IMG/VR virus record: IMGVR_UViG_3300026549_000014
Location: 1 to 41,383 of that record
DNA length: 41,383 nt
Strand: one strand, 5' to 3'
From: a virus
Part shown: positions 1 through 41,383 of the stretch, piece after piece
How positions within the stretch are numbered: position 1 is the stretch's first letter
How the letters are laid out: each line of letters opens with the position of its first letter
Program-made: the position numbers and the translations under genes
Notes under the pieces: model-generated
Told to the model about the DNA's origin: nothing
Databases searched by the model: none
What the model saw: only the letters and a program-made list of their open reading frames with translations

Positions 1-127
1 GAGGGCTCAAGTCGGACATGCAGGACATCACGACGCGGCTGGTCAAAGTTGAGCAGAGCGTGAGCTCCGCGCACAAGAGGATCGATGAGATCGTAAAAAG
101 AGAGGGAATGGAAAATGATCAACTGGA
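1..127. repeat. Terminal direct overlap: bases 1-127 recur exactly at 41257-41383 (circular closure or terminal redundancy of the assembly)
   Basis: Compared base by base: gagggctcaagtcggacatgcagg...ggaatggaaaatgatcaactgga is present at both window ends. Length is exactly 127 nt. Confidence 0.95.
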
Positions 128-146
128 GAGTAAGGGCAAGGAATAA
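1..146 (+). CDS. 3' end of the wrap-around lysis-cassette membrane/coiled-coil protein that starts at 41049 (partial in the linear view)
   Basis: Frame 3 is open from base 3 to stop TAA 144-146 (..GLKSDMQDITTRLVKVEQSVSSAHKRIDEIVKREGMENDQLESKGKE*). It is in phase with 41049-41383 through the 127-nt overlap. Confidence 0.7.
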   Translation, partial: GLKSDMQDITTRLVKVEQSVSSAHKRIDEIVKREGMENDQLESKGKE

Positions 147-372
147 AAACTTTTGGATTGCGATCATCCCCGCGATCCTGCTCCTGATCCAGGCAGTCGC
201 TGAGGTTTTTGGCATCGACCTCGATCTTGGAGCACTCGGAGACAAGCTGATCTCGGTGGTCAACGCAGCGTTTGTGGTGCTGGCAATCCTTGGCATCGTC
301 ACAGATCCTACCACTACAGGGATCAGCGATAGCTCGCAGGCGCTGACGTATGACAGGCCGCGGGAGGGATGA
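115..372 (+). CDS. Holin (small multi-TM protein, phi-LC3-like N-terminus)
   Basis: 85 aa. MINWRVRARNKNFWIAIIPAILLLIQAV plus a second hydrophobic segment VVNAAFVVLAILGIV and a polar C-tail. Lies directly upstream of the endolysin and overlaps the preceding gene. Confidence 0.85.
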   Translation: MINWRVRARNKNFWIAIIPAILLLIQAVAEVFGIDLDLGALGDKLISVVNAAFVVLAILGIVTDPTTTGISDSSQALTYDRPREG

Positions 373-375
373 TCA

Positions 376-1266
376 ATGAGATTTGACCGTCAACAGGTAA
401 TCAAAATCGCGACAGCAGAGATCGGGTACCTGGAAAAGTCCGCGGCAGCCTATCAAAAGGATCCGGGGATCCTGGATCAAAAGACTGCCGGCGCGGGGTA
501 TGACAATTACACCAAGTACGGACGGGACATGCACCGTATCTATCCATCGGTGATGGATCTGCATGCGGCATGGTGCGACGCTTTCGTGGACTGGTGCTTT
601 TATAAGGCTTACGGCGTAACGACGGCTAAGAGCCTGCTGGGCGGAAACTTTGACGACTATACAGTAGCCTCCGCCGGGATGTACGCCAGGCACGGCGCGC
701 TGGACAAAAAGCCGGAGGTCGGCGCGCAGATCTTTTTCACACGCAACGGGGCGGTCTCCGGATGCTATCACACGGGGCTCGTGATCTCTGTGGCCGCAGA
801 CGGCAAGACAGTTACCACCATCGAGGGCAACACGTCGGCCACCGGATCCGGGATCGAGGCCAATGGCGGATGCGTGGCCAAAAAGGTCCGCAGCGTCAAT
901 GCCTACACACTCTTTGGACATCCTGCCTATAACGACGGAGCAAGCGATAAAACACGCGCGAGCGAAAAAACGAGCGATAAAACGCGCGCGAGCGATAAAA
1001 CGTGCGATAAAACCGAGGCGGCAAAGCGCTACGACCGCAAAGAGGCGGGCACCTACTACGTCTGCACAAAGTCCGATCCGCTCATGATGCGGACCGGGGC
1101 AGGCACTAACCGTAAGATCATTGTGAGAGTCCCCAAGGGGGGCAAGGTGCAGTGCTATGGTTACTACAACCTGGACAAGGATGGGGTAACCAAGTGGTTA
1201 TATTGCAAGTACATTAACCATGTCGGGTATCTCTCGCGCTCATATCTCCGCAGAGTACAGGCATGA
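376..1266 (+). CDS. Endolysin: N-terminal CHAP-type peptidase/amidase, DKT-repeat linker, C-terminal SH3-like wall-binding domain
   Basis: RBS GGGAGGGA upstream. Cys in AAWCDAFVDW and His in CYHTGLVISV are spaced as in the CHAP family. C-terminus GTYYVCTKSDPLMMRTGAGTNRKIIVRVPKGGKVQCYGY..WLYCKY looks like a bacterial SH3. Confidence 0.9.
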   Translation: MRFDRQQVIKIATAEIGYLEKSAAAYQKDPGILDQKTAGAGYDNYTKYGRDMHRIYPSVMDLHAAWCDAFVDWCFYKAYGVTTAKSLLGGNFDDYTVASAGMYARHGALDKKPEVGAQIFFTRNGAVSGCYHTGLVISVAADGKTVTTIEGNTSATGSGIEANGGCVAKKVRSVNAYTLFGHPAYNDGASDKTRASEKTSDKTRASDKTCDKTEAAKRYDRKEAGTYYVCTKSDPLMMRTGAGTNRKIIVRVPKGGKVQCYGYYNLDKDGVTKWLYCKYINHVGYLSRSYLRRVQA

Positions 1267-1302
1267 TCTAACTTGCTTAAGACTTGCTTAAGGGAGATCA
1301 AT

Positions 1303-1695
1303 ATGCCATATCCTTACAATAATTACCCATATAACTATAACCCTGTAAACGCATATCAGAATCAGCTCGCACAGGGGATGCCAGCCCCTGCACAGCATGT
1401 GGAAGTTATCAAAGTAAATGGAGAAAATGGCGCAAAGGCATATCAAATGGCACCGAATAGCTCCATTTTATTGCTTGACGAGACTGCGCCGCTTGTGTGG
1501 CTGAAAACCACAGATGGGGCCGGATACCCGACAATTACCCCGTATTCGATTGCCCCGTACAAGGCCGAACCACCTGTGGATGTAAAGTCGTTGGAACAGA
1601 GAATTTCCAGAATCGAGGGGATATTAAATGAAAAATCCAATTTTAGGGAACCTGAACGCACACCAGATGATGCCGGGGAACATCGGGCAGATTAA
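1303..1695 (+). CDS. Hypothetical protein with a Tyr/Pro/Asn-rich N-terminus (MPYPYNNYPYNYNP)
   Basis: ATG 1303 is preceded by AGGGAG, so it is preferred over the TTG at 1273. Open frame of 130 aa. No family recognised. Confidence 0.6.
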   Translation: MPYPYNNYPYNYNPVNAYQNQLAQGMPAPAQHVEVIKVNGENGAKAYQMAPNSSILLLDETAPLVWLKTTDGAGYPTITPYSIAPYKAEPPVDVKSLEQRISRIEGILNEKSNFREPERTPDDAGEHRAD

Positions 1696-1891
1696 GCAGA
1701 TGATGCAGATGGTGAGGAGCGCCGGTAATCCGGGTGCTATGGTGCAGAATATGGCCCAAAACAACCCGCAAATGAAGCAAGCCATGGATTTTATCAAGCA
1801 GAACGGAAACGACCCTAAAAAGGCGTTTTATGCGCTTGCACAGCAAAAGGGCGTTGACCCGGATGAAATACTCAGAACCTTGCAAGGGTGA
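1628..1891 (+). CDS. Hypothetical Met/Gln/Asn-rich small protein
   Basis: GAGGGG lies 7 nt upstream of the ATG. 87 aa. Overlaps the previous ORF by 68 nt in another frame. Confidence 0.55.
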   Translation: MKNPILGNLNAHQMMPGNIGQIKQMMQMVRSAGNPGAMVQNMAQNNPQMKQAMDFIKQNGNDPKKAFYALAQQKGVDPDEILRTLQG

Positions 1892-1928
1892 AACAATCAC
1901 TTTTTAATCAAAAGAAAGAAGGTAACTT

Positions 1929-2639
1929 ATGGATAACGGAACAGGAATTACCCCCGTAATGCCTATCGGTGGAACAGGCTATGGAGATTGGGGCGGCGGC
2001 AACGCCTTCATCTGGATTTTCGGACTGCTGATCCTCATGGGAATGTTCAACGGCGGCGGCATGTGGGGCAACAACGGCTTCGCCAACGCCATCGGCTATG
2101 AGAATCTTGCAACCTCGAATGAGGTTCAGAGAGGGTTCGACAGTCAGAACTCCATGGCAAACGAGAGAGAGATTCTCTCGGCTGTAAATGCCGGTACCGC
2201 GCAGGCAGTGGCGGCGACGAACCAGACCTTCCACGACACCGTGAGCGTGCTCTCTGACAAGTATTCCGAGCTTCAGAGAGATGTGGCATCTCTGGCAGTA
2301 GGTCAGGCAAATGCTCTGGCAAATCAGAACCAGTGTTGCTGTGATACGAAGATGCAGATTGCTGAGCAGGGTGCAGGAATCAACAGCGCGATCCAGCAGA
2401 ACCGCTACGAGGCGGCTCTCAACACTGCTTCCATCAACGAGAACACTACGGCGCAGACCCAGAAGATTCTTGATGCGATTCAGGGCAACCGGATTGCGGA
2501 TCTTCAGAATCAGGTCAATCAGCTCCAGCTTGCGCAGGCAACGAACGGAATGCTTCGTTTCCCGAATAGCTGGACTTACGGCGCGGGTCCGTTCCCTCCG
2601 ATTTTCGGATGCGGGTGTGGTTGCGGCCAGAACGTCTAA
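1929..2639 (+). CDS. Hypothetical membrane protein: Gly-rich N-terminus, one TM helix, long Q/N/A-rich helical region, Cys-rich motifs (CCC, C-terminal GCGCGCG)
   Basis: RBS GAAGG. FIWIFGLLILMGMF is a hydrophobic helix flanked by GGG runs. NQCCCDTK is internal; the C-terminus is IFGCGCGCGQNV. Confidence 0.7.
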   Translation: MDNGTGITPVMPIGGTGYGDWGGGNAFIWIFGLLILMGMFNGGGMWGNNGFANAIGYENLATSNEVQRGFDSQNSMANEREILSAVNAGTAQAVAATNQTFHDTVSVLSDKYSELQRDVASLAVGQANALANQNQCCCDTKMQIAEQGAGINSAIQQNRYEAALNTASINENTTAQTQKILDAIQGNRIADLQNQVNQLQLAQATNGMLRFPNSWTYGAGPFPPIFGCGCGCGQNV

Positions 2640-2713
2640 TTTCGAGCGTATTCAGTACGCCTTAACGGAGGGCAGGCGTACAGCCTGCCTTCTTTCATAT
2701 TAGGAGATAAACC

Positions 2714-3100
2714 ATGATTGAAGTATATTCTAACAATGTAAGTGTTGATGCCGGTGCGACCGTTCCGCTCAATAATGAGGTGCTGAGGAAGGGATGCACG
2801 GCTACGAAGTCCGGAAACACGATTAACCTGAATCGCAGTGGTGTCTATCAGGTAAACTGTTCCTGCACCGCATCGGCGGCAGGTACGCTCCAGCTTCAGA
2901 GGAATAATGTCCTTCAGCCACAGGCACAGCTTGACACGACCAACTCCAGAGCCGCATCGTTCTCCACACTGGTGCAGGTCAGTCATAATAACTGCCCGTG
3001 TGATTGTGATACCGCTCCGGTCAGCCTGAGTGTGGTCAATACCGGAACCGAAGCTGTCCCGATTACAACTTTCAATCTGACGGTCACGAAGCTGTGCTGA
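2714..3100 (+). CDS. Hypothetical all-beta protein, possibly a C1q/TNF-like (BclA C-terminal-like) jelly roll
   Basis: RBS AGGAG. 128 aa with an alternating beta-strand pattern (TINLNRSGVYQVNCSCTAS, VSLSVVNTG, ITTFNLTVTKL). The fold call rests on pattern resemblance only. Confidence 0.65.
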   Translation: MIEVYSNNVSVDAGATVPLNNEVLRKGCTATKSGNTINLNRSGVYQVNCSCTASAAGTLQLQRNNVLQPQAQLDTTNSRAASFSTLVQVSHNNCPCDCDTAPVSLSVVNTGTEAVPITTFNLTVTKLC

Positions 3101-3224
3101 AATGACGAACCGTGAGTGGGATTTTCTTGAGTCGATGAAGCGACCGAGCAGGCGATTCAGAAAGTCCGAGAGCATTTGACCGAACAAGACAAGAAGATCG
3201 AAAGAATATTGGAGATACTCAGAA

Positions 3225-3509
3225 ATGAAGATCAAACATTACATGGAAGCGATTCACGATGAAATGTGCGGCGCAAAGGAATATGCGTTGAAGTACATCG
3301 AATATAAGACATCAAAAAGCGATTGGGCGAGAATGTACGAGGAAATGGCTGAAGCAGAACTCAAACACGCAGAATACTTAAAACAGATGGCGCAGGAATA
3401 TTTTGACGGTCTGGCATGGAAATCCGAAGAATCCAAAATTGAGTGGGAGCATTGCAAGGCAAAGATGGTCGAAAAGGCCGCACTTGTAAAGATGATTTTA
3501 TCTGTATGA
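3225..3509 (+). CDS. Hypothetical helical protein (94 aa, E/K-rich)
   Basis: RBS GGAG. Clean ORF followed by a terminator. Confidence 0.65.
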   Translation: MKIKHYMEAIHDEMCGAKEYALKYIEYKTSKSDWARMYEEMAEAELKHAEYLKQMAQEYFDGLAWKSEESKIEWEHCKAKMVEKAALVKMILSV

Positions 3510-3548
3510 TGCGATGAACATAGATAATAACACCATAAAGTCTTACAT

Positions 3549-3580
3549 GGGAAGGTAGTCTAGCTGCCTTCTCTTTTTTT
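3549..3580 (+). terminator. Rho-independent terminator closing the lysis/accessory operon
   Basis: GGGAAGG (3549-3555) pairs with CCTTCTC (3567-3573, one G-U), with an 11-nt loop, followed by T7 (3574-3580). Confidence 0.6.
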
Positions 3581-3754
3581 CGGTTGATCTACGACCTGTA
3601 TCTGCACGGACTGGATGGCAAGGAGCTCACTTACACCGCGATCCGCAACTACATGCCCGCTCCGGGCTGTGCTGTCTGTGCAGGGTTTGCCGGCTCCTTC
3701 AAGCGTCATTCCCCGCTGTTCTCTCAGACTCTTTATTCTTTCCCTGACTGTCAT
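3560..3754 (-). CDS. Small leftward ORF with a repressor-like N-terminus only (possible truncated cI/XRE remnant)
   Basis: Driven by a near-consensus promoter and a GTGAGG RBS. MTVRERIKSLREQRGMTLE resembles the start of XRE-family repressors, but the rest has no HTH pattern. The ORF ends inside the + strand terminator hairpin/A-run. Confidence 0.4.
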   Translation of the reverse strand: MTVRERIKSLREQRGMTLEGAGKPCTDSTARSGHVVADRGVSELLAIQSVQIQVVDQPKKREGS

Positions 3755-3791
3755 TTTTATGCCTCACTTCATTAAGTTGTTCGACATTTTC

Positions 3792-3819
3792 ATTATACAT
3801 AAATGTGTCGTTTATGCAA
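3792..3819 (-). promoter_or_regulatory. Leftward promoter (-35 TTGCAT, 16-nt spacer, -10 TATAAT)
   Basis: Reverse complement of 3814-3819 is TTGCAT. Reverse complement of 3792-3797 is TATAAT. Confidence 0.6.
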
Positions 3820-3822
3820 CAC
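3805..3822. promoter_or_regulatory. Operator-like imperfect inverted repeat GTGTCGtttatgCAACAC overlapping the leftward -35
   Basis: Related to the 3904-3921 inverted repeat. Arms match 5 of 6. Confidence 0.4.
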
Positions 3823-3870
3823 CGCATATCACACCAAAATAAAAAAGTTTCGTATTGGACACAAAACATG

Positions 3871-3899
3871 TTGACAGCGCTTGCCCAACGCGGTAACAT
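3871..3899 (+). promoter_or_regulatory. Rightward early promoter (-35 TTGACA, 17-nt spacer, -10 TAACAT)
   Basis: TTGACA at 3871-3876 and TAACAT at 3894-3899, about 45 nt upstream of the cro-like start. Confidence 0.6.
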
Positions 3900-3903
3900 T
3901 CAA

Positions 3904-3921
3904 AGTGTCGTAAATGACACT
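3904..3921. promoter_or_regulatory. Operator-like perfect inverted repeat AGTGTCgtaaatGACACT just downstream of the rightward -10
   Basis: 6-bp arms with a 6-nt spacer, positioned at the expected transcription start. Confidence 0.5.
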
Positions 3922-3944
3922 GACAATCACAGAAAGGAGGGAAA

Positions 3945-4157
3945 ATGGATAAGCTATTACTAGAGTACTTCATCAAGAAGAGCGGCAGAAACGTCGAGAC
4001 TTACTGCAAGGATGTCGGAATGAGCAGATCGGCATATTTCCGAAAAACTCATGGGGAATCTGAGTTTACCCAGGGTGAAATTCAAGACAGTATCGACCTC
4101 GGGTATGTGCCAAGGGACTCAGTGATGCAGGTTTTTTTTGCCGAGAAAGTGTCCTAA
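3945..4157 (+). CDS. Cro-like small HTH regulator
   Basis: RBS AAGGAGGG. 70 aa. TYCKDVGMSRSAYFRKTHGESEFTQGEI fits a helix-turn-helix as in small Cro-type regulators of Bacillota phages. Confidence 0.7.
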   Translation: MDKLLLEYFIKKSGRNVETYCKDVGMSRSAYFRKTHGESEFTQGEIQDSIDLGYVPRDSVMQVFFAEKVS

Positions 4158-4223
4158 AAGACACTATAAGGCACGCAAAAGCCGCCGAGGGAAGCAGCCC
4201 CATACGGCGGCAGAAAGGATTAC

Positions 4224-4493
4224 ATGGAAAGTATAGCACAGGTTATCAGAGTAGACGAGGACAGCATGACGATCTCTGCGAGAGATCTGCATGAAGCTCT
4301 CGGGGTTGAGAAAGATTTTCGTCACTGGTTCCCCAGAATGACCGAGTACGGATTCTCCGAAGGATCGGATTTCAACCCGGTCAAAAATGTCCGGGTTCAA
4401 TCTGAAGGCAGCAGGGACGTCTTCGAGGACCTGATCCGGAACCGGAACAACATAGACGCCGGACTCAATCCGGCATTCAAGGAGGGCGAGTGA
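4224..4493 (+). CDS. AntA/AntB-type antirepressor N-terminal domain protein (short)
   Basis: ISARDLHEALGVEKDFRHWFPRMTEYGFSEGSDF matches the AntA-like motif. The protein ends earlier than typical family members. Confidence 0.6.
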   Translation: MESIAQVIRVDEDSMTISARDLHEALGVEKDFRHWFPRMTEYGFSEGSDFNPVKNVRVQSEGSRDVFEDLIRNRNNIDAGLNPAFKEGE

Positions 4494-4705
4494 TGGAAGA
4501 CAAACAGAAAATTTGTGACAAGCTGCTGGAAACGCTGCAGCTGACACGCCAGTATGAGGACCTGCAGTCTCTGATCTATCTGCGCGGAGGGCAGGATCGC
4601 GAATCCGTGATGGCGCTCTTCACGCCGAACAACGCACTGGAGATCAATGTCAGCATGGACTCTGGAGCGGCAATGGTCAGAGACATCCTGAAAGCGTTGG
4701 CATGA
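4493..4705 (+). CDS. Hypothetical protein (70 aa)
   Basis: ATG 4493 overlaps the upstream stop (TGATG). GGAGGG RBS at 4481-4486. Confidence 0.6.
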   Translation: MEDKQKICDKLLETLQLTRQYEDLQSLIYLRGGQDRESVMALFTPNNALEINVSMDSGAAMVRDILKALA

Positions 4706-5085
4706 GAATGATGAGAGTCGAATATTTCTGTGACAACTGCGGAGCGCAGATCACGGGCGGTGAGCCGGTCTACATGGTTCAAGAATCCAGGGTCGTGATC
4801 GACAAGATCATCCCCACCACCTTCAAACCAGCAATGGTTTGTGAAAAGTGCTTTGAGGCCATGATGGAGCGCACACATGAACCGGCACCAGCAAAGCCCA
4901 TCACACAGGACCGCGCGCTCGATGACGATATGATCCGCAAAGCATGGACTATGATGGCGAACCATGCTCCTTTGTTTCAGATCTCAAGAGAGTTAGGAAT
5001 CTCAACAGACCGAGCAAAGGTGCTGTTGGAAACACTCCCCAAAGAGTACGCAGATAAATGGGCACAAAAGGAGGACTTGAAATGA
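4702..5085 (+). CDS. Hypothetical protein with N-terminal zinc-ribbon (CDNC..CEKC) and a C-terminal HTH-like segment
   Basis: ATGA overlap with the upstream gene. Two CxxC pairs. Confidence 0.65.
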   Translation: MRMMRVEYFCDNCGAQITGGEPVYMVQESRVVIDKIIPTTFKPAMVCEKCFEAMMERTHEPAPAKPITQDRALDDDMIRKAWTMMANHAPLFQISRELGISTDRAKVLLETLPKEYADKWAQKEDLK

Positions 5086-5324
5086 TAGAAAAGCAAATTC
5101 AGAAGTACAACGCCTTCGCCAGGGAGCATGGGACGCAGGACTACAAGCATTTTTTGGCGACAATGCGGAAGGCACAGTGGGTGCATCGCTGTGCAGAGCG
5201 TAAGGGCATCCGTCTGGCCGTGATCGGATCCGAGGGATACATGCACGCGGGGACCATCTATCTGATCCCGCAGTACGCGCTGAAGCGCCGCAGGATCAAT
5301 CTGGACGAGGAGGCAGTGAGATGA
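5082..5324 (+). CDS. Hypothetical protein (80 aa)
   Basis: ATG 5082 with AGGAGG 7 nt upstream and an ATGA overlap. Preferred over ATG 5058. Confidence 0.6.
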   Translation: MIEKQIQKYNAFAREHGTQDYKHFLATMRKAQWVHRCAERKGIRLAVIGSEGYMHAGTIYLIPQYALKRRRINLDEEAVR

Positions 5325-5701
5325 CGGAAGAGTTCAATAAGGCTCTGAGCCTCATCAAATTCGACATCGACATCATGAGGGACACGGAGGATTATGACCG
5401 GTTTTTCGATCTGCTCTGGACCATTGACTCGGAGATGTCGGTAGCGCTCTGCTTTGCACGGTACGACGACGAGCACCAGGCCATAAGAGATCTGGAGCAC
5501 GAGAGGTTCAAAGTCTTCTCGGAAAGGTACGACGCCATGAATGCACAATTTCACGAGGAAAGCAGGAAACACGAGCTCGAGATCGCCAAAAAGGACGAAG
5601 AGATAGACGATCTCAACTTAAAGATTGAGAAGCTGGAGGATGACAACTACGCAAGGGCAGAGGTGATCGCCAATGCCCGCCTGGACGGCGCGGTCCAGTA
5701 A
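5321..5701 (+). CDS. Hypothetical coiled-coil protein
   Basis: ATGA overlap. C-terminal heptad-like region KKDEEIDDLNLKIEKLEDDN. Confidence 0.65.
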   Translation: MTEEFNKALSLIKFDIDIMRDTEDYDRFFDLLWTIDSEMSVALCFARYDDEHQAIRDLEHERFKVFSERYDAMNAQFHEESRKHELEIAKKDEEIDDLNLKIEKLEDDNYARAEVIANARLDGAVQ

Positions 5702-5776
5702 AAAAACTCCCCCGAAGGGGAGCCAGGAGGAAGCTATCTCAGCAGTGATCATATCACTGCAGAAAGGAAGAAGTAA

Positions 5777-6268
5777 ATGACACTGTACGAACTCACGGGG
5801 GCATGGAAGACGCTCCTCGAGATGGCCGAGGATCCGGAGGAAGATCCCCAGGCGATTGCGGACACGATGGACTCTCTGCAGGGAGACATCGAGGACAAAG
5901 CGGACGGATACGGCAAGGTGATGCGCTCCCTCCGCTCTGACGTGACAGCAATCGATGAGGAGATCCGGAGACTCCAGGACCGCAGAGCCACGATCCTTGG
6001 GAATATAGATGAGTGCGAGTTCCGGCTCAAGTCGTCCATGGAGGAGATGGGGATCAATAAGATCAAGACAAAGCTGTTCTCCTTCAATATCCAGAAGACT
6101 CCGGCAAGAGTAGTGATTGATCGGGAGGGAGAGATTCCGGTGGACTTCCTCGTAATGCAGTCTCCGAAGATCAACAAAGAGAAGATCAAGCAGGCACTGA
6201 AGGCCGGGGACGACAGCCTCAACGGCATCGCCCATCTTGAGCAGGGAACGTCCCTGAGAATGAGGTGA
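5777..6268 (+). CDS. Siphovirus Gp157-like protein
   Basis: MTLYELTGAWKTLLEMAEDPE..DTMDSLQGDIEDKADGYGKVMRSL..EIRRLQDRR matches my memory of the Gp157 family. It sits next to the ERF gene, as is usual. Confidence 0.7.
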   Translation: MTLYELTGAWKTLLEMAEDPEEDPQAIADTMDSLQGDIEDKADGYGKVMRSLRSDVTAIDEEIRRLQDRRATILGNIDECEFRLKSSMEEMGINKIKTKLFSFNIQKTPARVVIDREGEIPVDFLVMQSPKINKEKIKQALKAGDDSLNGIAHLEQGTSLRMR

Positions 6269-6271
6269 GCA

Positions 6272-6829
6272 ATGGATGAGATGAGCTTGAACGGGAAGCT
6301 AATGCTGATCCAGTCGGAGCTCAAGGCCCCCAAGGGACAGCGCAATACCTTCGGGAAATACAACTACCGGAGCTGCGAGGACATTTACGAGGCAGTCAAG
6401 CCGCTTCTCTGCAAGTATGACTGCACGCTGACGGTGACCGATGATCTCGTGATGATCGGGCAGCGGTACTACATCAAGGCAACGGCCACGATCCGCTCCG
6501 GGGCGGAGAGTCAGACCGTCTGTGCCTTTGCCAGAGAGTCGGAGGACAAGAAAGGCATGGACGCATCACAGGTCACGGGGGCAACAAGCTCCTACGCCCG
6601 CAAGTACGCCCTGAATGGCCTATTTTTGATCGACGATTCCAAGGACGCCGACACCGATGAGTACCAGCAGCAGACATCCCAGATTATCTCCGACAAGGAG
6701 CGGGAGGTCCTAATCAATCTGATGCAGAAGCATGGGATGGATACCAGCAAGGTCCCGGCAAGAGTCGCACGAACTGATTACGTGAAGTACATGAGGAGGT
6801 TCCAGAGCGATGAGAGGAACGGTCAGTAG
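6272..6829 (+). CDS. erf: ERF-family single-strand annealing recombinase
   Basis: LIQSELKAPKGQRNTFGKYNYRSCEDIYEAVKPLL..QVTGATSSYARKYALNGLFLIDD are typical ERF motifs. Confidence 0.8.
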   Translation: MDEMSLNGKLMLIQSELKAPKGQRNTFGKYNYRSCEDIYEAVKPLLCKYDCTLTVTDDLVMIGQRYYIKATATIRSGAESQTVCAFARESEDKKGMDASQVTGATSSYARKYALNGLFLIDDSKDADTDEYQQQTSQIISDKEREVLINLMQKHGMDTSKVPARVARTDYVKYMRRFQSDERNGQ

Positions 6830-7340
6830 AGTCTACGGCGGCCGACACACGATGGCCCTGCTGGAACTCGATGCTCTCCCGGAAGATCTGGAGAAGTATT
6901 ACGACAAGGACGTGGATGTGGAGATCAAGGTCCATCGCGAGGGCAGGAGCCTTAACGCCAATGCCTACTTCCACGTCCTGATCAGCAAGATCGCTGATGA
7001 GCGTACCAAGATCGGCGATGCCTGCAGCAAGGCAAGGGCAAAGAACGAGCTGATCTGCCAGTACGGGCAGCCAGAAATGATCAACGGAGAGCCCATGGTG
7101 TACATCACCAAGGCGCCTCCGGAGTGGATGCGGGAGCAGGAGTACATACACGCTGCTCCCATCCGGTTTGACGGCGATCTCGTGCACTACAGGATCTATC
7201 GTGGCAGCCATACGTACAACACTGAGGAGATGTCGGTACTGATCGACGGCACCGTAGCGGAGGCCAGGGAGCTAGGCATCGAGACGATGACGCCGGATCA
7301 GCTGGAGCGGATGAAAGCGGCATGGAAGGAGATGCGATGA
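6810..7340 (+). CDS. NinB/Orf-like recombination accessory protein (tentative)
   Basis: GRSLNANAYFHVLISKIAD resembles the NinB-type motif. The start could alternatively be ATG 6852. Confidence 0.5.
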   Translation: MRGTVSRVYGGRHTMALLELDALPEDLEKYYDKDVDVEIKVHREGRSLNANAYFHVLISKIADERTKIGDACSKARAKNELICQYGQPEMINGEPMVYITKAPPEWMREQEYIHAAPIRFDGDLVHYRIYRGSHTYNTEEMSVLIDGTVAEARELGIETMTPDQLERMKAAWKEMR

Positions 7341-7510
7341 ATATTACACAGATATTGAAAGATCTGAGCGCGGCCGAGATGAAGGAGGATGAGAAATACT
7401 GGGGAGAGGACTACTGGGAAAGCTTCTACGAAGGCTATCACCGGGGATACATCACTGCTCTCGAGGATGTAAAGAGAACGGTGGAGGGCGGGGATGATCC
7501 GGCAGTCTGA
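7337..7510 (+). CDS. Hypothetical acidic protein (57 aa)
   Basis: ATGA overlap at 7337-7340 with GGAAGGA upstream. Confidence 0.5.
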   Translation: MNITQILKDLSAAEMKEDEKYWGEDYWESFYEGYHRGYITALEDVKRTVEGGDDPAV

Positions 7511-7988
7511 TCCGCACAAGCGGGGGCGGTCAAGCCGCACCAAGGGGAAGAATGCAGAGCTCGAGATTATGCACATCCTCCGGGACTTCTACGGTTACCC
7601 CGTGAGGCGGGGGAAGGTCTACTATCACGAGTCTGATGTGGTCGGTCTCCCTGGCATCCACATAGAGGTCAAGCGTCGGGAGCCTATGGCACTGCGCGAT
7701 GCGATGACTCAGGCAGTACGGGAGGCGCGGATCCGCGAGGACGGAGCGCCTACAGTGTTTGCCAGAGCGGACCGGAGGCCGTGGATCGTCTGCAGTCTTT
7801 ACAACGATCTGGCACGGATGGGCCGTCCCTCCGGAATGCGGGTGGATGAGCTCAAGGTCATGCGAGATCCATACGACACGCCAACGATGTACCAGAGGAT
7901 CAAGGTCGAGGGACAGCCGCTGTGTGTGCTGGATCTGGATACCTGGATGGACCTGTATGGAGCATGGGAGGACGCGGGCAATGGATAA
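7494..7988 (+). CDS. PD-(D/E)XK nuclease, probable Holliday-junction resolvase
   Basis: KGKNAELEIMHILRDFYGY..ESDVVGLPGIHIEVKRRE gives an E..D..E-x-K arrangement typical of Hjc/RecU-like resolvases in phage recombination modules. Confidence 0.6.
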   Translation: MIRQSDPHKRGRSSRTKGKNAELEIMHILRDFYGYPVRRGKVYYHESDVVGLPGIHIEVKRREPMALRDAMTQAVREARIREDGAPTVFARADRRPWIVCSLYNDLARMGRPSGMRVDELKVMRDPYDTPTMYQRIKVEGQPLCVLDLDTWMDLYGAWEDAGNG

Positions 7989-8673
7989 GCGAGAGAAAAA
8001 GTCGTTCGTCATGTACCGCTCATGGGCCGCATACATAACAGCACTTCCAGACCTTCAAGCCGCCCATCTCATAAAGGCGATTTGCGCGTTCGAAACCGGG
8101 GAAGAATTTCAGATCGAAGACCCGATGCTGCAGATCTATTTTGAGTCAGTAGTGCTCCCGGAGCTCAAGAAAAACGATGAGAAGTACGAAACCAAGGTCA
8201 AGACTGCGATTGAAATCGCGCGAAGGCGTAGGGAGTTGAACGAAGTCGAACGAAATCGAACGATGTCGAACGATGTCGATCGAAGTCGAACGATGCCGAA
8301 CGATATCGGGGATGTATCTGTATCTGATTCTGTATCTGATTCTGTATCTGTATCTGTTTCTGAATCTGTATCTGTATCTGATTCTGTTTATAAAGATATT
8401 AAAGATATAGGGAAGCGCACGCGCTTCCAACGCCCCACAGTCGCAGAGGTGTCCGAGTACTGTGATGAAAGGCATAACAACGTGGACCCGCAGCGGTTCG
8501 TGGACTACTACGACTCCAACGGCTGGCATGTAGGCAAGAACCCCATGAAGGACTGGAAGGCGGCTGTACGTACCTGGGAGCGAAACTCCACAGGAAACCG
8601 AAAACCGACGGAGCAGAGCGGCAGGGAATGGTTAATGCAGGAGGTGGAAAGAGATGAATGTAGCCGAGGCTAA
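7981..8673 (+). CDS. Replication organizer/initiator-like protein (N-terminal DUF6291-like, repeat linker, conserved C-terminal NGW..KDWKAAVRTWE domain)
   Basis: ATG 7981 lies inside the 7759 ORF. FVMYRSWAAYITALPDLQAAHLIKAICAFETGEE and PTVAEVSEYCDERHNNVDPQRFVDYYDSNGWHVGKNPMKDWKAAVRTWE are typical of Bacillota phage replication proteins. Confidence 0.65.
   Translation: MDKREKKSFVMYRSWAAYITALPDLQAAHLIKAICAFETGEEFQIEDPMLQIYFESVVLPELKKNDEKYETKVKTAIEIARRRRELNEVERNRTMSNDVDRSRTMPNDIGDVSVSDSVSDSVSVSVSESVSVSDSVYKDIKDIGKRTRFQRPTVAEVSEYCDERHNNVDPQRFVDYYDSNGWHVGKNPMKDWKAAVRTWERNSTGNRKPTEQSGREWLMQEVERDECSRG
8238..8307. repeat. Seven tandem 10-bp iterons (GAACGAwGTC consensus) inside the replication gene: candidate origin
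   Basis: gaacgaagtc gaacgaaatc gaacgatgtc gaacgatgtc gatcgaagtc gaacgatgcc gaacgatatc, head to tail. Confidence 0.85.
8314..8385. repeat. Twelve tandem hexamers (GTATCT/GATTCT) encoding a (V/D)S dipeptide linker, followed by an AT-rich patch
   Basis: gtatct gtatct gattct gtatct gattct gtatct gtatct gtttct gaatct gtatct gtatct gattct, then tttataaagatattaaagatatag. Confidence 0.85.
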
Positions 8674-9310
8674 TAAGCTGCTGCTTTTGATTGATGCGGC
8701 ATACCCCAAGTACCTCGATAAGGTTACTCCCGCAAAGATGAGGGGCATGGCCAATATGTGGTCCCTGGTGCTTGAAAACTTCAGCCTCCAGGAGGCCGAG
8801 CGGGGGCTGGAATCTTACGTAGCTACCGACACAACAGGTTTTGCTCCGTCTCCGGGGCAGATCATCGCAAGGATCCGGGCCTTTGACCAGGAGGCATCGA
8901 TGTCCGCTGAGGAGGCCTGGCGTGTGGTTGAGTTGGCTGTACAGCACGCACTGAGAGATGCGCAGGAGACCTATAACGCCTTCCCGGATGCGATCAAGAT
9001 GGCCATAGGCTCCCCTGGGGCGCTCAGGGACATGGCGATGCTGGACACGCAGCAGCTTGAGACTGTGGAGCACAGCCAGTTTATCCGGGCGTACAACACA
9101 ATCCAGCAAAGGGAGGAGATCAAAGCGAGAACACCGATGTCTGCCGCGCGTTTGCTTGAGGAGAAGGCACAGGCAGAGCTGGAGGAAAAGAAGGCCGCGA
9201 GAATTGAGGATAAGCGGCCAAGCAACAGAGAGATTGTGCAGGAGTGCAAGGGCATGAGCGAGGAGACAAAGGCCAAGCTCCTGCGGTTTTTGGAAGGAGG
9301 AACAGTATGA
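8654..9310 (+). CDS. Replicative helicase loader-like protein (SPP1 G39P-like N-terminal domain)
   Basis: MNVAEANKLLLLIDAAYPKYL..MANMWSLVLENFSLQEAERGL..FAPSPGQIIARI fits the loader/inhibitor-of-G40P pattern. The C-terminal half is coiled coil. Confidence 0.6.
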   Translation: MNVAEANKLLLLIDAAYPKYLDKVTPAKMRGMANMWSLVLENFSLQEAERGLESYVATDTTGFAPSPGQIIARIRAFDQEASMSAEEAWRVVELAVQHALRDAQETYNAFPDAIKMAIGSPGALRDMAMLDTQQLETVEHSQFIRAYNTIQQREEIKARTPMSAARLLEEKAQAELEEKKAARIEDKRPSNREIVQECKGMSEETKAKLLRFLEGGTV

Positions 9311-9522
9311 CAGACATGGAGCTTATCAGAAGCGTAGCGGGTGAGGATGAGGAGCAGGATGTGTGCGATCTCATCGACCAGGCGGTGGAGCCCATCCGCC
9401 TTGGGATGTGCAAGTCGGTCGTGATCGAGACAGCACGCGGGACCAAGTACGAGATCAAGAACAAGCGCGGGCTGGCGAACGTCAAGAAGAAGATCGACGC
9501 TTCCACCGACGTAGACCTGTGA
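9307..9522 (+). CDS. Hypothetical protein (71 aa)
   Basis: ATGA overlap at 9307-9310, with GGAGG upstream. Confidence 0.55.
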   Translation: MTDMELIRSVAGEDEEQDVCDLIDQAVEPIRLGMCKSVVIETARGTKYEIKNKRGLANVKKKIDASTDVDL

Positions 9523-9782
9523 TCCCGGGCAGCAGGCCGCATCACTGCTATCTGTGCGGGCGGTGGGTAGAGCATCCGGATACACACCACTGCGTGCATG
9601 GATCCAGGAGGCAGGCGGCAGACAAGTACGGCCTTACCGTATACCTGTGCCGGGAGTGCCACAGGGCCCTGCACGATAAAGGCGTCGGGGATCTGGAGCT
9701 CCGGCAGGATGCACAGCGATACTTTGAGACTCAACACTCGCGTAGTGAGTGGATGGAGATTTTTGGCAAGAATTACCTGTAA
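9519..9782 (+). CDS. Small Cys/His zinc-binding protein, HNH-like (87 aa)
   Basis: GTG 9519 overlaps the upstream stop (GTGA). HHCYLCGRW..HHCVHGSRRQAADKYGLTVYLCRECHRALH has a CxxC..CxxCH arrangement common next to SSB in Bacillota phages. Confidence 0.5.
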   Translation: MIPGSRPHHCYLCGRWVEHPDTHHCVHGSRRQAADKYGLTVYLCRECHRALHDKGVGDLELRQDAQRYFETQHSRSEWMEIFGKNYL

Positions 9783-9793
9783 AGGAGGAAGAC

Positions 9794-10183
9794 ATGAACA
9801 TCGTAGTACTTATGGGCCGCATGACCAGGGATCCCCAGATCCGGACGATCAGTGCCCAGAGCGGGGATATGAGCGTGGTGAATTTCACCATCGCGGTAGA
9901 CAGGACCGGGAAGGACAAGGGAGCGGATTTTATCTCCTGCAAGGCGTTCGGCAAGACCGCCGATGCGATCGGGACATACTTCCACAAGGGGCAGAGGATC
10001 GCGGTGCAGGGCAGCATCCAGACCGGTTCCTACACCAACAAGGAGGGCGTAAAGGTCTATACCACCGATGTGATCGTTAATCACTGGGAGTTCTGCGAGA
10101 GCAAGCAGGCGCAGGCAAAAGAAGAGCCGGACGGATTTATGGCGGTGCCAGGGGAGATCGACGAGGCGTTGCCGTTTAACTAG
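9794..10183 (+). CDS. ssb: Single-stranded DNA-binding protein
   Basis: RBS AAAGGAGG. MNIVVLMGRMTRDPQIR...FTIAVDR..DFISCKAFGKTAD..GQRIAVQGSIQTGSY OB-fold pattern, with an acidic tip DEALPF at the C-terminus. Confidence 0.9.
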   Translation: MNIVVLMGRMTRDPQIRTISAQSGDMSVVNFTIAVDRTGKDKGADFISCKAFGKTADAIGTYFHKGQRIAVQGSIQTGSYTNKEGVKVYTTDVIVNHWEFCESKQAQAKEEPDGFMAVPGEIDEALPFN

Positions 10184-10200
10184 AGGCTGGAGGAAAAGCG

Positions 10201-10380
10201 ATGTTTTGGAAGAAGAAGTCAAAGCTCTCGAAGAGGGAGAAGGAAATCCGAAGCTATATCCTGGAAGAGCATGCACGGACAGTCCGTATGGCGGAGAATT
10301 GCACTACCCCGTATGTAAGCGGGTTAGAGGATGAAGCAAGAAGAATCCTGGGGGATGTGATGGACATTTTGGGAGGCTGA
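10201..10380 (+). CDS. Hypothetical small protein (59 aa, below the ORF-track cutoff)
   Basis: Translated by hand: MFWKKKSKLSKREKEIRSYILEEHARTVRMAENCTTPYVSGLEDEARRILGDVMDILGG*. It fills the gap between ssb and the next gene exactly. Confidence 0.45.
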   Translation: MFWKKKSKLSKREKEIRSYILEEHARTVRMAENCTTPYVSGLEDEARRILGDVMDILGG

Positions 10381-10381
10381 A

Positions 10382-10678
10382 ATGGGATACATGCTTGATC
10401 AGATCGGAGAACCCGCTATGTACGAACAGATGGCGGAAGAATGCACAGAGCTTGCGAAAGCGGCGTTGAAGATGGCTCGGATCATCCGAAACGAAAATCC
10501 GACTCCCGTGACCGCGACCGAGGCATCGGACATGATCATCGAGGAGGCAGCGGACGTTTTGATCTGCATAGATGAGGTCGGAGTCTTTGATAGCTCAGAG
10601 GTGGCGCGCGTTGCGCACGCTAAGCGGGAGCGATTTAAGGCGAGATGGGAGGAGGCCCACCGTGCAAGCGAGAGTTAA
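10382..10678 (+). CDS. MazG-like nucleotide pyrophosphohydrolase (small phage type)
   Basis: MAEECTELAKAALKMAR...IIEEAADVLICID gives the EExxE/EExxD helical pairs typical of MazG-like all-alpha NTP-PPases. Confidence 0.55.
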   Translation: MGYMLDQIGEPAMYEQMAEECTELAKAALKMARIIRNENPTPVTATEASDMIIEEAADVLICIDEVGVFDSSEVARVAHAKRERFKARWEEAHRASES

Positions 10679-10806
10679 TCCCCTACGTAGACGGAACTGT
10701 ATACAAATGTTCTAACTGCAATACTGAGATGTTTAGTGCGTGGAATTACTGCCCGCATTGTGGCGCAAAAATGATTGAGCCACAGGAAAGTGAGGTGACG
10801 GAATGA
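10645..10806 (+). CDS. Hypothetical zinc-ribbon mini-protein (53 aa)
   Basis: Hand translation: MGGGPPCKRELIPYVDGTVYKCSNCNTEMFSAWNYCPHCGAKMIEPQESEVTE*. Two CxxC pairs. Ends in the reiterated junction with an ATGA overlap. Confidence 0.4.
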   Translation: MGGGPPCKRELIPYVDGTVYKCSNCNTEMFSAWNYCPHCGAKMIEPQESEVTE

Positions 10807-11024
10807 TAATAAAAACATTTAAAAGTAAAAAGAACCGAGTTGCCTTTTATTTTGGCAAAGCAAATGAAAAATTTGGACTATTCGGCGGAATCCAATATTA
10901 TGAGCGTTTTGACTGGAATCACATATGTTTTGGACTTACGTTTATAAAATGGTATATAACCTTAGAATTTAGATGGCGAGTTGCAAATTGTGGCTATCCT
11001 AAAGGCGAAGTGTATACGGATTGA
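10803..11024 (+). CDS. Hypothetical protein in an AT-rich island (73 aa, aromatic-rich)
   Basis: The start sits in a junction repeat. Local GC is far lower than the genome background. Confidence 0.5.
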   Translation: MIIKTFKSKKNRVAFYFGKANEKFGLFGGIQYYERFDWNHICFGLTFIKWYITLEFRWRVANCGYPKGEVYTD

Positions 11025-11093
11025 GGTGACGGAATGACATCATAATAAACAATCATTACCCGAACCATATAAGGCAGAAAGTGAGGATAAGGA

Positions 11094-11243
11094 ATGAAGA
11101 ATAAATACATCGTATACGGTACATTTGAGGTCGAAGTCGAAGCTAACTCCGAAGAAGAAGCAAAGAGCCGATTTGACATTGGCGATGCAGATGTAACCGT
11201 ACAAGGCTGTTATAGATCAGATGACGAGGGAGAAAGCGAGTAA
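11094..11243 (+). CDS. Hypothetical acidic mini-protein (49 aa)
   Basis: Hand translation: MKNKYIVYGTFEVEVEANSEEEAKSRFDIGDADVTVQGCYRSDDEGESE*. The start sits in a junction repeat (GTGAGGATAAGGAATG). Confidence 0.4.
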   Translation: MKNKYIVYGTFEVEVEANSEEEAKSRFDIGDADVTVQGCYRSDDEGESE

Positions 11244-11306
11244 GAGGGATGAAAACATACGGAGATATTTAAGAAGTGCTCAGAAGATAGCAGAAAGTGA
11301 GAAAAC

Positions 11307-11444
11307 ATGAGCGAAATTTCAGAAACGAAAATGCATCACTTAATATGTGCATTTTGCGATAATCCAAAATGCGTAAGGGGAACGAAGCAATGTGAGTTTG
11401 AACAATGGAAAAGGCAACAGGCAGAAAGTGAGGATAAGGAATGA
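11307..11444 (+). CDS. Hypothetical Cys-rich mini-protein (45 aa)
   Basis: Hand translation: MSEISETKMHHLICAFCDNPKCVRGTKQCEFEQWKRQQAESEDKE*. Starts and ends in junction repeats. Confidence 0.4.
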   Translation: MSEISETKMHHLICAFCDNPKCVRGTKQCEFEQWKRQQAESEDKE

Positions 11445-11905
11445 GTGACTTAATCAGCAGACAGGCGGCGATTGAAGCGCTGAACGGAATTATTAACAGG
11501 TTTGAACAAATATTACGGGATATAAGGGAATCAAAAGTAGATGATTCTGTTTGTGGAATGTGCGAGTATGACGGCGCTTTTGTTGGGCAGTCTGGAGATT
11601 GGTGCAACGAATGCCCGGGTTTTGAAAAGGATGATTGCTTCAGACTAAGTGATGAATGCAGAAAAAGATGGTTAGAATCGGTGGAGTTGCCCGCCGCACA
11701 GCCAGAACAGCGGTGGATACCATGCAGTGAGCGGTTGCCGGAGCCGAGGATTGACGTGTGGTGTAATTCGGATATGGGACAGATGGTCGGGTACTATGAT
11801 GAATATGCTGAAACATGGTACGGTAGAGATTATTTGGAGTTAATAGTCACTGCATGGATGCCATTACCGGAGCCATACAATGCAGAAAGTGAGGGTGAGA
11901 AATGA
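11441..11905 (+). CDS. Hypothetical protein, MSDLISRQAAI-family paralog 1
   Basis: The first 35 nt are identical to those of the next gene. Shares the LP(A/S)AQPEQR linker. Ends in a junction repeat. Confidence 0.7.
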   Translation: MSDLISRQAAIEALNGIINRFEQILRDIRESKVDDSVCGMCEYDGAFVGQSGDWCNECPGFEKDDCFRLSDECRKRWLESVELPAAQPEQRWIPCSERLPEPRIDVWCNSDMGQMVGYYDEYAETWYGRDYLELIVTAWMPLPEPYNAESEGEK

Positions 11906-12417
11906 GTGACTTAATCAGCAGACAGGCGGCGATTGATGCGCTTATTGAATGGTACGGATGTGAACCGTCAGATATCGGTGCGTTTGAAAATATTATCGAG
12001 AAGTTGCCATCCGCACAGCCAGAACAGCGCCAGAGGCATGGACAATATGAGCAGGATGGACGACGAGGAGCAGGAATGAGCTGGATTAGCCGCGAGGATT
12101 TGATGGAGTGGCTGGAGACGGAAGAGGATGAGATGCGTGAAATCGACGACCGGGAGGCAGCGCATGAGGCAAGCTACATCCGCAAGCATGTAATGGAGAT
12201 GCCAAAGGAGGACGTAAAGCCAGTAGTACACGCGCACTGGGACGTAATTGATACAGACAGTGAAGGCGACGAAGCATTTACACACGTATGGGCTACGCTC
12301 CGCTGTTCCAACTGCGGGGCGGAACGATCGGTTGAAGATGACTATGTGCCGCAGTATTGCGAAGGATGCGGCGCGAAGATGGACGAGCAGGAGAATGGAG
12401 CGGAAGATGAAAGTTAA
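11902..12417 (+). CDS. Hypothetical protein, MSDLISRQAAI-family paralog 2 with a C-terminal zinc ribbon (CSNC..CEGC)
   Basis: ATGA overlap. N-terminus MSDLISRQAAIDAL. Contains RCSNCGAE..YCEGCGAKM. Confidence 0.7.
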   Translation: MSDLISRQAAIDALIEWYGCEPSDIGAFENIIEKLPSAQPEQRQRHGQYEQDGRRGAGMSWISREDLMEWLETEEDEMREIDDREAAHEASYIRKHVMEMPKEDVKPVVHAHWDVIDTDSEGDEAFTHVWATLRCSNCGAERSVEDDYVPQYCEGCGAKMDEQENGAEDES

Positions 12418-12961
12418 GCGAGTGACAGAAGTGGAAACAGATTGCCCCAAGATCGGCGATCAGATCAGCGTCGATCACTACACGGCGACGTGTCAGAAGA
12501 TCACGCCAAAGGGCGCCATCTTCTTGCTGGACCAGTACCTCGACAAGGCCTATCCGATGAACAGGAAGAACACCAACAAGGGCGGCTACGCGGAGAGCGA
12601 CCTCAGGGAGACACTCAGGAGCAAGGAGATCCTCGACCTCTTCGACGACTGGGGCGACCGGATGGTCCCGTTTGAGAACGGTGACCTGCTCCGGATACCG
12701 TTTGCCGGCGAAATATTCGGCGATAAGCTACCGGAATGGCGCGAGCCAGATGGCCATGAGCAGTGGCCGCTCATGAAGGGCGCGCACAACCGCGCGGCGT
12801 CAAGGTGCGGAGAACCCGAATGGGGGTGGCTCGCGAATACGGTTCGCGACATCTCGACGGAGTTCTGCTTTGTCGCCGCCAACGGCTGTGCGGCCGACGG
12901 GGACGCCTCGTTCGTCATCGGGGTCCGGCCGGTTTTCATGGTCAAAGAGGAGGAAAGATGA
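12407..12961 (+). CDS. Hypothetical protein (DUF6273-like by motif memory)
   Basis: ATG 12407 lies inside the 12248 ORF. Contains GGYAESDLRETL..LLRIPFAGEIFG..WGWLANTV..GVRPVFMV. Confidence 0.6.
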   Translation: MKVKRVTEVETDCPKIGDQISVDHYTATCQKITPKGAIFLLDQYLDKAYPMNRKNTNKGGYAESDLRETLRSKEILDLFDDWGDRMVPFENGDLLRIPFAGEIFGDKLPEWREPDGHEQWPLMKGAHNRAASRCGEPEWGWLANTVRDISTEFCFVAANGCAADGDASFVIGVRPVFMVKEEER

Positions 12962-13221
12962 GCACTAAGCTGGTGAGATATAAGGACGTCTGCAATGCAG
13001 TTATCCCCATGATTGCAGACATGATGCAGCGAGGGGACATAGGGCCTGCGATCGACACGCTCAAGGCTCTGGGGGCGCTGGAGGATGTAGATCCGGCAAA
13101 AGTGCTGAAGGAGTACTGCAAGACACATTCATACGATTGCAAAGGCTGTAGGTACTTGAACATCGGCGGGCACGATGGGTGTGCCTGCGATGAGGGAGGG
13201 CCGGAGGAGTGGGAGATATGA
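12958..13221 (+). CDS. Hypothetical protein (87 aa, Cys cluster CKGCRY..GCAC)
   Basis: ATGA overlap, with GAGGAGG upstream. Confidence 0.6.
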   Translation: MSTKLVRYKDVCNAVIPMIADMMQRGDIGPAIDTLKALGALEDVDPAKVLKEYCKTHSYDCKGCRYLNIGGHDGCACDEGGPEEWEI

Positions 13222-13397
13222 GCAGGCTTGACGACGAGGAGCAGTACGAGTGGATCAGGCGATGGTCCACCAAACAGCGCCGGATGCAGGCAGAGATCCT
13301 GCAGGCCCACACTGCACACAGGGACGGGGCTATCTCGTGGATCCGGATGCAGGTGATCATTGCGCGGATCCGGCGCAAATACAGGAGAGCAGACTAG
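13218..13397 (+). CDS. Hypothetical basic protein (59 aa)
   Basis: ATGA overlap at 13218-13221. Confidence 0.5.
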   Translation: MSRLDDEEQYEWIRRWSTKQRRMQAEILQAHTAHRDGAISWIRMQVIIARIRRKYRRAD

Positions 13398-13524
13398 ACG
13401 CTTTGCTAAGGCGTAGAGCAAGGAGAAAATGATTTAGCATGGAGGGGTACAAGTATGCCGCCTCCATGTGTTGCATCGATTTGATCTAGCGCAGAGACGA
13501 GAACAAACGCAAGAAAGGGCATGT

Positions 13525-13782
13525 ATGAAGCGTAAGCTGACGCCGATGAAGGCGATAAGAGCAAGGTGCCTCGATTGCTGCTGTGGTAATAGCAACGAGG
13601 TCAAGGAATGCACGGCAACAGGCTGTCCGTTGTGGGGATTCCGGACGGGGCACAAGCCGCTTGAGGATGTGTACTGGGACGACGGAGTAGAACTTAGCAA
13701 TGAGGAGATCGCAAGGCGTAAGGCACGAGGGAGGGCGCTGTATGACAGATCGAGAGATAGCGCAGGCAATCAGGCGGGCTGA
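13525..13782 (+). CDS. Hypothetical Cys-rich protein (KAIRARCLDCCCGNSNEVKECTATGCPLW motif)
   Basis: This motif recurs in small phage proteins upstream of packaging genes. The start was chosen at ATG 13525. Confidence 0.55.
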   Translation: MKRKLTPMKAIRARCLDCCCGNSNEVKECTATGCPLWGFRTGHKPLEDVYWDDGVELSNEEIARRKARGRALYDRSRDSAGNQAG

Positions 13783-14281
13783 TGCGGATGCACTGAGGCA
13801 CCAGCTGGAGGACAGCAAGATCGTATTGTGCGAGGCCGGGATAGCACTCCATCGGAGATACGGATGGGGCAGCAAGCGGATCGGAGATTTTATCGACATG
13901 GTGCAGGAGGTCGAAGATGAGTGCTCGGCTGATCCCAGGAGGAGCATGATACAGATACTCGACGAGGAGACAGGGATCGAGATCAAGCCTGATGCAGACG
14001 GACCGGGATGGAGGGATCTGGCCTTTCTCAACGCCGATGTAGAGTATCAATTTAAGTCCATCCCTGAGTATCGGTGCATGAGATCCAGGCAGATACGATG
14101 GATCAAGCCGACTTTTTACGCCCTGGTGTTTGTGGCACTGCATCGTAAATGCGGATGGGGAGCCGAGAGGATGCGGCGACTGCTGTCGGACATGCAGGGG
14201 CTTGGAATCCGGAGCTCCAAGCAGGCGAGGAAGCTGTACAAGCAGGAGATAGGAGTAGCACTAGAGGTAAGACAAGAATGA
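13742..14281 (+). CDS. Hypothetical protein with an internal duplication
   Basis: ATG 13742 lies inside the 13700 ORF. Two related segments: ALHRRYGWGSKRIGDFIDMVQEV and ALHRKCGWGAERMRRLLSDMQGL. Confidence 0.65.
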   Translation: MTDREIAQAIRRADADALRHQLEDSKIVLCEAGIALHRRYGWGSKRIGDFIDMVQEVEDECSADPRRSMIQILDEETGIEIKPDADGPGWRDLAFLNADVEYQFKSIPEYRCMRSRQIRWIKPTFYALVFVALHRKCGWGAERMRRLLSDMQGLGIRSSKQARKLYKQEIGVALEVRQE

Positions 14282-14487
14282 CTGACTATCGTGAGGACGT
14301 GTACGTTAAGTGCCCATACTACTGCAAGGAGCGGGCACTGGAGATACGCTGCAAGGGGATGATTGGGCTGCACACTACGCACGACTTTGCAACCAAAGCA
14401 GACAAAGAGGCGTACAAGCGAGACTTTTGCCTGACGCTGTACACCTCATGCCCACTGTATCTGGACTTTGAGCAATACGGAGAATGA
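14278..14487 (+). CDS. Hypothetical Cys-rich protein (69 aa)
   Basis: ATGA overlap. Contains VYVKCPYYCKERALEIRCKG. Confidence 0.6.
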   Translation: MTDYREDVYVKCPYYCKERALEIRCKGMIGLHTTHDFATKADKEAYKRDFCLTLYTSCPLYLDFEQYGE

Positions 14488-14493
14488 GAAAAA

Positions 14494-14518
14494 GGAGATC
14501 GGGAAAATCCCGACCTCC
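14494..14518. terminator. Hairpin terminator between convergent transcription units, with the T-run on the minus-strand side
   Basis: GGAGATCGGGA aaa TCCCGACCTCC (one mismatch). Read on the minus strand it is followed by TTTTT. Confidence 0.6.
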
Positions 14519-14526
14519 TTGCTTTG

Positions 14527-14697
14527 CTATCTGATCTTGTCGTAGATGAGCCCGGTGATCCAGGCGTTGACGGACTTGCCGTCGGCCCTTGCAGCCTCCT
14601 GGATCTTCTCGCGGTCCCCCAGTGGAACGCGGATCCGGATCTGTTCGAACTTGCCTAAATACCTCTCGTGCGCCCGCTTCTGAGCCTCGGTCTCCAT
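14527..14697 (-). CDS. Ribbon-helix-helix (Arc/CopG-like) DNA-binding protein, 56 aa
   Basis: Hand translation: METEAQKRAHERYLGKFEQIRIRVPLGDREKIQEAARADGKSVNAWITGLIYDKIR*. RBS AAGGAGG 5 nt upstream. Shows a beta strand (IRIRV) plus two helices. Not in the ORF track (under 60 aa). Confidence 0.7.
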   Translation of the reverse strand: METEAQKRAHERYLGKFEQIRIRVPLGDREKIQEAARADGKSVNAWITGLIYDKIR

Positions 14698-14729
14698 TCA
14701 TGCCTCCTTACCCCCGGGGCGGGGTACAA

Positions 14730-14951
14730 TCACTCGATGTCTACCCTTGCGTATGCCTCGTCCATGCCGTTGTCATAGATCAGCACAATGTTGTCAGCCC
14801 CCTCGCGGAGTGCCATCTCTGCTGCCTCCTCCGGATTGGTGGAGCCGTCTCCATCATCGATGTCTTCCGGGGTCTGGTGGATTGCGTACCAGGTAGCAAC
14901 GCCGTCCTCTGTTACCGCCTCAAGTCTCTGTGTAAGCTCTTCTCTTGTCAT
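14730..14951 (-). CDS. Hyper-acidic small protein (73 aa; 20 D/E against 4 K/R)
   Basis: AAAGGAG lies 7 nt upstream of ATG 14951. MTREELTQRLEAVTEDGVATWYAIHQTPEDIDDGDGSTNPEEAAEMALREGADNIVLIYDNGMDEAYARVDIE. Confidence 0.7.
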   Translation of the reverse strand: MTREELTQRLEAVTEDGVATWYAIHQTPEDIDDGDGSTNPEEAAEMALREGADNIVLIYDNGMDEAYARVDIE

Positions 14952-14979
14952 TTTAAATCTCCTTTGTTCTATGCGCCAT

Positions 14980-15216
14980 TTACCCGACATTGGCTACTTC
15001 GGCTTTGACATCAAATTCCATATCGTCCAGCCGATAGCTACTAGCACCAGTTTGCACGAACCGGTCGTCAACATAACGCATGTTGTCCATCCATTGATCG
15101 ATGGCGGTCTCAGCATTCTCTGCATTCCACTCGTCTACTTCCTGCCATTCGAGATAACCGTCTGCGGTATTTGCGCTATTTGTTTGCCTAGCAGAAATTG
15201 TGAATTCTCTTGTCAT
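14980..15216 (-). CDS. Hyper-acidic small protein (78 aa; 17 D/E against 6 K/R)
   Basis: AAGGAGG lies 8 nt upstream of ATG 15216. MTREFTISARQTNSANTADGYLEWQEVDEWNAENAETAIDQWMDNMRYVDDRFVQTGASSYRLDDMEFDVKAEVANVG. Confidence 0.7.
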   Translation of the reverse strand: MTREFTISARQTNSANTADGYLEWQEVDEWNAENAETAIDQWMDNMRYVDDRFVQTGASSYRLDDMEFDVKAEVANVG

Positions 15217-15262
15217 CTTATTTTCCTCCTTTGTGTGTGTCCCTCTCTCTTGGGGACAACTA

Positions 15263-15276
15263 TATGGTACCACATA
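15263..15276. promoter_or_regulatory. Operator-like site 1 (TATGGTACCACATA), an imperfect copy of the palindrome at 15309-15328
   Basis: Shares the 12-mer TGGTACCACATA with site 2. The GGTACC cores are exactly 50 bp apart. Confidence 0.5.
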
Positions 15277-15308
15277 CGAGAGGATATACAATCGGCAAAG
15301 TGCACAAA

Positions 15309-15328
15309 CATATGTGGTACCACATATG
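15309..15328. promoter_or_regulatory. Operator-like site 2: perfect 20-bp palindrome CATATGTGGTACCACATATG
   Basis: The sequence equals its own reverse complement. It lies in the divergent intergenic region between the minus-strand cassette and terS. Confidence 0.6.
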
Positions 15329-15378
15329 GAGATTGCACAAAGGTGGTGGCCTATCCTGGCAAAAAGGGGGCCGGTAGA

Positions 15379-15876
15379 ATGATAAGTATGAAAAAGGACA
15401 GAGAAAAACAGGATAGTCAGTCCCGTCCGCTGACGCAGAAGCAGGAGAAGTTTGTGCAGCTCCTGATCTCGGGCAAGAGCCAGAGAGAGGCATACAAAGA
15501 AGCGTATGGGTGCGAGGGGTGGAAGCCAGAGAACATAGACTCGCAGGCTAGCAGAACGCTCAAAAAGCCCAAGGTAGCCGCAAGGTACGAGGAGGCTAGA
15601 AGCAAAATCGTATCTAACGATGAGATGAGCGCAGAGGGAATGCGGAAGTTTATCGTATCGCGCTTGAGAGACATCGCCTCCGGGAAGGTATGCGATGAGA
15701 CCACCGTGTACGATGGGGAGGGGAATGTGACCAAGGTCCAGCGGACAGTCAGGCAGGCGGACATCCAGAACGCGATGGACAAGCTCGCGTCGTGGTATGG
15801 CATACAGCCGGAGATTAACACTAGCGCAGAGGTGACGGTACAGTTCAGAGGAGATGCCGATGGCTACGGTGATTGA
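15379..15876 (+). CDS. terS: Terminase small subunit
   Basis: LTQKQEKFVQLLISGKSQREAYKEAYG..ASRTLKKPKVAARY is a typical HTH-type TerS N-terminus. Overlaps terL. Only the 3' third of the 14788 ORF is taken. Confidence 0.8.
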   Translation: MISMKKDREKQDSQSRPLTQKQEKFVQLLISGKSQREAYKEAYGCEGWKPENIDSQASRTLKKPKVAARYEEARSKIVSNDEMSAEGMRKFIVSRLRDIASGKVCDETTVYDGEGNVTKVQRTVRQADIQNAMDKLASWYGIQPEINTSAEVTVQFRGDADGYGD

Positions 15877-17260
15877 GCTGGACAGACCATCGGAAAAGCA
15901 GCGGCCGTTCCTCTTGGACCATCACAAACATGTAGGGTACGGCGGCGCGCGTGGAGGAGGAAAGTCCTGGGCTGTGAGGACCAAGGACATCCTGCTGTGC
16001 CTCAAACATCCAGGGATCCGCACAGCGATCTTTAGGCGGACATACCCAGAGCTGGAGCGCAATCACATCAGAGTGCTGGTAACGATGTGCACGCAGGCCA
16101 GGATCGCAACGTACAATCGCACGGAAAAGCGGCTCACCTATATCAATGGGAGCACGACCGAGTTCGTGTTTGCCCAGCGGCAGGCAGATCTGGACAAGAT
16201 ACAGGGTAACGAATGGGATGTGATCTTTATTGACGAGGCTACGCAGTGGTCCGAGGAGGAGCTCAAGATCATCACTGCCTGCTGCCGAGGAGCCAACGAT
16301 TTTCCCAAGCGCATCTACTATACCTGCAACCCGGGAGGGATCGGGCATCAGTACATCAAGCGCATATTTATCGACCGGAGCTACGAGGATACCGAGGATC
16401 CGGACGACTACAGCTTTATCCAGAGCAAGGTCACGGATAACCAGGCGCTCATGGACGCGGATCCGGACTACATCAAGTACCTGCAGGCCCTTCCTCCCAA
16501 GCTGCGCAAGGCATGGCTGGACGGAGACTGGAACGTGCTCTCCGGCGCTTTCTTCGAGGAGTTCCGCAATGGGGATCCCACACAGTCCGCCTGGACCCAC
16601 GTCATCGAGCCCTTCGAGCCGCCAAGGCACTGGACCTACATGATGGGGTACGACTATGGGTACAGTAAGCCCTTCTCCTGCCAGTGGTACGCCATTGATG
16701 AGTCCGGGATCATGTACCTGATACTAGAGTGGTACGGATGGAACGGAGAGCCCAACGAGGGCATGAGGATCACAGCGGAAAAGCAGTTTGAACATATCCG
16801 GGAGATAGAGGAGCAGCATCCCTATCTCAAAGGGCGGAAGGTGCGACACATCGCAGATCCTGCGATCTGGGACGCAGAGCGAGGCGAGAGCATCGCCGAA
16901 ACCGCGGAAAAGAAGGGAATCTTCTTCGAAAAGGGCGACCACGCGAGGATGTCCGGGTGGATGCAGTGCCACTACCGCCTGCAGTTTGACGCTAACGGCA
17001 TCCCGATGTTTTACGTCTTCTCCTCCTGCCCACAGTTTATCCGGACGATACAGCTCCAGCAGTACGACGAGCATAGAGTAGAGGACCTAGACACAGATCT
17101 GGAGGACCACACGATGGACTCGTGGAGATATGTGTGCATGGCTCGTCCGATCAAGCCCACACAGCCGCAGGAGACCAGGGAGTATGGAGATGATCCTCTC
17201 AACCAGAGAGTAGCTAAGCGCAAGTCAAGATTTATCGAGCATGGATACGAGGTGCACTAA
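15854..17260 (+). CDS. terL: Terminase large subunit
   Basis: Walker A-like GYGGARGGGKSWA, Walker B-like DVIFIDEAT, and C-terminal nuclease-type acidic motifs. 468 aa. Confidence 0.92.
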   Translation: MPMATVIELDRPSEKQRPFLLDHHKHVGYGGARGGGKSWAVRTKDILLCLKHPGIRTAIFRRTYPELERNHIRVLVTMCTQARIATYNRTEKRLTYINGSTTEFVFAQRQADLDKIQGNEWDVIFIDEATQWSEEELKIITACCRGANDFPKRIYYTCNPGGIGHQYIKRIFIDRSYEDTEDPDDYSFIQSKVTDNQALMDADPDYIKYLQALPPKLRKAWLDGDWNVLSGAFFEEFRNGDPTQSAWTHVIEPFEPPRHWTYMMGYDYGYSKPFSCQWYAIDESGIMYLILEWYGWNGEPNEGMRITAEKQFEHIREIEEQHPYLKGRKVRHIADPAIWDAERGESIAETAEKKGIFFEKGDHARMSGWMQCHYRLQFDANGIPMFYVFSSCPQFIRTIQLQQYDEHRVEDLDTDLEDHTMDSWRYVCMARPIKPTQPQETREYGDDPLNQRVAKRKSRFIEHGYEVH

Positions 17261-19236
17261 TGGGAGACAACACGACACAGCCGGTAGTACAGGCGATAGG
17301 CCCGGAGCAGGTACGCAAGGCCTACGGAATACTGCGCAAGTACAAGGACGGCAAGAAAAATCTGGAAGATCGTATCGTACACAACGAGAAGTGGTGGAGA
17401 ATGCGGCACTGGAGCGACATGGAGACCAAAGAGACCAAGGACGATCCACAGCCTGCGTCCGGATGGCTCTTTAACGCCGTGATCTCCAAACACGCTGACT
17501 TTATGGACAACTTCCCCGGCACGGTGATCCTGCCTCGCGAGCCCGGAGACGTGGAGGAGGCGCAGAGGCTGTCCTCCGTCATCCCTGTCGTGATGGATCA
17601 GGCAGACTACCGCAACGTCTATAGCGATGAGGCATGGTACAAGCTCAAGACCGGGACCGGGGTGTTCGGGGTATTCTGGGACCAGGGCAAGCTCAACGGT
17701 CTGGGGGACATCACGATCAAGTCCATGGACCTCCTCTCTTTGTTCTGGGAGCCAGGGATCACTGACATCCAGCAGTCTGCCAACGTATTCTCGGTGGAGC
17801 TGGTGGACAACGACCTCATTAAGTCCGCATATCCACAGGCGGGGAATGCACTGAGCCAGTCCCAGAACAGCATCCTCACCAAGTACGTGTACGATGATGC
17901 CATCGACACGTCCAACAAGTCTGCCGTGATCGACTGGTACTACAAAAAGGTGATCAACGGCAAGACAACCCTGCAGTACTGCAAGTTTGTGGGAGACGTG
18001 GTGCTGTATGCCACGGAAAACGACACCAGCCGCAAGACTGCCGCACAGCAGGTCCCGGATGTGGATGAGCAGGGCAATCCCACGGGAACAGCGCATACCG
18101 AGGAGGTGCCTGTAGGAGAGAGCGTAGCCGAACGCGGGCTATATGATCACGCACTGTATCCCTTTGTTTTCGATGTCCTCTGGCCGGAGCAGGGCATGCC
18201 CGTCGGCTTTGGGCTCATCGACGTTGGTAAGAGCGCGCAGGCGTCCATAGACATCTTTAACTCCGCGTTCGAGAAAAACGTGCAGTACGGTGCACAGCCG
18301 CGGTACATGATGCGGGCGGATGGAGGCATCAACGAGGAGGAGTTTGCGGATCCCCATAAGCTGATCGTCCACACGGACACATCCCTGGGGGATGACAGCG
18401 TAAAGCCCATCCAGACACCCAACATCGTCTCTGGCAACTATATCGACATCCTTCAGAACAAGGTGGACGAGCTTAAAGAGGTGCTGGGCAACCGAGACGT
18501 CACCACAGGCGGGGTATCCTCTGGCGTTACATCCGCATCCGGCATCGCCGCCCTGCAGGAGAGCTCCGGCAAGACCAGCCGAGACCAGATCGCAACGACG
18601 TATGAGGCACACCGGAAGGTGGTCAACCTCGTGATCGAGCTGATCCGGCAGTTCTACGACCTCCCGCGGCAGTTCCGGATCACAGGTCAGCAGGGAGAGC
18701 GGGAGTTTGTCTCCTACAGCAACGCAGGACTGAAGCCACAGTACCAGGGCAATGATTTTGGCGTGGACTTCGGGTACCGCCTGCCGGTGTTTGACATCGA
18801 CGTAAAAGCTGAAAAGCAGTCAGCCTACAGTCGGGTATCCCAGAATGATATGGCCCTGCAGTTCTACAACAGCGGCTTCTTTAATCCTCAGTACGCCGAT
18901 CAAGCCCTTGCCTGCCTGGACATGATGGATTTCGAGGGCAAGCAGGAGATGGTGCAGAAAGTCCAGCAGAACGGCGGGATGTACCAGCAAATGCTCCAGA
19001 TGCAGCAGCAGATGCTCCAGCTCTCCCAGATCGTGGACCAGCTCACGGGAGGGAAGACCAATCTAGGGGACCAGACCGCACAGCAGATCAACAGTAACTT
19101 GGACAATGCATCACAGCAGGGAGCCGGGGGCGGATCCGCGAACGCTCAGATCCCGCAGCTCACAAAGACAAGCAGTGAGAATCCCATCCCTGCGAGGGCG
19201 CGACAACAGGCATCACAGGCTAACACTCCGACATGA
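17260..19236 (+). CDS. Portal protein with a Q-rich C-terminal tail
   Basis: 658 aa, immediately after terL with a 1-nt overlap. Position and size fit a portal, and the central region shows conserved alpha/beta patterns. Confidence 0.85.
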   Translation: MGDNTTQPVVQAIGPEQVRKAYGILRKYKDGKKNLEDRIVHNEKWWRMRHWSDMETKETKDDPQPASGWLFNAVISKHADFMDNFPGTVILPREPGDVEEAQRLSSVIPVVMDQADYRNVYSDEAWYKLKTGTGVFGVFWDQGKLNGLGDITIKSMDLLSLFWEPGITDIQQSANVFSVELVDNDLIKSAYPQAGNALSQSQNSILTKYVYDDAIDTSNKSAVIDWYYKKVINGKTTLQYCKFVGDVVLYATENDTSRKTAAQQVPDVDEQGNPTGTAHTEEVPVGESVAERGLYDHALYPFVFDVLWPEQGMPVGFGLIDVGKSAQASIDIFNSAFEKNVQYGAQPRYMMRADGGINEEEFADPHKLIVHTDTSLGDDSVKPIQTPNIVSGNYIDILQNKVDELKEVLGNRDVTTGGVSSGVTSASGIAALQESSGKTSRDQIATTYEAHRKVVNLVIELIRQFYDLPRQFRITGQQGEREFVSYSNAGLKPQYQGNDFGVDFGYRLPVFDIDVKAEKQSAYSRVSQNDMALQFYNSGFFNPQYADQALACLDMMDFEGKQEMVQKVQQNGGMYQQMLQMQQQMLQLSQIVDQLTGGKTNLGDQTAQQINSNLDNASQQGAGGGSANAQIPQLTKTSSENPIPARARQQASQANTPT

Positions 19237-19550
19237 CAAGGATAGAGTACAGATACGGCGCCGATAGCTTTGCCCTGGACGTCTCCGGGCACTCCGGGTA
19301 CGCTCCCGCAGGCGATGACATTGTGTGCGCAGGGATCTCTGCTCTCGTGCAGACGCTGGCCATCAGGGCTGACGAGATCGGAGAGGACACCATGATCGAC
19401 CTTCCGGGAGGGGGAGAGGCGCACATCAGATCGTCCGGAGACAGGATCCTGGACTTTTCCAAAGGAATTCTGGAGGGCCTGCAGGCGATCGCTGAGGCGT
19501 ACCCCTCCAACGCAGAGGTGACCTATACAGACATTAGAAAAAGCTGTTAG
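19233..19550 (+). CDS. Prp-like (ribosomal-processing cysteine protease family) prohead maturation protease
   Basis: VSGHSGYAPAGDDIVCAGISALVQTLA and GGGEAHIRS match the Prp/YsxB His-Cys dyad context (GH.GYA..G.DIVCA.VS). Confidence 0.8.
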   Translation: MTRIEYRYGADSFALDVSGHSGYAPAGDDIVCAGISALVQTLAIRADEIGEDTMIDLPGGGEAHIRSSGDRILDFSKGILEGLQAIAEAYPSNAEVTYTDIRKSC

Positions 19551-19608
19551 ATAAATGCAGAAGCCTTAAAGGGCCGTGACCTACCACAGATAGAAAGGGG
19601 ACTTCTAC

Positions 19609-20499
19609 ATGGAATTATTCATTCACAACCTGCTCAACCTCCAGTATTTTGCTGACGAGGAGGGAGACGCAGGGCAGGCCGAAACTTCCGCAGATGAGGG
19701 TGCCGCGGACACCACAGGCTCAGCGACAGAATCCGAGGGCGAGACCTCCGGAGAGCAGGCGGCACCTGCAGAACCATCGTTTGACGATCTGATCAAAGGG
19801 AAGTACAAGGACGACTACGCAAAGGCGGTCCAGGGAGCGATCCAGAAGCGCTTCCGGAATCAGGAGGACCTTCAGGGCAGGATCAACGCGATTGACCCCG
19901 TGGTCAGGGAGCTGGCACATCGCTACGGCATCCAGACCAACCCGGACGGGAGCATCCCAATCGACAGACTGCAGCAGGCCCTGGACAATGACCAGGACGC
20001 GCTGGAGAAGGAAGCCTTTGCCAAGGGCATGACCGTCGATGACTACCGCCAGTACAGGGCTCTGGAGCGTGAGAACGCACAGTACAAGGCACAGGCGGAG
20101 CAGCGGGCACGTCAGGCAGAGTGGGAGAACGTACAGGCACAGGCGCAGGCCATGCAGGCACAGTTCCCGTCTTTTAGCCTGGAGACCGAGATGCAGAATC
20201 CTGCGTTTGCCAGCATGCTTGCGACTCTCCAGCACAACGGGGTGGCCAATGCAGTGAGGACGGCATACACCTCCCTGCACTTCGATGAGCTGATGACCGG
20301 CGGCATGCAGTATGCGCAGCAGCAGGCAGCGCAAAAGATCTCCAACTCCGTCCGCTCCGGATCCAAGAGGCCGGCAGAGAATGGGACCACCGGAGCCTCC
20401 GCAGGCACAGCCGCAGTAGACATCAACAGCCTTTCCAGAGAGCAGATCGACGACTACATCGCAAGAGCTCAGAGAGGAGAAAAGATCTCCTTTACCTGA
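19609..20499 (+). CDS. Scaffolding protein
   Basis: Acidic N-terminus and a Q/A/E-rich helical body. Located between the protease and the major capsid gene. N-terminal LQYFA motif. Confidence 0.8.
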   Translation: MELFIHNLLNLQYFADEEGDAGQAETSADEGAADTTGSATESEGETSGEQAAPAEPSFDDLIKGKYKDDYAKAVQGAIQKRFRNQEDLQGRINAIDPVVRELAHRYGIQTNPDGSIPIDRLQQALDNDQDALEKEAFAKGMTVDDYRQYRALERENAQYKAQAEQRARQAEWENVQAQAQAMQAQFPSFSLETEMQNPAFASMLATLQHNGVANAVRTAYTSLHFDELMTGGMQYAQQQAAQKISNSVRSGSKRPAENGTTGASAGTAAVDINSLSREQIDDYIARAQRGEKISFT

Positions 20500-20512
20500 G
20501 GGAAAGGACACT

Positions 20513-21508
20513 ATGAAGCACAAGCTCGTTATGTTCCTGCAGTATTTCGCAAATCCGAATACGCAGACAACCACACTTAAGGCCGACGGGAACGATCTGT
20601 CCCCGGAAATGAAGGTGTTTTACAGCAAGGAGCTGCTCGAGAACGCACGCCACGACCACACCTTCAACCAGTTCGGCAAGGTCCAGGCGATTCCGGCAAA
20701 CTCCGGCAACAAGATCGAGTGGCGCAAGATCAGCACCTACGCTCCCGCAACCATGCCGCTGACCGAGGGCGTTACTCCGGACGGCAACAAGCAGAACGTG
20801 ATTGCGATCACTGGCTCCATCGACCAGTACGGCGACTACACGACCGTCTCCGACAGACTGCAGACCGAGGCCATCGACCCCATCGTGGCCGAGATCACCA
20901 AGGAGCACTCTGCTCAGATGGCAGACACGCTCAACATCATCACCCGCAATGAGGTCATGACCGGCACCAACGTCCTGTTCGCAGGCGGCAAGACCAGCCG
21001 CGACACGCTGACCGCAAACGACCTTATCTCCCCTACGCTCATCAACCAGGCCGCAACCATTTTGAAGAAGGCCCACACGCCCAAGATCAACGGTGACTTC
21101 GTGGCTATCATCCATCCCTCTGTCTCCTACGATCTTAGGGAGTCCAAGGATTGGATCGAGACCCAGAAGTACGCGGACCCCAAGAACATTTACAACGGCG
21201 AGATCGGAAAGCTCCACGGCGTGCGCTTCATCGAGGATGCAGACGATAAGGTCTGGGCCAACAGCACCGGTGTAAAGGTGTATGCAACCATCGTGATGGG
21301 TGCTGACGCCTATGCACGCATCGCACAGAGTGCCGAGAATGCCGAGGTCATCGTAAAGGCCGTGGGCTCTGCAGGTACAGCAGATCCCCTTAACCAGCGC
21401 GGGACCATCGGCTGGAAGGCCACGCACGGCGCAAAGGTCCTGTATCAGGAGAGGATGATCCGCATTGAGTCCAGCTCCTCCCTGCAGGCTACCGACGCCG
21501 CAAACTAA
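20513..21508 (+). CDS. Major capsid protein (HK97-fold type expected)
   Basis: 331 aa, strong RBS, canonical position. N-terminal LQYFA propeptide motif. A terminator lies downstream of the next small gene. Confidence 0.88.
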   Translation: MKHKLVMFLQYFANPNTQTTTLKADGNDLSPEMKVFYSKELLENARHDHTFNQFGKVQAIPANSGNKIEWRKISTYAPATMPLTEGVTPDGNKQNVIAITGSIDQYGDYTTVSDRLQTEAIDPIVAEITKEHSAQMADTLNIITRNEVMTGTNVLFAGGKTSRDTLTANDLISPTLINQAATILKKAHTPKINGDFVAIIHPSVSYDLRESKDWIETQKYADPKNIYNGEIGKLHGVRFIEDADDKVWANSTGVKVYATIVMGADAYARIAQSAENAEVIVKAVGSAGTADPLNQRGTIGWKATHGAKVLYQERMIRIESSSSLQATDAAN

Positions 21509-21517
21509 GGAGGCAAA

Positions 21518-21778
21518 ATGGCAGCATCAGCAAAAGTGCCGGACGGAACCCTTACCGTATCCGGCGGAGAGTGGGACCAGAAGGTGACCGTAAAGCTCCC
21601 GAGGTCCACAGACAAGCACGGCGAGAATTATCTCTACGTAGCAGTCAATGGCCGGGGCATGAAGATCATGCGCGGGGTTTCTGTCGAGGTCCCCAAGCCG
21701 ATCGCCGATGTCCTCAAGTGCTCCGAGGAGATGCAGGACGTCGCCGCTGACTACGCGGAGAAAGCAACATCTGGTTAA
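21518..21778 (+). CDS. Hypothetical head-associated protein (86 aa)
   Basis: RBS AAGGAGG. Last gene before a strong terminator. Confidence 0.65.
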   Translation: MAASAKVPDGTLTVSGGEWDQKVTVKLPRSTDKHGENYLYVAVNGRGMKIMRGVSVEVPKPIADVLKCSEEMQDVAADYAEKATSG

Positions 21779-21785
21779 AAAAACG

Positions 21786-21817
21786 AGGGCAGAGCATCTA
21801 GGTGCCCTGCCTTTTTT
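21786..21817 (+). terminator. Rho-independent terminator after the capsid operon
   Basis: AGGGCA/TGCCCT (or GGCAG/CTGCC) stem followed by TTTTTT at 21812-21817. Confidence 0.7.
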
Positions 21818-21831
21818 GCTAGGTAAAAGAC

Positions 21832-22266
21832 ATGAAAGTATCAGACATCATCGCGCGGTATAACGCAGAGATCTCCAATGAGATTGACGACAGCCTAAAG
21901 CTCACGCTGATCCACGACTGTGACAACAGGATCCAGGCAGACATCATTGATACACACTCAAGCAAGTCACCGCTTGGCAAAAAGATGTGGGCTGAGGACG
22001 GTGTGCTCTACATCAGCAAGGCCGCCAAGGCACAGGATATCGAGTACACCATGGATACGGATGTACTCGCCCCCGAGGCGTTTCTCCCTGTCTATCTGCT
22101 CTACATTGATCAGGCCATTGCGTGGGACCGCAACGACATGGACCGGTACAATGCGGCATCGCAGAGGTTTAACACAGCGTTTGGAGAGCTGCTTAACTGG
22201 TATTCCCGTTCTCATGCCGCCCCTCAGCCCAAACCGCACCACTTCCTGCACCGGGGAGGCATGTAA
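21832..22266 (+). CDS. Head-tail adaptor/connector-like protein (tentative)
   Basis: 144 aa, first gene after the capsid block. No motif-level identification. Confidence 0.5.
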   Translation: MKVSDIIARYNAEISNEIDDSLKLTLIHDCDNRIQADIIDTHSSKSPLGKKMWAEDGVLYISKAAKAQDIEYTMDTDVLAPEAFLPVYLLYIDQAIAWDRNDMDRYNAASQRFNTAFGELLNWYSRSHAAPQPKPHHFLHRGGM

Positions 22267-24059
22267 TGTATTTACCAACGGTAGTAGACAACGCTAACAC
22301 CTTTGGCATGGTGGAAACCTGGCTCGGCTATAATCACAATGCGCGGATTGGAGCGGGGGAGTTCTACGACGAGGATAACATGAGCAGCGACAACTACCCG
22401 CTGCTTTCTCCCCGCAAGATCAGGCCCAAGCTGATAGATACCGGCGAGGACGTGATTCGCGGGGCAATGCTGGCAAACGGAAATATCGCCTACCTTGCAG
22501 GCAAGACGTTCCACTACTCTACGGTGTCAATAGACCTGTCGGAGTATTTCGGGGACGACTCGGAGAGCGACCAGCAGATTGTGCGTTTTGGGGCTTACGC
22601 TCTGATTTTCCCCGCGGGGATCTGGATAAACCTCTCCAAAACGGCAGAGTACGGACCCATTAAGGAGTCTATCTCCATCGCCTCCGGGACGACGATCACG
22701 TACAGCATGACAACGATTTCCGGCGCGGAGTACAACCCTACAGTGTCAGAGACCGCTCCGGAGTCTCCATCTGCCGGAGCATACTGGCTTGATACCAAGG
22801 ATGGAGAGTGGGGACTGTACCTGTGGGATGCCAACGCGAAGCAGTGGCAGGGGATCGCCAGCACGTACATCAAAATCACGATCCCTGGGGCCCATCTAAC
22901 AGAAAAGTTTGCCGAAGGTGACGCGGTCACGCTGAACACCAAATATCCGGATATCAACGACGGCTCCATCATACAGGCCATTGCCGATGACTACATGGTG
23001 GTCCAGGGGCTCATGCCCAAGGCTACCGATACCGAGATCACATCTGCAACGTGGACGCTGACCATCACGCGCAAGATCCCTACTCTGGACTACGTGTGCG
23101 TGGCAAATAACCGCGTGTGGGGATGCCACTACGGCGAGGATGGCTACGGCGGACTGATAAATGAAATCTATGCTTCCAAGCTGGGTGATTTCAAGAACTG
23201 GTATACGTATGCCGGGGATTCAACGGATTCCTACGCACTGTCTATTGGCATGGGTGAAAAATTCACCGGAGCTGTCGAGTATCACGGATATCCTACTTTC
23301 TTCAAGGAGGACTACGTGCTCAAAATCTATGGCGCCGCCCCGTCAGAATTTCAGCTAATCACCAACTCATGCCGAGGTGTGCAGGATGGCTCCTACAAGT
23401 CCATCGTCAAGCTCAACGAGTACCTGATTTACAAAAGCCCGTCCGATGTTGTTGTCTACGACGGGAGCAACCCGACATCCATCTCCCAGGCGTTTGGCCG
23501 GGGCAAGATGTACTACGATGCCGTAGCGGGAGGATGCCTCAATCGTTACCACATTGTGATGGAGGACGTGCGGGGCAATCCGGTCTATCTGGTCTATGAC
23601 CTGCAGTACGGGATCTGGACCAAGTACGACAATCTCAGAGTTAAGTGCTTCACGGCAGGAGAAAACGGACAGATCTATGCGGCGACGAAGACCGAGATCT
23701 TTGGCGTAGGGTCCAATGAGAACTCCATGTTCCTGAATCCCATGGTATCCGAGGAGTACGTGAGCTGGTCCGCAACCACGGGTGATATCGGACTAGAGTA
23801 TGCAGGCTACAAGCTCCTCAAGCGGATCACACTCCGGGCATACATCCCTGCTACATCGGAGATCGTGGTACAGATCGCCTACGATGGGCGTCCCTTCGAG
23901 AATGTCGGGGTCATGCGTGGCCACGGAGATGTGCAGAGCAAGTCCTTCGACATCTCTCCGTTCCGCTGTGATCACTACCGGATCCGCTTCTCCGGTCACG
24001 GAGACGTGAGAATCTACACCATGCAGAGCACTGTCGAGGAGGTGAGTGAGAAGAGATGA
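22266..24059 (+). CDS. Large tail structural protein (597 aa; beta-rich, possibly tail tube/nozzle or hub)
   Basis: TAATG overlap with the upstream gene. Its position and repeated beta-strand/aromatic pattern suggest a structural role. No family recognised. Confidence 0.6.
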   Translation: MYLPTVVDNANTFGMVETWLGYNHNARIGAGEFYDEDNMSSDNYPLLSPRKIRPKLIDTGEDVIRGAMLANGNIAYLAGKTFHYSTVSIDLSEYFGDDSESDQQIVRFGAYALIFPAGIWINLSKTAEYGPIKESISIASGTTITYSMTTISGAEYNPTVSETAPESPSAGAYWLDTKDGEWGLYLWDANAKQWQGIASTYIKITIPGAHLTEKFAEGDAVTLNTKYPDINDGSIIQAIADDYMVVQGLMPKATDTEITSATWTLTITRKIPTLDYVCVANNRVWGCHYGEDGYGGLINEIYASKLGDFKNWYTYAGDSTDSYALSIGMGEKFTGAVEYHGYPTFFKEDYVLKIYGAAPSEFQLITNSCRGVQDGSYKSIVKLNEYLIYKSPSDVVVYDGSNPTSISQAFGRGKMYYDAVAGGCLNRYHIVMEDVRGNPVYLVYDLQYGIWTKYDNLRVKCFTAGENGQIYAATKTEIFGVGSNENSMFLNPMVSEEYVSWSATTGDIGLEYAGYKLLKRITLRAYIPATSEIVVQIAYDGRPFENVGVMRGHGDVQSKSFDISPFRCDHYRIRFSGHGDVRIYTMQSTVEEVSEKR

Positions 24060-24205
24060 TAAAGATTGTCTTTGAGCGGCCGGTCCTCGACAGGGATACG
24101 CCACGGGAGAACATCGCCCTGCTGGATACCTGGGCTTCCGACGTCACGGACAAGCTCAACTATCTAGTTAGGCAGCTGCAGAAGGAGAAGGACAATGAAA
24201 AGTGA
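24056..24205 (+). CDS. Hypothetical small protein (49 aa, below the ORF-track cutoff)
   Basis: ATGA overlap at 24056-24059. MIKIVFERPVLDRDTPRENIALLDTWASDVTDKLNYLVRQLQKEKDNEK*. Overlaps the next start by 11 nt. Confidence 0.45.
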   Translation: MIKIVFERPVLDRDTPRENIALLDTWASDVTDKLNYLVRQLQKEKDNEK

Positions 24206-25007
24206 CATCTATAAAGTCCTGGATGTCGATACGGGAGAGGAGTACATCCTGCACGACAAAGACCTCCATGAGCAGGCAGACAGGCAGTCTGCTGATACCT
24301 CTGCCGCGGTCAGCATGGTGGAGCAGGAGACGTCCCGGGCAAAGCAGGCAGAAACACAGCTTCGGGATGCTATGAGCAGAATTACCTCGGACGTGAGTGC
24401 GAAGGTAACAGAAGTGCAGCAGGCTGCACAGAGTGCCACTAATGCGTCTTCTGAGGCATCCGAATACGCGCAGGCGGCATCGAACGCACAGGCATCAGCA
24501 GAGGATGCAGCGAACAATGCAAAGGATGCGCAGACCAAGGCCGAGGGCGCAAGCAAGAGCGCAAGCGTGGCATACTCCGACGCGGTTACGGCAAAGGAGG
24601 AAGCCGAGGCGGCTGTTAAGGAAGCCCTGGAGCATGTCGATACGGCAAAGGGATATGCAGAGCAGGCACAGGCTTCTTCTCAAGGCATCGCAGACGAGCT
24701 GGCAAAAGCACAGGCCGCAGCGCAGGAAGCAGGAGACAAGGCCGCGAGCGTTGCACAGTCCGCTTCTTCTGCCATAGAGAGCGCGCAGGCGGCAGCAAAG
24801 TCCGAGGCAAACGCAGAGAAGTACGCGCAGGCCGCAGCGCAGGATGCGGAGAAGACGGCACAAAACACAGACATAACTGTTCACTATGCACAGTACGTCC
24901 TTCCGGTGTTCGCCTATCAGAACAACAGACTGTATCTCAAGGACACGAGCCGTACTTCATTCGCTGTGTATAAGAACCGGCTGTTGTTCAAGTCTTACGG
25001 AGGTTAA
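24195..25007 (+). CDS. Tail fibre protein with an Ala/Ser/Gln/Glu-rich helical shaft
   Basis: A long A-x-x-A/S-A periodic region (AQSATNASSEASEYAQAASNAQASAEDAANNAKDAQTKAEGA...) typical of fibre shafts. Confidence 0.7.
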   Translation: MKSDIYKVLDVDTGEEYILHDKDLHEQADRQSADTSAAVSMVEQETSRAKQAETQLRDAMSRITSDVSAKVTEVQQAAQSATNASSEASEYAQAASNAQASAEDAANNAKDAQTKAEGASKSASVAYSDAVTAKEEAEAAVKEALEHVDTAKGYAEQAQASSQGIADELAKAQAAAQEAGDKAASVAQSASSAIESAQAAAKSEANAEKYAQAAAQDAEKTAQNTDITVHYAQYVLPVFAYQNNRLYLKDTSRTSFAVYKNRLLFKSYGG

Positions 25008-25009
25008 AC

Positions 25010-25486
25010 ATGGAGATTCCCAGTGGATACACAGCCCTCTCGCTTGTGGGCTTTACGGACCGGGGCACATACAGCGCTACAGAGACGTATGTGAAGAACG
25101 ACTTGGTCCATTACAAGAACTCAATATTCTGTGCAAAGCAGGACGACCTTACCGGCGTAGAGCCTACGGATGACGGAACTAGCTGGTACTACTTCGTATT
25201 CTCCCCGGATGACGTCGAGGAGAATGCAAGAACAGCCGCCAACGCGGCAGCCACAACGATACAGAAAGCGACCGAAACGGCGGCATCAGCAGCAGCGGCA
25301 GCCAATTCTGCGTCAGCCGCCTCCAGCTCTGAACAGTCTGCCGGAAAGCATGAGGCTAACGCCTCTGCATCAGCAGCGGCGGCAGAAGAGGCCGCAACGA
25401 AAGCTGCAGGATACGGAGCGGCGGCAACTTACAGCATCGGCATTAACCCAAGCACCGGCCACATGGCTGTGTTTTATAACGAGTAA
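25010..25486 (+). CDS. Tail fibre-associated protein: N-terminal Y-x-x-x-D-x-V-x-Y..W-type motif plus an Ala-rich helix
   Basis: RGTYSATETYVKNDLVHYKNSIFCAKQDDLTGVEPTDDGTSWYYF resembles the carbohydrate-binding-like motif common in fibre proteins. Confidence 0.65.
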   Translation: MEIPSGYTALSLVGFTDRGTYSATETYVKNDLVHYKNSIFCAKQDDLTGVEPTDDGTSWYYFVFSPDDVEENARTAANAAATTIQKATETAASAAAAANSASAASSSEQSAGKHEANASASAAAAEEAATKAAGYGAAATYSIGINPSTGHMAVFYNE

Positions 25487-25497
25487 GGAGGAAATGA

Positions 25498-27045
25498 ATG
25501 GCACAGGTTTTTGACCTTCCGGGATACGATCACGGAGCAAGAACAAGCGCGGCGCTTGAGGCGATCGCGGAAGCCCAGGAGGGGAATACTTCATCCCTGT
25601 CTGCACTTGAGAAGCAGATTGTAAAGGGATACGCGCGTGAGAGAAACGGCAAGGTATTCGCAACCAAGATCTATCGGTTTGCATCCAATACCACCTCTAT
25701 GGGAGAAAGACTCCGGGATTCTGTTGGACTTACCTGCACAGCATCCACAGACACCGTAGCGGGCACGGATGACTTTGCAACCGCATCCCCGATCTTTACC
25801 TATCAGAGATGTAACTACACAAGAGAGGACGACGGAACAGCAAGGCCTATTGCTCTTGAGGGATCCCCGACATATCGCACAAGCGGAGCCTATGATGTCG
25901 GAAACGTATATGCTACATTCTACTGGAATGTGGAGCATCACGGGACTTACGATGTTTTCTATATGTCTGACACTCCGCACCCAGAGCTTGGTCTTGTGCC
26001 CTGGTGTGAGGCTGTAAAAGCCGACGGAACCGTTCTCCCTTTCTATGTGCATTCCTGCTATGCGGCAGCCACGGCATCGGATGGACTGCTCCGGTCTCAG
26101 CCCGGTCTCTCTCCGGCATACAATATCTCGTACAACTCGATGATTACCGCCTTCCAGAAGAAGGGCACCGGGTACTGGGGAGCAGGATCTGAGAGAAATC
26201 TTTGGGGTATGCTGATGCTCATCATCAAGTATGCCACCAAGAACGTTCAGAAGATCTTCCGCGGCCATGCAGATACCTATTCTATGAAGGCGGTGGTGGC
26301 CTATGCAGAGACCGGGACAAAACGTATCCTTATAGCAAGCAACCCCGGATGGTATGCAGGGGCCTGCATTTCCCTCGGATCTGCCGACATTGACCAGGAT
26401 AGTTCTGCCGCACACGACATTGTAGACCGGGCGAAAATCGCAAGCATCGAGAAGGTTACAATCGACAGCACAACGTATGTTGCACTCAATCTGGACGTGT
26501 CGGCAACTTTCGACACCGCTACCACGGAGTACGTGAAGTGGTATCCGACATACACCGGAGAAACCGACAAGGTTATCGGACATCTCGATGGCTCCTATCT
26601 GTCCAATGCTGATGGGAGACATCCCTTCCGGATCCTGGGCACAGAATTTGCGTGGGGCCAGGCTTTTATTGAGTCCAATGCCGTTATGGAGAAGGACGCA
26701 AACGGGGATTGGCTCCAGTACTTTGCTCCGAGAGGAACAAAGCATGTAGCAAACGCACATACAGGCTACGTGCTTGCTGGTAAGATTCCCGGAGCAACCG
26801 GAGACTATTGGAGCGGAGACATCGACGTGGACACCAGGGGCTTTATGTGTCCCTCCACGGTGGGATCGTCTGACGCGCTTGGAACGGGTGACCGAGTATG
26901 GGGACCGCAATCCGGAAGCAAAGGTGATCTGCGAGAGCGATATACCGTCGGCTACCTGTGGGACGGTTCGAACCTCGGCCTTGCGCATGTCCATTGCTGG
27001 AACGTGCTTTCTGGGGCGTCCTGGCACTACGGGTGCTGCGATTAG
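25498..27045 (+). CDS. DGR target protein (probable receptor-binding protein) with a C-terminal variable region
   Basis: 515 aa in the fibre module. The last 34 codons are the VR, which matches the downstream TR apart from substitutions at TR adenines. The C-terminal W/Y/G/C pattern is consistent with C-type-lectin-fold DGR targets. Confidence 0.85.
   Translation: MAQVFDLPGYDHGARTSAALEAIAEAQEGNTSSLSALEKQIVKGYARERNGKVFATKIYRFASNTTSMGERLRDSVGLTCTASTDTVAGTDDFATASPIFTYQRCNYTREDDGTARPIALEGSPTYRTSGAYDVGNVYATFYWNVEHHGTYDVFYMSDTPHPELGLVPWCEAVKADGTVLPFYVHSCYAAATASDGLLRSQPGLSPAYNISYNSMITAFQKKGTGYWGAGSERNLWGMLMLIIKYATKNVQKIFRGHADTYSMKAVVAYAETGTKRILIASNPGWYAGACISLGSADIDQDSSAAHDIVDRAKIASIEKVTIDSTTYVALNLDVSATFDTATTEYVKWYPTYTGETDKVIGHLDGSYLSNADGRHPFRILGTEFAWGQAFIESNAVMEKDANGDWLQYFAPRGTKHVANAHTGYVLAGKIPGATGDYWSGDIDVDTRGFMCPSTVGSSDALGTGDRVWGPQSGSKGDLRERYTVGYLWDGSNLGLAHVHCWNVLSGASWHYGCCD
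26941..27042 (+). repeat. DGR variable region (VR)
   Basis: Gap-free 102-nt alignment to 27116-27217. I count 13 mismatches. Confidence 0.9.
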
Positions 27046-27068
27046 TTCGCCCTGCTTCCGGGGGTGAA

Positions 27069-27103
27069 TGCCGGGCTCTGCCCGGCAGAGGGGATCTCCC
27101 CTC
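27069..27103 (+). promoter_or_regulatory. Two adjacent GC-rich hairpins between VR and TR
   Basis: TGCCGGGC tct GCCCGGCA (27069-27087, 8-bp stem) and GAGGG gatc(t) CCCTC (27088-27103). Confidence 0.75.
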
Positions 27104-27115
27104 AAAGGGTACGGT

Positions 27116-27217
27116 AATACCGTCGGCAACCTGAGGAACGGTTCGAACCTCGGCCTTGCGAATGTCAATTGCAGGAACGAGCTTTCTAGGGCGAACTGGA
27201 ACTACGGGTGCTGCAAT
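27116..27217 (+). repeat. DGR template region (TR)
   Basis: Contains 26 adenines, 13 of which differ in the VR. AAC/AAT codons line up with the variable residues when read in the VR frame. Confidence 0.9.
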
Positions 27218-27401
27218 GGTGTTAAAAGTCCTCAACAGCAGAGGCAAAAGTAAATAGTAATAGGTTACCGTGCGCGCTCATAACAAGCGCCGTTCCGGCC
27301 AGTACCCGGAGCGCCTGTGCGGAATGCACAAAGTGGCTGGGAAGCAGGCGGGCTAGTAGGAAAGCGAACGCTCGTACCACAGCACTAATCGAAAATTTTG
27401 C
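27218..27401 (+). ncRNA. Non-coding spacer between TR and RT, presumed part of the DGR template/priming RNA
   Basis: No ORF. GC-rich with local stems (for example GCGCT cataaca AGCGC at about 27273-27289). The role is inferred from the BPP-1 DGR RNA. Confidence 0.4.
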
Positions 27402-28508
27402 ATGAAGAGAAAATGCAATCATACCGATATTACGGACAGAGAGTTTATCCGGAAAGCAATACACGAGTGTTTTACTCAGAAGGGCAGCAAGGCCTTCGAG
27501 CGAAGCGATGTGAAAGAACTCTTGGAATGGTGTGATCATTCCGAAGAAAAGCTGATAGATATGCTCCGGGCGGAGATCGTAGAAAGGCGGGTATCTCTCC
27601 CTCCTGTCCGTTATGCCGACCGGTACGACCACTCAAACGGCAAGCTCCGGCACATCACAATAGAGCACACCAAAGAGCAGATATACGATTACATCGCATC
27701 GGATGGGCTCGACGAGATTGCCGGGAGAATCGGTCATTATCAGATAGCCTGCAAGAAAGGCCAGGGACCACTCTACGGTGCCAAGGTAATACAGGGATGG
27801 CTACAGGATGAGTCGATCCGATACGGCGTAAAGGCGGACGCGCAGAAGTGCTATCCGAGCATCAGTAAAAGAAACATAATGCGGTGGCTCAGAAGGCACG
27901 TGAAGAATGACGATCTGCTATATCTGATTTACTGCCTGCTCTGTACATCAGACCAAGGCCTTCCGATCGGAAGCTATCTCTCCATCCGGCTGTGCGCTCT
28001 GTATCTCTCTGACCTGTATCATCACATCGAGGGCACGTACTTTGTTGAGAGGCGCGGCAAGAAACGAAACTGTGTAAAGCACGTCATGATTAACCTGGAC
28101 GATATCTATATCTTTGGAACGTCAGCCAAGGAACTTCATAGGGTGATGAACGGCTTGTTACCTTTTGCTAAAGCCATGGGCCTTACGATCAAACCAGACT
28201 GGAGGCTCCTTGATTTGGGGCCAAAGAACCCGGACGCACACATAGATGCGCTCGGGTATCGGATCTATCGGGGCAGGATCACAATGCGGCGCAGGAACTA
28301 CGTTAAAACAAAGAGGGCACAGCGGATGTTTGAGAAGAGCCCAAACATCGTCAATGCCAGGGCACTCGTCAGCTACTACGGAATGTTCGTGAAACACACA
28401 AACAGCAACAGATTCAATCATAAATACCAAGCAAGCAGAGCAGTACGCTCTGCAAGAAAGGTGGTATCGCAATATGATAAAAGCAAGATTCGACGGGAAA
28501 CAGCCTGA
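27402..28508 (+). CDS. Reverse transcriptase (DGR type)
   Basis: RT motifs in order: GVKADAQKCYPSI, LPIGSYLSIRLCALYL, HVMINLDDIYIFG, AKAMGLTIKP, IDALGYRIY. About 368 aa, with no intron maturase or endonuclease domains. Confidence 0.88.
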   Translation: MKRKCNHTDITDREFIRKAIHECFTQKGSKAFERSDVKELLEWCDHSEEKLIDMLRAEIVERRVSLPPVRYADRYDHSNGKLRHITIEHTKEQIYDYIASDGLDEIAGRIGHYQIACKKGQGPLYGAKVIQGWLQDESIRYGVKADAQKCYPSISKRNIMRWLRRHVKNDDLLYLIYCLLCTSDQGLPIGSYLSIRLCALYLSDLYHHIEGTYFVERRGKKRNCVKHVMINLDDIYIFGTSAKELHRVMNGLLPFAKAMGLTIKPDWRLLDLGPKNPDAHIDALGYRIYRGRITMRRRNYVKTKRAQRMFEKSPNIVNARALVSYYGMFVKHTNSNRFNHKYQASRAVRSARKVVSQYDKSKIRRETA

Positions 28509-28809
28509 ACTGACCGCGTACACAGAGGGGGATTCCGTTCGGTATATGATCTGCGAGAACGGCAAGGAGTACTCGGAGACTGATACAGGGGGAAACGAGT
28601 CTGGGGGATTCGAGTATGACTTCGCAGAATTCGTCGAGGCTACATCCGTTCTTTCTCCGGATACCGTCAAGAAGAATCCGGGAGAGTACCTGAACTACGT
28701 TCCTGTCGGGGAGACCAAGAAGGCAAGCACAGAGAAGCCTGCAACTCTCGAGCAGAGAATCTCTGACCTCGAGGAGACTGTCGCCGACGCATTGGGAGGT
28801 GAAGCATGA
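28474..28809 (+). CDS. Hypothetical acidic protein (111 aa)
   Basis: Overlaps the RT 3' end by 35 nt. AAGGTGG upstream. Confidence 0.55.
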   Translation: MIKARFDGKQPELTAYTEGDSVRYMICENGKEYSETDTGGNESGGFEYDFAEFVEATSVLSPDTVKKNPGEYLNYVPVGETKKASTEKPATLEQRISDLEETVADALGGEA

Positions 28810-28943
28810 GCGCGAAGATTCGGATCATGATCAGAGTAGCAAAGCGCAGGATGGCCGCGGGGGAGACAATCGACGAGATTCTCGAGGGATGGCCGAACCT
28901 CACGGATGAGGAGAAGCAGGAGATTCGGGATGGAGTCGCCTGA
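28806..28943 (+). CDS. Hypothetical small protein (45 aa)
   Basis: ATGA overlap. MSAKIRIMIRVAKRRMAAGETIDEILEGWPNLTDEEKQEIRDGVA*. Confidence 0.4.
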   Translation: MSAKIRIMIRVAKRRMAAGETIDEILEGWPNLTDEEKQEIRDGVA

Positions 28944-29067
28944 ACTGCTCATAGAAATGTCGGGTACAATCGAACAGCTCACGAAGCTGTGCGTGGATCT
29001 GATTCAGGAACTGGCACAGTACAGAAGCATCGAGGCCGAGGAGAAGAAGCTCCTCGATATCATCTAA
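28930..29067 (+). CDS. Hypothetical small helical protein (45 aa)
   Basis: MESPELLIEMSGTIEQLTKLCVDLIQELAQYRSIEAEEKKLLDII*. Ends just before a terminator. Confidence 0.4.
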   Translation: MESPELLIEMSGTIEQLTKLCVDLIQELAQYRSIEAEEKKLLDII

Positions 29068-29070
29068 ACA

Positions 29071-29100
29071 GGGAGGACCGGGAGACCGGCCCTCCTTTTT
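29071..29100 (+). terminator. Rho-independent terminator
   Basis: GGGAGGACCGG gaga CCGGCCCTCC followed by TTTTT. Confidence 0.75.
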
Positions 29101-29159
29101 GGTGCCCTATAAATTATGGTAGGCACTCGGTACGATAAACACAGAATAGGAGGCAAATT

Positions 29160-30680
29160 ATGGCATCCAGCAAATCTTCTAGTTCAACTAAATCCGGGAG
29201 CTCGACATCCTCCTATACAAAGGGAGGGAGCACAACAAACGGGGCAAGCACCTCTCAGGGAGCAAGCACTTCCCAGACAGTAGGTTCTTCCTCTTCGTCT
29301 GGCGGCTCTTCCACCGTAGGCGGCAGCTCTTCTCATACCGAGAGCGATACCTATTCCCAGTCCCATACCAGCAGTGCGTCCATCGGCGGGAGTACGTCGC
29401 AGTCCCAGTCCTCGTCCCTGGGCGGCAGCGCGTCTCAGTCCCAGTCCTCATCTCTGGGCGGGAGCACTGGCCAGACCACAGGAAAGTCGTGGTCGTCTGG
29501 GCAGGTATCTGATGAGACACAGGCACAGCGTGAGAGATGGCAGCAGGACTACGTGCCATCTCAGCAGGTACAGGATACGTATAAGCGCCTGCAGGACACG
29601 CTAAACAGTAAGCCCGGGGCCTTTTCCTCGTCCTACACAAACCAGCTCGACAGCCTGTACAGCCAGATTCTCAATCGCAAGGCGTTTTCGTACAATCCGA
29701 ACGCCGATGCGATGTATCAGGCGCTGAAGCAGCAGTACCAGACGCAGGGCAAGCAGGCCATGCAGGACACTATGGGGCAGGCGGCAAAGCTGACCGGAGG
29801 ATACAGCTCCAGCTATGCACAGACAGCCGCACAGCAGACCTATCAGAACTATCTGACGCAGCTTGCTAATCAGGTACCATCCCTGCGTAATCAGGCATAT
29901 CAGGAGTACACAGACGAGGGCAACAGGCTCAACAACCTGTACTCCCTTGCCGGTCAGCAGTACAACCGCGACTACCAGAACTACCGGGATGCAATGTCCG
30001 ACTGGCAGAACAACCGCGCTTACGATACCTCCGCGTATCAGGATGAGCGGAACTTCGACTATCAGAACTATGCTGGCAACCGGCAGTACTGGAATCAGGA
30101 ATACTGGAACGAGCGCAATGCCGAGCAGAGCAACGCTTCCAACAGTAAGGCTAATAACTGGAGCAACACTATCGGGAATGAGCAGTCCCAGAACTGGTCC
30201 ACCAGCCGGAGCAACAGCCAGAGCAATAACTGGAGCAAGAGCGAGAGCGACACGAACAGCCACAGCCATACCACGAGCGATACGAATACCAGTAACTGGA
30301 GCAACACAAGTAACTGGAACAATTCCATCAGCCAGCAGGCGACGGCGGCACAGAATGCGCAGGCAACCAACTCCTTGTCCAACACGGATAATTGGAACTC
30401 TTCCCTGTCCAACACCAATGCGTGGAGCAACACGAACAGCTCCTCCATTTCCTCCGGATCCGGGAGTTCCAAGTCCTCCAAGAGCTCTTCTTCCGTGGCA
30501 TCATCGACGCCGAGCTATATGTCCGACGCACAGCTTCAGAAGATGGAGCAGCAGCTTGAAGGCAAGAGCCCGGAGGATATCCAGAAATACTTCGATACGT
30601 TGTATGCTGCGCAGACCAAGGACTCCGACAGGAAACGAATCATCCAGCAGGCACAGTACTTCGGTTATAACAAAAAGTAA
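29160..30680 (+). CDS. S/N/Q/Y-rich low-complexity protein (506 aa), probable virion internal/ejection or tail-associated protein
   Basis: RBS AGGAGG. Ser-rich N-terminus with a duplicated SQSQSSSLGGS. A Q/Y-rich core (MQDTMGQAAKLTGGYSSSYAQTAAQQTYQNYL). A C-terminal region with about 8 NW(S/N) repeats. Confidence 0.75.
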   Translation: MASSKSSSSTKSGSSTSSYTKGGSTTNGASTSQGASTSQTVGSSSSSGGSSTVGGSSSHTESDTYSQSHTSSASIGGSTSQSQSSSLGGSASQSQSSSLGGSTGQTTGKSWSSGQVSDETQAQRERWQQDYVPSQQVQDTYKRLQDTLNSKPGAFSSSYTNQLDSLYSQILNRKAFSYNPNADAMYQALKQQYQTQGKQAMQDTMGQAAKLTGGYSSSYAQTAAQQTYQNYLTQLANQVPSLRNQAYQEYTDEGNRLNNLYSLAGQQYNRDYQNYRDAMSDWQNNRAYDTSAYQDERNFDYQNYAGNRQYWNQEYWNERNAEQSNASNSKANNWSNTIGNEQSQNWSTSRSNSQSNNWSKSESDTNSHSHTTSDTNTSNWSNTSNWNNSISQQATAAQNAQATNSLSNTDNWNSSLSNTNAWSNTNSSSISSGSGSSKSSKSSSSVASSTPSYMSDAQLQKMEQQLEGKSPEDIQKYFDTLYAAQTKDSDRKRIIQQAQYFGYNKK

Positions 30681-30688
30681 GGAGAGCT

Positions 30689-33600
30689 ATGGGGACAAAG
30701 TTTGATGACGACGAGGAGCGCCGCAGAAAGCAGCAACAGGAAAGATTGAAGGCGCAGGAAGATGCGCGCAAGGCAGATCAGGCAGAGGCGGCACGGCAGG
30801 CGGCCAATCTGCGCATGCAGAAGAACGCCATGCACTCTGAGGAGCGCATCTCCGATGAGAACGACAACACCGCGCACTTTGCTCCGAAGGCCATTGACAA
30901 GAAGACCCATCAGGTCACGTCCGGAGGTCAGATCAACGACAACTTCTCCGGATACATCGACTACAACGAGGCCGCAAAGCATGTCACCGCTGATCAGGTA
31001 CAGGCTGCGCACGAAACGCTTTCCGACATCCTCGGGTCTTCACATAGCTCCAAGAAGTATAAGGCATACTTCGGAGACAGCTATATTGACACGCAGAAGC
31101 AGTCCATGCACTCCGAGGATACGGCCTTCCTTGCCAAGGATAACCCTGCTGATACCTCCCTGCAGGCCGCTTACGACTCTGCGGTAAAGTCCCTCAAGTC
31201 CAAGAAAGAGCTCTCCATGAATGGGGAGGGCAATGCCTACAACCTCATGAGCTGGGACAATCCTACGACCCAGACGAGCATGAAGGGTGCATACAACCCG
31301 TTCAAAGACCAGAATGGCTCTATGGAGGACTACTATGCCGATCAGTACAAGCAGGCACAGCAGAACTACAACTACGTCCCCAACGCCCTGCAGAACGCTA
31401 TTGCTTCCGTTTCTCCCTTCGTGAATCCTGTGACAGGGCAGAAGCAGGCGACCGATCAGGACGTCTTCGCGGCCACACAGGCGCGGATGAATGCCTCTCC
31501 GGAGGACCAGTACGCCTATCAGGTAGCGAACCGGCGAAACGACTCCACCGGGTGGCAGACCGGACAGCTATCCGATGCGGACAAAGCTGAACTGCAGAGA
31601 TACCAGAACGCCATCGATGCGGCAAGCAAGGACAAGAATGCTCCGACGCTGAACCCCTATGAGACATACCGGTATCACAACCTCGTGTATGGCTCCCTGA
31701 CTGATGCACAGCGCAAGGCTGTAGACAACTACCAGACTGCCTACGATGAGTACCAGGGGGCTCAGTCTGACCTCAAAAACGGGGCTTCTGATGCGGATGC
31801 AGAGGCAAACTATGCCTCCATCGGTCTGACATCCAACCGGAAGGATAATGCTACCCTCCGGGCCAACGTGGTGTCGGCAAAGCAGAAGGTGGAACAGGCG
31901 CGCAACTCCATGCGGGCAGCAGGGCTCACGGATGAGCAGATCAATAAGTTCGTCGGATCCGATGACACGGACAAAACCTACAAGAACTCCTATCTTGGTT
32001 ACAACAGGAGCTATAAGGACTATCTGGACACGCAGGACGAGGCCAAACAGGTCACGGGCAGGAATGATGCCTGGGGCCTTTATAATCGTGCCGCGTCCGC
32101 TGTCGTGTCTTCTGCGGTCTCCCCGATTACCAACATTGGGTCCTTCGTCAACTCGCTTGGGGCAAAGTCTGCCGACCCCGGAACCTCAAAGAATGTCTAC
32201 GGCAACAAACTGAACAATGCCATGGACGCTTACAGAGCCGGAAACTCTGCGTATATGGGGAAGACTTACGGCAAGGCCGGAGAGTTCCTGTACAATGCCG
32301 CGCAGTCCGCCGGGGACTCGTTTGTCAATGGCATGATCATGGGCCCTGTCGCAAACAAGGTCTCCGGAGCCGCCGGAAAGATTCTTGGGAACGGAACGAA
32401 GGCTGCCTATGTGGTTGATAAGCTGAGCAATCTTGTGGGCTCCTCTGCCTTTGGCGCTGGAGCTTATGCGGACCGCATCAGAGAAGGCCAGGAGCGCGGA
32501 CAGAGTGCCGCCGGAACACAGGCTGCAGCTGTCGGTGCGGGCCTTGCGGAGATGGTGACTGAGGCGTGGTCTCTGGATTCCTTCACCGACATCCTCACGA
32601 AAAAGGGCGCAGCAGCCATGCGCAATACCCTTTCCAACATCCTCGTGCAGGCAGGCGTAGAGGGATCCGAGGAAGCCGCTGGCGATATCATGAACCGCGT
32701 GATCGACGACGCGGCTAATGGCAAGAACTCCGAGTACAGGCAGGCTGTGTCTGCATACCAGAAGCAGGGCATGACCGAGAAGCAGGCGAAGAAGAAGGCC
32801 AACGTGGACTTCCTCTCCGATACTCTGCAGGATGCACTGGCCGGTGCTCTGTCCGGTGGCGTGCTGGGCGGAGGTGCGCATGTCATGAACAACATGCAGA
32901 CCGCACAGCAGGCACAGACCGAGACCGCAGGGTATACCTCCGAGGACTTCCGGAACACCGCGGAGAGCTACAAGAAAGCCTCCGAGGGGATGACCGATAC
33001 TGGCGCACAGAAGTACTACAACGACGCAGCCAAGGCGGCAAACGATATCGCAGACCGCATGGACTCCGGGAAAAAGGTGAGCTCCTCCCTGTACTCCAAA
33101 CTGTACAACTCTGCCTATGAGGCGGAAGGAATCGAGAGCGAGAACCGGAAGCCTTCCGAGGAAAAGCAGGAGGTCACTCCGGACGATCAGGTCCACTTTA
33201 CTGTCCCCGAGGGAGCAAAGACGGTCGAGGAGGCCCTCAACTCTGGGGAGTCTGCACAGGAAAAAGTGAACAACATGGACCGGATCTTTGCGCGCAAGTC
33301 CAATAACATGGGCGCAGGGAATGTCCATGCCGCGATGCAGAGCGCACAGACCGCGCAAGAGCTCGTGGCCGCAAAGCGTGAAGCCGATATGTCCACTGAT
33401 GCCTCCGCACGCGATATCTCCGAGGCTTACTACAACCTGTACCAGGGACGCATGATCCAGAACGGACAGGCGACAGCAGAGGATTTCCAGAAGGCAGAGG
33501 CCTCCCCCACCATGCAGGAGGTTTATCAGGCCGCGAAGGAAGGCCATGCGCTCAACATCTCGGAGTCTGACCCCATGGATCTCCGGATGGCACAGAATGC

Positions 33601-36600
33601 GGGCAAACAGGCCAACATCCTGCTCAACTCGAACAGCGTGCTGGAGAATCAGGATCTTTCCAACGTGCAGATCCATCCTGCCACACAGAAGTCCGAGGCA
33701 TACGCAACCATCGACGGCAAGGACTACAGCCTCGACTCCCTCAACGATACAATCCAGAACCGGGCTTTACGTGTCCGCGTGGCCGGTGCAAGTCAGCAGT
33801 CCACGCAGGAGCTGGCAGACCTGTATCTCAAAGACGCGCCTCAGGGGATGAGCGAGGGGAGATGGAATACCACCTTCTCAACTCTGGAGGCTGGCGGAAG
33901 CGCAGGCAGAAACTTCGACGAGGCTTACAAGGCCATCGGCGGGTCTGCGGCCATGGTTGACGCTGACACTGCACGGCAGATCTACAATGCCGGGGCTGCG
34001 GCTGCACAGGCGCAGATCTCTGAGAATGTGAAGCGCTCCGGACAGTCTGTGGCGCGATATGGCACCGGATCCGTGATTGACTCCCGCAAGAACAGCAAGG
34101 AAGCCCTTCCCTATATGCCTGTCGTTGAAGCCATGGCCAAGGCTACGGGGGTGGATTTCTACCTCTCTGATGACGCCCCGAGCAATATCAACGGCACCTT
34201 TGACCGGGCGATGTCCCGCGTCATGATCAATACCAACAACTCCGACGCTGTGCTCAATACCCTGTTCCATGAAGGCATGGGCGAGTACATGCAGGCGTAC
34301 AATCCGGAAGGCTACAAGAGCGTCCAGAAGCTGGTATCTGACTACCTCGTAGATACGGACGGCCTCAAGAATGTTGCCGCAATCGGAAAGAAGTATCAGA
34401 GAGCATATCAGGCCGTGGAGGGAACCAAGTCCTTCTACGATGCCATGAGCGAGGCCGTGAACGACTCTATCGCAGGCATGTTCTCCACGGATGAGGGCAT
34501 CAAGCAGTTCACGGACTGGACCTACAAGCACGACAGCAGTCCCAAGTCTGCCCTGCAGAATGTCGCGGACTACTTCAAGCGCATCGGCGAGGCGTTCCAT
34601 AACCTCATCACGACCGGGCATCTCTCTGGCACTTCCCAGAGGACGGCACGGATGGCAGAGGATAGGGCAAGCCATATCCGGCAGATTATCCTTGACGAGA
34701 TGGACAAGGCTGTGGAGAACTCTAAAGCCGTCAGCGTTGATGAGAGTGCAAAGAGCGGAGTAGCATACTCCCTGGCTTCAAACGAGGAACAGACAGATAA
34801 GACGGAAAAACCTACAGAGCACCCGAGTGAATACTCCGATCTCCGCCATTCTCTGAATGACATCGGAGATGATGACTTCTTCTCCACTATGGGTACTGAG
34901 GAGAACCCAGACGATCCTGACGTAAAGCGCCGGCACGAGCTCATGGCTGAAGCTGAGAAAGCCCTCTCTGATGTGCATGTAGACGACAAGTATCTCAAGG
35001 TAACGGCCAAGGGGATCATTGACAGCTTTGGGTCCAGCTACGACAGCAAGACTCTTGCCGAGAACCTGCGCAAGGTGTTCTCCTATGCCAAGACGCACGA
35101 GGGATTCATGGGTTCCTCTGACTATGAGGGGATCATGGACGACGTGCTCCGGCCTGTGATGGAGGCATCCGAGCAGACAGACGACACCCAGCTCCGTCAC
35201 GTAAAGGAGATCATGGCCGCGCATCCGTTCCATCTCACTGCAGACCAGATGGCCATGGTGAGTGATGACTACCGCGGATGGAAGGCGCAGTATCCGGAGC
35301 TCAAAGTATCCAAGAACGCACCTTCTACGCTGGACCAGCAGTTCAGTGAGATCGCGGACCAGCTCCGGCAGGCAGGCATTGCGGATCTTGATGAATCAGC
35401 CAACGAGACGGACCAGCTCACGGAACTGTTGGATGCCATCGACTCTGCGCAGCCTATCTCCCTGTATGCCTTCTCCAACGAGGAAGACGCACAGCAGGCT
35501 GTAAAAGATATGGCCGATACCGTAATGACGTCCTATCTGTCTGCTGCAGAGGCTGACGCGCAGGGGCAGGCGCTCGTGCGGATCCGGACGGCCAGAGACC
35601 GAATCATCGACGAGGGCAAGGCGCGCAGAAAGAAAGCAAGCCAGGATTATCAGGCAAGACTTTCCGCTGCTCGCAAGGACATCGCAAAGTCCAACCGCAG
35701 TTTCAAAGGACAGGGCCTTTCCAACGATGAGAACGTCAAGCGCTTAACCAGCGCCGCAGAGAGCCTGGAGGCACAGGCAAAGGAACTCAGGTCTCAGGCG
35801 CTTTCCTCCGATGCAAAGACCGACCAGGCAAAGCTGGCAACCCTCAATGCCAAGGAGAAAGCGTCCGCTGATAAGGCCGCACTTATGCAGAGAATGAGAG
35901 AACAGAGGGCGGCAGCACTGGAGAGGCAGGCACAGCAGTACCGACAGACCGTAGCGAGACTCAAGACACAGTACCACTCCAAGGCGGAGCAGCTTGCGCT
36001 TACCAAGGCCAAGAACACAGAGAAGTGGAAGAACTACCGCGAGAAGCAGGCGCGCAATGCAGAACTGGAGAAAATCACCAAGAGCTACGACAGCCTGTAC
36101 AAGCAGCTCATGCATCCCACGGACGAGAAACACATTCCGGAGGAGTTCAAGTCCGCTGTAGCAGAGTTCCTGGACTCCATCAACATGATCCGGCCCGACA
36201 TCCGGTACGATAACAAGAGCGGAGTGTACCGCCTCCGTATCTGGGACGGTACCTTCGAGAAGGACGGGAAGGCGCACTACACGGAGAGCGGATATTCCAC
36301 CTATAACGAGGCATACCAGGCGTTCTATCGGTATGTCTTCGAGGATAACGGCACTCTCTCCTCCAAGAACGCGACCATCCGGGCGAAGATGCAGGGAGTG
36401 CGCGATCTGTACGAGCAGGCAGCAAAGGAAGATGAGGCAGAGAATATCTCTCAGCTCCTCGACCCGGATCTGTATGAACGCCTCAAGACACTCTCGAGCA
36501 GGAATGTAGCCGCACTGAGCAGTGATGAGCTGCACACGATCTCCCTTGCCCTGCAGAACATCCAGCATGCGGTAAACAACGAGAACGAGCTGTTCAGACA

Positions 36601-39427
36601 GTCGCAGAGCCCGAAGGCAATCTATGAATCCATCCGGGATCACGCAGACAGTGTGCATGGCAGGCAGTCCCATCGGCCCGGAACGGACAAACTTCTCGAT
36701 TTTTTATCACTCGACAACGCTACCCCGGAGACCGTGTTCCACGGTCTGGGCAAGGGTGGAGACTCCGTTTTCAAGGAGTTTGTTAAGGCTAACAATATGA
36801 AGAGCCGAGACCTCCGCACCGCTCAGGAGTACATGATCGGGGACGGGAGCACAGACCACGGCGTTTACAAGTCCGGCGCGCTGAAGGGCGTGAGCCAGAA
36901 ACAGCTCCAGGAATGGTCCACAAAGTCGATCACTGTACACGGTAACATCCGTATGACCTACGGCCAGATCATGGGCCTGTATGAGCTTGCAAAGCGGCAG
37001 CAGGCTATGCTCCACACAGTGGGAGGCATCTCCATTGATAACTTCCTCGATGAGCGCCACAAAAAGGTCACGCAGGGCAGAGCATACCTGTCCGCCTCCG
37101 AGATCCAGGCTATCGTGGACAGCAATCTTACAACACAACAGAAGCAGGTCGCGGATGCCATGCAGAAGTTTATGGCGCAGGAGTGCTCCTCCTGGGGGAA
37201 CGAAGCGTCCATGCTGATGTATGGGTATAAGAAGTTCAACGAGGAGAACTACTACCCGATCACGGTGGACAAGAAGGTACTCTCCACAAAGAACGCTGAT
37301 GTTGCACAGGCCGCAGTAAACGCCATCAAGAACATGGGGATGACAAAAGCAGTTGTTCCCAACGCCAGCAATCCTCTCGTGGTTAAGGACATTTTTGATG
37401 TGTACACAAACCACGTCGCGGACATGGCCACCTACCACAGCTATGCCGCTCCACTCGCTGACCTTCTCCGAGTGCTGAACTACAAGGAAGTCGTGGAGCG
37501 GGGTGGGTACAAGAACTACGATACGGTAAAGGATGCCATTACCAAGATTTACGGCGACGGAGGGGTACGGTACATCACGAATTTCATCACCGACATCAAC
37601 GGCCGAGAGCGGAGCAGCTACATCAATCCGCTCGGGTGGCTTACGAGCAACTACAAGGCCGCCGCGGTCGGATGGAATCTTCGCGTTGTGCGGCAGCAGC
37701 CCACGGCAATATTCCGGGCGGCTGACGTGATCTCTCCCAAGTACCTCATGGAGGGCCAGATTCTCAATAAGGATGCCATGGAGATGCAGGATCGCACCTC
37801 CGATATGACATGGGAGAAGAAGCAGGGCAACGTGGACGGCTACATCTATAAGTCCATGAAGCAGACACTGACCGGGGCAGCTACCCCTGTAGAAAAGCTC
37901 CGGAACGCATCGATGTCCCTTGCCGGGAAGGCCGATGACTTCACCTGGAGGCGTATCTATAATGCAGCCTATCTGGAACAGAGAGACAAGTTCCGGAAGG
38001 AAGGCAAGGCCACATCCGGCAAGGCATTCGAGGATGCTGTGAATGACCGGTTCGATGAGATCATCGTGCGGACACAGGTCACAGACGCGACGATTCTGCG
38101 CTCTCAGTTCATGCGGAGCAAGGATACCTTGAACCAAATCCAGAGCGCGTTTATGGCAGAGCCTACAAAGTCCTACAACATGTTCTTGCGGGCTGCCATG
38201 GATGCGGTACAGCAGTCCAACGGAAAATGGATTGCCGGCAAAGTGCTATGGGGAATGAAGAAGGCCGCGGCGGTCTACCTCGTGACACAGATCTTCACAG
38301 CCCTTGCCCAGTCCTCTGTGGACTGGATCCGCAAAGATCCGGAAGACGGAGAAGACGTGGCAGAGTTCATGCTCCGGGTCTACAAGGACAACTTCTTTGA
38401 TGACCTGAATCCCCTGAACCTCGTTCCGATCCTGAAGGACGCTTCCAACTCTATCCAGTCACTCATCTCGTGGGCGAAGGGAGAGCCTACATACTCGGAT
38501 GACAGCCGCATGGATATCGCATCGCTCAATACGGCGATCAAGGCCGTGGAGAACACTGCAAAGGCAATCATGGGAAAAGGCACGGTCTATGGCGCCCTTT
38601 ACTCCGATATCAAGGCCTTATCTCAGATCATCGGAATTCCTGCCGCCAATCTGATACGAGATGTGACAGCAGTAAGAAACAAGCTGAACAACATCCAGAG
38701 CGTGCATGATCTCATCGGCGGAGACTGGAAAACCACAATGCCTTCGCAGAAAGAGAAGATCCTCGACGCATACAAGTATGGAGATCTCGGAGACCTGGCA
38801 TCCAGAATTGTTGACAGCAAGACGGCAGACGCGCTTGCAGATAACGCCGACGATATCAAGGAGGGAAACATCGAGAAGGCCGCAGTGGAGAAGCAGGCAA
38901 GGTCCGAAGCGCTCACGACTATCCTTGGCTCGTTCAAGAAGCAGTACCAGGCGGCAGACGATGCTACCCGGAAGGAGATGAAGGATAAGCTCACCTCCCA
39001 GCTCAAGAGCGCAGGATTCAGTGAGGAGGCCATCGACGAAAAGCTCGGCAACTGGACCGATGTAAAGCTCAAGAAGGACGCGAACGGCTATAAGAACATC
39101 GACCCTGTGACCGGAGAGAAGACCTCCGTGGGCGATGTCTTCAAGACGATCCGCACAGGATCCGGAGACTACAAGAAGGAAATCGACAAGGCCATAAAAG
39201 CAGGCAAGACCTACAAACAGATTGAAACCGACATCACAAGTGCCTTTAAGGCTCAGTACCTTGCGGACTACCAGAAGAGCCCGTCCTCGGTATCACAGCT
39301 CAAAAACAGGCTTGCCGCAGTGTACAAGTACCTCGACGACCAGGAGATTAAAGAGGGGACGCAGCAAAAGGAGACGACATCCAGACAGTGGCTGGATGAT
39401 CCAGCAGCCTACCTCAAAAGCCATTGA
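30689..39427 (+). CDS. Giant 2912-aa protein (about 21 percent of the genome), probable multi-domain virion/ejection protein
   Basis: A single uninterrupted frame with RBS AAGGAGAG. Contains a Gly/Ala-rich hydrophobic segment (about nt 32270-32900) and a long K/R/Q/A coiled coil (about nt 35570-36110). Terminator downstream. Confidence 0.85.
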   Translation: MGTKFDDDEERRRKQQQERLKAQEDARKADQAEAARQAANLRMQKNAMHSEERISDENDNTAHFAPKAIDKKTHQVTSGGQINDNFSGYIDYNEAAKHVTADQVQAAHETLSDILGSSHSSKKYKAYFGDSYIDTQKQSMHSEDTAFLAKDNPADTSLQAAYDSAVKSLKSKKELSMNGEGNAYNLMSWDNPTTQTSMKGAYNPFKDQNGSMEDYYADQYKQAQQNYNYVPNALQNAIASVSPFVNPVTGQKQATDQDVFAATQARMNASPEDQYAYQVANRRNDSTGWQTGQLSDADKAELQRYQNAIDAASKDKNAPTLNPYETYRYHNLVYGSLTDAQRKAVDNYQTAYDEYQGAQSDLKNGASDADAEANYASIGLTSNRKDNATLRANVVSAKQKVEQARNSMRAAGLTDEQINKFVGSDDTDKTYKNSYLGYNRSYKDYLDTQDEAKQVTGRNDAWGLYNRAASAVVSSAVSPITNIGSFVNSLGAKSADPGTSKNVYGNKLNNAMDAYRAGNSAYMGKTYGKAGEFLYNAAQSAGDSFVNGMIMGPVANKVSGAAGKILGNGTKAAYVVDKLSNLVGSSAFGAGAYADRIREGQERGQSAAGTQAAAVGAGLAEMVTEAWSLDSFTDILTKKGAAAMRNTLSNILVQAGVEGSEEAAGDIMNRVIDDAANGKNSEYRQAVSAYQKQGMTEKQAKKKANVDFLSDTLQDALAGALSGGVLGGGAHVMNNMQTAQQAQTETAGYTSEDFRNTAESYKKASEGMTDTGAQKYYNDAAKAANDIADRMDSGKKVSSSLYSKLYNSAYEAEGIESENRKPSEEKQEVTPDDQVHFTVPEGAKTVEEALNSGESAQEKVNNMDRIFARKSNNMGAGNVHAAMQSAQTAQELVAAKREADMSTDASARDISEAYYNLYQGRMIQNGQATAEDFQKAEASPTMQEVYQAAKEGHALNISESDPMDLRMAQNAGKQANILLNSNSVLENQDLSNVQIHPATQKSEAYATIDGKDYSLDSLNDTIQNRALRVRVAGASQQSTQELADLYLKDAPQGMSEGRWNTTFSTLEAGGSAGRNFDEAYKAIGGSAAMVDADTARQIYNAGAAAAQAQISENVKRSGQSVARYGTGSVIDSRKNSKEALPYMPVVEAMAKATGVDFYLSDDAPSNINGTFDRAMSRVMINTNNSDAVLNTLFHEGMGEYMQAYNPEGYKSVQKLVSDYLVDTDGLKNVAAIGKKYQRAYQAVEGTKSFYDAMSEAVNDSIAGMFSTDEGIKQFTDWTYKHDSSPKSALQNVADYFKRIGEAFHNLITTGHLSGTSQRTARMAEDRASHIRQIILDEMDKAVENSKAVSVDESAKSGVAYSLASNEEQTDKTEKPTEHPSEYSDLRHSLNDIGDDDFFSTMGTEENPDDPDVKRRHELMAEAEKALSDVHVDDKYLKVTAKGIIDSFGSSYDSKTLAENLRKVFSYAKTHEGFMGSSDYEGIMDDVLRPVMEASEQTDDTQLRHVKEIMAAHPFHLTADQMAMVSDDYRGWKAQYPELKVSKNAPSTLDQQFSEIADQLRQAGIADLDESANETDQLTELLDAIDSAQPISLYAFSNEEDAQQAVKDMADTVMTSYLSAAEADAQGQALVRIRTARDRIIDEGKARRKKASQDYQARLSAARKDIAKSNRSFKGQGLSNDENVKRLTSAAESLEAQAKELRSQALSSDAKTDQAKLATLNAKEKASADKAALMQRMREQRAAALERQAQQYRQTVARLKTQYHSKAEQLALTKAKNTEKWKNYREKQARNAELEKITKSYDSLYKQLMHPTDEKHIPEEFKSAVAEFLDSINMIRPDIRYDNKSGVYRLRIWDGTFEKDGKAHYTESGYSTYNEAYQAFYRYVFEDNGTLSSKNATIRAKMQGVRDLYEQAAKEDEAENISQLLDPDLYERLKTLSSRNVAALSSDELHTISLALQNIQHAVNNENELFRQSQSPKAIYESIRDHADSVHGRQSHRPGTDKLLDFLSLDNATPETVFHGLGKGGDSVFKEFVKANNMKSRDLRTAQEYMIGDGSTDHGVYKSGALKGVSQKQLQEWSTKSITVHGNIRMTYGQIMGLYELAKRQQAMLHTVGGISIDNFLDERHKKVTQGRAYLSASEIQAIVDSNLTTQQKQVADAMQKFMAQECSSWGNEASMLMYGYKKFNEENYYPITVDKKVLSTKNADVAQAAVNAIKNMGMTKAVVPNASNPLVVKDIFDVYTNHVADMATYHSYAAPLADLLRVLNYKEVVERGGYKNYDTVKDAITKIYGDGGVRYITNFITDINGRERSSYINPLGWLTSNYKAAAVGWNLRVVRQQPTAIFRAADVISPKYLMEGQILNKDAMEMQDRTSDMTWEKKQGNVDGYIYKSMKQTLTGAATPVEKLRNASMSLAGKADDFTWRRIYNAAYLEQRDKFRKEGKATSGKAFEDAVNDRFDEIIVRTQVTDATILRSQFMRSKDTLNQIQSAFMAEPTKSYNMFLRAAMDAVQQSNGKWIAGKVLWGMKKAAAVYLVTQIFTALAQSSVDWIRKDPEDGEDVAEFMLRVYKDNFFDDLNPLNLVPILKDASNSIQSLISWAKGEPTYSDDSRMDIASLNTAIKAVENTAKAIMGKGTVYGALYSDIKALSQIIGIPAANLIRDVTAVRNKLNNIQSVHDLIGGDWKTTMPSQKEKILDAYKYGDLGDLASRIVDSKTADALADNADDIKEGNIEKAAVEKQARSEALTTILGSFKKQYQAADDATRKEMKDKLTSQLKSAGFSEEAIDEKLGNWTDVKLKKDANGYKNIDPVTGEKTSVGDVFKTIRTGSGDYKKEIDKAIKAGKTYKQIETDITSAFKAQYLADYQKSPSSVSQLKNRLAAVYKYLDDQEIKEGTQQKETTSRQWLDDPAAYLKSH

Positions 39428-39431
39428 ACAG

Positions 39432-39462
39432 ACGGTGCCCTATATCCGTGGCACCGTTTTTT
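39432..39462 (+). terminator. Rho-independent terminator after the giant gene
   Basis: ACGGTGCC (39432-39439) pairs with GGCACCGT (39450-39457), followed by TTTTT. Confidence 0.8.
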
Positions 39463-39490
39463 GTACGATATCACCTAAGGAGAAAACACT

Positions 39491-40135
39491 ATGAGTCTGG
39501 AAGTAAATTACCTATTTACGGTCGATCTGGCGCGGCCATCAAAATCGAACACGCTGCTCATCAGCAAGGGAGATACCGGGACCAGAGTGCTTACCTTTGT
39601 CCTGCTGGAGAACGGCAAGGAATTCGACATGTCCGGTGCGAACTCCGCATACCTGTCCGCAAAGACTGCAGCCGGAGCCACGATCGTTGACTCCCAGAAC
39701 TGTGAAATCCTCACCACCAAAAACAAGGACGGCGAGACGGTAAACGATAACAAGATCCGCTATACGATCCCCTACCAGATCTCCAATAGCGCGGGACGCT
39801 CCACCATGGACATTACGATCATGGGAGACGGCAAGCGGATCACCTCGTTTGAGTTCTACGTGGATACCAGGTCGGAGCTGTACGACACAGATACCTACTC
39901 TGACACGGACGATATTTCTGGGTTCCGGGATCTGCTCAACCGGGCATTGACTGCCGTTCAGAAGATTGAGGTGATGACGCAGGCATCCACGCTGCCTTGC
40001 CCTTACCCAATGAGGGTCACAGTCGCCGGGGATACCTACGAGTATAACGGAAGCAGTACTGTCGAGGTATCGTTTGGTAAGCTCCCGATCATCGGACCGC
40101 ACGCAGTAGACTGCACAGCACTGAACGTCTACTAA
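39491..40135 (+). CDS. BppU-like (baseplate upper protein N-terminal domain-like) tail protein
   Basis: ISKGDTGTRVLTFVLLENGKEFDMSGANSAYLSAKTAAGATI matches the D-x-x-x-R-x-L-x-F-x-L..G..x-D-L-x-G pattern of BppU_N. Confidence 0.6.
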   Translation: MSLEVNYLFTVDLARPSKSNTLLISKGDTGTRVLTFVLLENGKEFDMSGANSAYLSAKTAAGATIVDSQNCEILTTKNKDGETVNDNKIRYTIPYQISNSAGRSTMDITIMGDGKRITSFEFYVDTRSELYDTDTYSDTDDISGFRDLLNRALTAVQKIEVMTQASTLPCPYPMRVTVAGDTYEYNGSSTVEVSFGKLPIIGPHAVDCTALNVY

Positions 40136-40144
40136 GGAGGAGTT

Positions 40145-41014
40145 ATGGCACAGAATAGTAAGGGCGCATACCTGAACGTACTACAGGATGCAGACGGCAA
40201 AGACGTCTACCCGATCACTCGGGCAGATGGCGTATATATGAATGACGGCACTACAGCTCAGGCTAAGTGTAAAGCGCTGGATTCCAAGATCGACAGCACA
40301 AAGTCCACGCTTGAACAAAATTTTCAGGCTGGTGTTGACGGCATCTATAATGCCATTACTGCCCAGGGGACAACACCGGCCAGTAAGTCCCAGGGCGATG
40401 TAAAAAACGCCATCAAAACTCTAGCTGACGCAAAGTATGCAGCAGGCAATTCTGCTGGTGTCGCATCCGTAACTGTTTCCGCCTCCGCATCCGGACGGAC
40501 AGTTACCGCTAAAGCCAGCAACGGTAAAACTACATCGGCAAGTGTAGCTCTTGCAGGGAGCAACGGGACGGTGTCGGTATCTACTGCCGGAGGCTCTGGA
40601 AATCAGAGTTTTGACATTACGGATGGCTGGTGCACAAGCGTTAATGTAGACCGAACAGGTGCATATAACCAAGGCGTAAAGGATGCTGATAACAGGGTCA
40701 ACTCTTCCAGCGCCAACTATAAGGGCGGATATAACGCGGGCTATAGTGCGGGTCTAGCCGCGGGGAGAGCTGAGAAAAAGACTATTGTTATACAGCTTAC
40801 AGGTGACAAAACAGCTTACGGAGACTTGCCCGGAGGAACGATAAATCTACAGTCCAATGTTGATTGGACTGTTTCTTCTGAGGGCAACGGTATCGGCTTA
40901 GGAAACAGCAGAGGCACCGTTTATGCACAGGTTAATAAAGGGCAGTCACGTTCATCTTCTGGCCCTGTATGGATAAACATGGGCGCATGGGGAACGCTGA
41001 CGATCAAGGCATAA
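40145..41014 (+). CDS. Tail fibre/spike protein
   Basis: N-terminal DGKDVYPITRADGVYMNDGTT is typical of fibre N-termini. A/S/G-rich beta region. Last structural gene before the lysis genes. Confidence 0.65.
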   Translation: MAQNSKGAYLNVLQDADGKDVYPITRADGVYMNDGTTAQAKCKALDSKIDSTKSTLEQNFQAGVDGIYNAITAQGTTPASKSQGDVKNAIKTLADAKYAAGNSAGVASVTVSASASGRTVTAKASNGKTTSASVALAGSNGTVSVSTAGGSGNQSFDITDGWCTSVNVDRTGAYNQGVKDADNRVNSSSANYKGGYNAGYSAGLAAGRAEKKTIVIQLTGDKTAYGDLPGGTINLQSNVDWTVSSEGNGIGLGNSRGTVYAQVNKGQSRSSSGPVWINMGAWGTLTIKA

Positions 41015-41048
41015 ATTACGTAAAAATCTAAATAATGAGGATAAAAAC

Positions 41049-41383
41049 ATGGTAGTAGTAGACCCTAGCACATGGATATCACTGGCTGCAGTGACAATCA
41101 GCCTTGTCTTTGGCGTACTCAACGCCGGGCACGCAAGCCAGACGGATGTAAAAGAGCAGCTTGAGGATGCAAGACGCGACGCGGCGCAGCAGGCCCGGAT
41201 CGAGACGAGCTTGTCGACGATCCGGCAGGACACCGGAGACATCAAGTCGGACCTGAGAGGGCTCAAGTCGGACATGCAGGACATCACGACGCGGCTGGTC
41301 AAAGTTGAGCAGAGCGTGAGCTCCGCGCACAAGAGGATCGATGAGATCGTAAAAAGAGAGGGAATGGAAAATGATCAACTGGA
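41049..41383 (+). CDS. Lysis-cassette membrane-anchored coiled-coil protein (5' part; continues through the end overlap to stop at 144-146; 117 aa in total)
   Basis: RBS GAGGA. N-terminal TM helix WISLAAVTISLVFGVL followed by a charged coiled coil (IKSDLRGLKSDMQDITTRLVKVEQSV). Overlaps the holin start. Confidence 0.7.
   Translation, partial: MVVVDPSTWISLAAVTISLVFGVLNAGHASQTDVKEQLEDARRDAAQQARIETSLSTIRQDTGDIKSDLRGLKSDMQDITTRLVKVEQSVSSAHKRIDEIVKREGMENDQL

Follow-up and report, generated by a model that had tools for sequence, protein, structure and literature searches.

A cassette of three minus-strand genes, here called A, B and C, in the window (the whole 41,383-nucleotide viral stretch analysed, IMG/VR record IMGVR_UViG_3300026549_000014) is, in the reading that we favour on balance, a horizontally mobile, autorepressed accessory operon of the acr-aca kind, with cargo that probably inhibits host DNA-binding or defence proteins. 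Its architecture as a self-contained module is well supported and, as judged from sequence and comparison among related contigs, its cargo is swapped, the module moves and operators covary with regulators.

All three open reading frames were confirmed at 14527-15216 on the minus strand, each with the strong Shine-Dalgarno (SD) motif ascribed to it in the initial annotation; these motifs (AAAGGAGG, AAGGAG and TAAGGAGG) lie 5-8 nt 5′ of the starts (Table 1). The flip of GC and AT skew over about 14450-15350, which has no parallel in the neighbouring sequence, agrees with a local strand switch at the cassette. The convergent plus-strand early block ends at 14487 and is separated from the cassette by an intrinsic terminator, proposed earlier as the cassette's own at 14494-14518 and recovered within the limits given in Table 1 as 13 pairs followed by a T-run. 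On the other side the small-terminase gene, on the plus strand, starts at 15379 and diverges from the cassette. The operon anatomy first outlined for the locus, with acidic cargo, a terminal ribbon-helix-helix (RHH) gene, two palindromes and a terminator of its own, was borne out as a whole. The coding status of the cassette genes is supported by low dN/dS together with confident AlphaFold2 models of A and B (pLDDT 85.9 and 89.4, respectively): pairwise dN/dS for A, B and C is 0.07-0.26 in nine of the ten comparisons with an estimable dS (0.1-0.26 for B, 0.07-0.17 for C), the tenth, A against L001, giving 0.71 at a dS of 0.05, and dS was saturated in three further comparisons. Scans of the window gave no match in Rfam and no tRNA.

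Table 1. Genes and predicted control elements of the cassette, in window coordinates.
Feature	Position	Strand	Description
Gene A	15216..14980	-	78 aa, acidic; first gene
Gene B	14951..14730	-	73 aa, hyper-acidic; second gene
Gene C	14697..14527	-	56 aa, Arc/Mnt-type RHH; last gene
SD of gene A	15225..15232	-	AAAGGAGG; sequence reading
SD of gene B	within 14956-14967	-	
SD of gene C	within 14702-14711	-	
Predicted operator O1	15309..15328		Perfect 20-bp palindrome CATATGTGGTACCACATATG
Predicted operator O2	15260..15278		Near-palindrome, core TATGTGGTACCATATA; conserved in sister phages and in temperate phages with the same RHH
Candidate -35	15286..15291	-	TTGTAT; weak; 16 nt upstream of the extended -10; relaxed scan only
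Candidate TG-extended -10	TG 15271-15272, TACCAT 15264-15269	-	Inside O2; relaxed scan only
Leader hairpin	15238..15258	-	TGTCCC-loop-GGGACA; predicted RNA fold -8.9 kcal/mol, z = -2.56
Intrinsic terminator	14492..14520	-	13 pairs (7 G-C), 3-nt loop, TTTCTCATTC tail

Upstream of gene A, the two copies of a palindromic site that had been noticed earlier were confirmed at 15261-15276 and 15311-15326 and are taken here as the predicted operators O2 and O1, with centres 50 bp apart and that of O1 about 60 bp upstream of the small-terminase start. The palindromes are unique in the 41 kb window even at three mismatches (chance expectation 0.35), and their count was matched in none of 100 shuffles. 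A strict sigma-70 scan gave no consensus site at the cassette; the geometry of the candidate -35 and -10 elements is kept in the window, L020 and L032, and the promoter is placed, as a weak candidate, at the extended -10 in O2. A hairpin predicted at the 5′ end of the untranslated leader leaves the SD free and is kept, with differing loop length, in relatives; it may have some role.

The classification of the third gene as an RHH repressor type, already suggested in the initial annotation, was upheld by profile and alignment: C scores 23.7 bits (E 4.2e-5) against Pfam Arc (PF03869), above the gathering cut-off of 20.4, matches phrog_13890 in PHROGs (1.4e-11) and aligns with AmrZ, Mnt and Arc in the PDB across IRIRVPLGDREKIQEAARADGKSVNAWI. 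Profile and pattern (beta-strand, helix, G-x-S-x-N, helix) place it in the Arc/Mnt RHH family, as an RHH domain with a short N-terminal extension of about 18 aa. It is 40% identical to the Arc-like repressor of the Flavonifractor phage Castelnaud, which is without acidic cargo. RHH genes homologous to C close every variant of the cassette, and C is predicted to be the autorepressor of its own operon.

The cargo proteins A and B are exactly as acidic as first counted (17 D/E against 6 K/R in A, 20 against 4 in B), with net charges of -11 and -16 and a pI of about 4.05 each. Per residue, the net charge of B (-0.22) lies beyond that of all 47 plus-strand ORFs of the window (mean -0.016, sd 0.059, minimum -0.16) and that of A is -0.14, while the cargo proteins of every cassette variant are acidic as well (pI 4.05-4.13). 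Neither A nor B matched any family in Pfam, PHROGs, NCBIfam or PADLOC, where the other cargo proteins likewise gave nothing significant, nor any PDB sequence, nor anything in INPHARED at the nucleotide or protein level; their models had no significant fold match in the PDB by Foldseek, and a fold search of BFVD returned uncharacterised gut siphovirus proteins only. The initial annotation had put the pair forward as anti-defence, DNA-mimic candidates, to be checked by structure prediction and by profile searches for anti-defence families. Confident models were indeed obtained, but neither sequence nor fold matched any Acr, Ocr or ArdA, Pfam and Foldseek against the PDB placing neither protein in the Ocr or ArdA family, and the profiles of Pfam, PHROG and PADLOC gave no anti-defence match. 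For A, Foldseek also returned 9lkj_A, which we take to be AcrIIA27 from the entry title 'Cas9-sgRNA-A27', at a TM-score of 0.57; with an E-value of 3 and a probability of 0.35 this match is insignificant and carries no weight here. A and B are compact cytoplasmic proteins with folds unrelated to each other, and the homologue alignment of B has a conserved core, TW[YF]A..D..DG.GS...LIYD.G.D..Y, whose residues look like those of a specific fold or interface and not like a generic charge array. Phages commonly encode small acidic early proteins, which serve in many other roles; an anti-defence function for A and B is argued from guilt by architecture.

The similar starts (MTRE) and leaders of A and B are real, but their earlier interpretation as paralogous 5′ ends proved wrong, and they mark a recombination junction. 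The segment ATGACAAGAGAA is duplicated, 15205-15220 being 94% identical to 14940-14955, and the first four codons of A (15205-15216) are a copy of those of B, the DNA junction in A falling between ATGACAAGAGAA and TTCACA. Paralogy is ruled out by the comparison of the two proteins beyond the shared start (BLASTP E 3.8, hhalign probability 0.5%) and by the homologues of A, all nine others of which begin MKF or MRY. Read from the DNA, the window's A is a recombinant carrying the promoter, leader and first four codons of B.

Across related contigs the module, made up of a promoter with two operators, acidic cargo and an RHH gene, is portable. In the window and its sister phages the same slot holds four different cargo sets, with the same promoter and RHH: A and B, followed by C, in the window; B with proteins of 152, 66 and 90 aa in L009, L011 and L012; B with proteins of 149 and 91 aa in L010; and a fused B~A of 149 aa (P0020, indexed in 27 collection blocks) in L020-23. 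B is the promoter-proximal cargo gene in every regulated variant recovered except the window, where A comes first. Temperate carriers, which have a diversity-generating retroelement, combine the promoter with B (100% amino-acid identity), proteins of 64 and 86 aa and the RHH gene (about 84% identity), the module being flanked by a serine recombinase gene and the lysis genes; of the two RHH variants, one is indexed in 76 collection blocks and the other in 37. A tRNA-like attachment core is present in the temperate carriers (L013). Two copies of TATRTGGTACCAYATA, or one in a deletion variant, always accompany the window-type RHH. In another lineage B occurs with a 145-aa protein whose C-terminal part is an Arc-like RHH (phrog_3180, 1.5e-5), and this regulator always comes with two TTTGTACAAA sites that flank or overlap a good TTGCGT-17-TGcTAATAT promoter; since a different RHH comes with a different palindrome, the type of operator goes with that of the regulator. 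Yet another RHH type, the third (RHH_5, 3.6e-6), follows a homologue of B downstream, with one small ORF between, in the early operon of a phage whose DNA polymerase is protein-primed.

The cargo genes are also found apart from any dedicated regulator, in the early operons of L018, which has both A and B, and of L001 and L002, where A stands in the early region; in L003 and L004, A has an integrase gene on one side and, on the other, genes for proteins with LPD29 and DarA_C domains. A and B are met in several states: separate in the window, fused into 149 aa in sister phages, and together within one early operon in a third phage.

Because cargo is swapped while promoter and RHH are kept, because the module recurs across unrelated backbones and because the operator tracks the regulator, the locus behaves like an acr-aca operon. 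It has the small cargo and small DNA-binding regulator in one operon, the inverted repeats in the promoter region, the conserved regulator with variable cargo and the occurrence in unrelated mobile elements by which such loci are recognised; searches of Pfam, PHROGs, NCBIfam, PADLOC and PDB sequences and folds with A and B gave no homology to a validated Acr or Aca.

The host is likely to be a gut Firmicute. The nearest portals are those of uncultured phages from human faeces, and MT835607, the closest portal relative, is not syntenic with the window. A host scan of genome contigs yielded one spurious 18-residue match only, C and the small terminase, as queries against IMG/VR, led to no further relatives, the IMG/VR operator scan gave single matches that look like chance, and an operator-plus-leader scan of the metagenome collection found nothing.

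In the working that we propose, host RNA polymerase would start at the TG-extended -10 within O2 on DNA entry (or in the lysogen, for temperate carriers), and A, B and C would be transcribed as far as the terminator hairpin at 14492-14520. C, as it accumulates, would occupy both operators on one face of the DNA, at their spacing of 50 bp and probably as dimers of dimers, and would shut its own promoter, which would result in a brief pulse of expression or a low steady state. Repression would also end transcription that runs head-on to the plus-strand genome and diverges from the packaging genes. A and B would most likely bind to host proteins and block the positively charged surfaces with which these contact DNA or RNA, a defence system being the favoured target. 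We infer the repression by C, the early timing and everything that concerns the target of the cargo. As the operators lie just upstream of the small-terminase gene in the window lineage, C could have a second or different role. A bolder version, in which A and B are two halves of one new-fold inhibitor of gut Clostridia defence and B with the three unrelated RHH types marks a broad family of anti-defence cassettes under RHH control in phages of gut Firmicutes, is offered tentatively, as a possibility that we regard with some doubt.

The same architecture could instead carry cargo for host takeover; A and B would then be acidic decoys, perhaps by mimicry of DNA, and would inhibit housekeeping proteins that bind DNA, such as uracil-DNA glycosylase, HU or other nucleoid proteins, or RNA polymerase. 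Inhibitors of this kind have precedents in phi29 p56, PBS2 Ugi, SPO1 Gp46 and T7 Gp2, and the extreme acidity, small size and cytoplasmic nature of A and B would suit the part, as would the presence of B in the left early operon of the phage whose DNA polymerase is protein-primed (in phi29, the corresponding operon contains p56) and that of A and B in the regulator-free early operons of L018, L001 and L002. Yet neither PDB sequences nor PDB folds gave a match to Ugi, p56, Gp46 or Gp2, and housekeeping inhibitors are usually fixed parts of the phage programme, whereas this cargo is freely swapped, traded between lytic-looking and temperate phages and found at a prophage-end accessory-gene site, which is more typical of arms-race genes. 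We consider takeover unlikely, although it deserves some weight.

Distinctly less probable is a developmental or immunity switch resembling immI of P22, in which C would time the divergent packaging/late operon and the acidic proteins would be antirepressors or factors in superinfection or competition between phages. No divergent late gene accompanies this promoter and RHH in temperate phages, which means that the conserved role cannot lie in controlling the small terminase. In the window lineage, O1 and O2 are placed 60-110 bp upstream of where the small-terminase gene starts, with no further late promoter evident. The membership of C in the Arc/Mnt family, the P22-type portal of the phage and the position of the module next to a recombinase in temperate carriers would fit such a switch, but the gene order is the reverse of arc-ant, no cargo protein has an Ant or Bro domain, and a scan of some 30 window ORFs revealed neither an integrase nor a repressor, so that an antirepressor would lack its cognate repressor in this phage. 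The least credible reading, and one to which we attach hardly any probability, is a type II toxin-antitoxin or addiction module with C as its RHH antitoxin. C does weakly match the DNA-binding domains of HicB-type (4.5e-5) and TacA-type antitoxins in Pfam; against this, C with its 56 aa is an almost bare RHH with a short N-terminal extension, which leaves no space for a toxin-binding tail at the C-terminus, its gene stands at the end of the operon and not at the start, and its partners are acidic, without a match to any toxin family, and give way freely to unrelated proteins, in agreement with the low standing given to this alternative at the outset.

The accessory operon that we prefer has counterparts among known systems. 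Acr-aca loci with Aca14 (family of WP_005725436.1), an RHH-type regulator of anti-defence genes, resemble the cassette in having a small DNA-binding autorepressor (predicted here) behind one or several small cargo genes, an inverted repeat that overlaps the -10 of the operon (a candidate -10 here) and a variable cargo beside a conserved regulator, spread over mobile elements (PMC13551039). Aca14 and C are both RHH and not helix-turn-helix proteins, but Aca14, compared by description, has a long helical extension, whereas C, at 56 aa, is a minimal Arc-type RHH domain (PMC13551039); moreover, no cassette cargo is a known Acr, the cassette differs from Aca14 loci in its two operators 50 bp apart, and its likely host is a gut Firmicute, that of the Aca14 system a Proteobacterium. 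Reg576, the RHH repressor of anti-defence and establishment genes in Bacillus plasmids of the pLS20 family (PMC8708921), governs a regulon that belongs to Firmicute hosts, as the cassette probably does, and resembles it in having operators flanking the promoters (strong ones in the regulon, a weak candidate in the cassette) and small, mostly uncharacterised and often replaced genes. These genes are expressed transiently on entering a new cell, a likeness that we propose for the cassette; unlike the cassette, and again compared by description, the regulon is on a plasmid, comprises several operons and includes a recognisable ardC (PMC8708921).

With immI of P22 (arc-ant-mnt) the cassette shares an Arc/Mnt RHH protein acting on its own operon (repression being predicted here), a palindromic operator of roughly 20 bp and a setting of late genes in a phage whose portal is of the P22 type; in immI, by contrast, arc comes first and the cargo is a 300-aa antirepressor, whereas here the RHH gene comes last and the cargo is small, acidic and interchangeable, with no Ant domain. 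As to the cargo itself, Ocr, ArdA, Ugi, p56 and AcrIIA4 are, like A and B, small, cytoplasmic and very acidic (pI about 4) proteins that are made early, as A and B probably are, but A and B have no sequence or Foldseek similarity to them.

To our knowledge, the anti-defence genes of gut Firmicute phages are almost unexplored, since most of the Acr and Aca anchors known so far are those of Proteobacteria, Listeria and Streptococcus. At least five families of acidic proteins without a characterised member (A, B and those of 152, 90 and 66 aa) can be studied from the locus, and an arms-race function is indicated alike by the cargo swaps, by the gene fusion and by the exchange of the module between lytic-looking and temperate phages; the RHH gene with its paired palindromes is, besides, a signature directly searchable in other genomes. 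Should the reading of A and B as a two-part inhibitor be true, B and the regulators would anchor guilt-by-association searches, as aca did for Acrs, and the acidic proteins of 152, 90 and 66 aa would add to the new inhibitors. With housekeeping proteins as the target of the cargo, the locus would still be a clean example of modular, autoregulated exchange of phage accessory genes. Confirmation of the acr-aca-like reading would bring new inhibitor folds and would show that RHH-type (Aca14-like) control of anti-defence genes, itself a recent discovery, reaches into a new group of hosts.

Between the early and packaging genes of this phage lie three closely spaced minus-strand genes within 14527-15216, two encoding acidic proteins (A and B) and the third a ribbon-helix-helix (RHH) protein (C), as the initial annotation had described. 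The open reading frames are present, GC and AT skew both invert in sign at ~14450-15350 with the genome-wide plus-strand pattern on either side, a strong Shine-Dalgarno motif precedes each gene, the unit has its own hairpin terminator, and the acidic and basic residue counts first reported for the proteins are exact. The net charge per residue of B (-0.22) is beyond that of every one of 47 plus-strand ORFs in the window, and that of A (-0.14) is close to their extreme. All three are genuine coding genes, given dN/dS values of 0.07-0.26 in nine of the ten homologue comparisons with estimable dS (0.71 for the remaining one, the near-identical pair of A and its L001 homologue) and confident, compact AlphaFold2 models of B (pLDDT 89; helix-strand-helix-strand-strand) and A (pLDDT 86; two strands, a helix, three strands). 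The proposal that the third gene encodes an RHH protein also held, with a Pfam Arc match above the gathering cut-off, a phrog_13890 match at 1e-11, and alignment with AmrZ, Mnt and Arc across the diagnostic strand and the G-K-S-V-N helix cap; by these comparisons C is a bona fide Arc/Mnt-type family member. The plus-strand early block ends at 14487, with just the shared hairpin between it and the convergent cassette.

Features of the cassette, its surroundings and the alternative regulator (window coordinates unless a related locus is named)
Feature	Position	Strand	Remark
CHAP endolysin	left end	plus	
Gp157, ERF, G39P-like protein, DUF551	early/replication block	plus	
Terminator hairpin	14492-14520		13 pairs and T-tail; ends cassette
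Gene C	14697..14527	minus	ORF, 56 aa
Gene B	14951..14730	minus	ORF, 73 aa
Gene A	15216..14980	minus	ORF, 78 aa
O2	15260-15278		copy of TATRTGGTACCAYATA
Candidate -10 hexamer	15269-15264	minus	mid-O2; relaxed scan
Candidate -35	15291-15286	minus	TTGTAT; relaxed scan
O1	15309-15328		copy of TATRTGGTACCAYATA; perfect 20-mer palindrome
Small terminase	true start ~15379	plus	after cassette
Large terminase, P22-type portal, structural genes	after small terminase	plus	
Variable repeat	26942-27042		3' end of 515-aa ORF 25498..27045
Template repeat	27117-27217		retroelement
Reverse transcriptase	27402..28508		RVT_1, 5.9e-9
145-aa alternative regulator	L006 4400-4837; L013 1937-2374; L019 6293-6730		

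Two related loci (L019, L046) match the window without a break from its last 127 bases into its first ones (1-983, 41257-41383) and thus span both ends, so the window is probably a complete phage genome of ~41.4 kb, circular or circularly permuted, with overlapping ends. No integrase or repressor was found among the ~30 window ORFs scanned, the nearest portals belong to uncultured phages from human faeces (38-51% identity), and B is absent from 185,579 reference species genomes. Elsewhere in the genome, a diversity-generating retroelement occupies 25498-28508, its template and variable repeats being 88% identical with adenine in the template copy at every mismatch, and the tail region holds a single 2912-aa plus-strand ORF (30689-39427) with no Pfam match at E <= 0.001.

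The two palindromes noticed earlier in the promoter region, here the candidate operators O1 and O2, are separated by 50 bp upstream of A and are the sole matches in 41 kb even at three mismatches (chance expectation 0.35; in 100 shuffles their number was never matched). A strict sigma-70 scan found no promoter; a relaxed scan yielded one candidate arrangement, kept in the window, L020 and L032, with a 16-nt spacer between the -35 and a TG-extended -10 (TGgTACCAT). Its geometry mirrors that of the better promoter in a temperate lineage with TTTGTACAAA palindromes, the -10 lying 47 nt from the start codon in the window and 52 nt in that lineage. A small hairpin (-8.9 kcal/mol, z = -2.6) opens the predicted leader of ~41 nt without engaging the Shine-Dalgarno motif. 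In the 162-bp divergent region holding O1 and O2 (15217-15378), no sigma-70-like promoter for packaging or late genes was found. By our inference C, translated from the mRNA that also encodes A and B, would bind O2 and O1 and turn the promoter off, occluding the -10 element from O2, with O1, five helical turns upstream, possibly adding cooperativity. A and B would then appear as a pulse upon entry or, in lysogens, stay at a low constant level, and repression would also end transcription running head-on to the plus-strand programme and divergent from the small-terminase gene. The proposed shut-off has the logic that experiments have demonstrated for Aca repressors (treated in PMC13551039) and for Reg576 of Bacillus plasmids (PMC8708921).

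Sister phages with ~90% DNA identity to the window on both flanks carry an identical promoter/operator block and keep the RHH gene, both at the same opposite-strand site between early genes and small terminase, and the intervening genes vary. The order A, B, RHH of the window is replaced by B, 152 aa, 66 aa, 90 aa, RHH in L009, L011 and L012, by B, 149 aa, 91 aa, RHH in L010, and in L020-L023 by a single fused 149-aa protein, B~A, before the RHH gene; this fusion, found in 27 indexed blocks of the collection, matches B at 54% identity in its N-terminal half and A at 45% in its C-terminal half. All cargo proteins are strongly acidic (pI 4.05-4.13), with no Pfam or PHROG assignments. Judged from these sequences, the cassette is a portable, regulated cargo module.

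Unrelated temperate phages carry the operator pair and leader followed by genes for B, for proteins of 64 and 86 aa and for an RHH protein; B is 100% identical in protein sequence, and the RHH protein ~84% identical to C. The module, with its two RHH variants found in 76 and 37 indexed blocks of the collection, is placed between a serine recombinase and convergent lysis genes, the classic location of accessory ("moron") genes at the end of a prophage; these carriers also have a diversity-generating retroelement. A second temperate lineage (L006-8, L013-16, L019) has another promoter, whose good TTGCGT-17-TGcTAATAT site has two TTTGTACAAA palindromes flanking and overlapping it, and another regulator, the order being B, sometimes an 87-aa protein, and a 145-aa protein that ends in a different Arc-like RHH (phrog_3180, 1.5e-5). 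Since different RHH regulators come with different palindromes, operator sequence tracks regulator type and never phage backbone, a covariation that offers the best available in-silico evidence for RHH binding to the palindromes. An AT-rich phage whose DNA polymerase is protein-primed has, in its left early operon, a B homologue of 47% identity, then one small ORF and then a third RHH type (RHH_5, 3.6e-6). The ~105-residue N-terminal domain of the 145-aa regulator is uncharacterised, and its joining to an RHH recalls the bifunctional Acr-regulator fusions discussed in PMC13551039, such as the RHH domain within AcrIF25. Two cassette variants, a deletion removing O2 and the putative promoter core (L039, ~3300-3376) and a frameshifted B truncated to 35 aa (L044, 1641-1800), suggest ongoing module decay or turnover.

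The MTRE start shared by A and B had been read as a sign of paralogous 5' ends, a reading we reject: A and B are not paralogues, and the shared start is a recombination junction. All nine other A homologues begin MKFTISARQ or MRYNIIARQ; in sister phages the operator-leader block continues directly into B's ATGACAAGAGAAGAG, and in the window it continues into ATGACAAGAGAA|TTCACAATT, the first four codons of B in frame with A from its third codon, with a complete B behind a second leader 28 nt past the A stop. From this chimeric junction and the intact B downstream, A evidently was inserted promoter-proximally by recombination at the gene start. Similar gene-boundary junctions or leader "scars" occur in L018, downstream of B, and in L006-8. 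In the latter, ~340 bases upstream of B (L006 3531-3585), an orphan window-type leader with six B codons (GAGAGGGACGCACACAAGAAAGGAGAACCAAGATGACAAGAGAAGAGCTT) lies just past the serine recombinase, fused to what appears to be an attachment core derived from the 3' end of a tRNA, and looks like the scar of a cassette replacement. In L056, the phage with protein-primed DNA polymerase, the B homologue (509-751) begins MMYTINARQ, like A's native (K)FTISARQ, and three consecutive early genes each stand behind the same ~35-nt leader (CTATCGGCA.GACGGGGAGA.AAGAGGAAA; intergenic 240-280, 470-510, 760-800), which may be further evidence of such recombination.

Elsewhere A and B are ordinary early genes that lack a dedicated regulator: L018 has both, and L001 and L002 have A; in L003 and L004 the A gene is flanked by an integrase on one side and by LPD29- and DarA_C-domain genes on the other. 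There (4992-8750) the 70%-identical A homologue starts 14 bases past the integrase gene and is followed by an LPD29-domain protein, whose N-terminus shows, by eye and with no profile match, what looks like a J-domain motif (HPD), and then by a small DarA_C-domain protein; a GmrSD_N-domain gene is nearby in L004. This context resembles the polyvalent-protein/anti-defence region of a mobile element. That A and B adjoin in either order (A first in the window, B~A in sisters) and are found together in L018 is a Rosetta-stone hint that they may act together, although each also occurs singly.

The cassette had initially been proposed as a candidate anti-defence operon of acr-aca type. Its organisation (cargo, terminal RHH, palindromes) fits this, most resembling acr-aca operons of the RHH-regulated Aca14 type in its working, and also the Reg576 establishment regulon; homology of the cargo to validated Acr/Aca families was looked for and yielded no match. 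For A and B, nothing of known function was matched in the Pfam, PHROG, NCBIfam and PADLOC profile libraries or in PDB sequence searches with single proteins and profiles, and the best Foldseek E-values against the PDB were 0.46 and 1.1. Only eight B-family clusters came back from an exhaustive HMMER search of 1.8 billion representatives, several of them with B as the C-terminal domain of 141-172-aa proteins, and a BFVD search returned uncharacterised gut siphovirus proteins only. The sole Acr-related match, a lead only, is that of the A model to 9lkj_A, the 77-aa chain of a 'Cas9-sgRNA-A27' entry that we take to be AcrIIA27 (TM-score 0.57, probability 0.35, E-value 3, no sequence similarity).

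Invariant positions in B (T20, W21, A23, D30, D33, G34, G36, S37, A47, I55, L57, I58, Y59, D60, D64, Y67) point to a particular fold and interface more than to a plain acidic array. Being extremely acidic, small, cytoplasmic, fast in turnover and, as proposed, autoregulated, and belonging to a module that moves between lytic-looking and temperate phages and takes early or prophage-end positions, the cargo fits arms-race genes acting on host proteins early in infection; the two kinds of carrier share lysis genes and probably hosts. Nucleic-acid-binding defence proteins are the favoured targets, the main rival being that the cargo hits housekeeping targets by inhibition in the style of Ugi, p56 or Gp46; readings of the cassette as an immI-like switch or as a toxin-antitoxin module are less likely. 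In its organisation, the cassette is thus a known type of system with new, uncharacterised cargo families. It is not surprising in principle, and offers a well-delimited, testable way into the anti-defence or host-takeover genes of gut Firmicute phages, and brings with it the natural B~A gene fusion and the operator-regulator covariation.

Follow-up and report, generated by a model that had tools for sequence, protein, structure and literature searches.

An evidently active diversity-generating retroelement of accessory-free architecture in a complete 41-kb phage genome

Introduction

A reverse transcriptase (RT) gene that follows a pair of similar repeats in a phage genome raises the question of whether these parts form a working diversity-generating retroelement (DGR). 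DGRs have more than 30,000 catalogued examples (PMC8144416) and are common in gut phages, so the presence of such an element is in itself expected. Avd is essential in the DGR of Bordetella phage BPP-1. Wu et al. (2018, PMC5758913) give accessory-free DGRs as 29% of a curated set and flag DGR working without Avd as an open question. The locus studied here lies in a complete phage genome of 41,383 nt (the window), whose phage has a P22-type portal and an N4-gp56-type capsid. An original prediction, made from the letters alone, described the locus as a complete DGR like that of BPP-1. We analysed its repeats, target, RT and non-coding elements, and compared them with related loci.

Results

VR and TR differ only at TR adenines

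The coding and repeat features of the locus are as follows.

25498-27045, plus strand: target (variable-protein) gene, 515 aa, tail/receptor-binding module; ORF, PHROG, AF2 model, fold and BFVD matches
26941-27042, plus strand: VR, full TR-homologous extent; ungapped 102-nt alignment with 13 mismatches at TR adenines
26953-27029, plus strand: VR hypervariable core, alignment columns 13-89, with 21 mutable positions in 13 codons; variation among 7 related genomes
27030-27042, plus strand: invariant GC-rich VR 3' end CGGGTGCTGCGAT, an IMH-like boundary; columns 90-102 constant in 6 near-identical genomes
27116-27217, plus strand: TR, the non-coding donor copy; exact VR/TR comparison, sequence compared across related genomes
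27402-28508, plus strand: DGR RT gene, 368 aa; RVT_1, phrog_1423, bRT profile and fold matches

Exact comparison bore out the predicted counts. VR and TR align over 102 nt without indels, and 13/13 mismatches fall at TR adenines, so that 13 of the 26 TR adenines are substituted while every C, G and T position is unchanged. Given the base content of TR (26 A, 30 G, 25 C and 21 T), 13 mismatches would all land on adenines, at 26 of the 102 positions, with a chance probability of 1.1e-9 (hypergeometric). The same comparison found no repeat homology past either end of VR/TR, and a search of both strands of the window found no second VR. VR is in frame as the last 34 codons of the 515-aa ORF, and the RT ORF begins 185 nt past the final TR base; these positions and the translations matched the prediction. 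The gap between VR and TR is 73 nt.

VR is hypervariable among near-identical genomes

Activity was assessed by comparing the window with six other metagenome assemblies that hold nearly the same phage (seven genomes in total); the VR variation was thus measured between assemblies of different samples, not inside one population. One assembly (L001) matched the window at all 7,392 flanking bases but had 9 differences from it within the 77-nt VR core. A second one (L002) had 12 VR-core differences, with 1.3% divergence elsewhere. The TRs of both were identical to that of the window. Over the seven genomes, 112/114 mismatches between a VR and its own TR were at TR adenines. In three of them (L003, L004 and L006) TR carried one A-to-G change, and their VRs carried G there, copied faithfully. 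Within one protein cluster (90% identity), seven members differed almost only in VR codons holding a TR adenine. The bias extended to 93 related loci, in which 1,421/1,479 VR/TR mismatches were at TR adenines; the substitution rate was 62.5% at TR adenines vs 0.71% at other bases. Constant TR and variable VR in near-identical genomes indicate directional TR-to-VR diversification. The predicted polymorphism at TR-adenine positions, approximated here by related genomes, was therefore seen.

All 21 TR adenines of the core varied in at least one of the seven genomes, and no variation occurred outside the core. TR adenines at columns 2, 4 and 101 were never substituted in the VRs of related genomes. 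VR columns 1 (T) and 100 (G) were constant; these two of the 13 mismatches, the first and the last, are fixed differences at the repeat boundaries. The latter difference (G27040 of VR vs A27215 of TR) was fixed in all genomes of this phage, and D515 was unvarying across the target protein family. The sole difference of L005 from its own TR in columns 90-102 was at column 99. Because only the 21 adenines in 26953-27029 are mutable, the sequence space is 4^21, not the 4^26 first proposed. The randomised codons (13; AAY, AGG, GAG and TAC) yield no stop upon A-to-N change in 13/13 cases, giving about 1.1e12 stop-free proteins. The VR end forms a boundary that resembles an IMH, and beyond it lies an inverted repeat rich in GC. 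By analogy with the IMH of BPP-1 as described in PMC5758913, 27030-27042 is its probable counterpart.

The target is predicted to be a C-type-lectin-type tail protein

The target protein matched phrog_17147 (1e-68) and phrog_5302, annotated "tail protein". Its AF2 model (pLDDT 92.8) had as best PDB fold match TaqVP of Thermus aquaticus (5vf4), a DGR variable protein (E 2.8e-5, probability 1.0), with TM 0.38/0.49 and an identity of only 11-12%. TaqVP is discussed within the CLec fold of DGR variable proteins (PMC6328139). The modelled fold supports the C-type-lectin-type assignment that had been predicted. Among the BFVD matches were tail collar fiber, TvpA and sulfatase-modifying-factor-like proteins, as judged by their annotations; the PHROG tail families and the tail collar fiber annotations support a tail role. 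The target differs from TaqVP in being larger, with extra N-terminal and inserted domains.

The RT groups with DGR RTs

The RT matched RVT_1 (5.9e-9) and phrog_1423 (7.6e-45), and its only PDB sequence match was 8ub7, the Bordetella DGR RT (bRT). The RT family profile scored 157 bits against 8ub7 (E 7e-45, full length); for group II RTs it gave no more than 77 bits, and for retron Ec86 42 bits. The AF2 model of the RT (pLDDT 93.8) also had 8ub7 as best fold match (TM 0.75/0.83). These profile scores and the fold match place the RT with DGR RTs and not with group II intron, retron or defence RTs, as the prediction required. The usual DGR RT signature is [I/L/V]GxxxSQ plus YxDD, which is diagnostic and not mechanistically defining. 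The window's RT reads IGSYLSI and NLDD, where the aligned bRT reads IGSLTSQ and YMDD. Among 120 family members, the last Q of the signature was I in 65 and Q in 37, and the first YxDD position was N in 43 and Y in 50. The RT ORF is intact, with at least 99.2% identity over five close loci holding all or part of it; one of the five (L006) holds only the first 55 residues.

A conserved box and two hairpins follow VR

Three features lie just downstream of the target gene.

27061-27069, plus strand: conserved GGGGTGAAT box; motif occurrence in the window and 93 DGR loci
27070-27086, plus strand: hairpin HP1, GCCGGGC-TCT-GCCCGGC; inverted repeat I3, covariation
27087-27103, plus strand: hairpin HP2, AGAGGGG-loop-CCCC; inverted repeat I6, conserved stem

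GGGGTGAAT occurs once in the window, where 0 occurrences are expected by chance. It lies 7-59 nt past the VR end in 93 DGR loci, and searching the viral collection with nothing but this motif brought up DGR loci. HP1 starts 24 nt past the target stop codon. Among the 93 loci it is represented by 68 distinct inserts. Of the cells, 92% and 90.5% were paired, and 6/7 pairs had compensatory changes; 0/500 shuffles reached the covariation score. Across the loci, the usual HP1 loop is GAA, GTA or GTAA, similar to the GRNA loop of target hairpins that function in DGRs (PMC3240598); the window has TCT. By analogy, HP1 may be the counterpart of the DGR target-site hairpin/cruciform. Almost every DGR locus of the lineage keeps the GGGG/CCCC stem of HP2. 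No T-run follows HP2 in the window; HP2 is therefore not a canonical terminator there.

A covarying duplex brackets TR

The region from TR to the RT gene contains the following elements.

27109-27118, plus strand: duplex 5' strand GTACGGTAAT, overlapping the first 3 nt of TR; pairs with 27264-27273, in the MFE fold
27218-27401, plus strand: spacer (Sp) from TR to RT, a structured conserved non-coding RNA of 184 nt; alignment of 13 relatives, fold
27264-27273, plus strand: duplex 3' strand GTTACCGTGC, candidate "cPRT Stop" analogue; pairing, own- vs cross-locus helices
27274-27290, plus strand: stem-loop GCGCT-CATAACA-AGCGC directly after the duplex 3' strand; MFE and centroid fold
27347-27374, plus strand: conserved 3' spacer hairpin, TAGTA...CGAA invariant; columns without change across 13 relatives

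The bracketing duplex covaries across loci: the mean helix length was 10.35 bp for own-locus and 8.13 bp for cross-locus pairs of strands (p = 5e-19). A helix of at least 8 bp abutted TR in 50/77 non-redundant loci, with 38 distinct strand sequences. The stem-loop at 27274-27290 appears to sit where a stem-loop follows the cPRT Stop duplex of BPP-1. Three pairs of the 27347-27374 hairpin were backed by RNAalifold, and this hairpin was also found in Butyrivibrio phage Arawn; it is a candidate RT-binding element. Comparison of own- and cross-locus helices between the TR 3' end and the spacer (5.2 vs 5.4 bp, p = 0.71) identified neither a template-primer duplex like that of BPP-1 nor a priming adenosine. 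The stretch from VR to RT yielded no promoter-like site, and Rfam gave no match in 26800-27600 at E <= 1, with no intron or retron RNA.

No Avd gene was detected

Avd (four-helix-bundle, PF05635/TIGR02436) was absent from the Pfam and NCBIfam matches listed for the 116 ORFs of the complete genome, from 10 further ORFs around the cassette, and from the precomputed Pfam matches of neighbouring genes in six loci (L003-L005 and L011-L013). This negative result is to be read with two points in mind: detection of a divergent Avd is difficult, and a host factor is possible. No HRDC or MutS-like accessory gene was detected either. Because no Avd was detected, the element is filed as accessory-free target-TR-RT, not as BPP-1-type (avd-TR-RT, Architecture B of Wu et al.). 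The original claim of a complete BPP-1-like DGR thus holds as to the DGR but fails as to completeness in the BPP-1 sense. The DGR of the window belongs to a well-known system type, in a minimal form without the helper protein Avd.

Discussion

Comparison with known DGRs

The element resembles the BPP-1 DGR (mtd-avd-TR-brt) in its C-terminal VR in a phage receptor-binding protein, its adenine-only differences on AAY codons, an RT nearest bRT in sequence and fold, a VR end that is rich in GC and does not vary, and a hairpin past the VR. The duplex between the TR-upstream region and the spacer, followed by a stem-loop, also resembles the cPRT Stop (Handa et al., bioRxiv 10.1101/2023.10.23.563531). 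It differs from BPP-1 in that no avd was detected in the complete genome, the VR-TR gap is only 73 nt, the RT has S-I for S-Q and NLDD for YMDD, and the target and Mtd share no sequence similarity. Furthermore, VR/TR homology stops at the stop codon, the recipient-specific signal consists of a lineage-specific box and two hairpins, and the HP1 loop is TCT, not GRNA.

The element further resembles "Architecture A1" and the avd-less "Lineage 3" of Wu et al. (2018, PMC5758913): target, TR and RT on one strand, no accessory, and a C-terminal VR of C-type-lectin class. The passages of that paper on matching terms mention neither a conserved VR-proximal box nor a bracketing duplex. The element is also like the gut-phage DGR clades 1, 4 and 6 (Roux et al. 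2021, PMC8144416), which are phage-encoded, have C-Lec-fold tail targets and are broadly active in nature. The window contig is held by JGI/IMG and may therefore already be in that catalogue. Relatives occur in MAGs of Lachnospiraceae type, in those of other Bacillota, and in faecal viromes from humans. The cultured rumen Butyrivibrio phages Arawn and Idris (MN882550) have an RT 26% identical to that of the window, a 111-nt VR/TR pair with 9 mismatches, all at adenines, hairpins after VR, the shared GGGCTAGTAG...CGAAAACCC spacer motif and no annotated avd. In contrast, their VR-proximal element is rearranged, with a hairpin ahead of the G-box, no annotated ORF overlaps the RT 3' end, and the phage backbone is another one.

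Alternative explanations

An ordinary diverged duplication beside an unrelated RT is refuted: a weak sub-threshold match to the NCBIfam group II intron RT model (45 bits vs a cut-off of 300) is set against the mismatch P of 1e-9, the bRT-preferring profile, the lack of Rfam intron/retron RNA and the adenine-targeted population change. The element could instead be a relic, formerly a DGR, in which the VR/TR differences are old. The unusual residues in the RT active-site region (NLDD, S-I) and the failure to detect Avd would fit this, and decayed relatives are known, namely L019, with a shortened RT and numerous mismatches outside adenines, L017, with a scar, and L118, in which a remnant of the RT persists. 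However, the variation seen in L001 and L002 is concentrated in the VR core, the window has zero non-A mismatches, and the RT ORF is intact, conserved in close loci and confidently modelled, which makes a relic very unlikely. We conclude that the element is, with high confidence, a real and active DGR of accessory-free target-TR-RT architecture in a complete 41-kb phage genome.

Two further alternatives concern its parts. The GGGGTGAAT-HP1-AGAGGGG/CCCC element might serve the tail gene as a signal for transcription or regulation (such as a terminator or attenuator), with TR-RT merely downstream, and not be a DGR target signal. It is kept in RT-less loci, a T-run follows HP2 in some relatives (L014, L023), and three related loci that are not DGRs (L050, L078, L087) contain a similar motif, in one case between host genes. 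Nevertheless, we consider a regulatory role unlikely: the RT-less loci bear scars of DGR loss, the window has no T-run, and the usual HP1 loops are near GRNA. Moreover, the element sequence is exact though adjacent proteins fall to 23-40% identity, it always follows VR and never TR, and it stays by VR in L018, where a 661-nt insert parts VR and TR. The other alternative, that a 111-aa acidic ORF (28474-28809) overlapping the RT 3' end is a new DGR accessory replacing Avd, is more doubtful still. A homologue (29-86% identity) directly follows RT, usually overlapping it, in 22/25 loci (L001-L025) and in MT835469.1, these loci span podovirus-, myovirus- and siphovirus-type backbones, and the homologue found in only 1/50,697 phage records also abuts an RT. 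However, it directly follows the target gene in RT-less loci (L017, L022, L060, L073, L075 and L109) and so is not tied to RT; its product is acidic (pI 4.3), whereas Avd is a basic nucleic-acid-binding protein (PMC5758913), and it matches no Pfam, NCBIfam or PHROG family. The RT-less loci resemble recent DGR-loss derivatives, so this linkage test is not fully independent.

Proposed mechanism

An RNA would be transcribed across TR (27116-27217) and the 184-nt spacer, and would be shaped by the TR-bracketing duplex (27109-27118 with 27264-27273) and the spacer stem-loops. The 368-aa RT would make cDNA of TR, by analogy with BPP-1 probably through cis-priming, that is faithful except opposite adenines, and this cDNA would take the place of VR, its homologue at the 3' end of the tail-protein gene. 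The 3' limit of transfer would be the invariant GC-rich end (27030-27042), with the VR-proximal signal GGGGTGAAT-HP1-HP2 (27061-27103) just downstream, where, as in BPP-1, the hairpins may be recognised at the DNA level. The bracketing duplex would, by the same analogy, act as a stop and set the 5' limit. With these two limits, only 21 adenines in 13 codons would be randomised, on a C-type-lectin-type receptor-binding surface. The system may operate without a substitute for Avd. We offer only tentatively the reading that the lineage performs truly Avd-independent retrohoming, in which a lone RT whose active-site region is remodelled (NLDD, S-I) works on a TR held by the cPRT-Stop-like duplex, and the GGGGTGAAT-HP1-AGAGGGG/CCCC box, instead of a TR-like IMH, marks the recipient and is recognised directly by RT or by the cDNA-RNA complex. 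As part of that reading, and with the same reserve, a sub-lineage (L018 and MT835469.1) might have gained a new accessory in the form of a stand-alone RNase H gene.

Significance

The locus is of value as an accessory-free DGR that is compact and evidently active, lies in a complete genome of 41 kb and has all of its cis elements mapped: variable core, invariant VR end, VR-proximal box and two hairpins, TR-bracketing duplex and spacer hairpins. The system of ~1.6 kb (27046-28508 plus VR), together with its natural variants, would make Avd-less working directly testable, and may serve as a simpler chassis for targeted in vivo mutagenesis. The phage and its relatives are predicted to keep re-tuning receptor binding, with about 1e12 possible tips.

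The repeat pair and its mutable tract

Direct comparison of the variable repeat (VR, 26941-27042) with the template repeat (TR, 27116-27217) gave an ungapped alignment of 102 nt with 13 mismatches, all 13 at TR adenines, as originally predicted. The TR contains 26 A, 30 G, 25 C, and 21 T; the probability that 13 mismatches would all fall on the 26 A positions by chance is 1.1e-9. The homology ends abruptly on both sides. In frame, the VR forms the last 34 codons of the 515-aa target ORF (25498-27045), and the reverse transcriptase (RT) ORF (27402-28508) starts 185 nt past the TR; both predicted features were confirmed. An adenine-tolerant scan of both strands revealed no second VR in the window.

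VR column 1 (T) and column 100 (G) were fixed across all genomes compared, and the adenines at columns 2, 4, and 101 were unchanged in every one of them. The mutable tract is thus 26953-27029. It contains 21 adenines in 13 codons (eight AAY, three AGG, one GAG, and one TAC), corresponding to 4^21 = 4.4e12 DNA variants and 1.1e12 stop-free protein variants. This value replaces the 4^26 of the original prediction, since only 21 adenines are mutable. Likewise, the count of 13 mismatches was correct, but two of them are fixed boundary differences.

Two other features of this region were considered. Translation of the TR in the VR frame falls within an ORF at 27068-27253; this ORF was rejected as a gene because its start codon is not conserved in the related locus L007. 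A perfect 10-nt inverted repeat (27044-27053 / 27188-27197) joins the target stop-codon region to the interior of the TR. Since this repeat is not conserved in the related contig L005, it is probably due to chance.

Variation of the VR among related genomes

Clustering at 90% identity places the target protein with six others, each of the seven sequences coming from a different assembly. The members differ mainly in VR codons that have a TR adenine, and two members differ only there. We compared the window with the six other contigs of the cluster (L001-L006) at the DNA level. Five contigs (L001-L004 and L006) represent the same phage as the window; in L005, the backbone is different and the cassette is 92-95% identical. 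Mismatches between each VR and its own TR in the seven genomes numbered 13, 15, 19, 18, 17, 11, and 21, and 112 of the total 114 were at TR adenines. The VR therefore varies among related genomes, a point that the original prediction had left for checking. Between L001 and the window, 9 of the 77 bases in the VR core differed, vs. none of the 7,392 bases aligned outside the core. The TR was constant among the compared genomes except for one A-to-G change common to L003, L004, and L006. The VRs of these three contigs all have G at this position, as expected if a non-adenine is copied faithfully.

This pattern of variation is the signature of recent, directional, adenine-specific transfer from TR to VR. 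The element is a real, active diversity-generating retroelement (DGR). The original DGR interpretation is thus supported, with three corrections: the 21 mutable adenines, the two fixed boundary mismatches, and the lack of a detected Avd, the usual accessory protein of BPP-1-type DGRs.

Reverse transcriptase

Pfam search of the RT gave a weak RVT_1 match alone, and NCBIfam gave a sub-threshold group II RT match alone. The single PDB sequence match was 8ub7_A, described in the fold search as a DGR ribonucleoprotein RT; it is the RT of Bordetella phage BPP-1 (bRT). An RT family profile built from 39 members matched 8ub7_A over its full length (157 bits, E 7e-45), vs. at most 77 bits for group II intron RTs and 42 bits for retron Ec86. 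In the AF2 model of the RT (pLDDT 93.8), the best structural match was again 8ub7_A (TM 0.75/0.83). Profile scores and fold both favor grouping with bRT over group II intron or retron RTs.

Two motifs differ from those of bRT. The window RT has IGSYLSI where bRT has IGSLTSQ, and NLDD where bRT has YMDD. Among 120 relatives, the last residue of the first motif was I in 65 and Q in 37, and the first residue of the second was N in 43, Y in 50, F in 15, and H in 12. Because the element is evidently active, both variants are compatible with function.

Genome context and accessory genes

An exact direct repeat of 127 nt occupies both ends of the window (1-127 and 41257-41383). The window is thus the complete genome of a phage, about 41.26 kb in length and either circularly permuted or terminally redundant. 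A megablast search with 22000-32000 found no match among 50,697 phage records. In addition to terminase, holin, CHAP lysin, and an ERF/SSB recombination module, the genome encodes the following:

17260-19236, P22-type portal
20513-21508, N4-gp56-type capsid
28474-28809, + strand, acidic ORF of 111 aa (pI 4.3), overlapping the RT 3′ end by 35 nt
30689-39427, + strand, giant ORF of 2,912 aa, 2.2 kb downstream of the RT gene

The only match of the 2,912-aa ORF was phrog_22978 (unknown function); neither a Pfam family nor a PDB sequence was matched. Since the same genome has an N4-gp56-type capsid and a P22-type portal, the ORF might encode an N4-like virion protein or RNA polymerase, which is a lead and not a result. 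At the genome end (39491-41014), a 214-aa BppU_N-domain protein and a 289-aa ORF resemble the pair located directly before the target gene in L005; in this phage, the two may form a second module for receptor binding, located away from the DGR target.

VR and TR are separated by only 73 nt. For the 116 genome ORFs, no Avd or four-helix-bundle model of Pfam or NCBIfam was present among the top 25 families listed per search. The same databases gave no Avd for 10 further ORFs around the cassette, and precomputed annotation of neighbor genes in related loci contained no Avd-type family. The "complete" of the original prediction therefore does not hold in the BPP-1 sense. In Wu et al. (PMC5758913), DGRs without accessory genes (Architecture A) make up 29% of the curated set, an avd-less lineage is described, and an Avd-independent mechanism is suggested; on this basis, absence of Avd is not new in itself.

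The 111-aa ORF was considered as a substitute for Avd. A homologue lies after the RT in each RT-bearing relative and directly after the target in RT-less loci. Protein-family searches gave no family for it. The position next to the target in RT-less loci, the acidic pI, and the lack of a family match together argue against an Avd-like role, which we mostly rejected; we treated the ORF as a gene linked, possibly functionally related, to the tail module.

A conserved element next to the VR

When the regions between VR and TR were compared, a conserved element emerged shortly past the target stop codon, consisting of three parts:

27061-27069, GGGGTGAAT box
27070-27086, HP1, a hairpin of variable sequence
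27087-27103, HP2, AGAGGGG-loop-CCCC

A scan of the viral collection with the pattern GGGGTGAAT-N(7-30)-AGAGGGG alone gave 120 loci. A TR/VR pair whose VR ended 7-59 nt upstream of the motif was found in 93 of 135 motif-bearing loci, and 1,421 of the 1,479 mismatches in these pairs were at adenines. RT and target of these 93 loci are only 23-40% identical to those of the window. The motif was seen after the VR and never after the TR, in a single copy in each locus listed. It remains with the VR in the related locus L018 despite a 661-nt insert between VR and TR, and is also retained in RT-less derivatives.

HP1 occurred as 68 distinct sequences with loops of mostly GAA, GTA, or GTAA. Pairing extended to 92% and 90.5% of cells in two classes of fixed length. 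Compensatory changes were found in 6 of 7 pairs, and the covariation score was reached by none of 500 shuffles. In BPP-1, target recognition requires a hairpin/cruciform that is GC-rich, has a GRNA loop, and lies 4-34 bp past the VR (Guo et al., PMC3240598). HP1 matches this structure, and its role here is putative. The conserved boxes flanking HP1 appear to be lineage-specific. A search of the literature for GGGGTGAAT yielded nothing but unrelated primers.

The GGGGTGAAT-hairpin-AGAGGGG/CCCC motif was also observed in three mutually related loci (L050, L078, and L087) with no RT or target detectable beside it. The L078 copy (4269-4310) is flanked by a radical-SAM gene and dapF, adjoining a prophage. 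These occurrences could reflect chance, a terminator pair, or another use.

Structure of the TR RNA and spacer

A 10-nt stretch (27109-27118) that extends 3 nt into the TR forms a duplex with 27264-27273, within the spacer that separates the TR from the RT gene. RNAalifold recovered just 3 pairs because the MAFFT spacer alignment was too poor. RNAalifold and RNAduplex z-scores, which were uninformative, were replaced by a longest-helix test of own-locus vs. cross-locus pairings. In 77 non-redundant loci, the longest helix between TR 5′ flank and spacer had a mean length of 10.35 bp within loci vs. 8.13 bp across loci (p = 5e-19). A helix of at least 8 bp abutting the TR was present in 50 of the 77 loci, with 38 distinct strand sequences. 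Two hairpins were found in the spacer:

27274-27290, stem-loop directly after the 3′ strand of the duplex
27347-27374, conserved 3′ spacer hairpin with invariant TAGTA...CGAA, a candidate RT-binding element

In the "cPRT Stop" of BPP-1, the spacer pairs with sequence lying upstream of the TR, and a stem-loop follows, an arrangement so far surveyed in Avd-bearing DGRs only (bioRxiv 10.1101/2023.10.23.563531). The layout in the window is the same. The bracketing duplex offers a ready explanation for the non-transfer of TR adenines 1, 2, and 4. The longest-helix test of own vs. cross-locus pairings identified no BPP-1-like template-primer duplex, a simple scan of 26700-27700 revealed no promoter or terminator, and Rfam gave no family for 26800-27600.

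Target protein

The 515-aa target had no family in Pfam or NCBIfam, and matched PHROG families, one of which is "tail protein". The structural model, built with 67 homologues, had a pLDDT of 92.8. Its best PDB fold match was TaqVP, the DGR variable protein of Thermus aquaticus (E 2.8e-5), which has been treated in the context of the C-type-lectin fold common to DGR variable proteins (PMC6328139). BFVD matches were mostly entries annotated as tail collar fiber proteins, and included entries labeled Treponema variable protein and sulfatase-modifying-factor-like.

Decay and mobility in relatives

Relatives came from Lachnospiraceae-type and other Bacillota MAGs and from human fecal viromes. In every relative with an intact RT, TR and VR form a pair whose mismatches are biased toward adenines. 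Arawn, a cultured Butyrivibrio phage, has a DGR of the same broad lineage, with a 111-nt repeat and 9 of 9 mismatches at adenines. Three loci showed decay: L019 has a truncated RT and a TR with many non-A mismatches, L017 is a scar in which the TR 5′ flank alone is left, and L118 retains an RT remnant. These states indicate that DGR loss recurs. Several loci among L060, L073, L075, and L109 have target, VR-proximal element, and 111-aa homologue without RT or TR.

At 1-4000 of L005, a myovirus-type baseplate module (LysM, YQBQ, Sheath_initiator, and BppU_N) precedes the same cassette (target 92%, RT 95% identical), whereas the context in the window is podovirus-type. The target-TR-RT block thus moves between phage backbones.

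A stand-alone RNase H gene of 172 aa (PF00075, 1.8e-13) was observed between VR-proximal element and TR in L018 (2168-2686) and L147 (MT835469.1; 3150-3656). Wu et al. 2018 list avd, HRDC, MSL, and CH1 as DGR accessory classes, and RNase H is not one of them (PMC5758913).

Discussion

The DGR catalogue contains more than 30,000 elements, and three of its clades are characteristic of tail-protein diversification in gut phages (PMC8144416). In view of this catalogue and of known accessory-free cassettes, the element described here belongs to an already known kind. Beyond routine annotation, the analysis provides direct evidence from populations, a map of the cis elements in an Avd-less lineage, and variants of the RT motifs. 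In combination, these would make Avd-independent retrohoming experimentally tractable.

Follow-up and report, generated by a model that had tools for sequence, protein, structure and literature searches.

A 2,912-residue putative internal virion protein from a gut Clostridia phage, homologous to polyvalent proteins

Giant phage proteins with a predicted role at infection

The packaging and injection of phage polyvalent proteins were predicted by Iyer, Burroughs, Anand, de Souza and Aravind in 2017 (PMC5512222), who included N4-type virion RNA polymerases (vRNAPs) among these proteins. Since this prediction of injection, the packaging and delivery of giant polyvalent proteins have been almost unstudied. 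The N4 vRNAP was proposed to be threaded through a channel of ~35 Å as beads on a string (PMC13434306). Furthermore, the phi24B protein gp47 (2,811 aa; LPD5, LPD1, LPD38, and MuF-C domains) was abundant in virions according to proteomics and invisible in cryo-EM, and it was proposed to be a packaged ejection protein (bioRxiv 10.64898/2026.04.10.717836). [quoted passage not shown] Two prophages of Clostridium clostridioforme, LM41 phi1 and phi4, have a size of ~41 kb, contain an 8-kb ORF, and form podovirus-like particles; the domain architecture of their giant ORFs was not given in that study (PMC11318856).

The window, namely, the entire stretch of 41,383 nucleotides analyzed here, encodes a protein of 2,912 aa. 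Like the polyvalent proteins of Iyer et al. (PMC5512222), this giant protein is encoded among late virion genes and has a zincin-type domain, a theme stressed in that study. It is homologous to polyvalent proteins over three segments, termed module A, the zincin-like domain, and module B, and these homologues carry ART-PolyVal, LPD3, LPD23, MuF_C, and PBECR3/5 domains. It differs from them in that no effector domain is detectable and in its zincin motif, which is HExxxE and not HExxH. Modules A and B (the latter of ~950 aa) are absent from the Pfam LPD or polyvalent models. According to their published description, LM41 phi1 and phi4 resemble the phage under study in being ~41-kb phages of gut Clostridia with a single ORF that accounts for about 20% of the genome and in having no tube or tape-measure gene. 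The LM41 giant ORFs are similar to LPD3, as are those of P0004 and P0005, two close relatives of the giant protein, which itself has no LPD3 cassette. Unlike LM41 phi1 and phi4, the phage under study possesses a DGR and lacks an integrase.

The giant protein is comparable in size to phi24B gp47, the giant multidomain protein of a temperate podovirus. However, the host of phi24B is Gram-negative and gp47 has the four domains listed above; no sequence relationship was detected between the two proteins, and the phage family of gp47 was absent from a tblastn search of phage records. The internal proteins of other podoviruses, namely, N4 gp50, T7 gp14/15/16, and P22 gp7/20/16, are encoded between tail and fiber genes and pass through the tail as loosely connected domains, as proposed for N4 gp50, which is giant as well. 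The giant protein shows no similarity to these ejection proteins in sequence or, for its two modeled regions, in fold, and it has no recognizable polymerase, lytic transglycosylase, or transmembrane helices.

The giant gene and its neighborhood

Positions 1 to 127 of the window are identical to 41257 to 41383, indicating a complete circular genome of 41,256 bp (41.26 kb), and the giant gene (30689-39427, + strand, ATG start) thus accounts for 21.2% of it. An earlier note had described a single ORF filling about a fifth of the genome, and this frame indeed goes far beyond those of shuffled sequences. The longest open frame in the window has 2,918 codons; in 200 shuffles, the longest frame averaged 221 codons and never exceeded 327, so that the giant frame is ~9 times as long as the shuffle maximum. 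The dN/dS ratio of the gene is 0.11 overall and between 0.03 and 0.17 across all nine segments, and full-length orthologues that are 93 to 96% identical were retrieved from independent samples. The giant gene is real and under constraint. An assembly artefact or a gene fusion was rejected in view of the full-length orthologues and the purifying selection in each segment, and the concern that assembly errors might split the frame was not borne out.

Direct reading of the sequence identified the ribosome-binding site AAGGAGAG at 30679-30686 (+ strand), a good site as noted earlier, and 8 nt separate the ATG from the stop codon of the upstream gene. The latter (29160-30680, + strand) encodes a Ser/Gln/Tyr-rich protein of 506 aa that matched no PHROG or Pfam model; throughout the family, it immediately precedes the giant gene. 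A core of ~150 aa in this protein is 37 to 49% identical to the products of the genes that directly precede the giant gene in L005 and L004. These two genomes are distant relatives. The 506-aa protein is a conserved partner of the giant protein.

The giant gene is located in the late operon, between tail and fiber genes, with a terminator on each side. The proposal that both terminators are strong was correct for the downstream one only. The latter (39432-39463, + strand) was read directly as ACGGTGCC-N10-GGCACCGT followed by TTTTTT, immediately after the giant-gene stop codon, and has a G+C-rich stem of 8 bp (39432-39439 / 39450-39457) and a T6 tract. The upstream signal (~29080-29100, + strand; scan match at 29080-29096, read directly) is a weaker, terminator-like hairpin with a modest stem of 5 to 7 pairs and a T5 tract, which ends the DGR unit ahead of the two-gene unit.

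The order of genes is capsid, 86-aa, 144-aa, and 597-aa proteins, and further on the 506-aa protein, the giant protein, proteins of 214 and 289 aa, and the holin, which matches the gene inventory made previously between the capsid and lysis genes. The 214- and 289-aa proteins (39491-41014, + strand) are distal tail or fiber-like; the former matched phrog_16573, and a weak BppU_N match was obtained with an orthologue of a distal gene in L002. Beyond the circular junction that follows the 289-aa gene, PHROGs identified a holin (115-372) and an endolysin (376-1266). The giant gene is thus surrounded by genes for TerS, TerL, portal, capsid, tail, fibers, and lysis. Relatives at about 25% identity share the order of P22-like portal, Prp, scaffold, and capsid, followed further on by the partner, the giant protein, fibers, and lysis genes. 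Podovirus ejection proteins are expected to be encoded at such a position, between the tail hub genes and the fiber genes.

This place inside the structural operon, conserved at about 25% identity, argues against the idea that the giant protein is a late-expressed, non-virion protein of the producing cell, such as an assembly factor or a defense/counter-defense hub. Such a function would agree with the fact that no structural-protein domain was recognized. However, the 21% of the genome spent on the gene argues for a core virion function, and the virion-linked MuF_C domain is present in family members; a non-virion function is therefore quite improbable.

The portal is P22-like, which is not by itself proof of podovirus morphology. 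As suggested previously, the genome contains no recognizable tube, sheath, chaperone, frameshift pair, or tape-measure protein in searches against PHROGs, Pfam, NCBIfam, and PDB sequences. Together with the shared gene order and the podovirus-like particles of LM41, these data make a short-tailed virion, as proposed in the earlier note, the best reading. The opposite view, in which the giant protein is the tape-measure protein of a long-tailed phage with a tube gene too divergent to be recognized, could draw on its great length, its high alpha content, its Gly-rich segments, and its position ahead of distal tail genes, one of which has the weak BppU_N similarity in an orthologue. Tape-measure proteins usually correspond to ~1.5 Å of tail per residue, and one of 2,912 aa would thus require a tail with a length of about 440 nm. 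The P22-like portal, the lack of long-tail genes and of any tape-measure match in PHROGs, Pfam, and NCBIfam, the LM41 particles, and the model of module B, which is a compact multi-helix fold and not an extended coil, all argue against a tape measure, which we regard as extremely improbable.

A conserved chassis and a variable slot

The giant protein belongs to a family of phage proteins with 2,000 to 4,500 aa, which are found chiefly in gut Clostridia, either in prophages or in phages of ~40 kb; the hosts of the relatives were assigned with a hand-built degenerate pattern search, whereas a search for related loci with a single protein yielded no close relative. Cultivable relatives include prophages of Butyrivibrio proteoclasticus P6B7, with 42% identity in module B, and of Gallibacter intestinalis DSM 108706. 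Many of its 65 remote giant homologues possess ART-PolyVal, MuF_C, LPD3, LPD23, or PBECR domains, and homology with proteins bearing ART-PolyVal, LPD23, MuF_C, PBECR5, and LPD3 reached E values down to 1e-185, which bears out the analogy drawn previously with the polyvalent class. The family shares a fixed chassis, in which module A is followed after ~450 aa by a zincin-like domain and then by a long charged helix and module B of ~950 aa, and these landmarks are collinear in the giant protein and its polyvalent relatives. With respect to the definition by Iyer et al., the giant protein shares homology and architecture with bona fide polyvalent proteins, and its gene is next to late and virion genes of a portal-terminase phage, in conserved synteny. 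However, instead of at least two domains with disparate activities, a single zincin-like domain is predicted, and the protein itself is not polyvalent because no effector domain is detectable. We thus consider it, on the basis of sequence, a chassis-only variant of this known class. Among annotated phage records, a single unannotated fragment matched the giant protein in tblastn, and there was no nucleotide match. The only cultured relative, as judged by the portal, is Bacillus phage PK1, which is too distant and too sparsely annotated to be of help.

The N-terminal region (aa 1-520; 30689-32248, + strand) is lineage specific and has a dN/dS ratio of 0.08. Its first 300 residues are mosaic among close relatives, and aa 1-400 are covered by no remote homologue. 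The enrichment in Gln, Asn, and Tyr attributed to the N-terminal third was confirmed only for about aa 200-400, with 26 to 32% as compared to 9 to 19% in most other parts and 24% at aa 901-1000; it does not extend over the entire third.

Module A (aa 521-770; 32249-32998, + strand) is a conserved, Gly/Ala/Glu-rich helical module with ~28 remote homologues and a dN/dS ratio of 0.03. Its motif is G.GAA..ERG..G.AE..E..QxGVExSEE..GGxxSGG, and the Gly and Glu columns are invariant in the alignment. The earlier note had suggested that this Gly/Ala block is hydrophobic and could insert into membranes. Hydropathy does not support this idea: the mean Kyte-Doolittle value of the block is -0.2 to -0.4, which is below that of transmembrane segments, no 19-residue window within aa 530-770 reaches 1.2, and the block is also rich in the invariant Glu residues. 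In the whole protein, only aa 469-487 and 2526-2544 reach 1.2 in such windows, and the membrane-inserting hydrophobic helices of podovirus ejection proteins are not present. In the PDB sequence search, the fusion peptide of influenza HA2 aligned to the Gly-rich end of module A, but not significantly (E~0.09).

The zincin-like domain was located by an HMM match to aa 1136-1297 (34094-34579, + strand). The spacing from module A to the motif is 459 aa, in agreement with about 350 to 500 aa in most relatives, and the motif consists of H1194-E1195-G-M-G-E1199 with a distal E1255, which align to HExxH...E..V.D of the relatives. The giant protein thus does not have the HExxH that gluzincins carry on the active-site helix. 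Among 150 relatives, HExxH is present in 112, whereas the other 38 have an HExx(x)E variant, either HExxE[FY] or HExxGE, in which the Glu is conserved. The motif of the giant protein is this recurrent variant. E1255, the candidate third-ligand Glu, is invariant in the alignment. The structural model shows the order strand-strand-strand-helix(HE)-helix with local pLDDT values of 57 to 84; Foldseek returned nothing significant for this region (best local matches with a probability of about 0.8 and E values of about 0.6), and Pfam misses the domain even in relatives with HExxH. The reading of this site as a dead peptidase was softened by the replacement Glu that is kept in 38 relatives.

A comparison of relatives, suggested previously as a means to tell conserved from swapped segments, revealed that module A, the zincin-like domain, the long helix, and module B are kept, while the slot between the zincin motif and module B is swapped. 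In P0004 and P0005, an LPD3-like cassette of 207 aa is inserted at the junction that corresponds to a linker in the giant protein (aa 1362-1380; 34772-34828, + strand). This cassette is present or absent at aa 1369-1379 between backbones that are 90 to 96% identical, and P0006 carries LPD23 and ART-PolyVal domains at the same junction. Effectors were located between the zincin motif and module B in all seven relatives mapped, and the cargo of this slot comprises domains characteristic of polyvalent proteins, namely, ART-PolyVal, PBECR nucleases, LPD3/23, MuF_C, a methylase, and an SNF2 helicase. The length of the slot is 770 to 2,857 aa, with a median of 1,436 aa; with 1,023 aa, that of the giant protein ranks 15th of 148. 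No effector domain was found in Pfam, NCBIfam, and PHROGs, searched with the whole protein and with tiles of ~350 aa, and the sole match was phrog_22978 (function unknown). The slot of this phage is almost empty.

Downstream of the linker is a long helical region rich in Lys, Arg, Gln, Ala, and Glu (aa 1628-1808; 35570-36112, + strand), as indicated by its composition and a helix model. These residues make up 52 to 61% of aa 1601-1800, and the modeled part of the region, aa 1729-1808, is one continuous helix of 80 residues; the K/R/Q/A-rich region noted earlier is real. Module B (aa 1701-2670; 35789-38698, + strand) is the all-alpha C-terminal module that defines the family and is present in 63 of the 65 remote homologues. 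It matches phrog_22978 with an E value of 1.5e-177 and 3,456 clusters formed at 50% identity, where it nearly always occupies the C-terminal third of proteins with 2,000 to 4,500 aa. Its AF2 model (pTM 0.70) is a compact multi-helix fold, and each of its 76 matches among BFVD models is a piece from the C terminus of a giant viral protein. The ~950 aa of module B gave no match in the PDB, Pfam, or NCBIfam, and Foldseek against the PDB returned only noise (TM of 0.12 or lower). The model of aa 521-1370 was poor (pLDDT 50) and gave nothing significant against the PDB with Foldseek, and neither did sequence and profile searches of the PDB with the giant protein. No portal-binding MuF N-terminal domain, peptidoglycan hydrolase, or transmembrane segment was recognizable in the giant protein.

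Proposed role in the virion

The fold searches covered aa 521-1370 and 1701-2704, i.e., 1,854 of 2,912 residues. In these two modeled regions, there was no fold similarity to T7 gp14-16 or to the virion RNA polymerases of N4 and crAss-like phages, and no similarity to known podovirus ejection proteins was found by sequence in the PDB either. These data also bear on the idea that the giant protein is a virion RNA polymerase like N4 gp50 or the polymerases of crAss-like phages, with which it shares size and podovirus context, and N4-type vRNAPs were counted among polyvalent proteins by Iyer et al. However, no polymerase fold was detected in the two regions, the entire length of the protein gave no RNA polymerase match in Pfam, NCBIfam, or PDB sequences, and the temperate lifestyle of the close relatives, which have a CI-type repressor, implies the use of the host polymerase. 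The probability of a virion polymerase is accordingly minimal.

The same models are relevant to the question of whether the giant protein could be an external tail component, such as a central needle, a knob, or an extended fiber, that stays on the particle and is not ejected. Their fold is nearly all alpha-helical and globular, with no beta-helix, Ig-like, or collagen-like repeats, which argues against such a component, whereas the long helix of at least 80 residues, the location of the gene among tail and fiber genes directly ahead of fiber-like genes, and a distant structural match to Gundel_1 labeled "structural protein" would suit it. One relative ends in an M23 peptidoglycan peptidase, as do the tail-tip lysins of phages that infect Gram-positive bacteria. 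Wall-degrading domains carried in the virion are a typical trait of proteins that come into contact with the cell wall during entry, for example T7 gp16. On the other hand, the relatives contain intracellularly acting enzymes (ART, RNases, methylase, SNF2 helicase) in the same polypeptide, which is sensible only if they are delivered into the cell, and the external cryo-EM density of phi24B does not include gp47. An external tail component is thus unlikely.

We consider it probable that the giant protein is an internal virion (ejection) protein of a short-tailed phage of gut Clostridia and a chassis-only member of a family that includes polyvalent proteins. Its packaging and ejection are inferred from the position of the gene and from the precedents of phi24B gp47 and the N4 vRNAP. 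The chassis, as the invariant part of the family, may serve incorporation into the capsid; at infection, it would leave via the short tail as a chain of loosely linked domains and might then help the DNA to cross the thick wall and the membrane. The segment between the zincin domain and module B is a recombination slot, which relatives load with effectors (ADP-ribosyltransferase, PBECR RNases, methylase, SNF2 helicase, LPDs) whose site of action would be the cell that has just been infected. Considering that the slot is essentially empty in this phage, the protein is presumably kept for the function of the chassis itself.

A more far-reaching and tentative possibility is that module A, the variant zincin, module B, and the 506-aa partner form a new single-polypeptide ejectosome and protein-injection platform of podoviruses that infect Gram-positive bacteria (Clostridia). 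Such a structural machine would cross the thick wall and one membrane, and its central slot would take interchangeable effector cassettes; if so, the chassis-only version would show that the delivery machine, and not the cargo, is the essential part. In this family, which numbers at least 3,456 clusters and is abundant in Clostridia of the human and animal gut, an invariant chassis can be told apart from a swappable effector slot. This chassis comprises about 1,900 conserved residues with no solved structure and no Pfam model, and its role would be simplest to approach in a member that naturally lacks cargo. The slot suggests a natural route by which these phages may deliver proteins into gut anaerobes.

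Processing of the giant protein by Prp was considered and rejected: the motif LxLQ[FHY]F[AS] is absent from this protein and from 70 homologues and is present in the scaffold and capsid proteins.

Giant gene and its genomic setting

The giant gene (30689-39427, + strand) starts with an ATG and encodes 2,912 aa, at the position given in the earlier note. Its ribosome-binding site, AAGGAGAG (30679-30686, + strand), was read from the sequence, and 8 nt separate the ATG from the stop codon of the upstream gene, which encodes a 506-aa partner protein (29160-30680). Of the strong terminators that had been claimed on both sides of this two-gene unit, the one downstream of the giant-gene stop was strong (ACGGTGCC-N10-GGCACCGT-T6; 39432-39463), whereas the upstream signal is a weaker hairpin followed by T5 (~29080-29100). 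Because the 127 nt at the window end (41257-41383) are an exact copy of positions 1-127, the assembly is circular and the genome complete, at 41,256 bp, 21% of which is giant gene. The longest open frame in the window comprises 2,918 codons; in 200 shuffles, none exceeded 327. Against a frame split or created by assembly errors, full-length orthologues with 93-96% identity were retrieved from independent samples, and dN/dS, computed against the DNA of one close relative, was 0.11 overall and 0.03-0.17 across nine segments, the odd-looking N-terminus included. The giant gene is real and not an assembly artefact.

Every gene of the window is on the + strand. The two-gene unit is preceded by genes for TerS (14788-15876), TerL (15854-17260), a P22-type portal (17260-19236; Pfam 1.2e-29), a phage-encoded Prp-type cysteine protease (19233-19550), a scaffold-like protein (19609-20499), the major capsid protein (20513-21508), proteins of 86 and 144 aa (21518-21778 and 21832-22266), a conserved 597-aa protein (22266-24059), fibre-like proteins of 270 and 158 aa (24195-25007 and 25010-25486), and a 515-aa tail protein (25498-27045). 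It is followed by genes for proteins of 214 and 289 aa (39491-41014) and, across the circular junction, by holin (115-372) and endolysin (376-1266) genes. In agreement with the earlier note, tube, sheath, chaperone and tape-measure families were without a match in the window (PHROGs, Pfam, NCBIfam, and PDB sequences), and it is most improbable that the giant protein, despite its length, serves as a tape measure. The gene order is kept in relatives whose giant protein shares just ~25% identity, including a partner-gene homologue immediately before the giant gene (37-49% identity over ~150 aa) and a ~600-aa homologue of the 597-aa protein. The 597-aa protein, which is conserved across the family (29% identity over 510 aa), carries the phrog_511 label "internal virion protein"; it is more suggestive of a tail hub or nozzle, and no PDB relative was found by sequence.

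The scaffold-like protein (LLNLQYF↓ADEEG) and the capsid protein (VMFLQYF↓ANPNT) each have a textbook Prp cleavage motif at the N-terminus; no such motif was present in the giant protein or in any of its 70 homologues. The 515-aa tail gene is the target of a bona fide diversity-generating retroelement: its final 101 nt form the VR (26942-27042), which differs from the TR (27117-27217) at 12 positions, all 12 being adenine in the TR, and the reverse transcriptase gene follows (27402-28508).

Relatives and proposed role of the giant protein

The giant protein had no match in Pfam, NCBIfam, or PDB, and a single PHROGs family was matched (phrog_22978, unknown function; E 1.5e-177; aa 1710-2666). 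A search covering 5.8 billion proteins returned 70 homologues, namely, 5 close orthologues and 65 remote ones, the latter being giant proteins of 2,216-4,600 aa mostly from ~40-kb contigs. Many of these contain ART-PolyVal, MuF_C, LPD3, LPD23, and PBECR3/5 domains, and C5 methylase, SNF2 helicase, M23 peptidase, and zeta toxin domains also occur among them. Such domains are the signature of polyvalent proteins, which are predicted to be packaged and injected alongside DNA and whose genes sit among late virion genes (Iyer et al. 2017, PMC5512222). The giant protein is homologous to polyvalent proteins of this type, in line with the analogy drawn in the earlier note; no disparate effector domain was detected in it and, since these are the defining feature, we filed it as a variant of the polyvalent kind rather than a member.

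By analogy, the giant protein is probably carried inside the capsid of a short-tailed phage and ejected from it. This reading is based on the late-operon position, the conserved synteny and the lack of long-tail genes, on relatives that join intracellular-acting enzymes to the same polypeptide, and on the wall-degrading M23 domain of one relative. An external tail component, which would also suit a gene downstream of fibre-like and tail genes, is unlikely beside these intracellular-acting enzymes, and a late non-virion protein is less likely still. For an ejection protein, the conserved chassis described below would be needed for entry into the capsid and exit via the tail, with the slot as the place for optional effectors and the 506-aa protein as a partner. 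Precedents are phi24B gp47, present in virions by proteomics yet missing from cryo-EM density, and N4 vRNAP, for which passage through a ~35 A channel, threaded like beads on a string, has been proposed; that the giant protein is itself a virion RNA polymerase is scarcely credible. A further precedent, comparable by description, is provided by the ~41-kb Clostridium clostridioforme prophages LM41 phi1 and phi4, in which an 8-kb ORF with similarity to LPD3 takes up ~20% of the genome and which release podovirus-like particles. If confirmed, a Clostridia ejectosome would fill a gap in the known podovirus ejection proteins. The polyvalent class and the giant ORF of similar Clostridium prophages had been remarked on before; relative to the portions of those sources available, three points appear to be new, namely that a conserved chassis can be told apart from a defined cassette slot, that some family members are cargo-free, and that an HExx(x)E zincin variant recurs.

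Fixed chassis and variable segments

Homologues mapped on the giant protein, together with a trimmed alignment, defined a fixed chassis: module A, a zincin-like domain, a charged helix, and module B, with no Pfam model for either module. Module A (aa ~521-770; 32249-32998) is Gly/Ala-rich with invariant Glu and Gly columns (G.GAA..ERG..G.AE..E..QxGVExSEE..GGxxSGG). It is the block that the first reading had considered hydrophobic and potentially membrane-inserting, which hydropathy does not support: the mean is negative, and within aa 530-770 every 19-residue window stays below transmembrane level. The Gly-rich motif ending module A, LAGALSGGVLGGGAHV, gave a weak, non-significant profile alignment (E ~0.09) with the fusion peptide region of influenza HA2, at most a hint of membrane activity.

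The zincin-like domain (aa 1136-1297) lies ~350-500 aa downstream of module A in most relatives (459 aa here) and reads ..HELTHF..SP....E..VAD.. in relatives. HExxH was present in 112 of 150 representatives; in the giant protein (HEGMGE, of the HExxGE type) and 37 others, a conserved Glu replaces the second His (HExxE[FY] or HExxGE). Since the variant still has its first His, its catalytic Glu, and the distal E1255, with a dN/dS of 0.10, we infer an altered metal site instead of decay. The assignment is based on motif conservation and secondary-structure order: the local model is strand-strand-strand-helix(HE)-helix (pLDDT 57-84), the whole model of this region is poor (pLDDT 50), and Foldseek with that low-confidence model gave no significant match.

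The charged helical stretch (aa ~1628-1808) includes a single modelled 80-residue helix (aa 1729-1808) and runs into module B (aa ~1701-2670), which is nearly all alpha-helical (AF2 pLDDT 69, pTM 0.70) and whose invariant polar residues include H2109, N2171, Y2188, H2242, Q2337, K2377, D2416, Q2463, D2466, and E2491. No fold match was obtained in PDB (best E 0.077, TM <=0.12); in BFVD, 76 matches were significant, each to a C-terminal piece of a giant, uncharacterised viral protein, with polyvalent, ART, or MuF as a frequent label. Exhaustive phmmer matched 3,456 clusters (50% identity), of which 2,639 had E<=1e-30; the match is nearly always to the C-terminal third of a protein of 2,000-4,500 aa.

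Wherever Pfam coordinates were obtained (seven relatives), the effector domains map to the interval from the zincin motif to module B, the sole exception being in P0033, a remote homologue that ends in an M23 peptidoglycan peptidase at its very C-terminus. This slot, from the zincin end to the module B core, spans 770-2,857 aa (median 1,436) and 1,023 aa in the giant protein (rank 15 of 148). Two relatives with 90-96% identity contain an extra 207-aa LPD3-like cassette at aa 1369-1379 (Pfam E 2e-5; 25.2 bits, slightly below the gathering score of 27), and a more distant one has LPD23 and ART-PolyVal at the equivalent junction. By its slot-length rank and the absence of the cassette, the giant protein is a near-minimal, cargo-free form of the family. 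Comparison with related genomes separated conserved from swapped segments, as the earlier note had envisaged: the chassis is kept, and the slot, aa 1-300 (30689-31588), and aa 2501-2700 (38189-38788) vary. The last two are mosaic among close relatives, with identity locally of 66-82% versus 95-100% elsewhere, and since dS is raised there (1.4-1.8, with 1.4 at aa 2501-2700, versus 0.2-0.5), sequence comparison indicates segment replacement by recombination rather than relaxed selection. Module B has a single hydrophobic stretch (aa 2526-2544), which falls inside the second segment.

Hosts and lifestyle

GTDB genomes were scanned with a degenerate DNA pattern derived from residues that are invariant in module B; this identified at least 120 loci (~1 expected by chance), and tblastn confirmed 120 of 120. 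Nearly all are from gut Clostridia (Oscillospiraceae, Lachnospiraceae, Faecousia, Acutalibacteraceae, Enterocloster, and Christensenellaceae), although labels of metagenome-assembled genomes may reflect binning errors; among the isolates are Butyrivibrio proteoclasticus P6B7 (42% identity, with the locus on a scaffold of 332 kb), Gallibacter intestinalis, and Eubacterium sp. CAG:251. Contigs of 41-46 kb account for many of the loci. Relatives encode integrases, CI-type repressors, Firmicute-type holins, and CHAP or amidase lysins. The window has neither an integrase nor a CI-type repressor (1-14000 compared with L002, the locus of a close relative); L002 encodes both (23061-25156), and its giant protein has 90-96% identity. 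The genome may be a lytic derivative or reflect module exchange.

A 61-nt repeat spanning a ribosome-binding site and a gene start occurs three times (11074-11134, 11421-11481, and 11882-11942), and the neighbouring genes at 11441-11905 and 11902-12417, having N-termini in common, are tandem paralogues.
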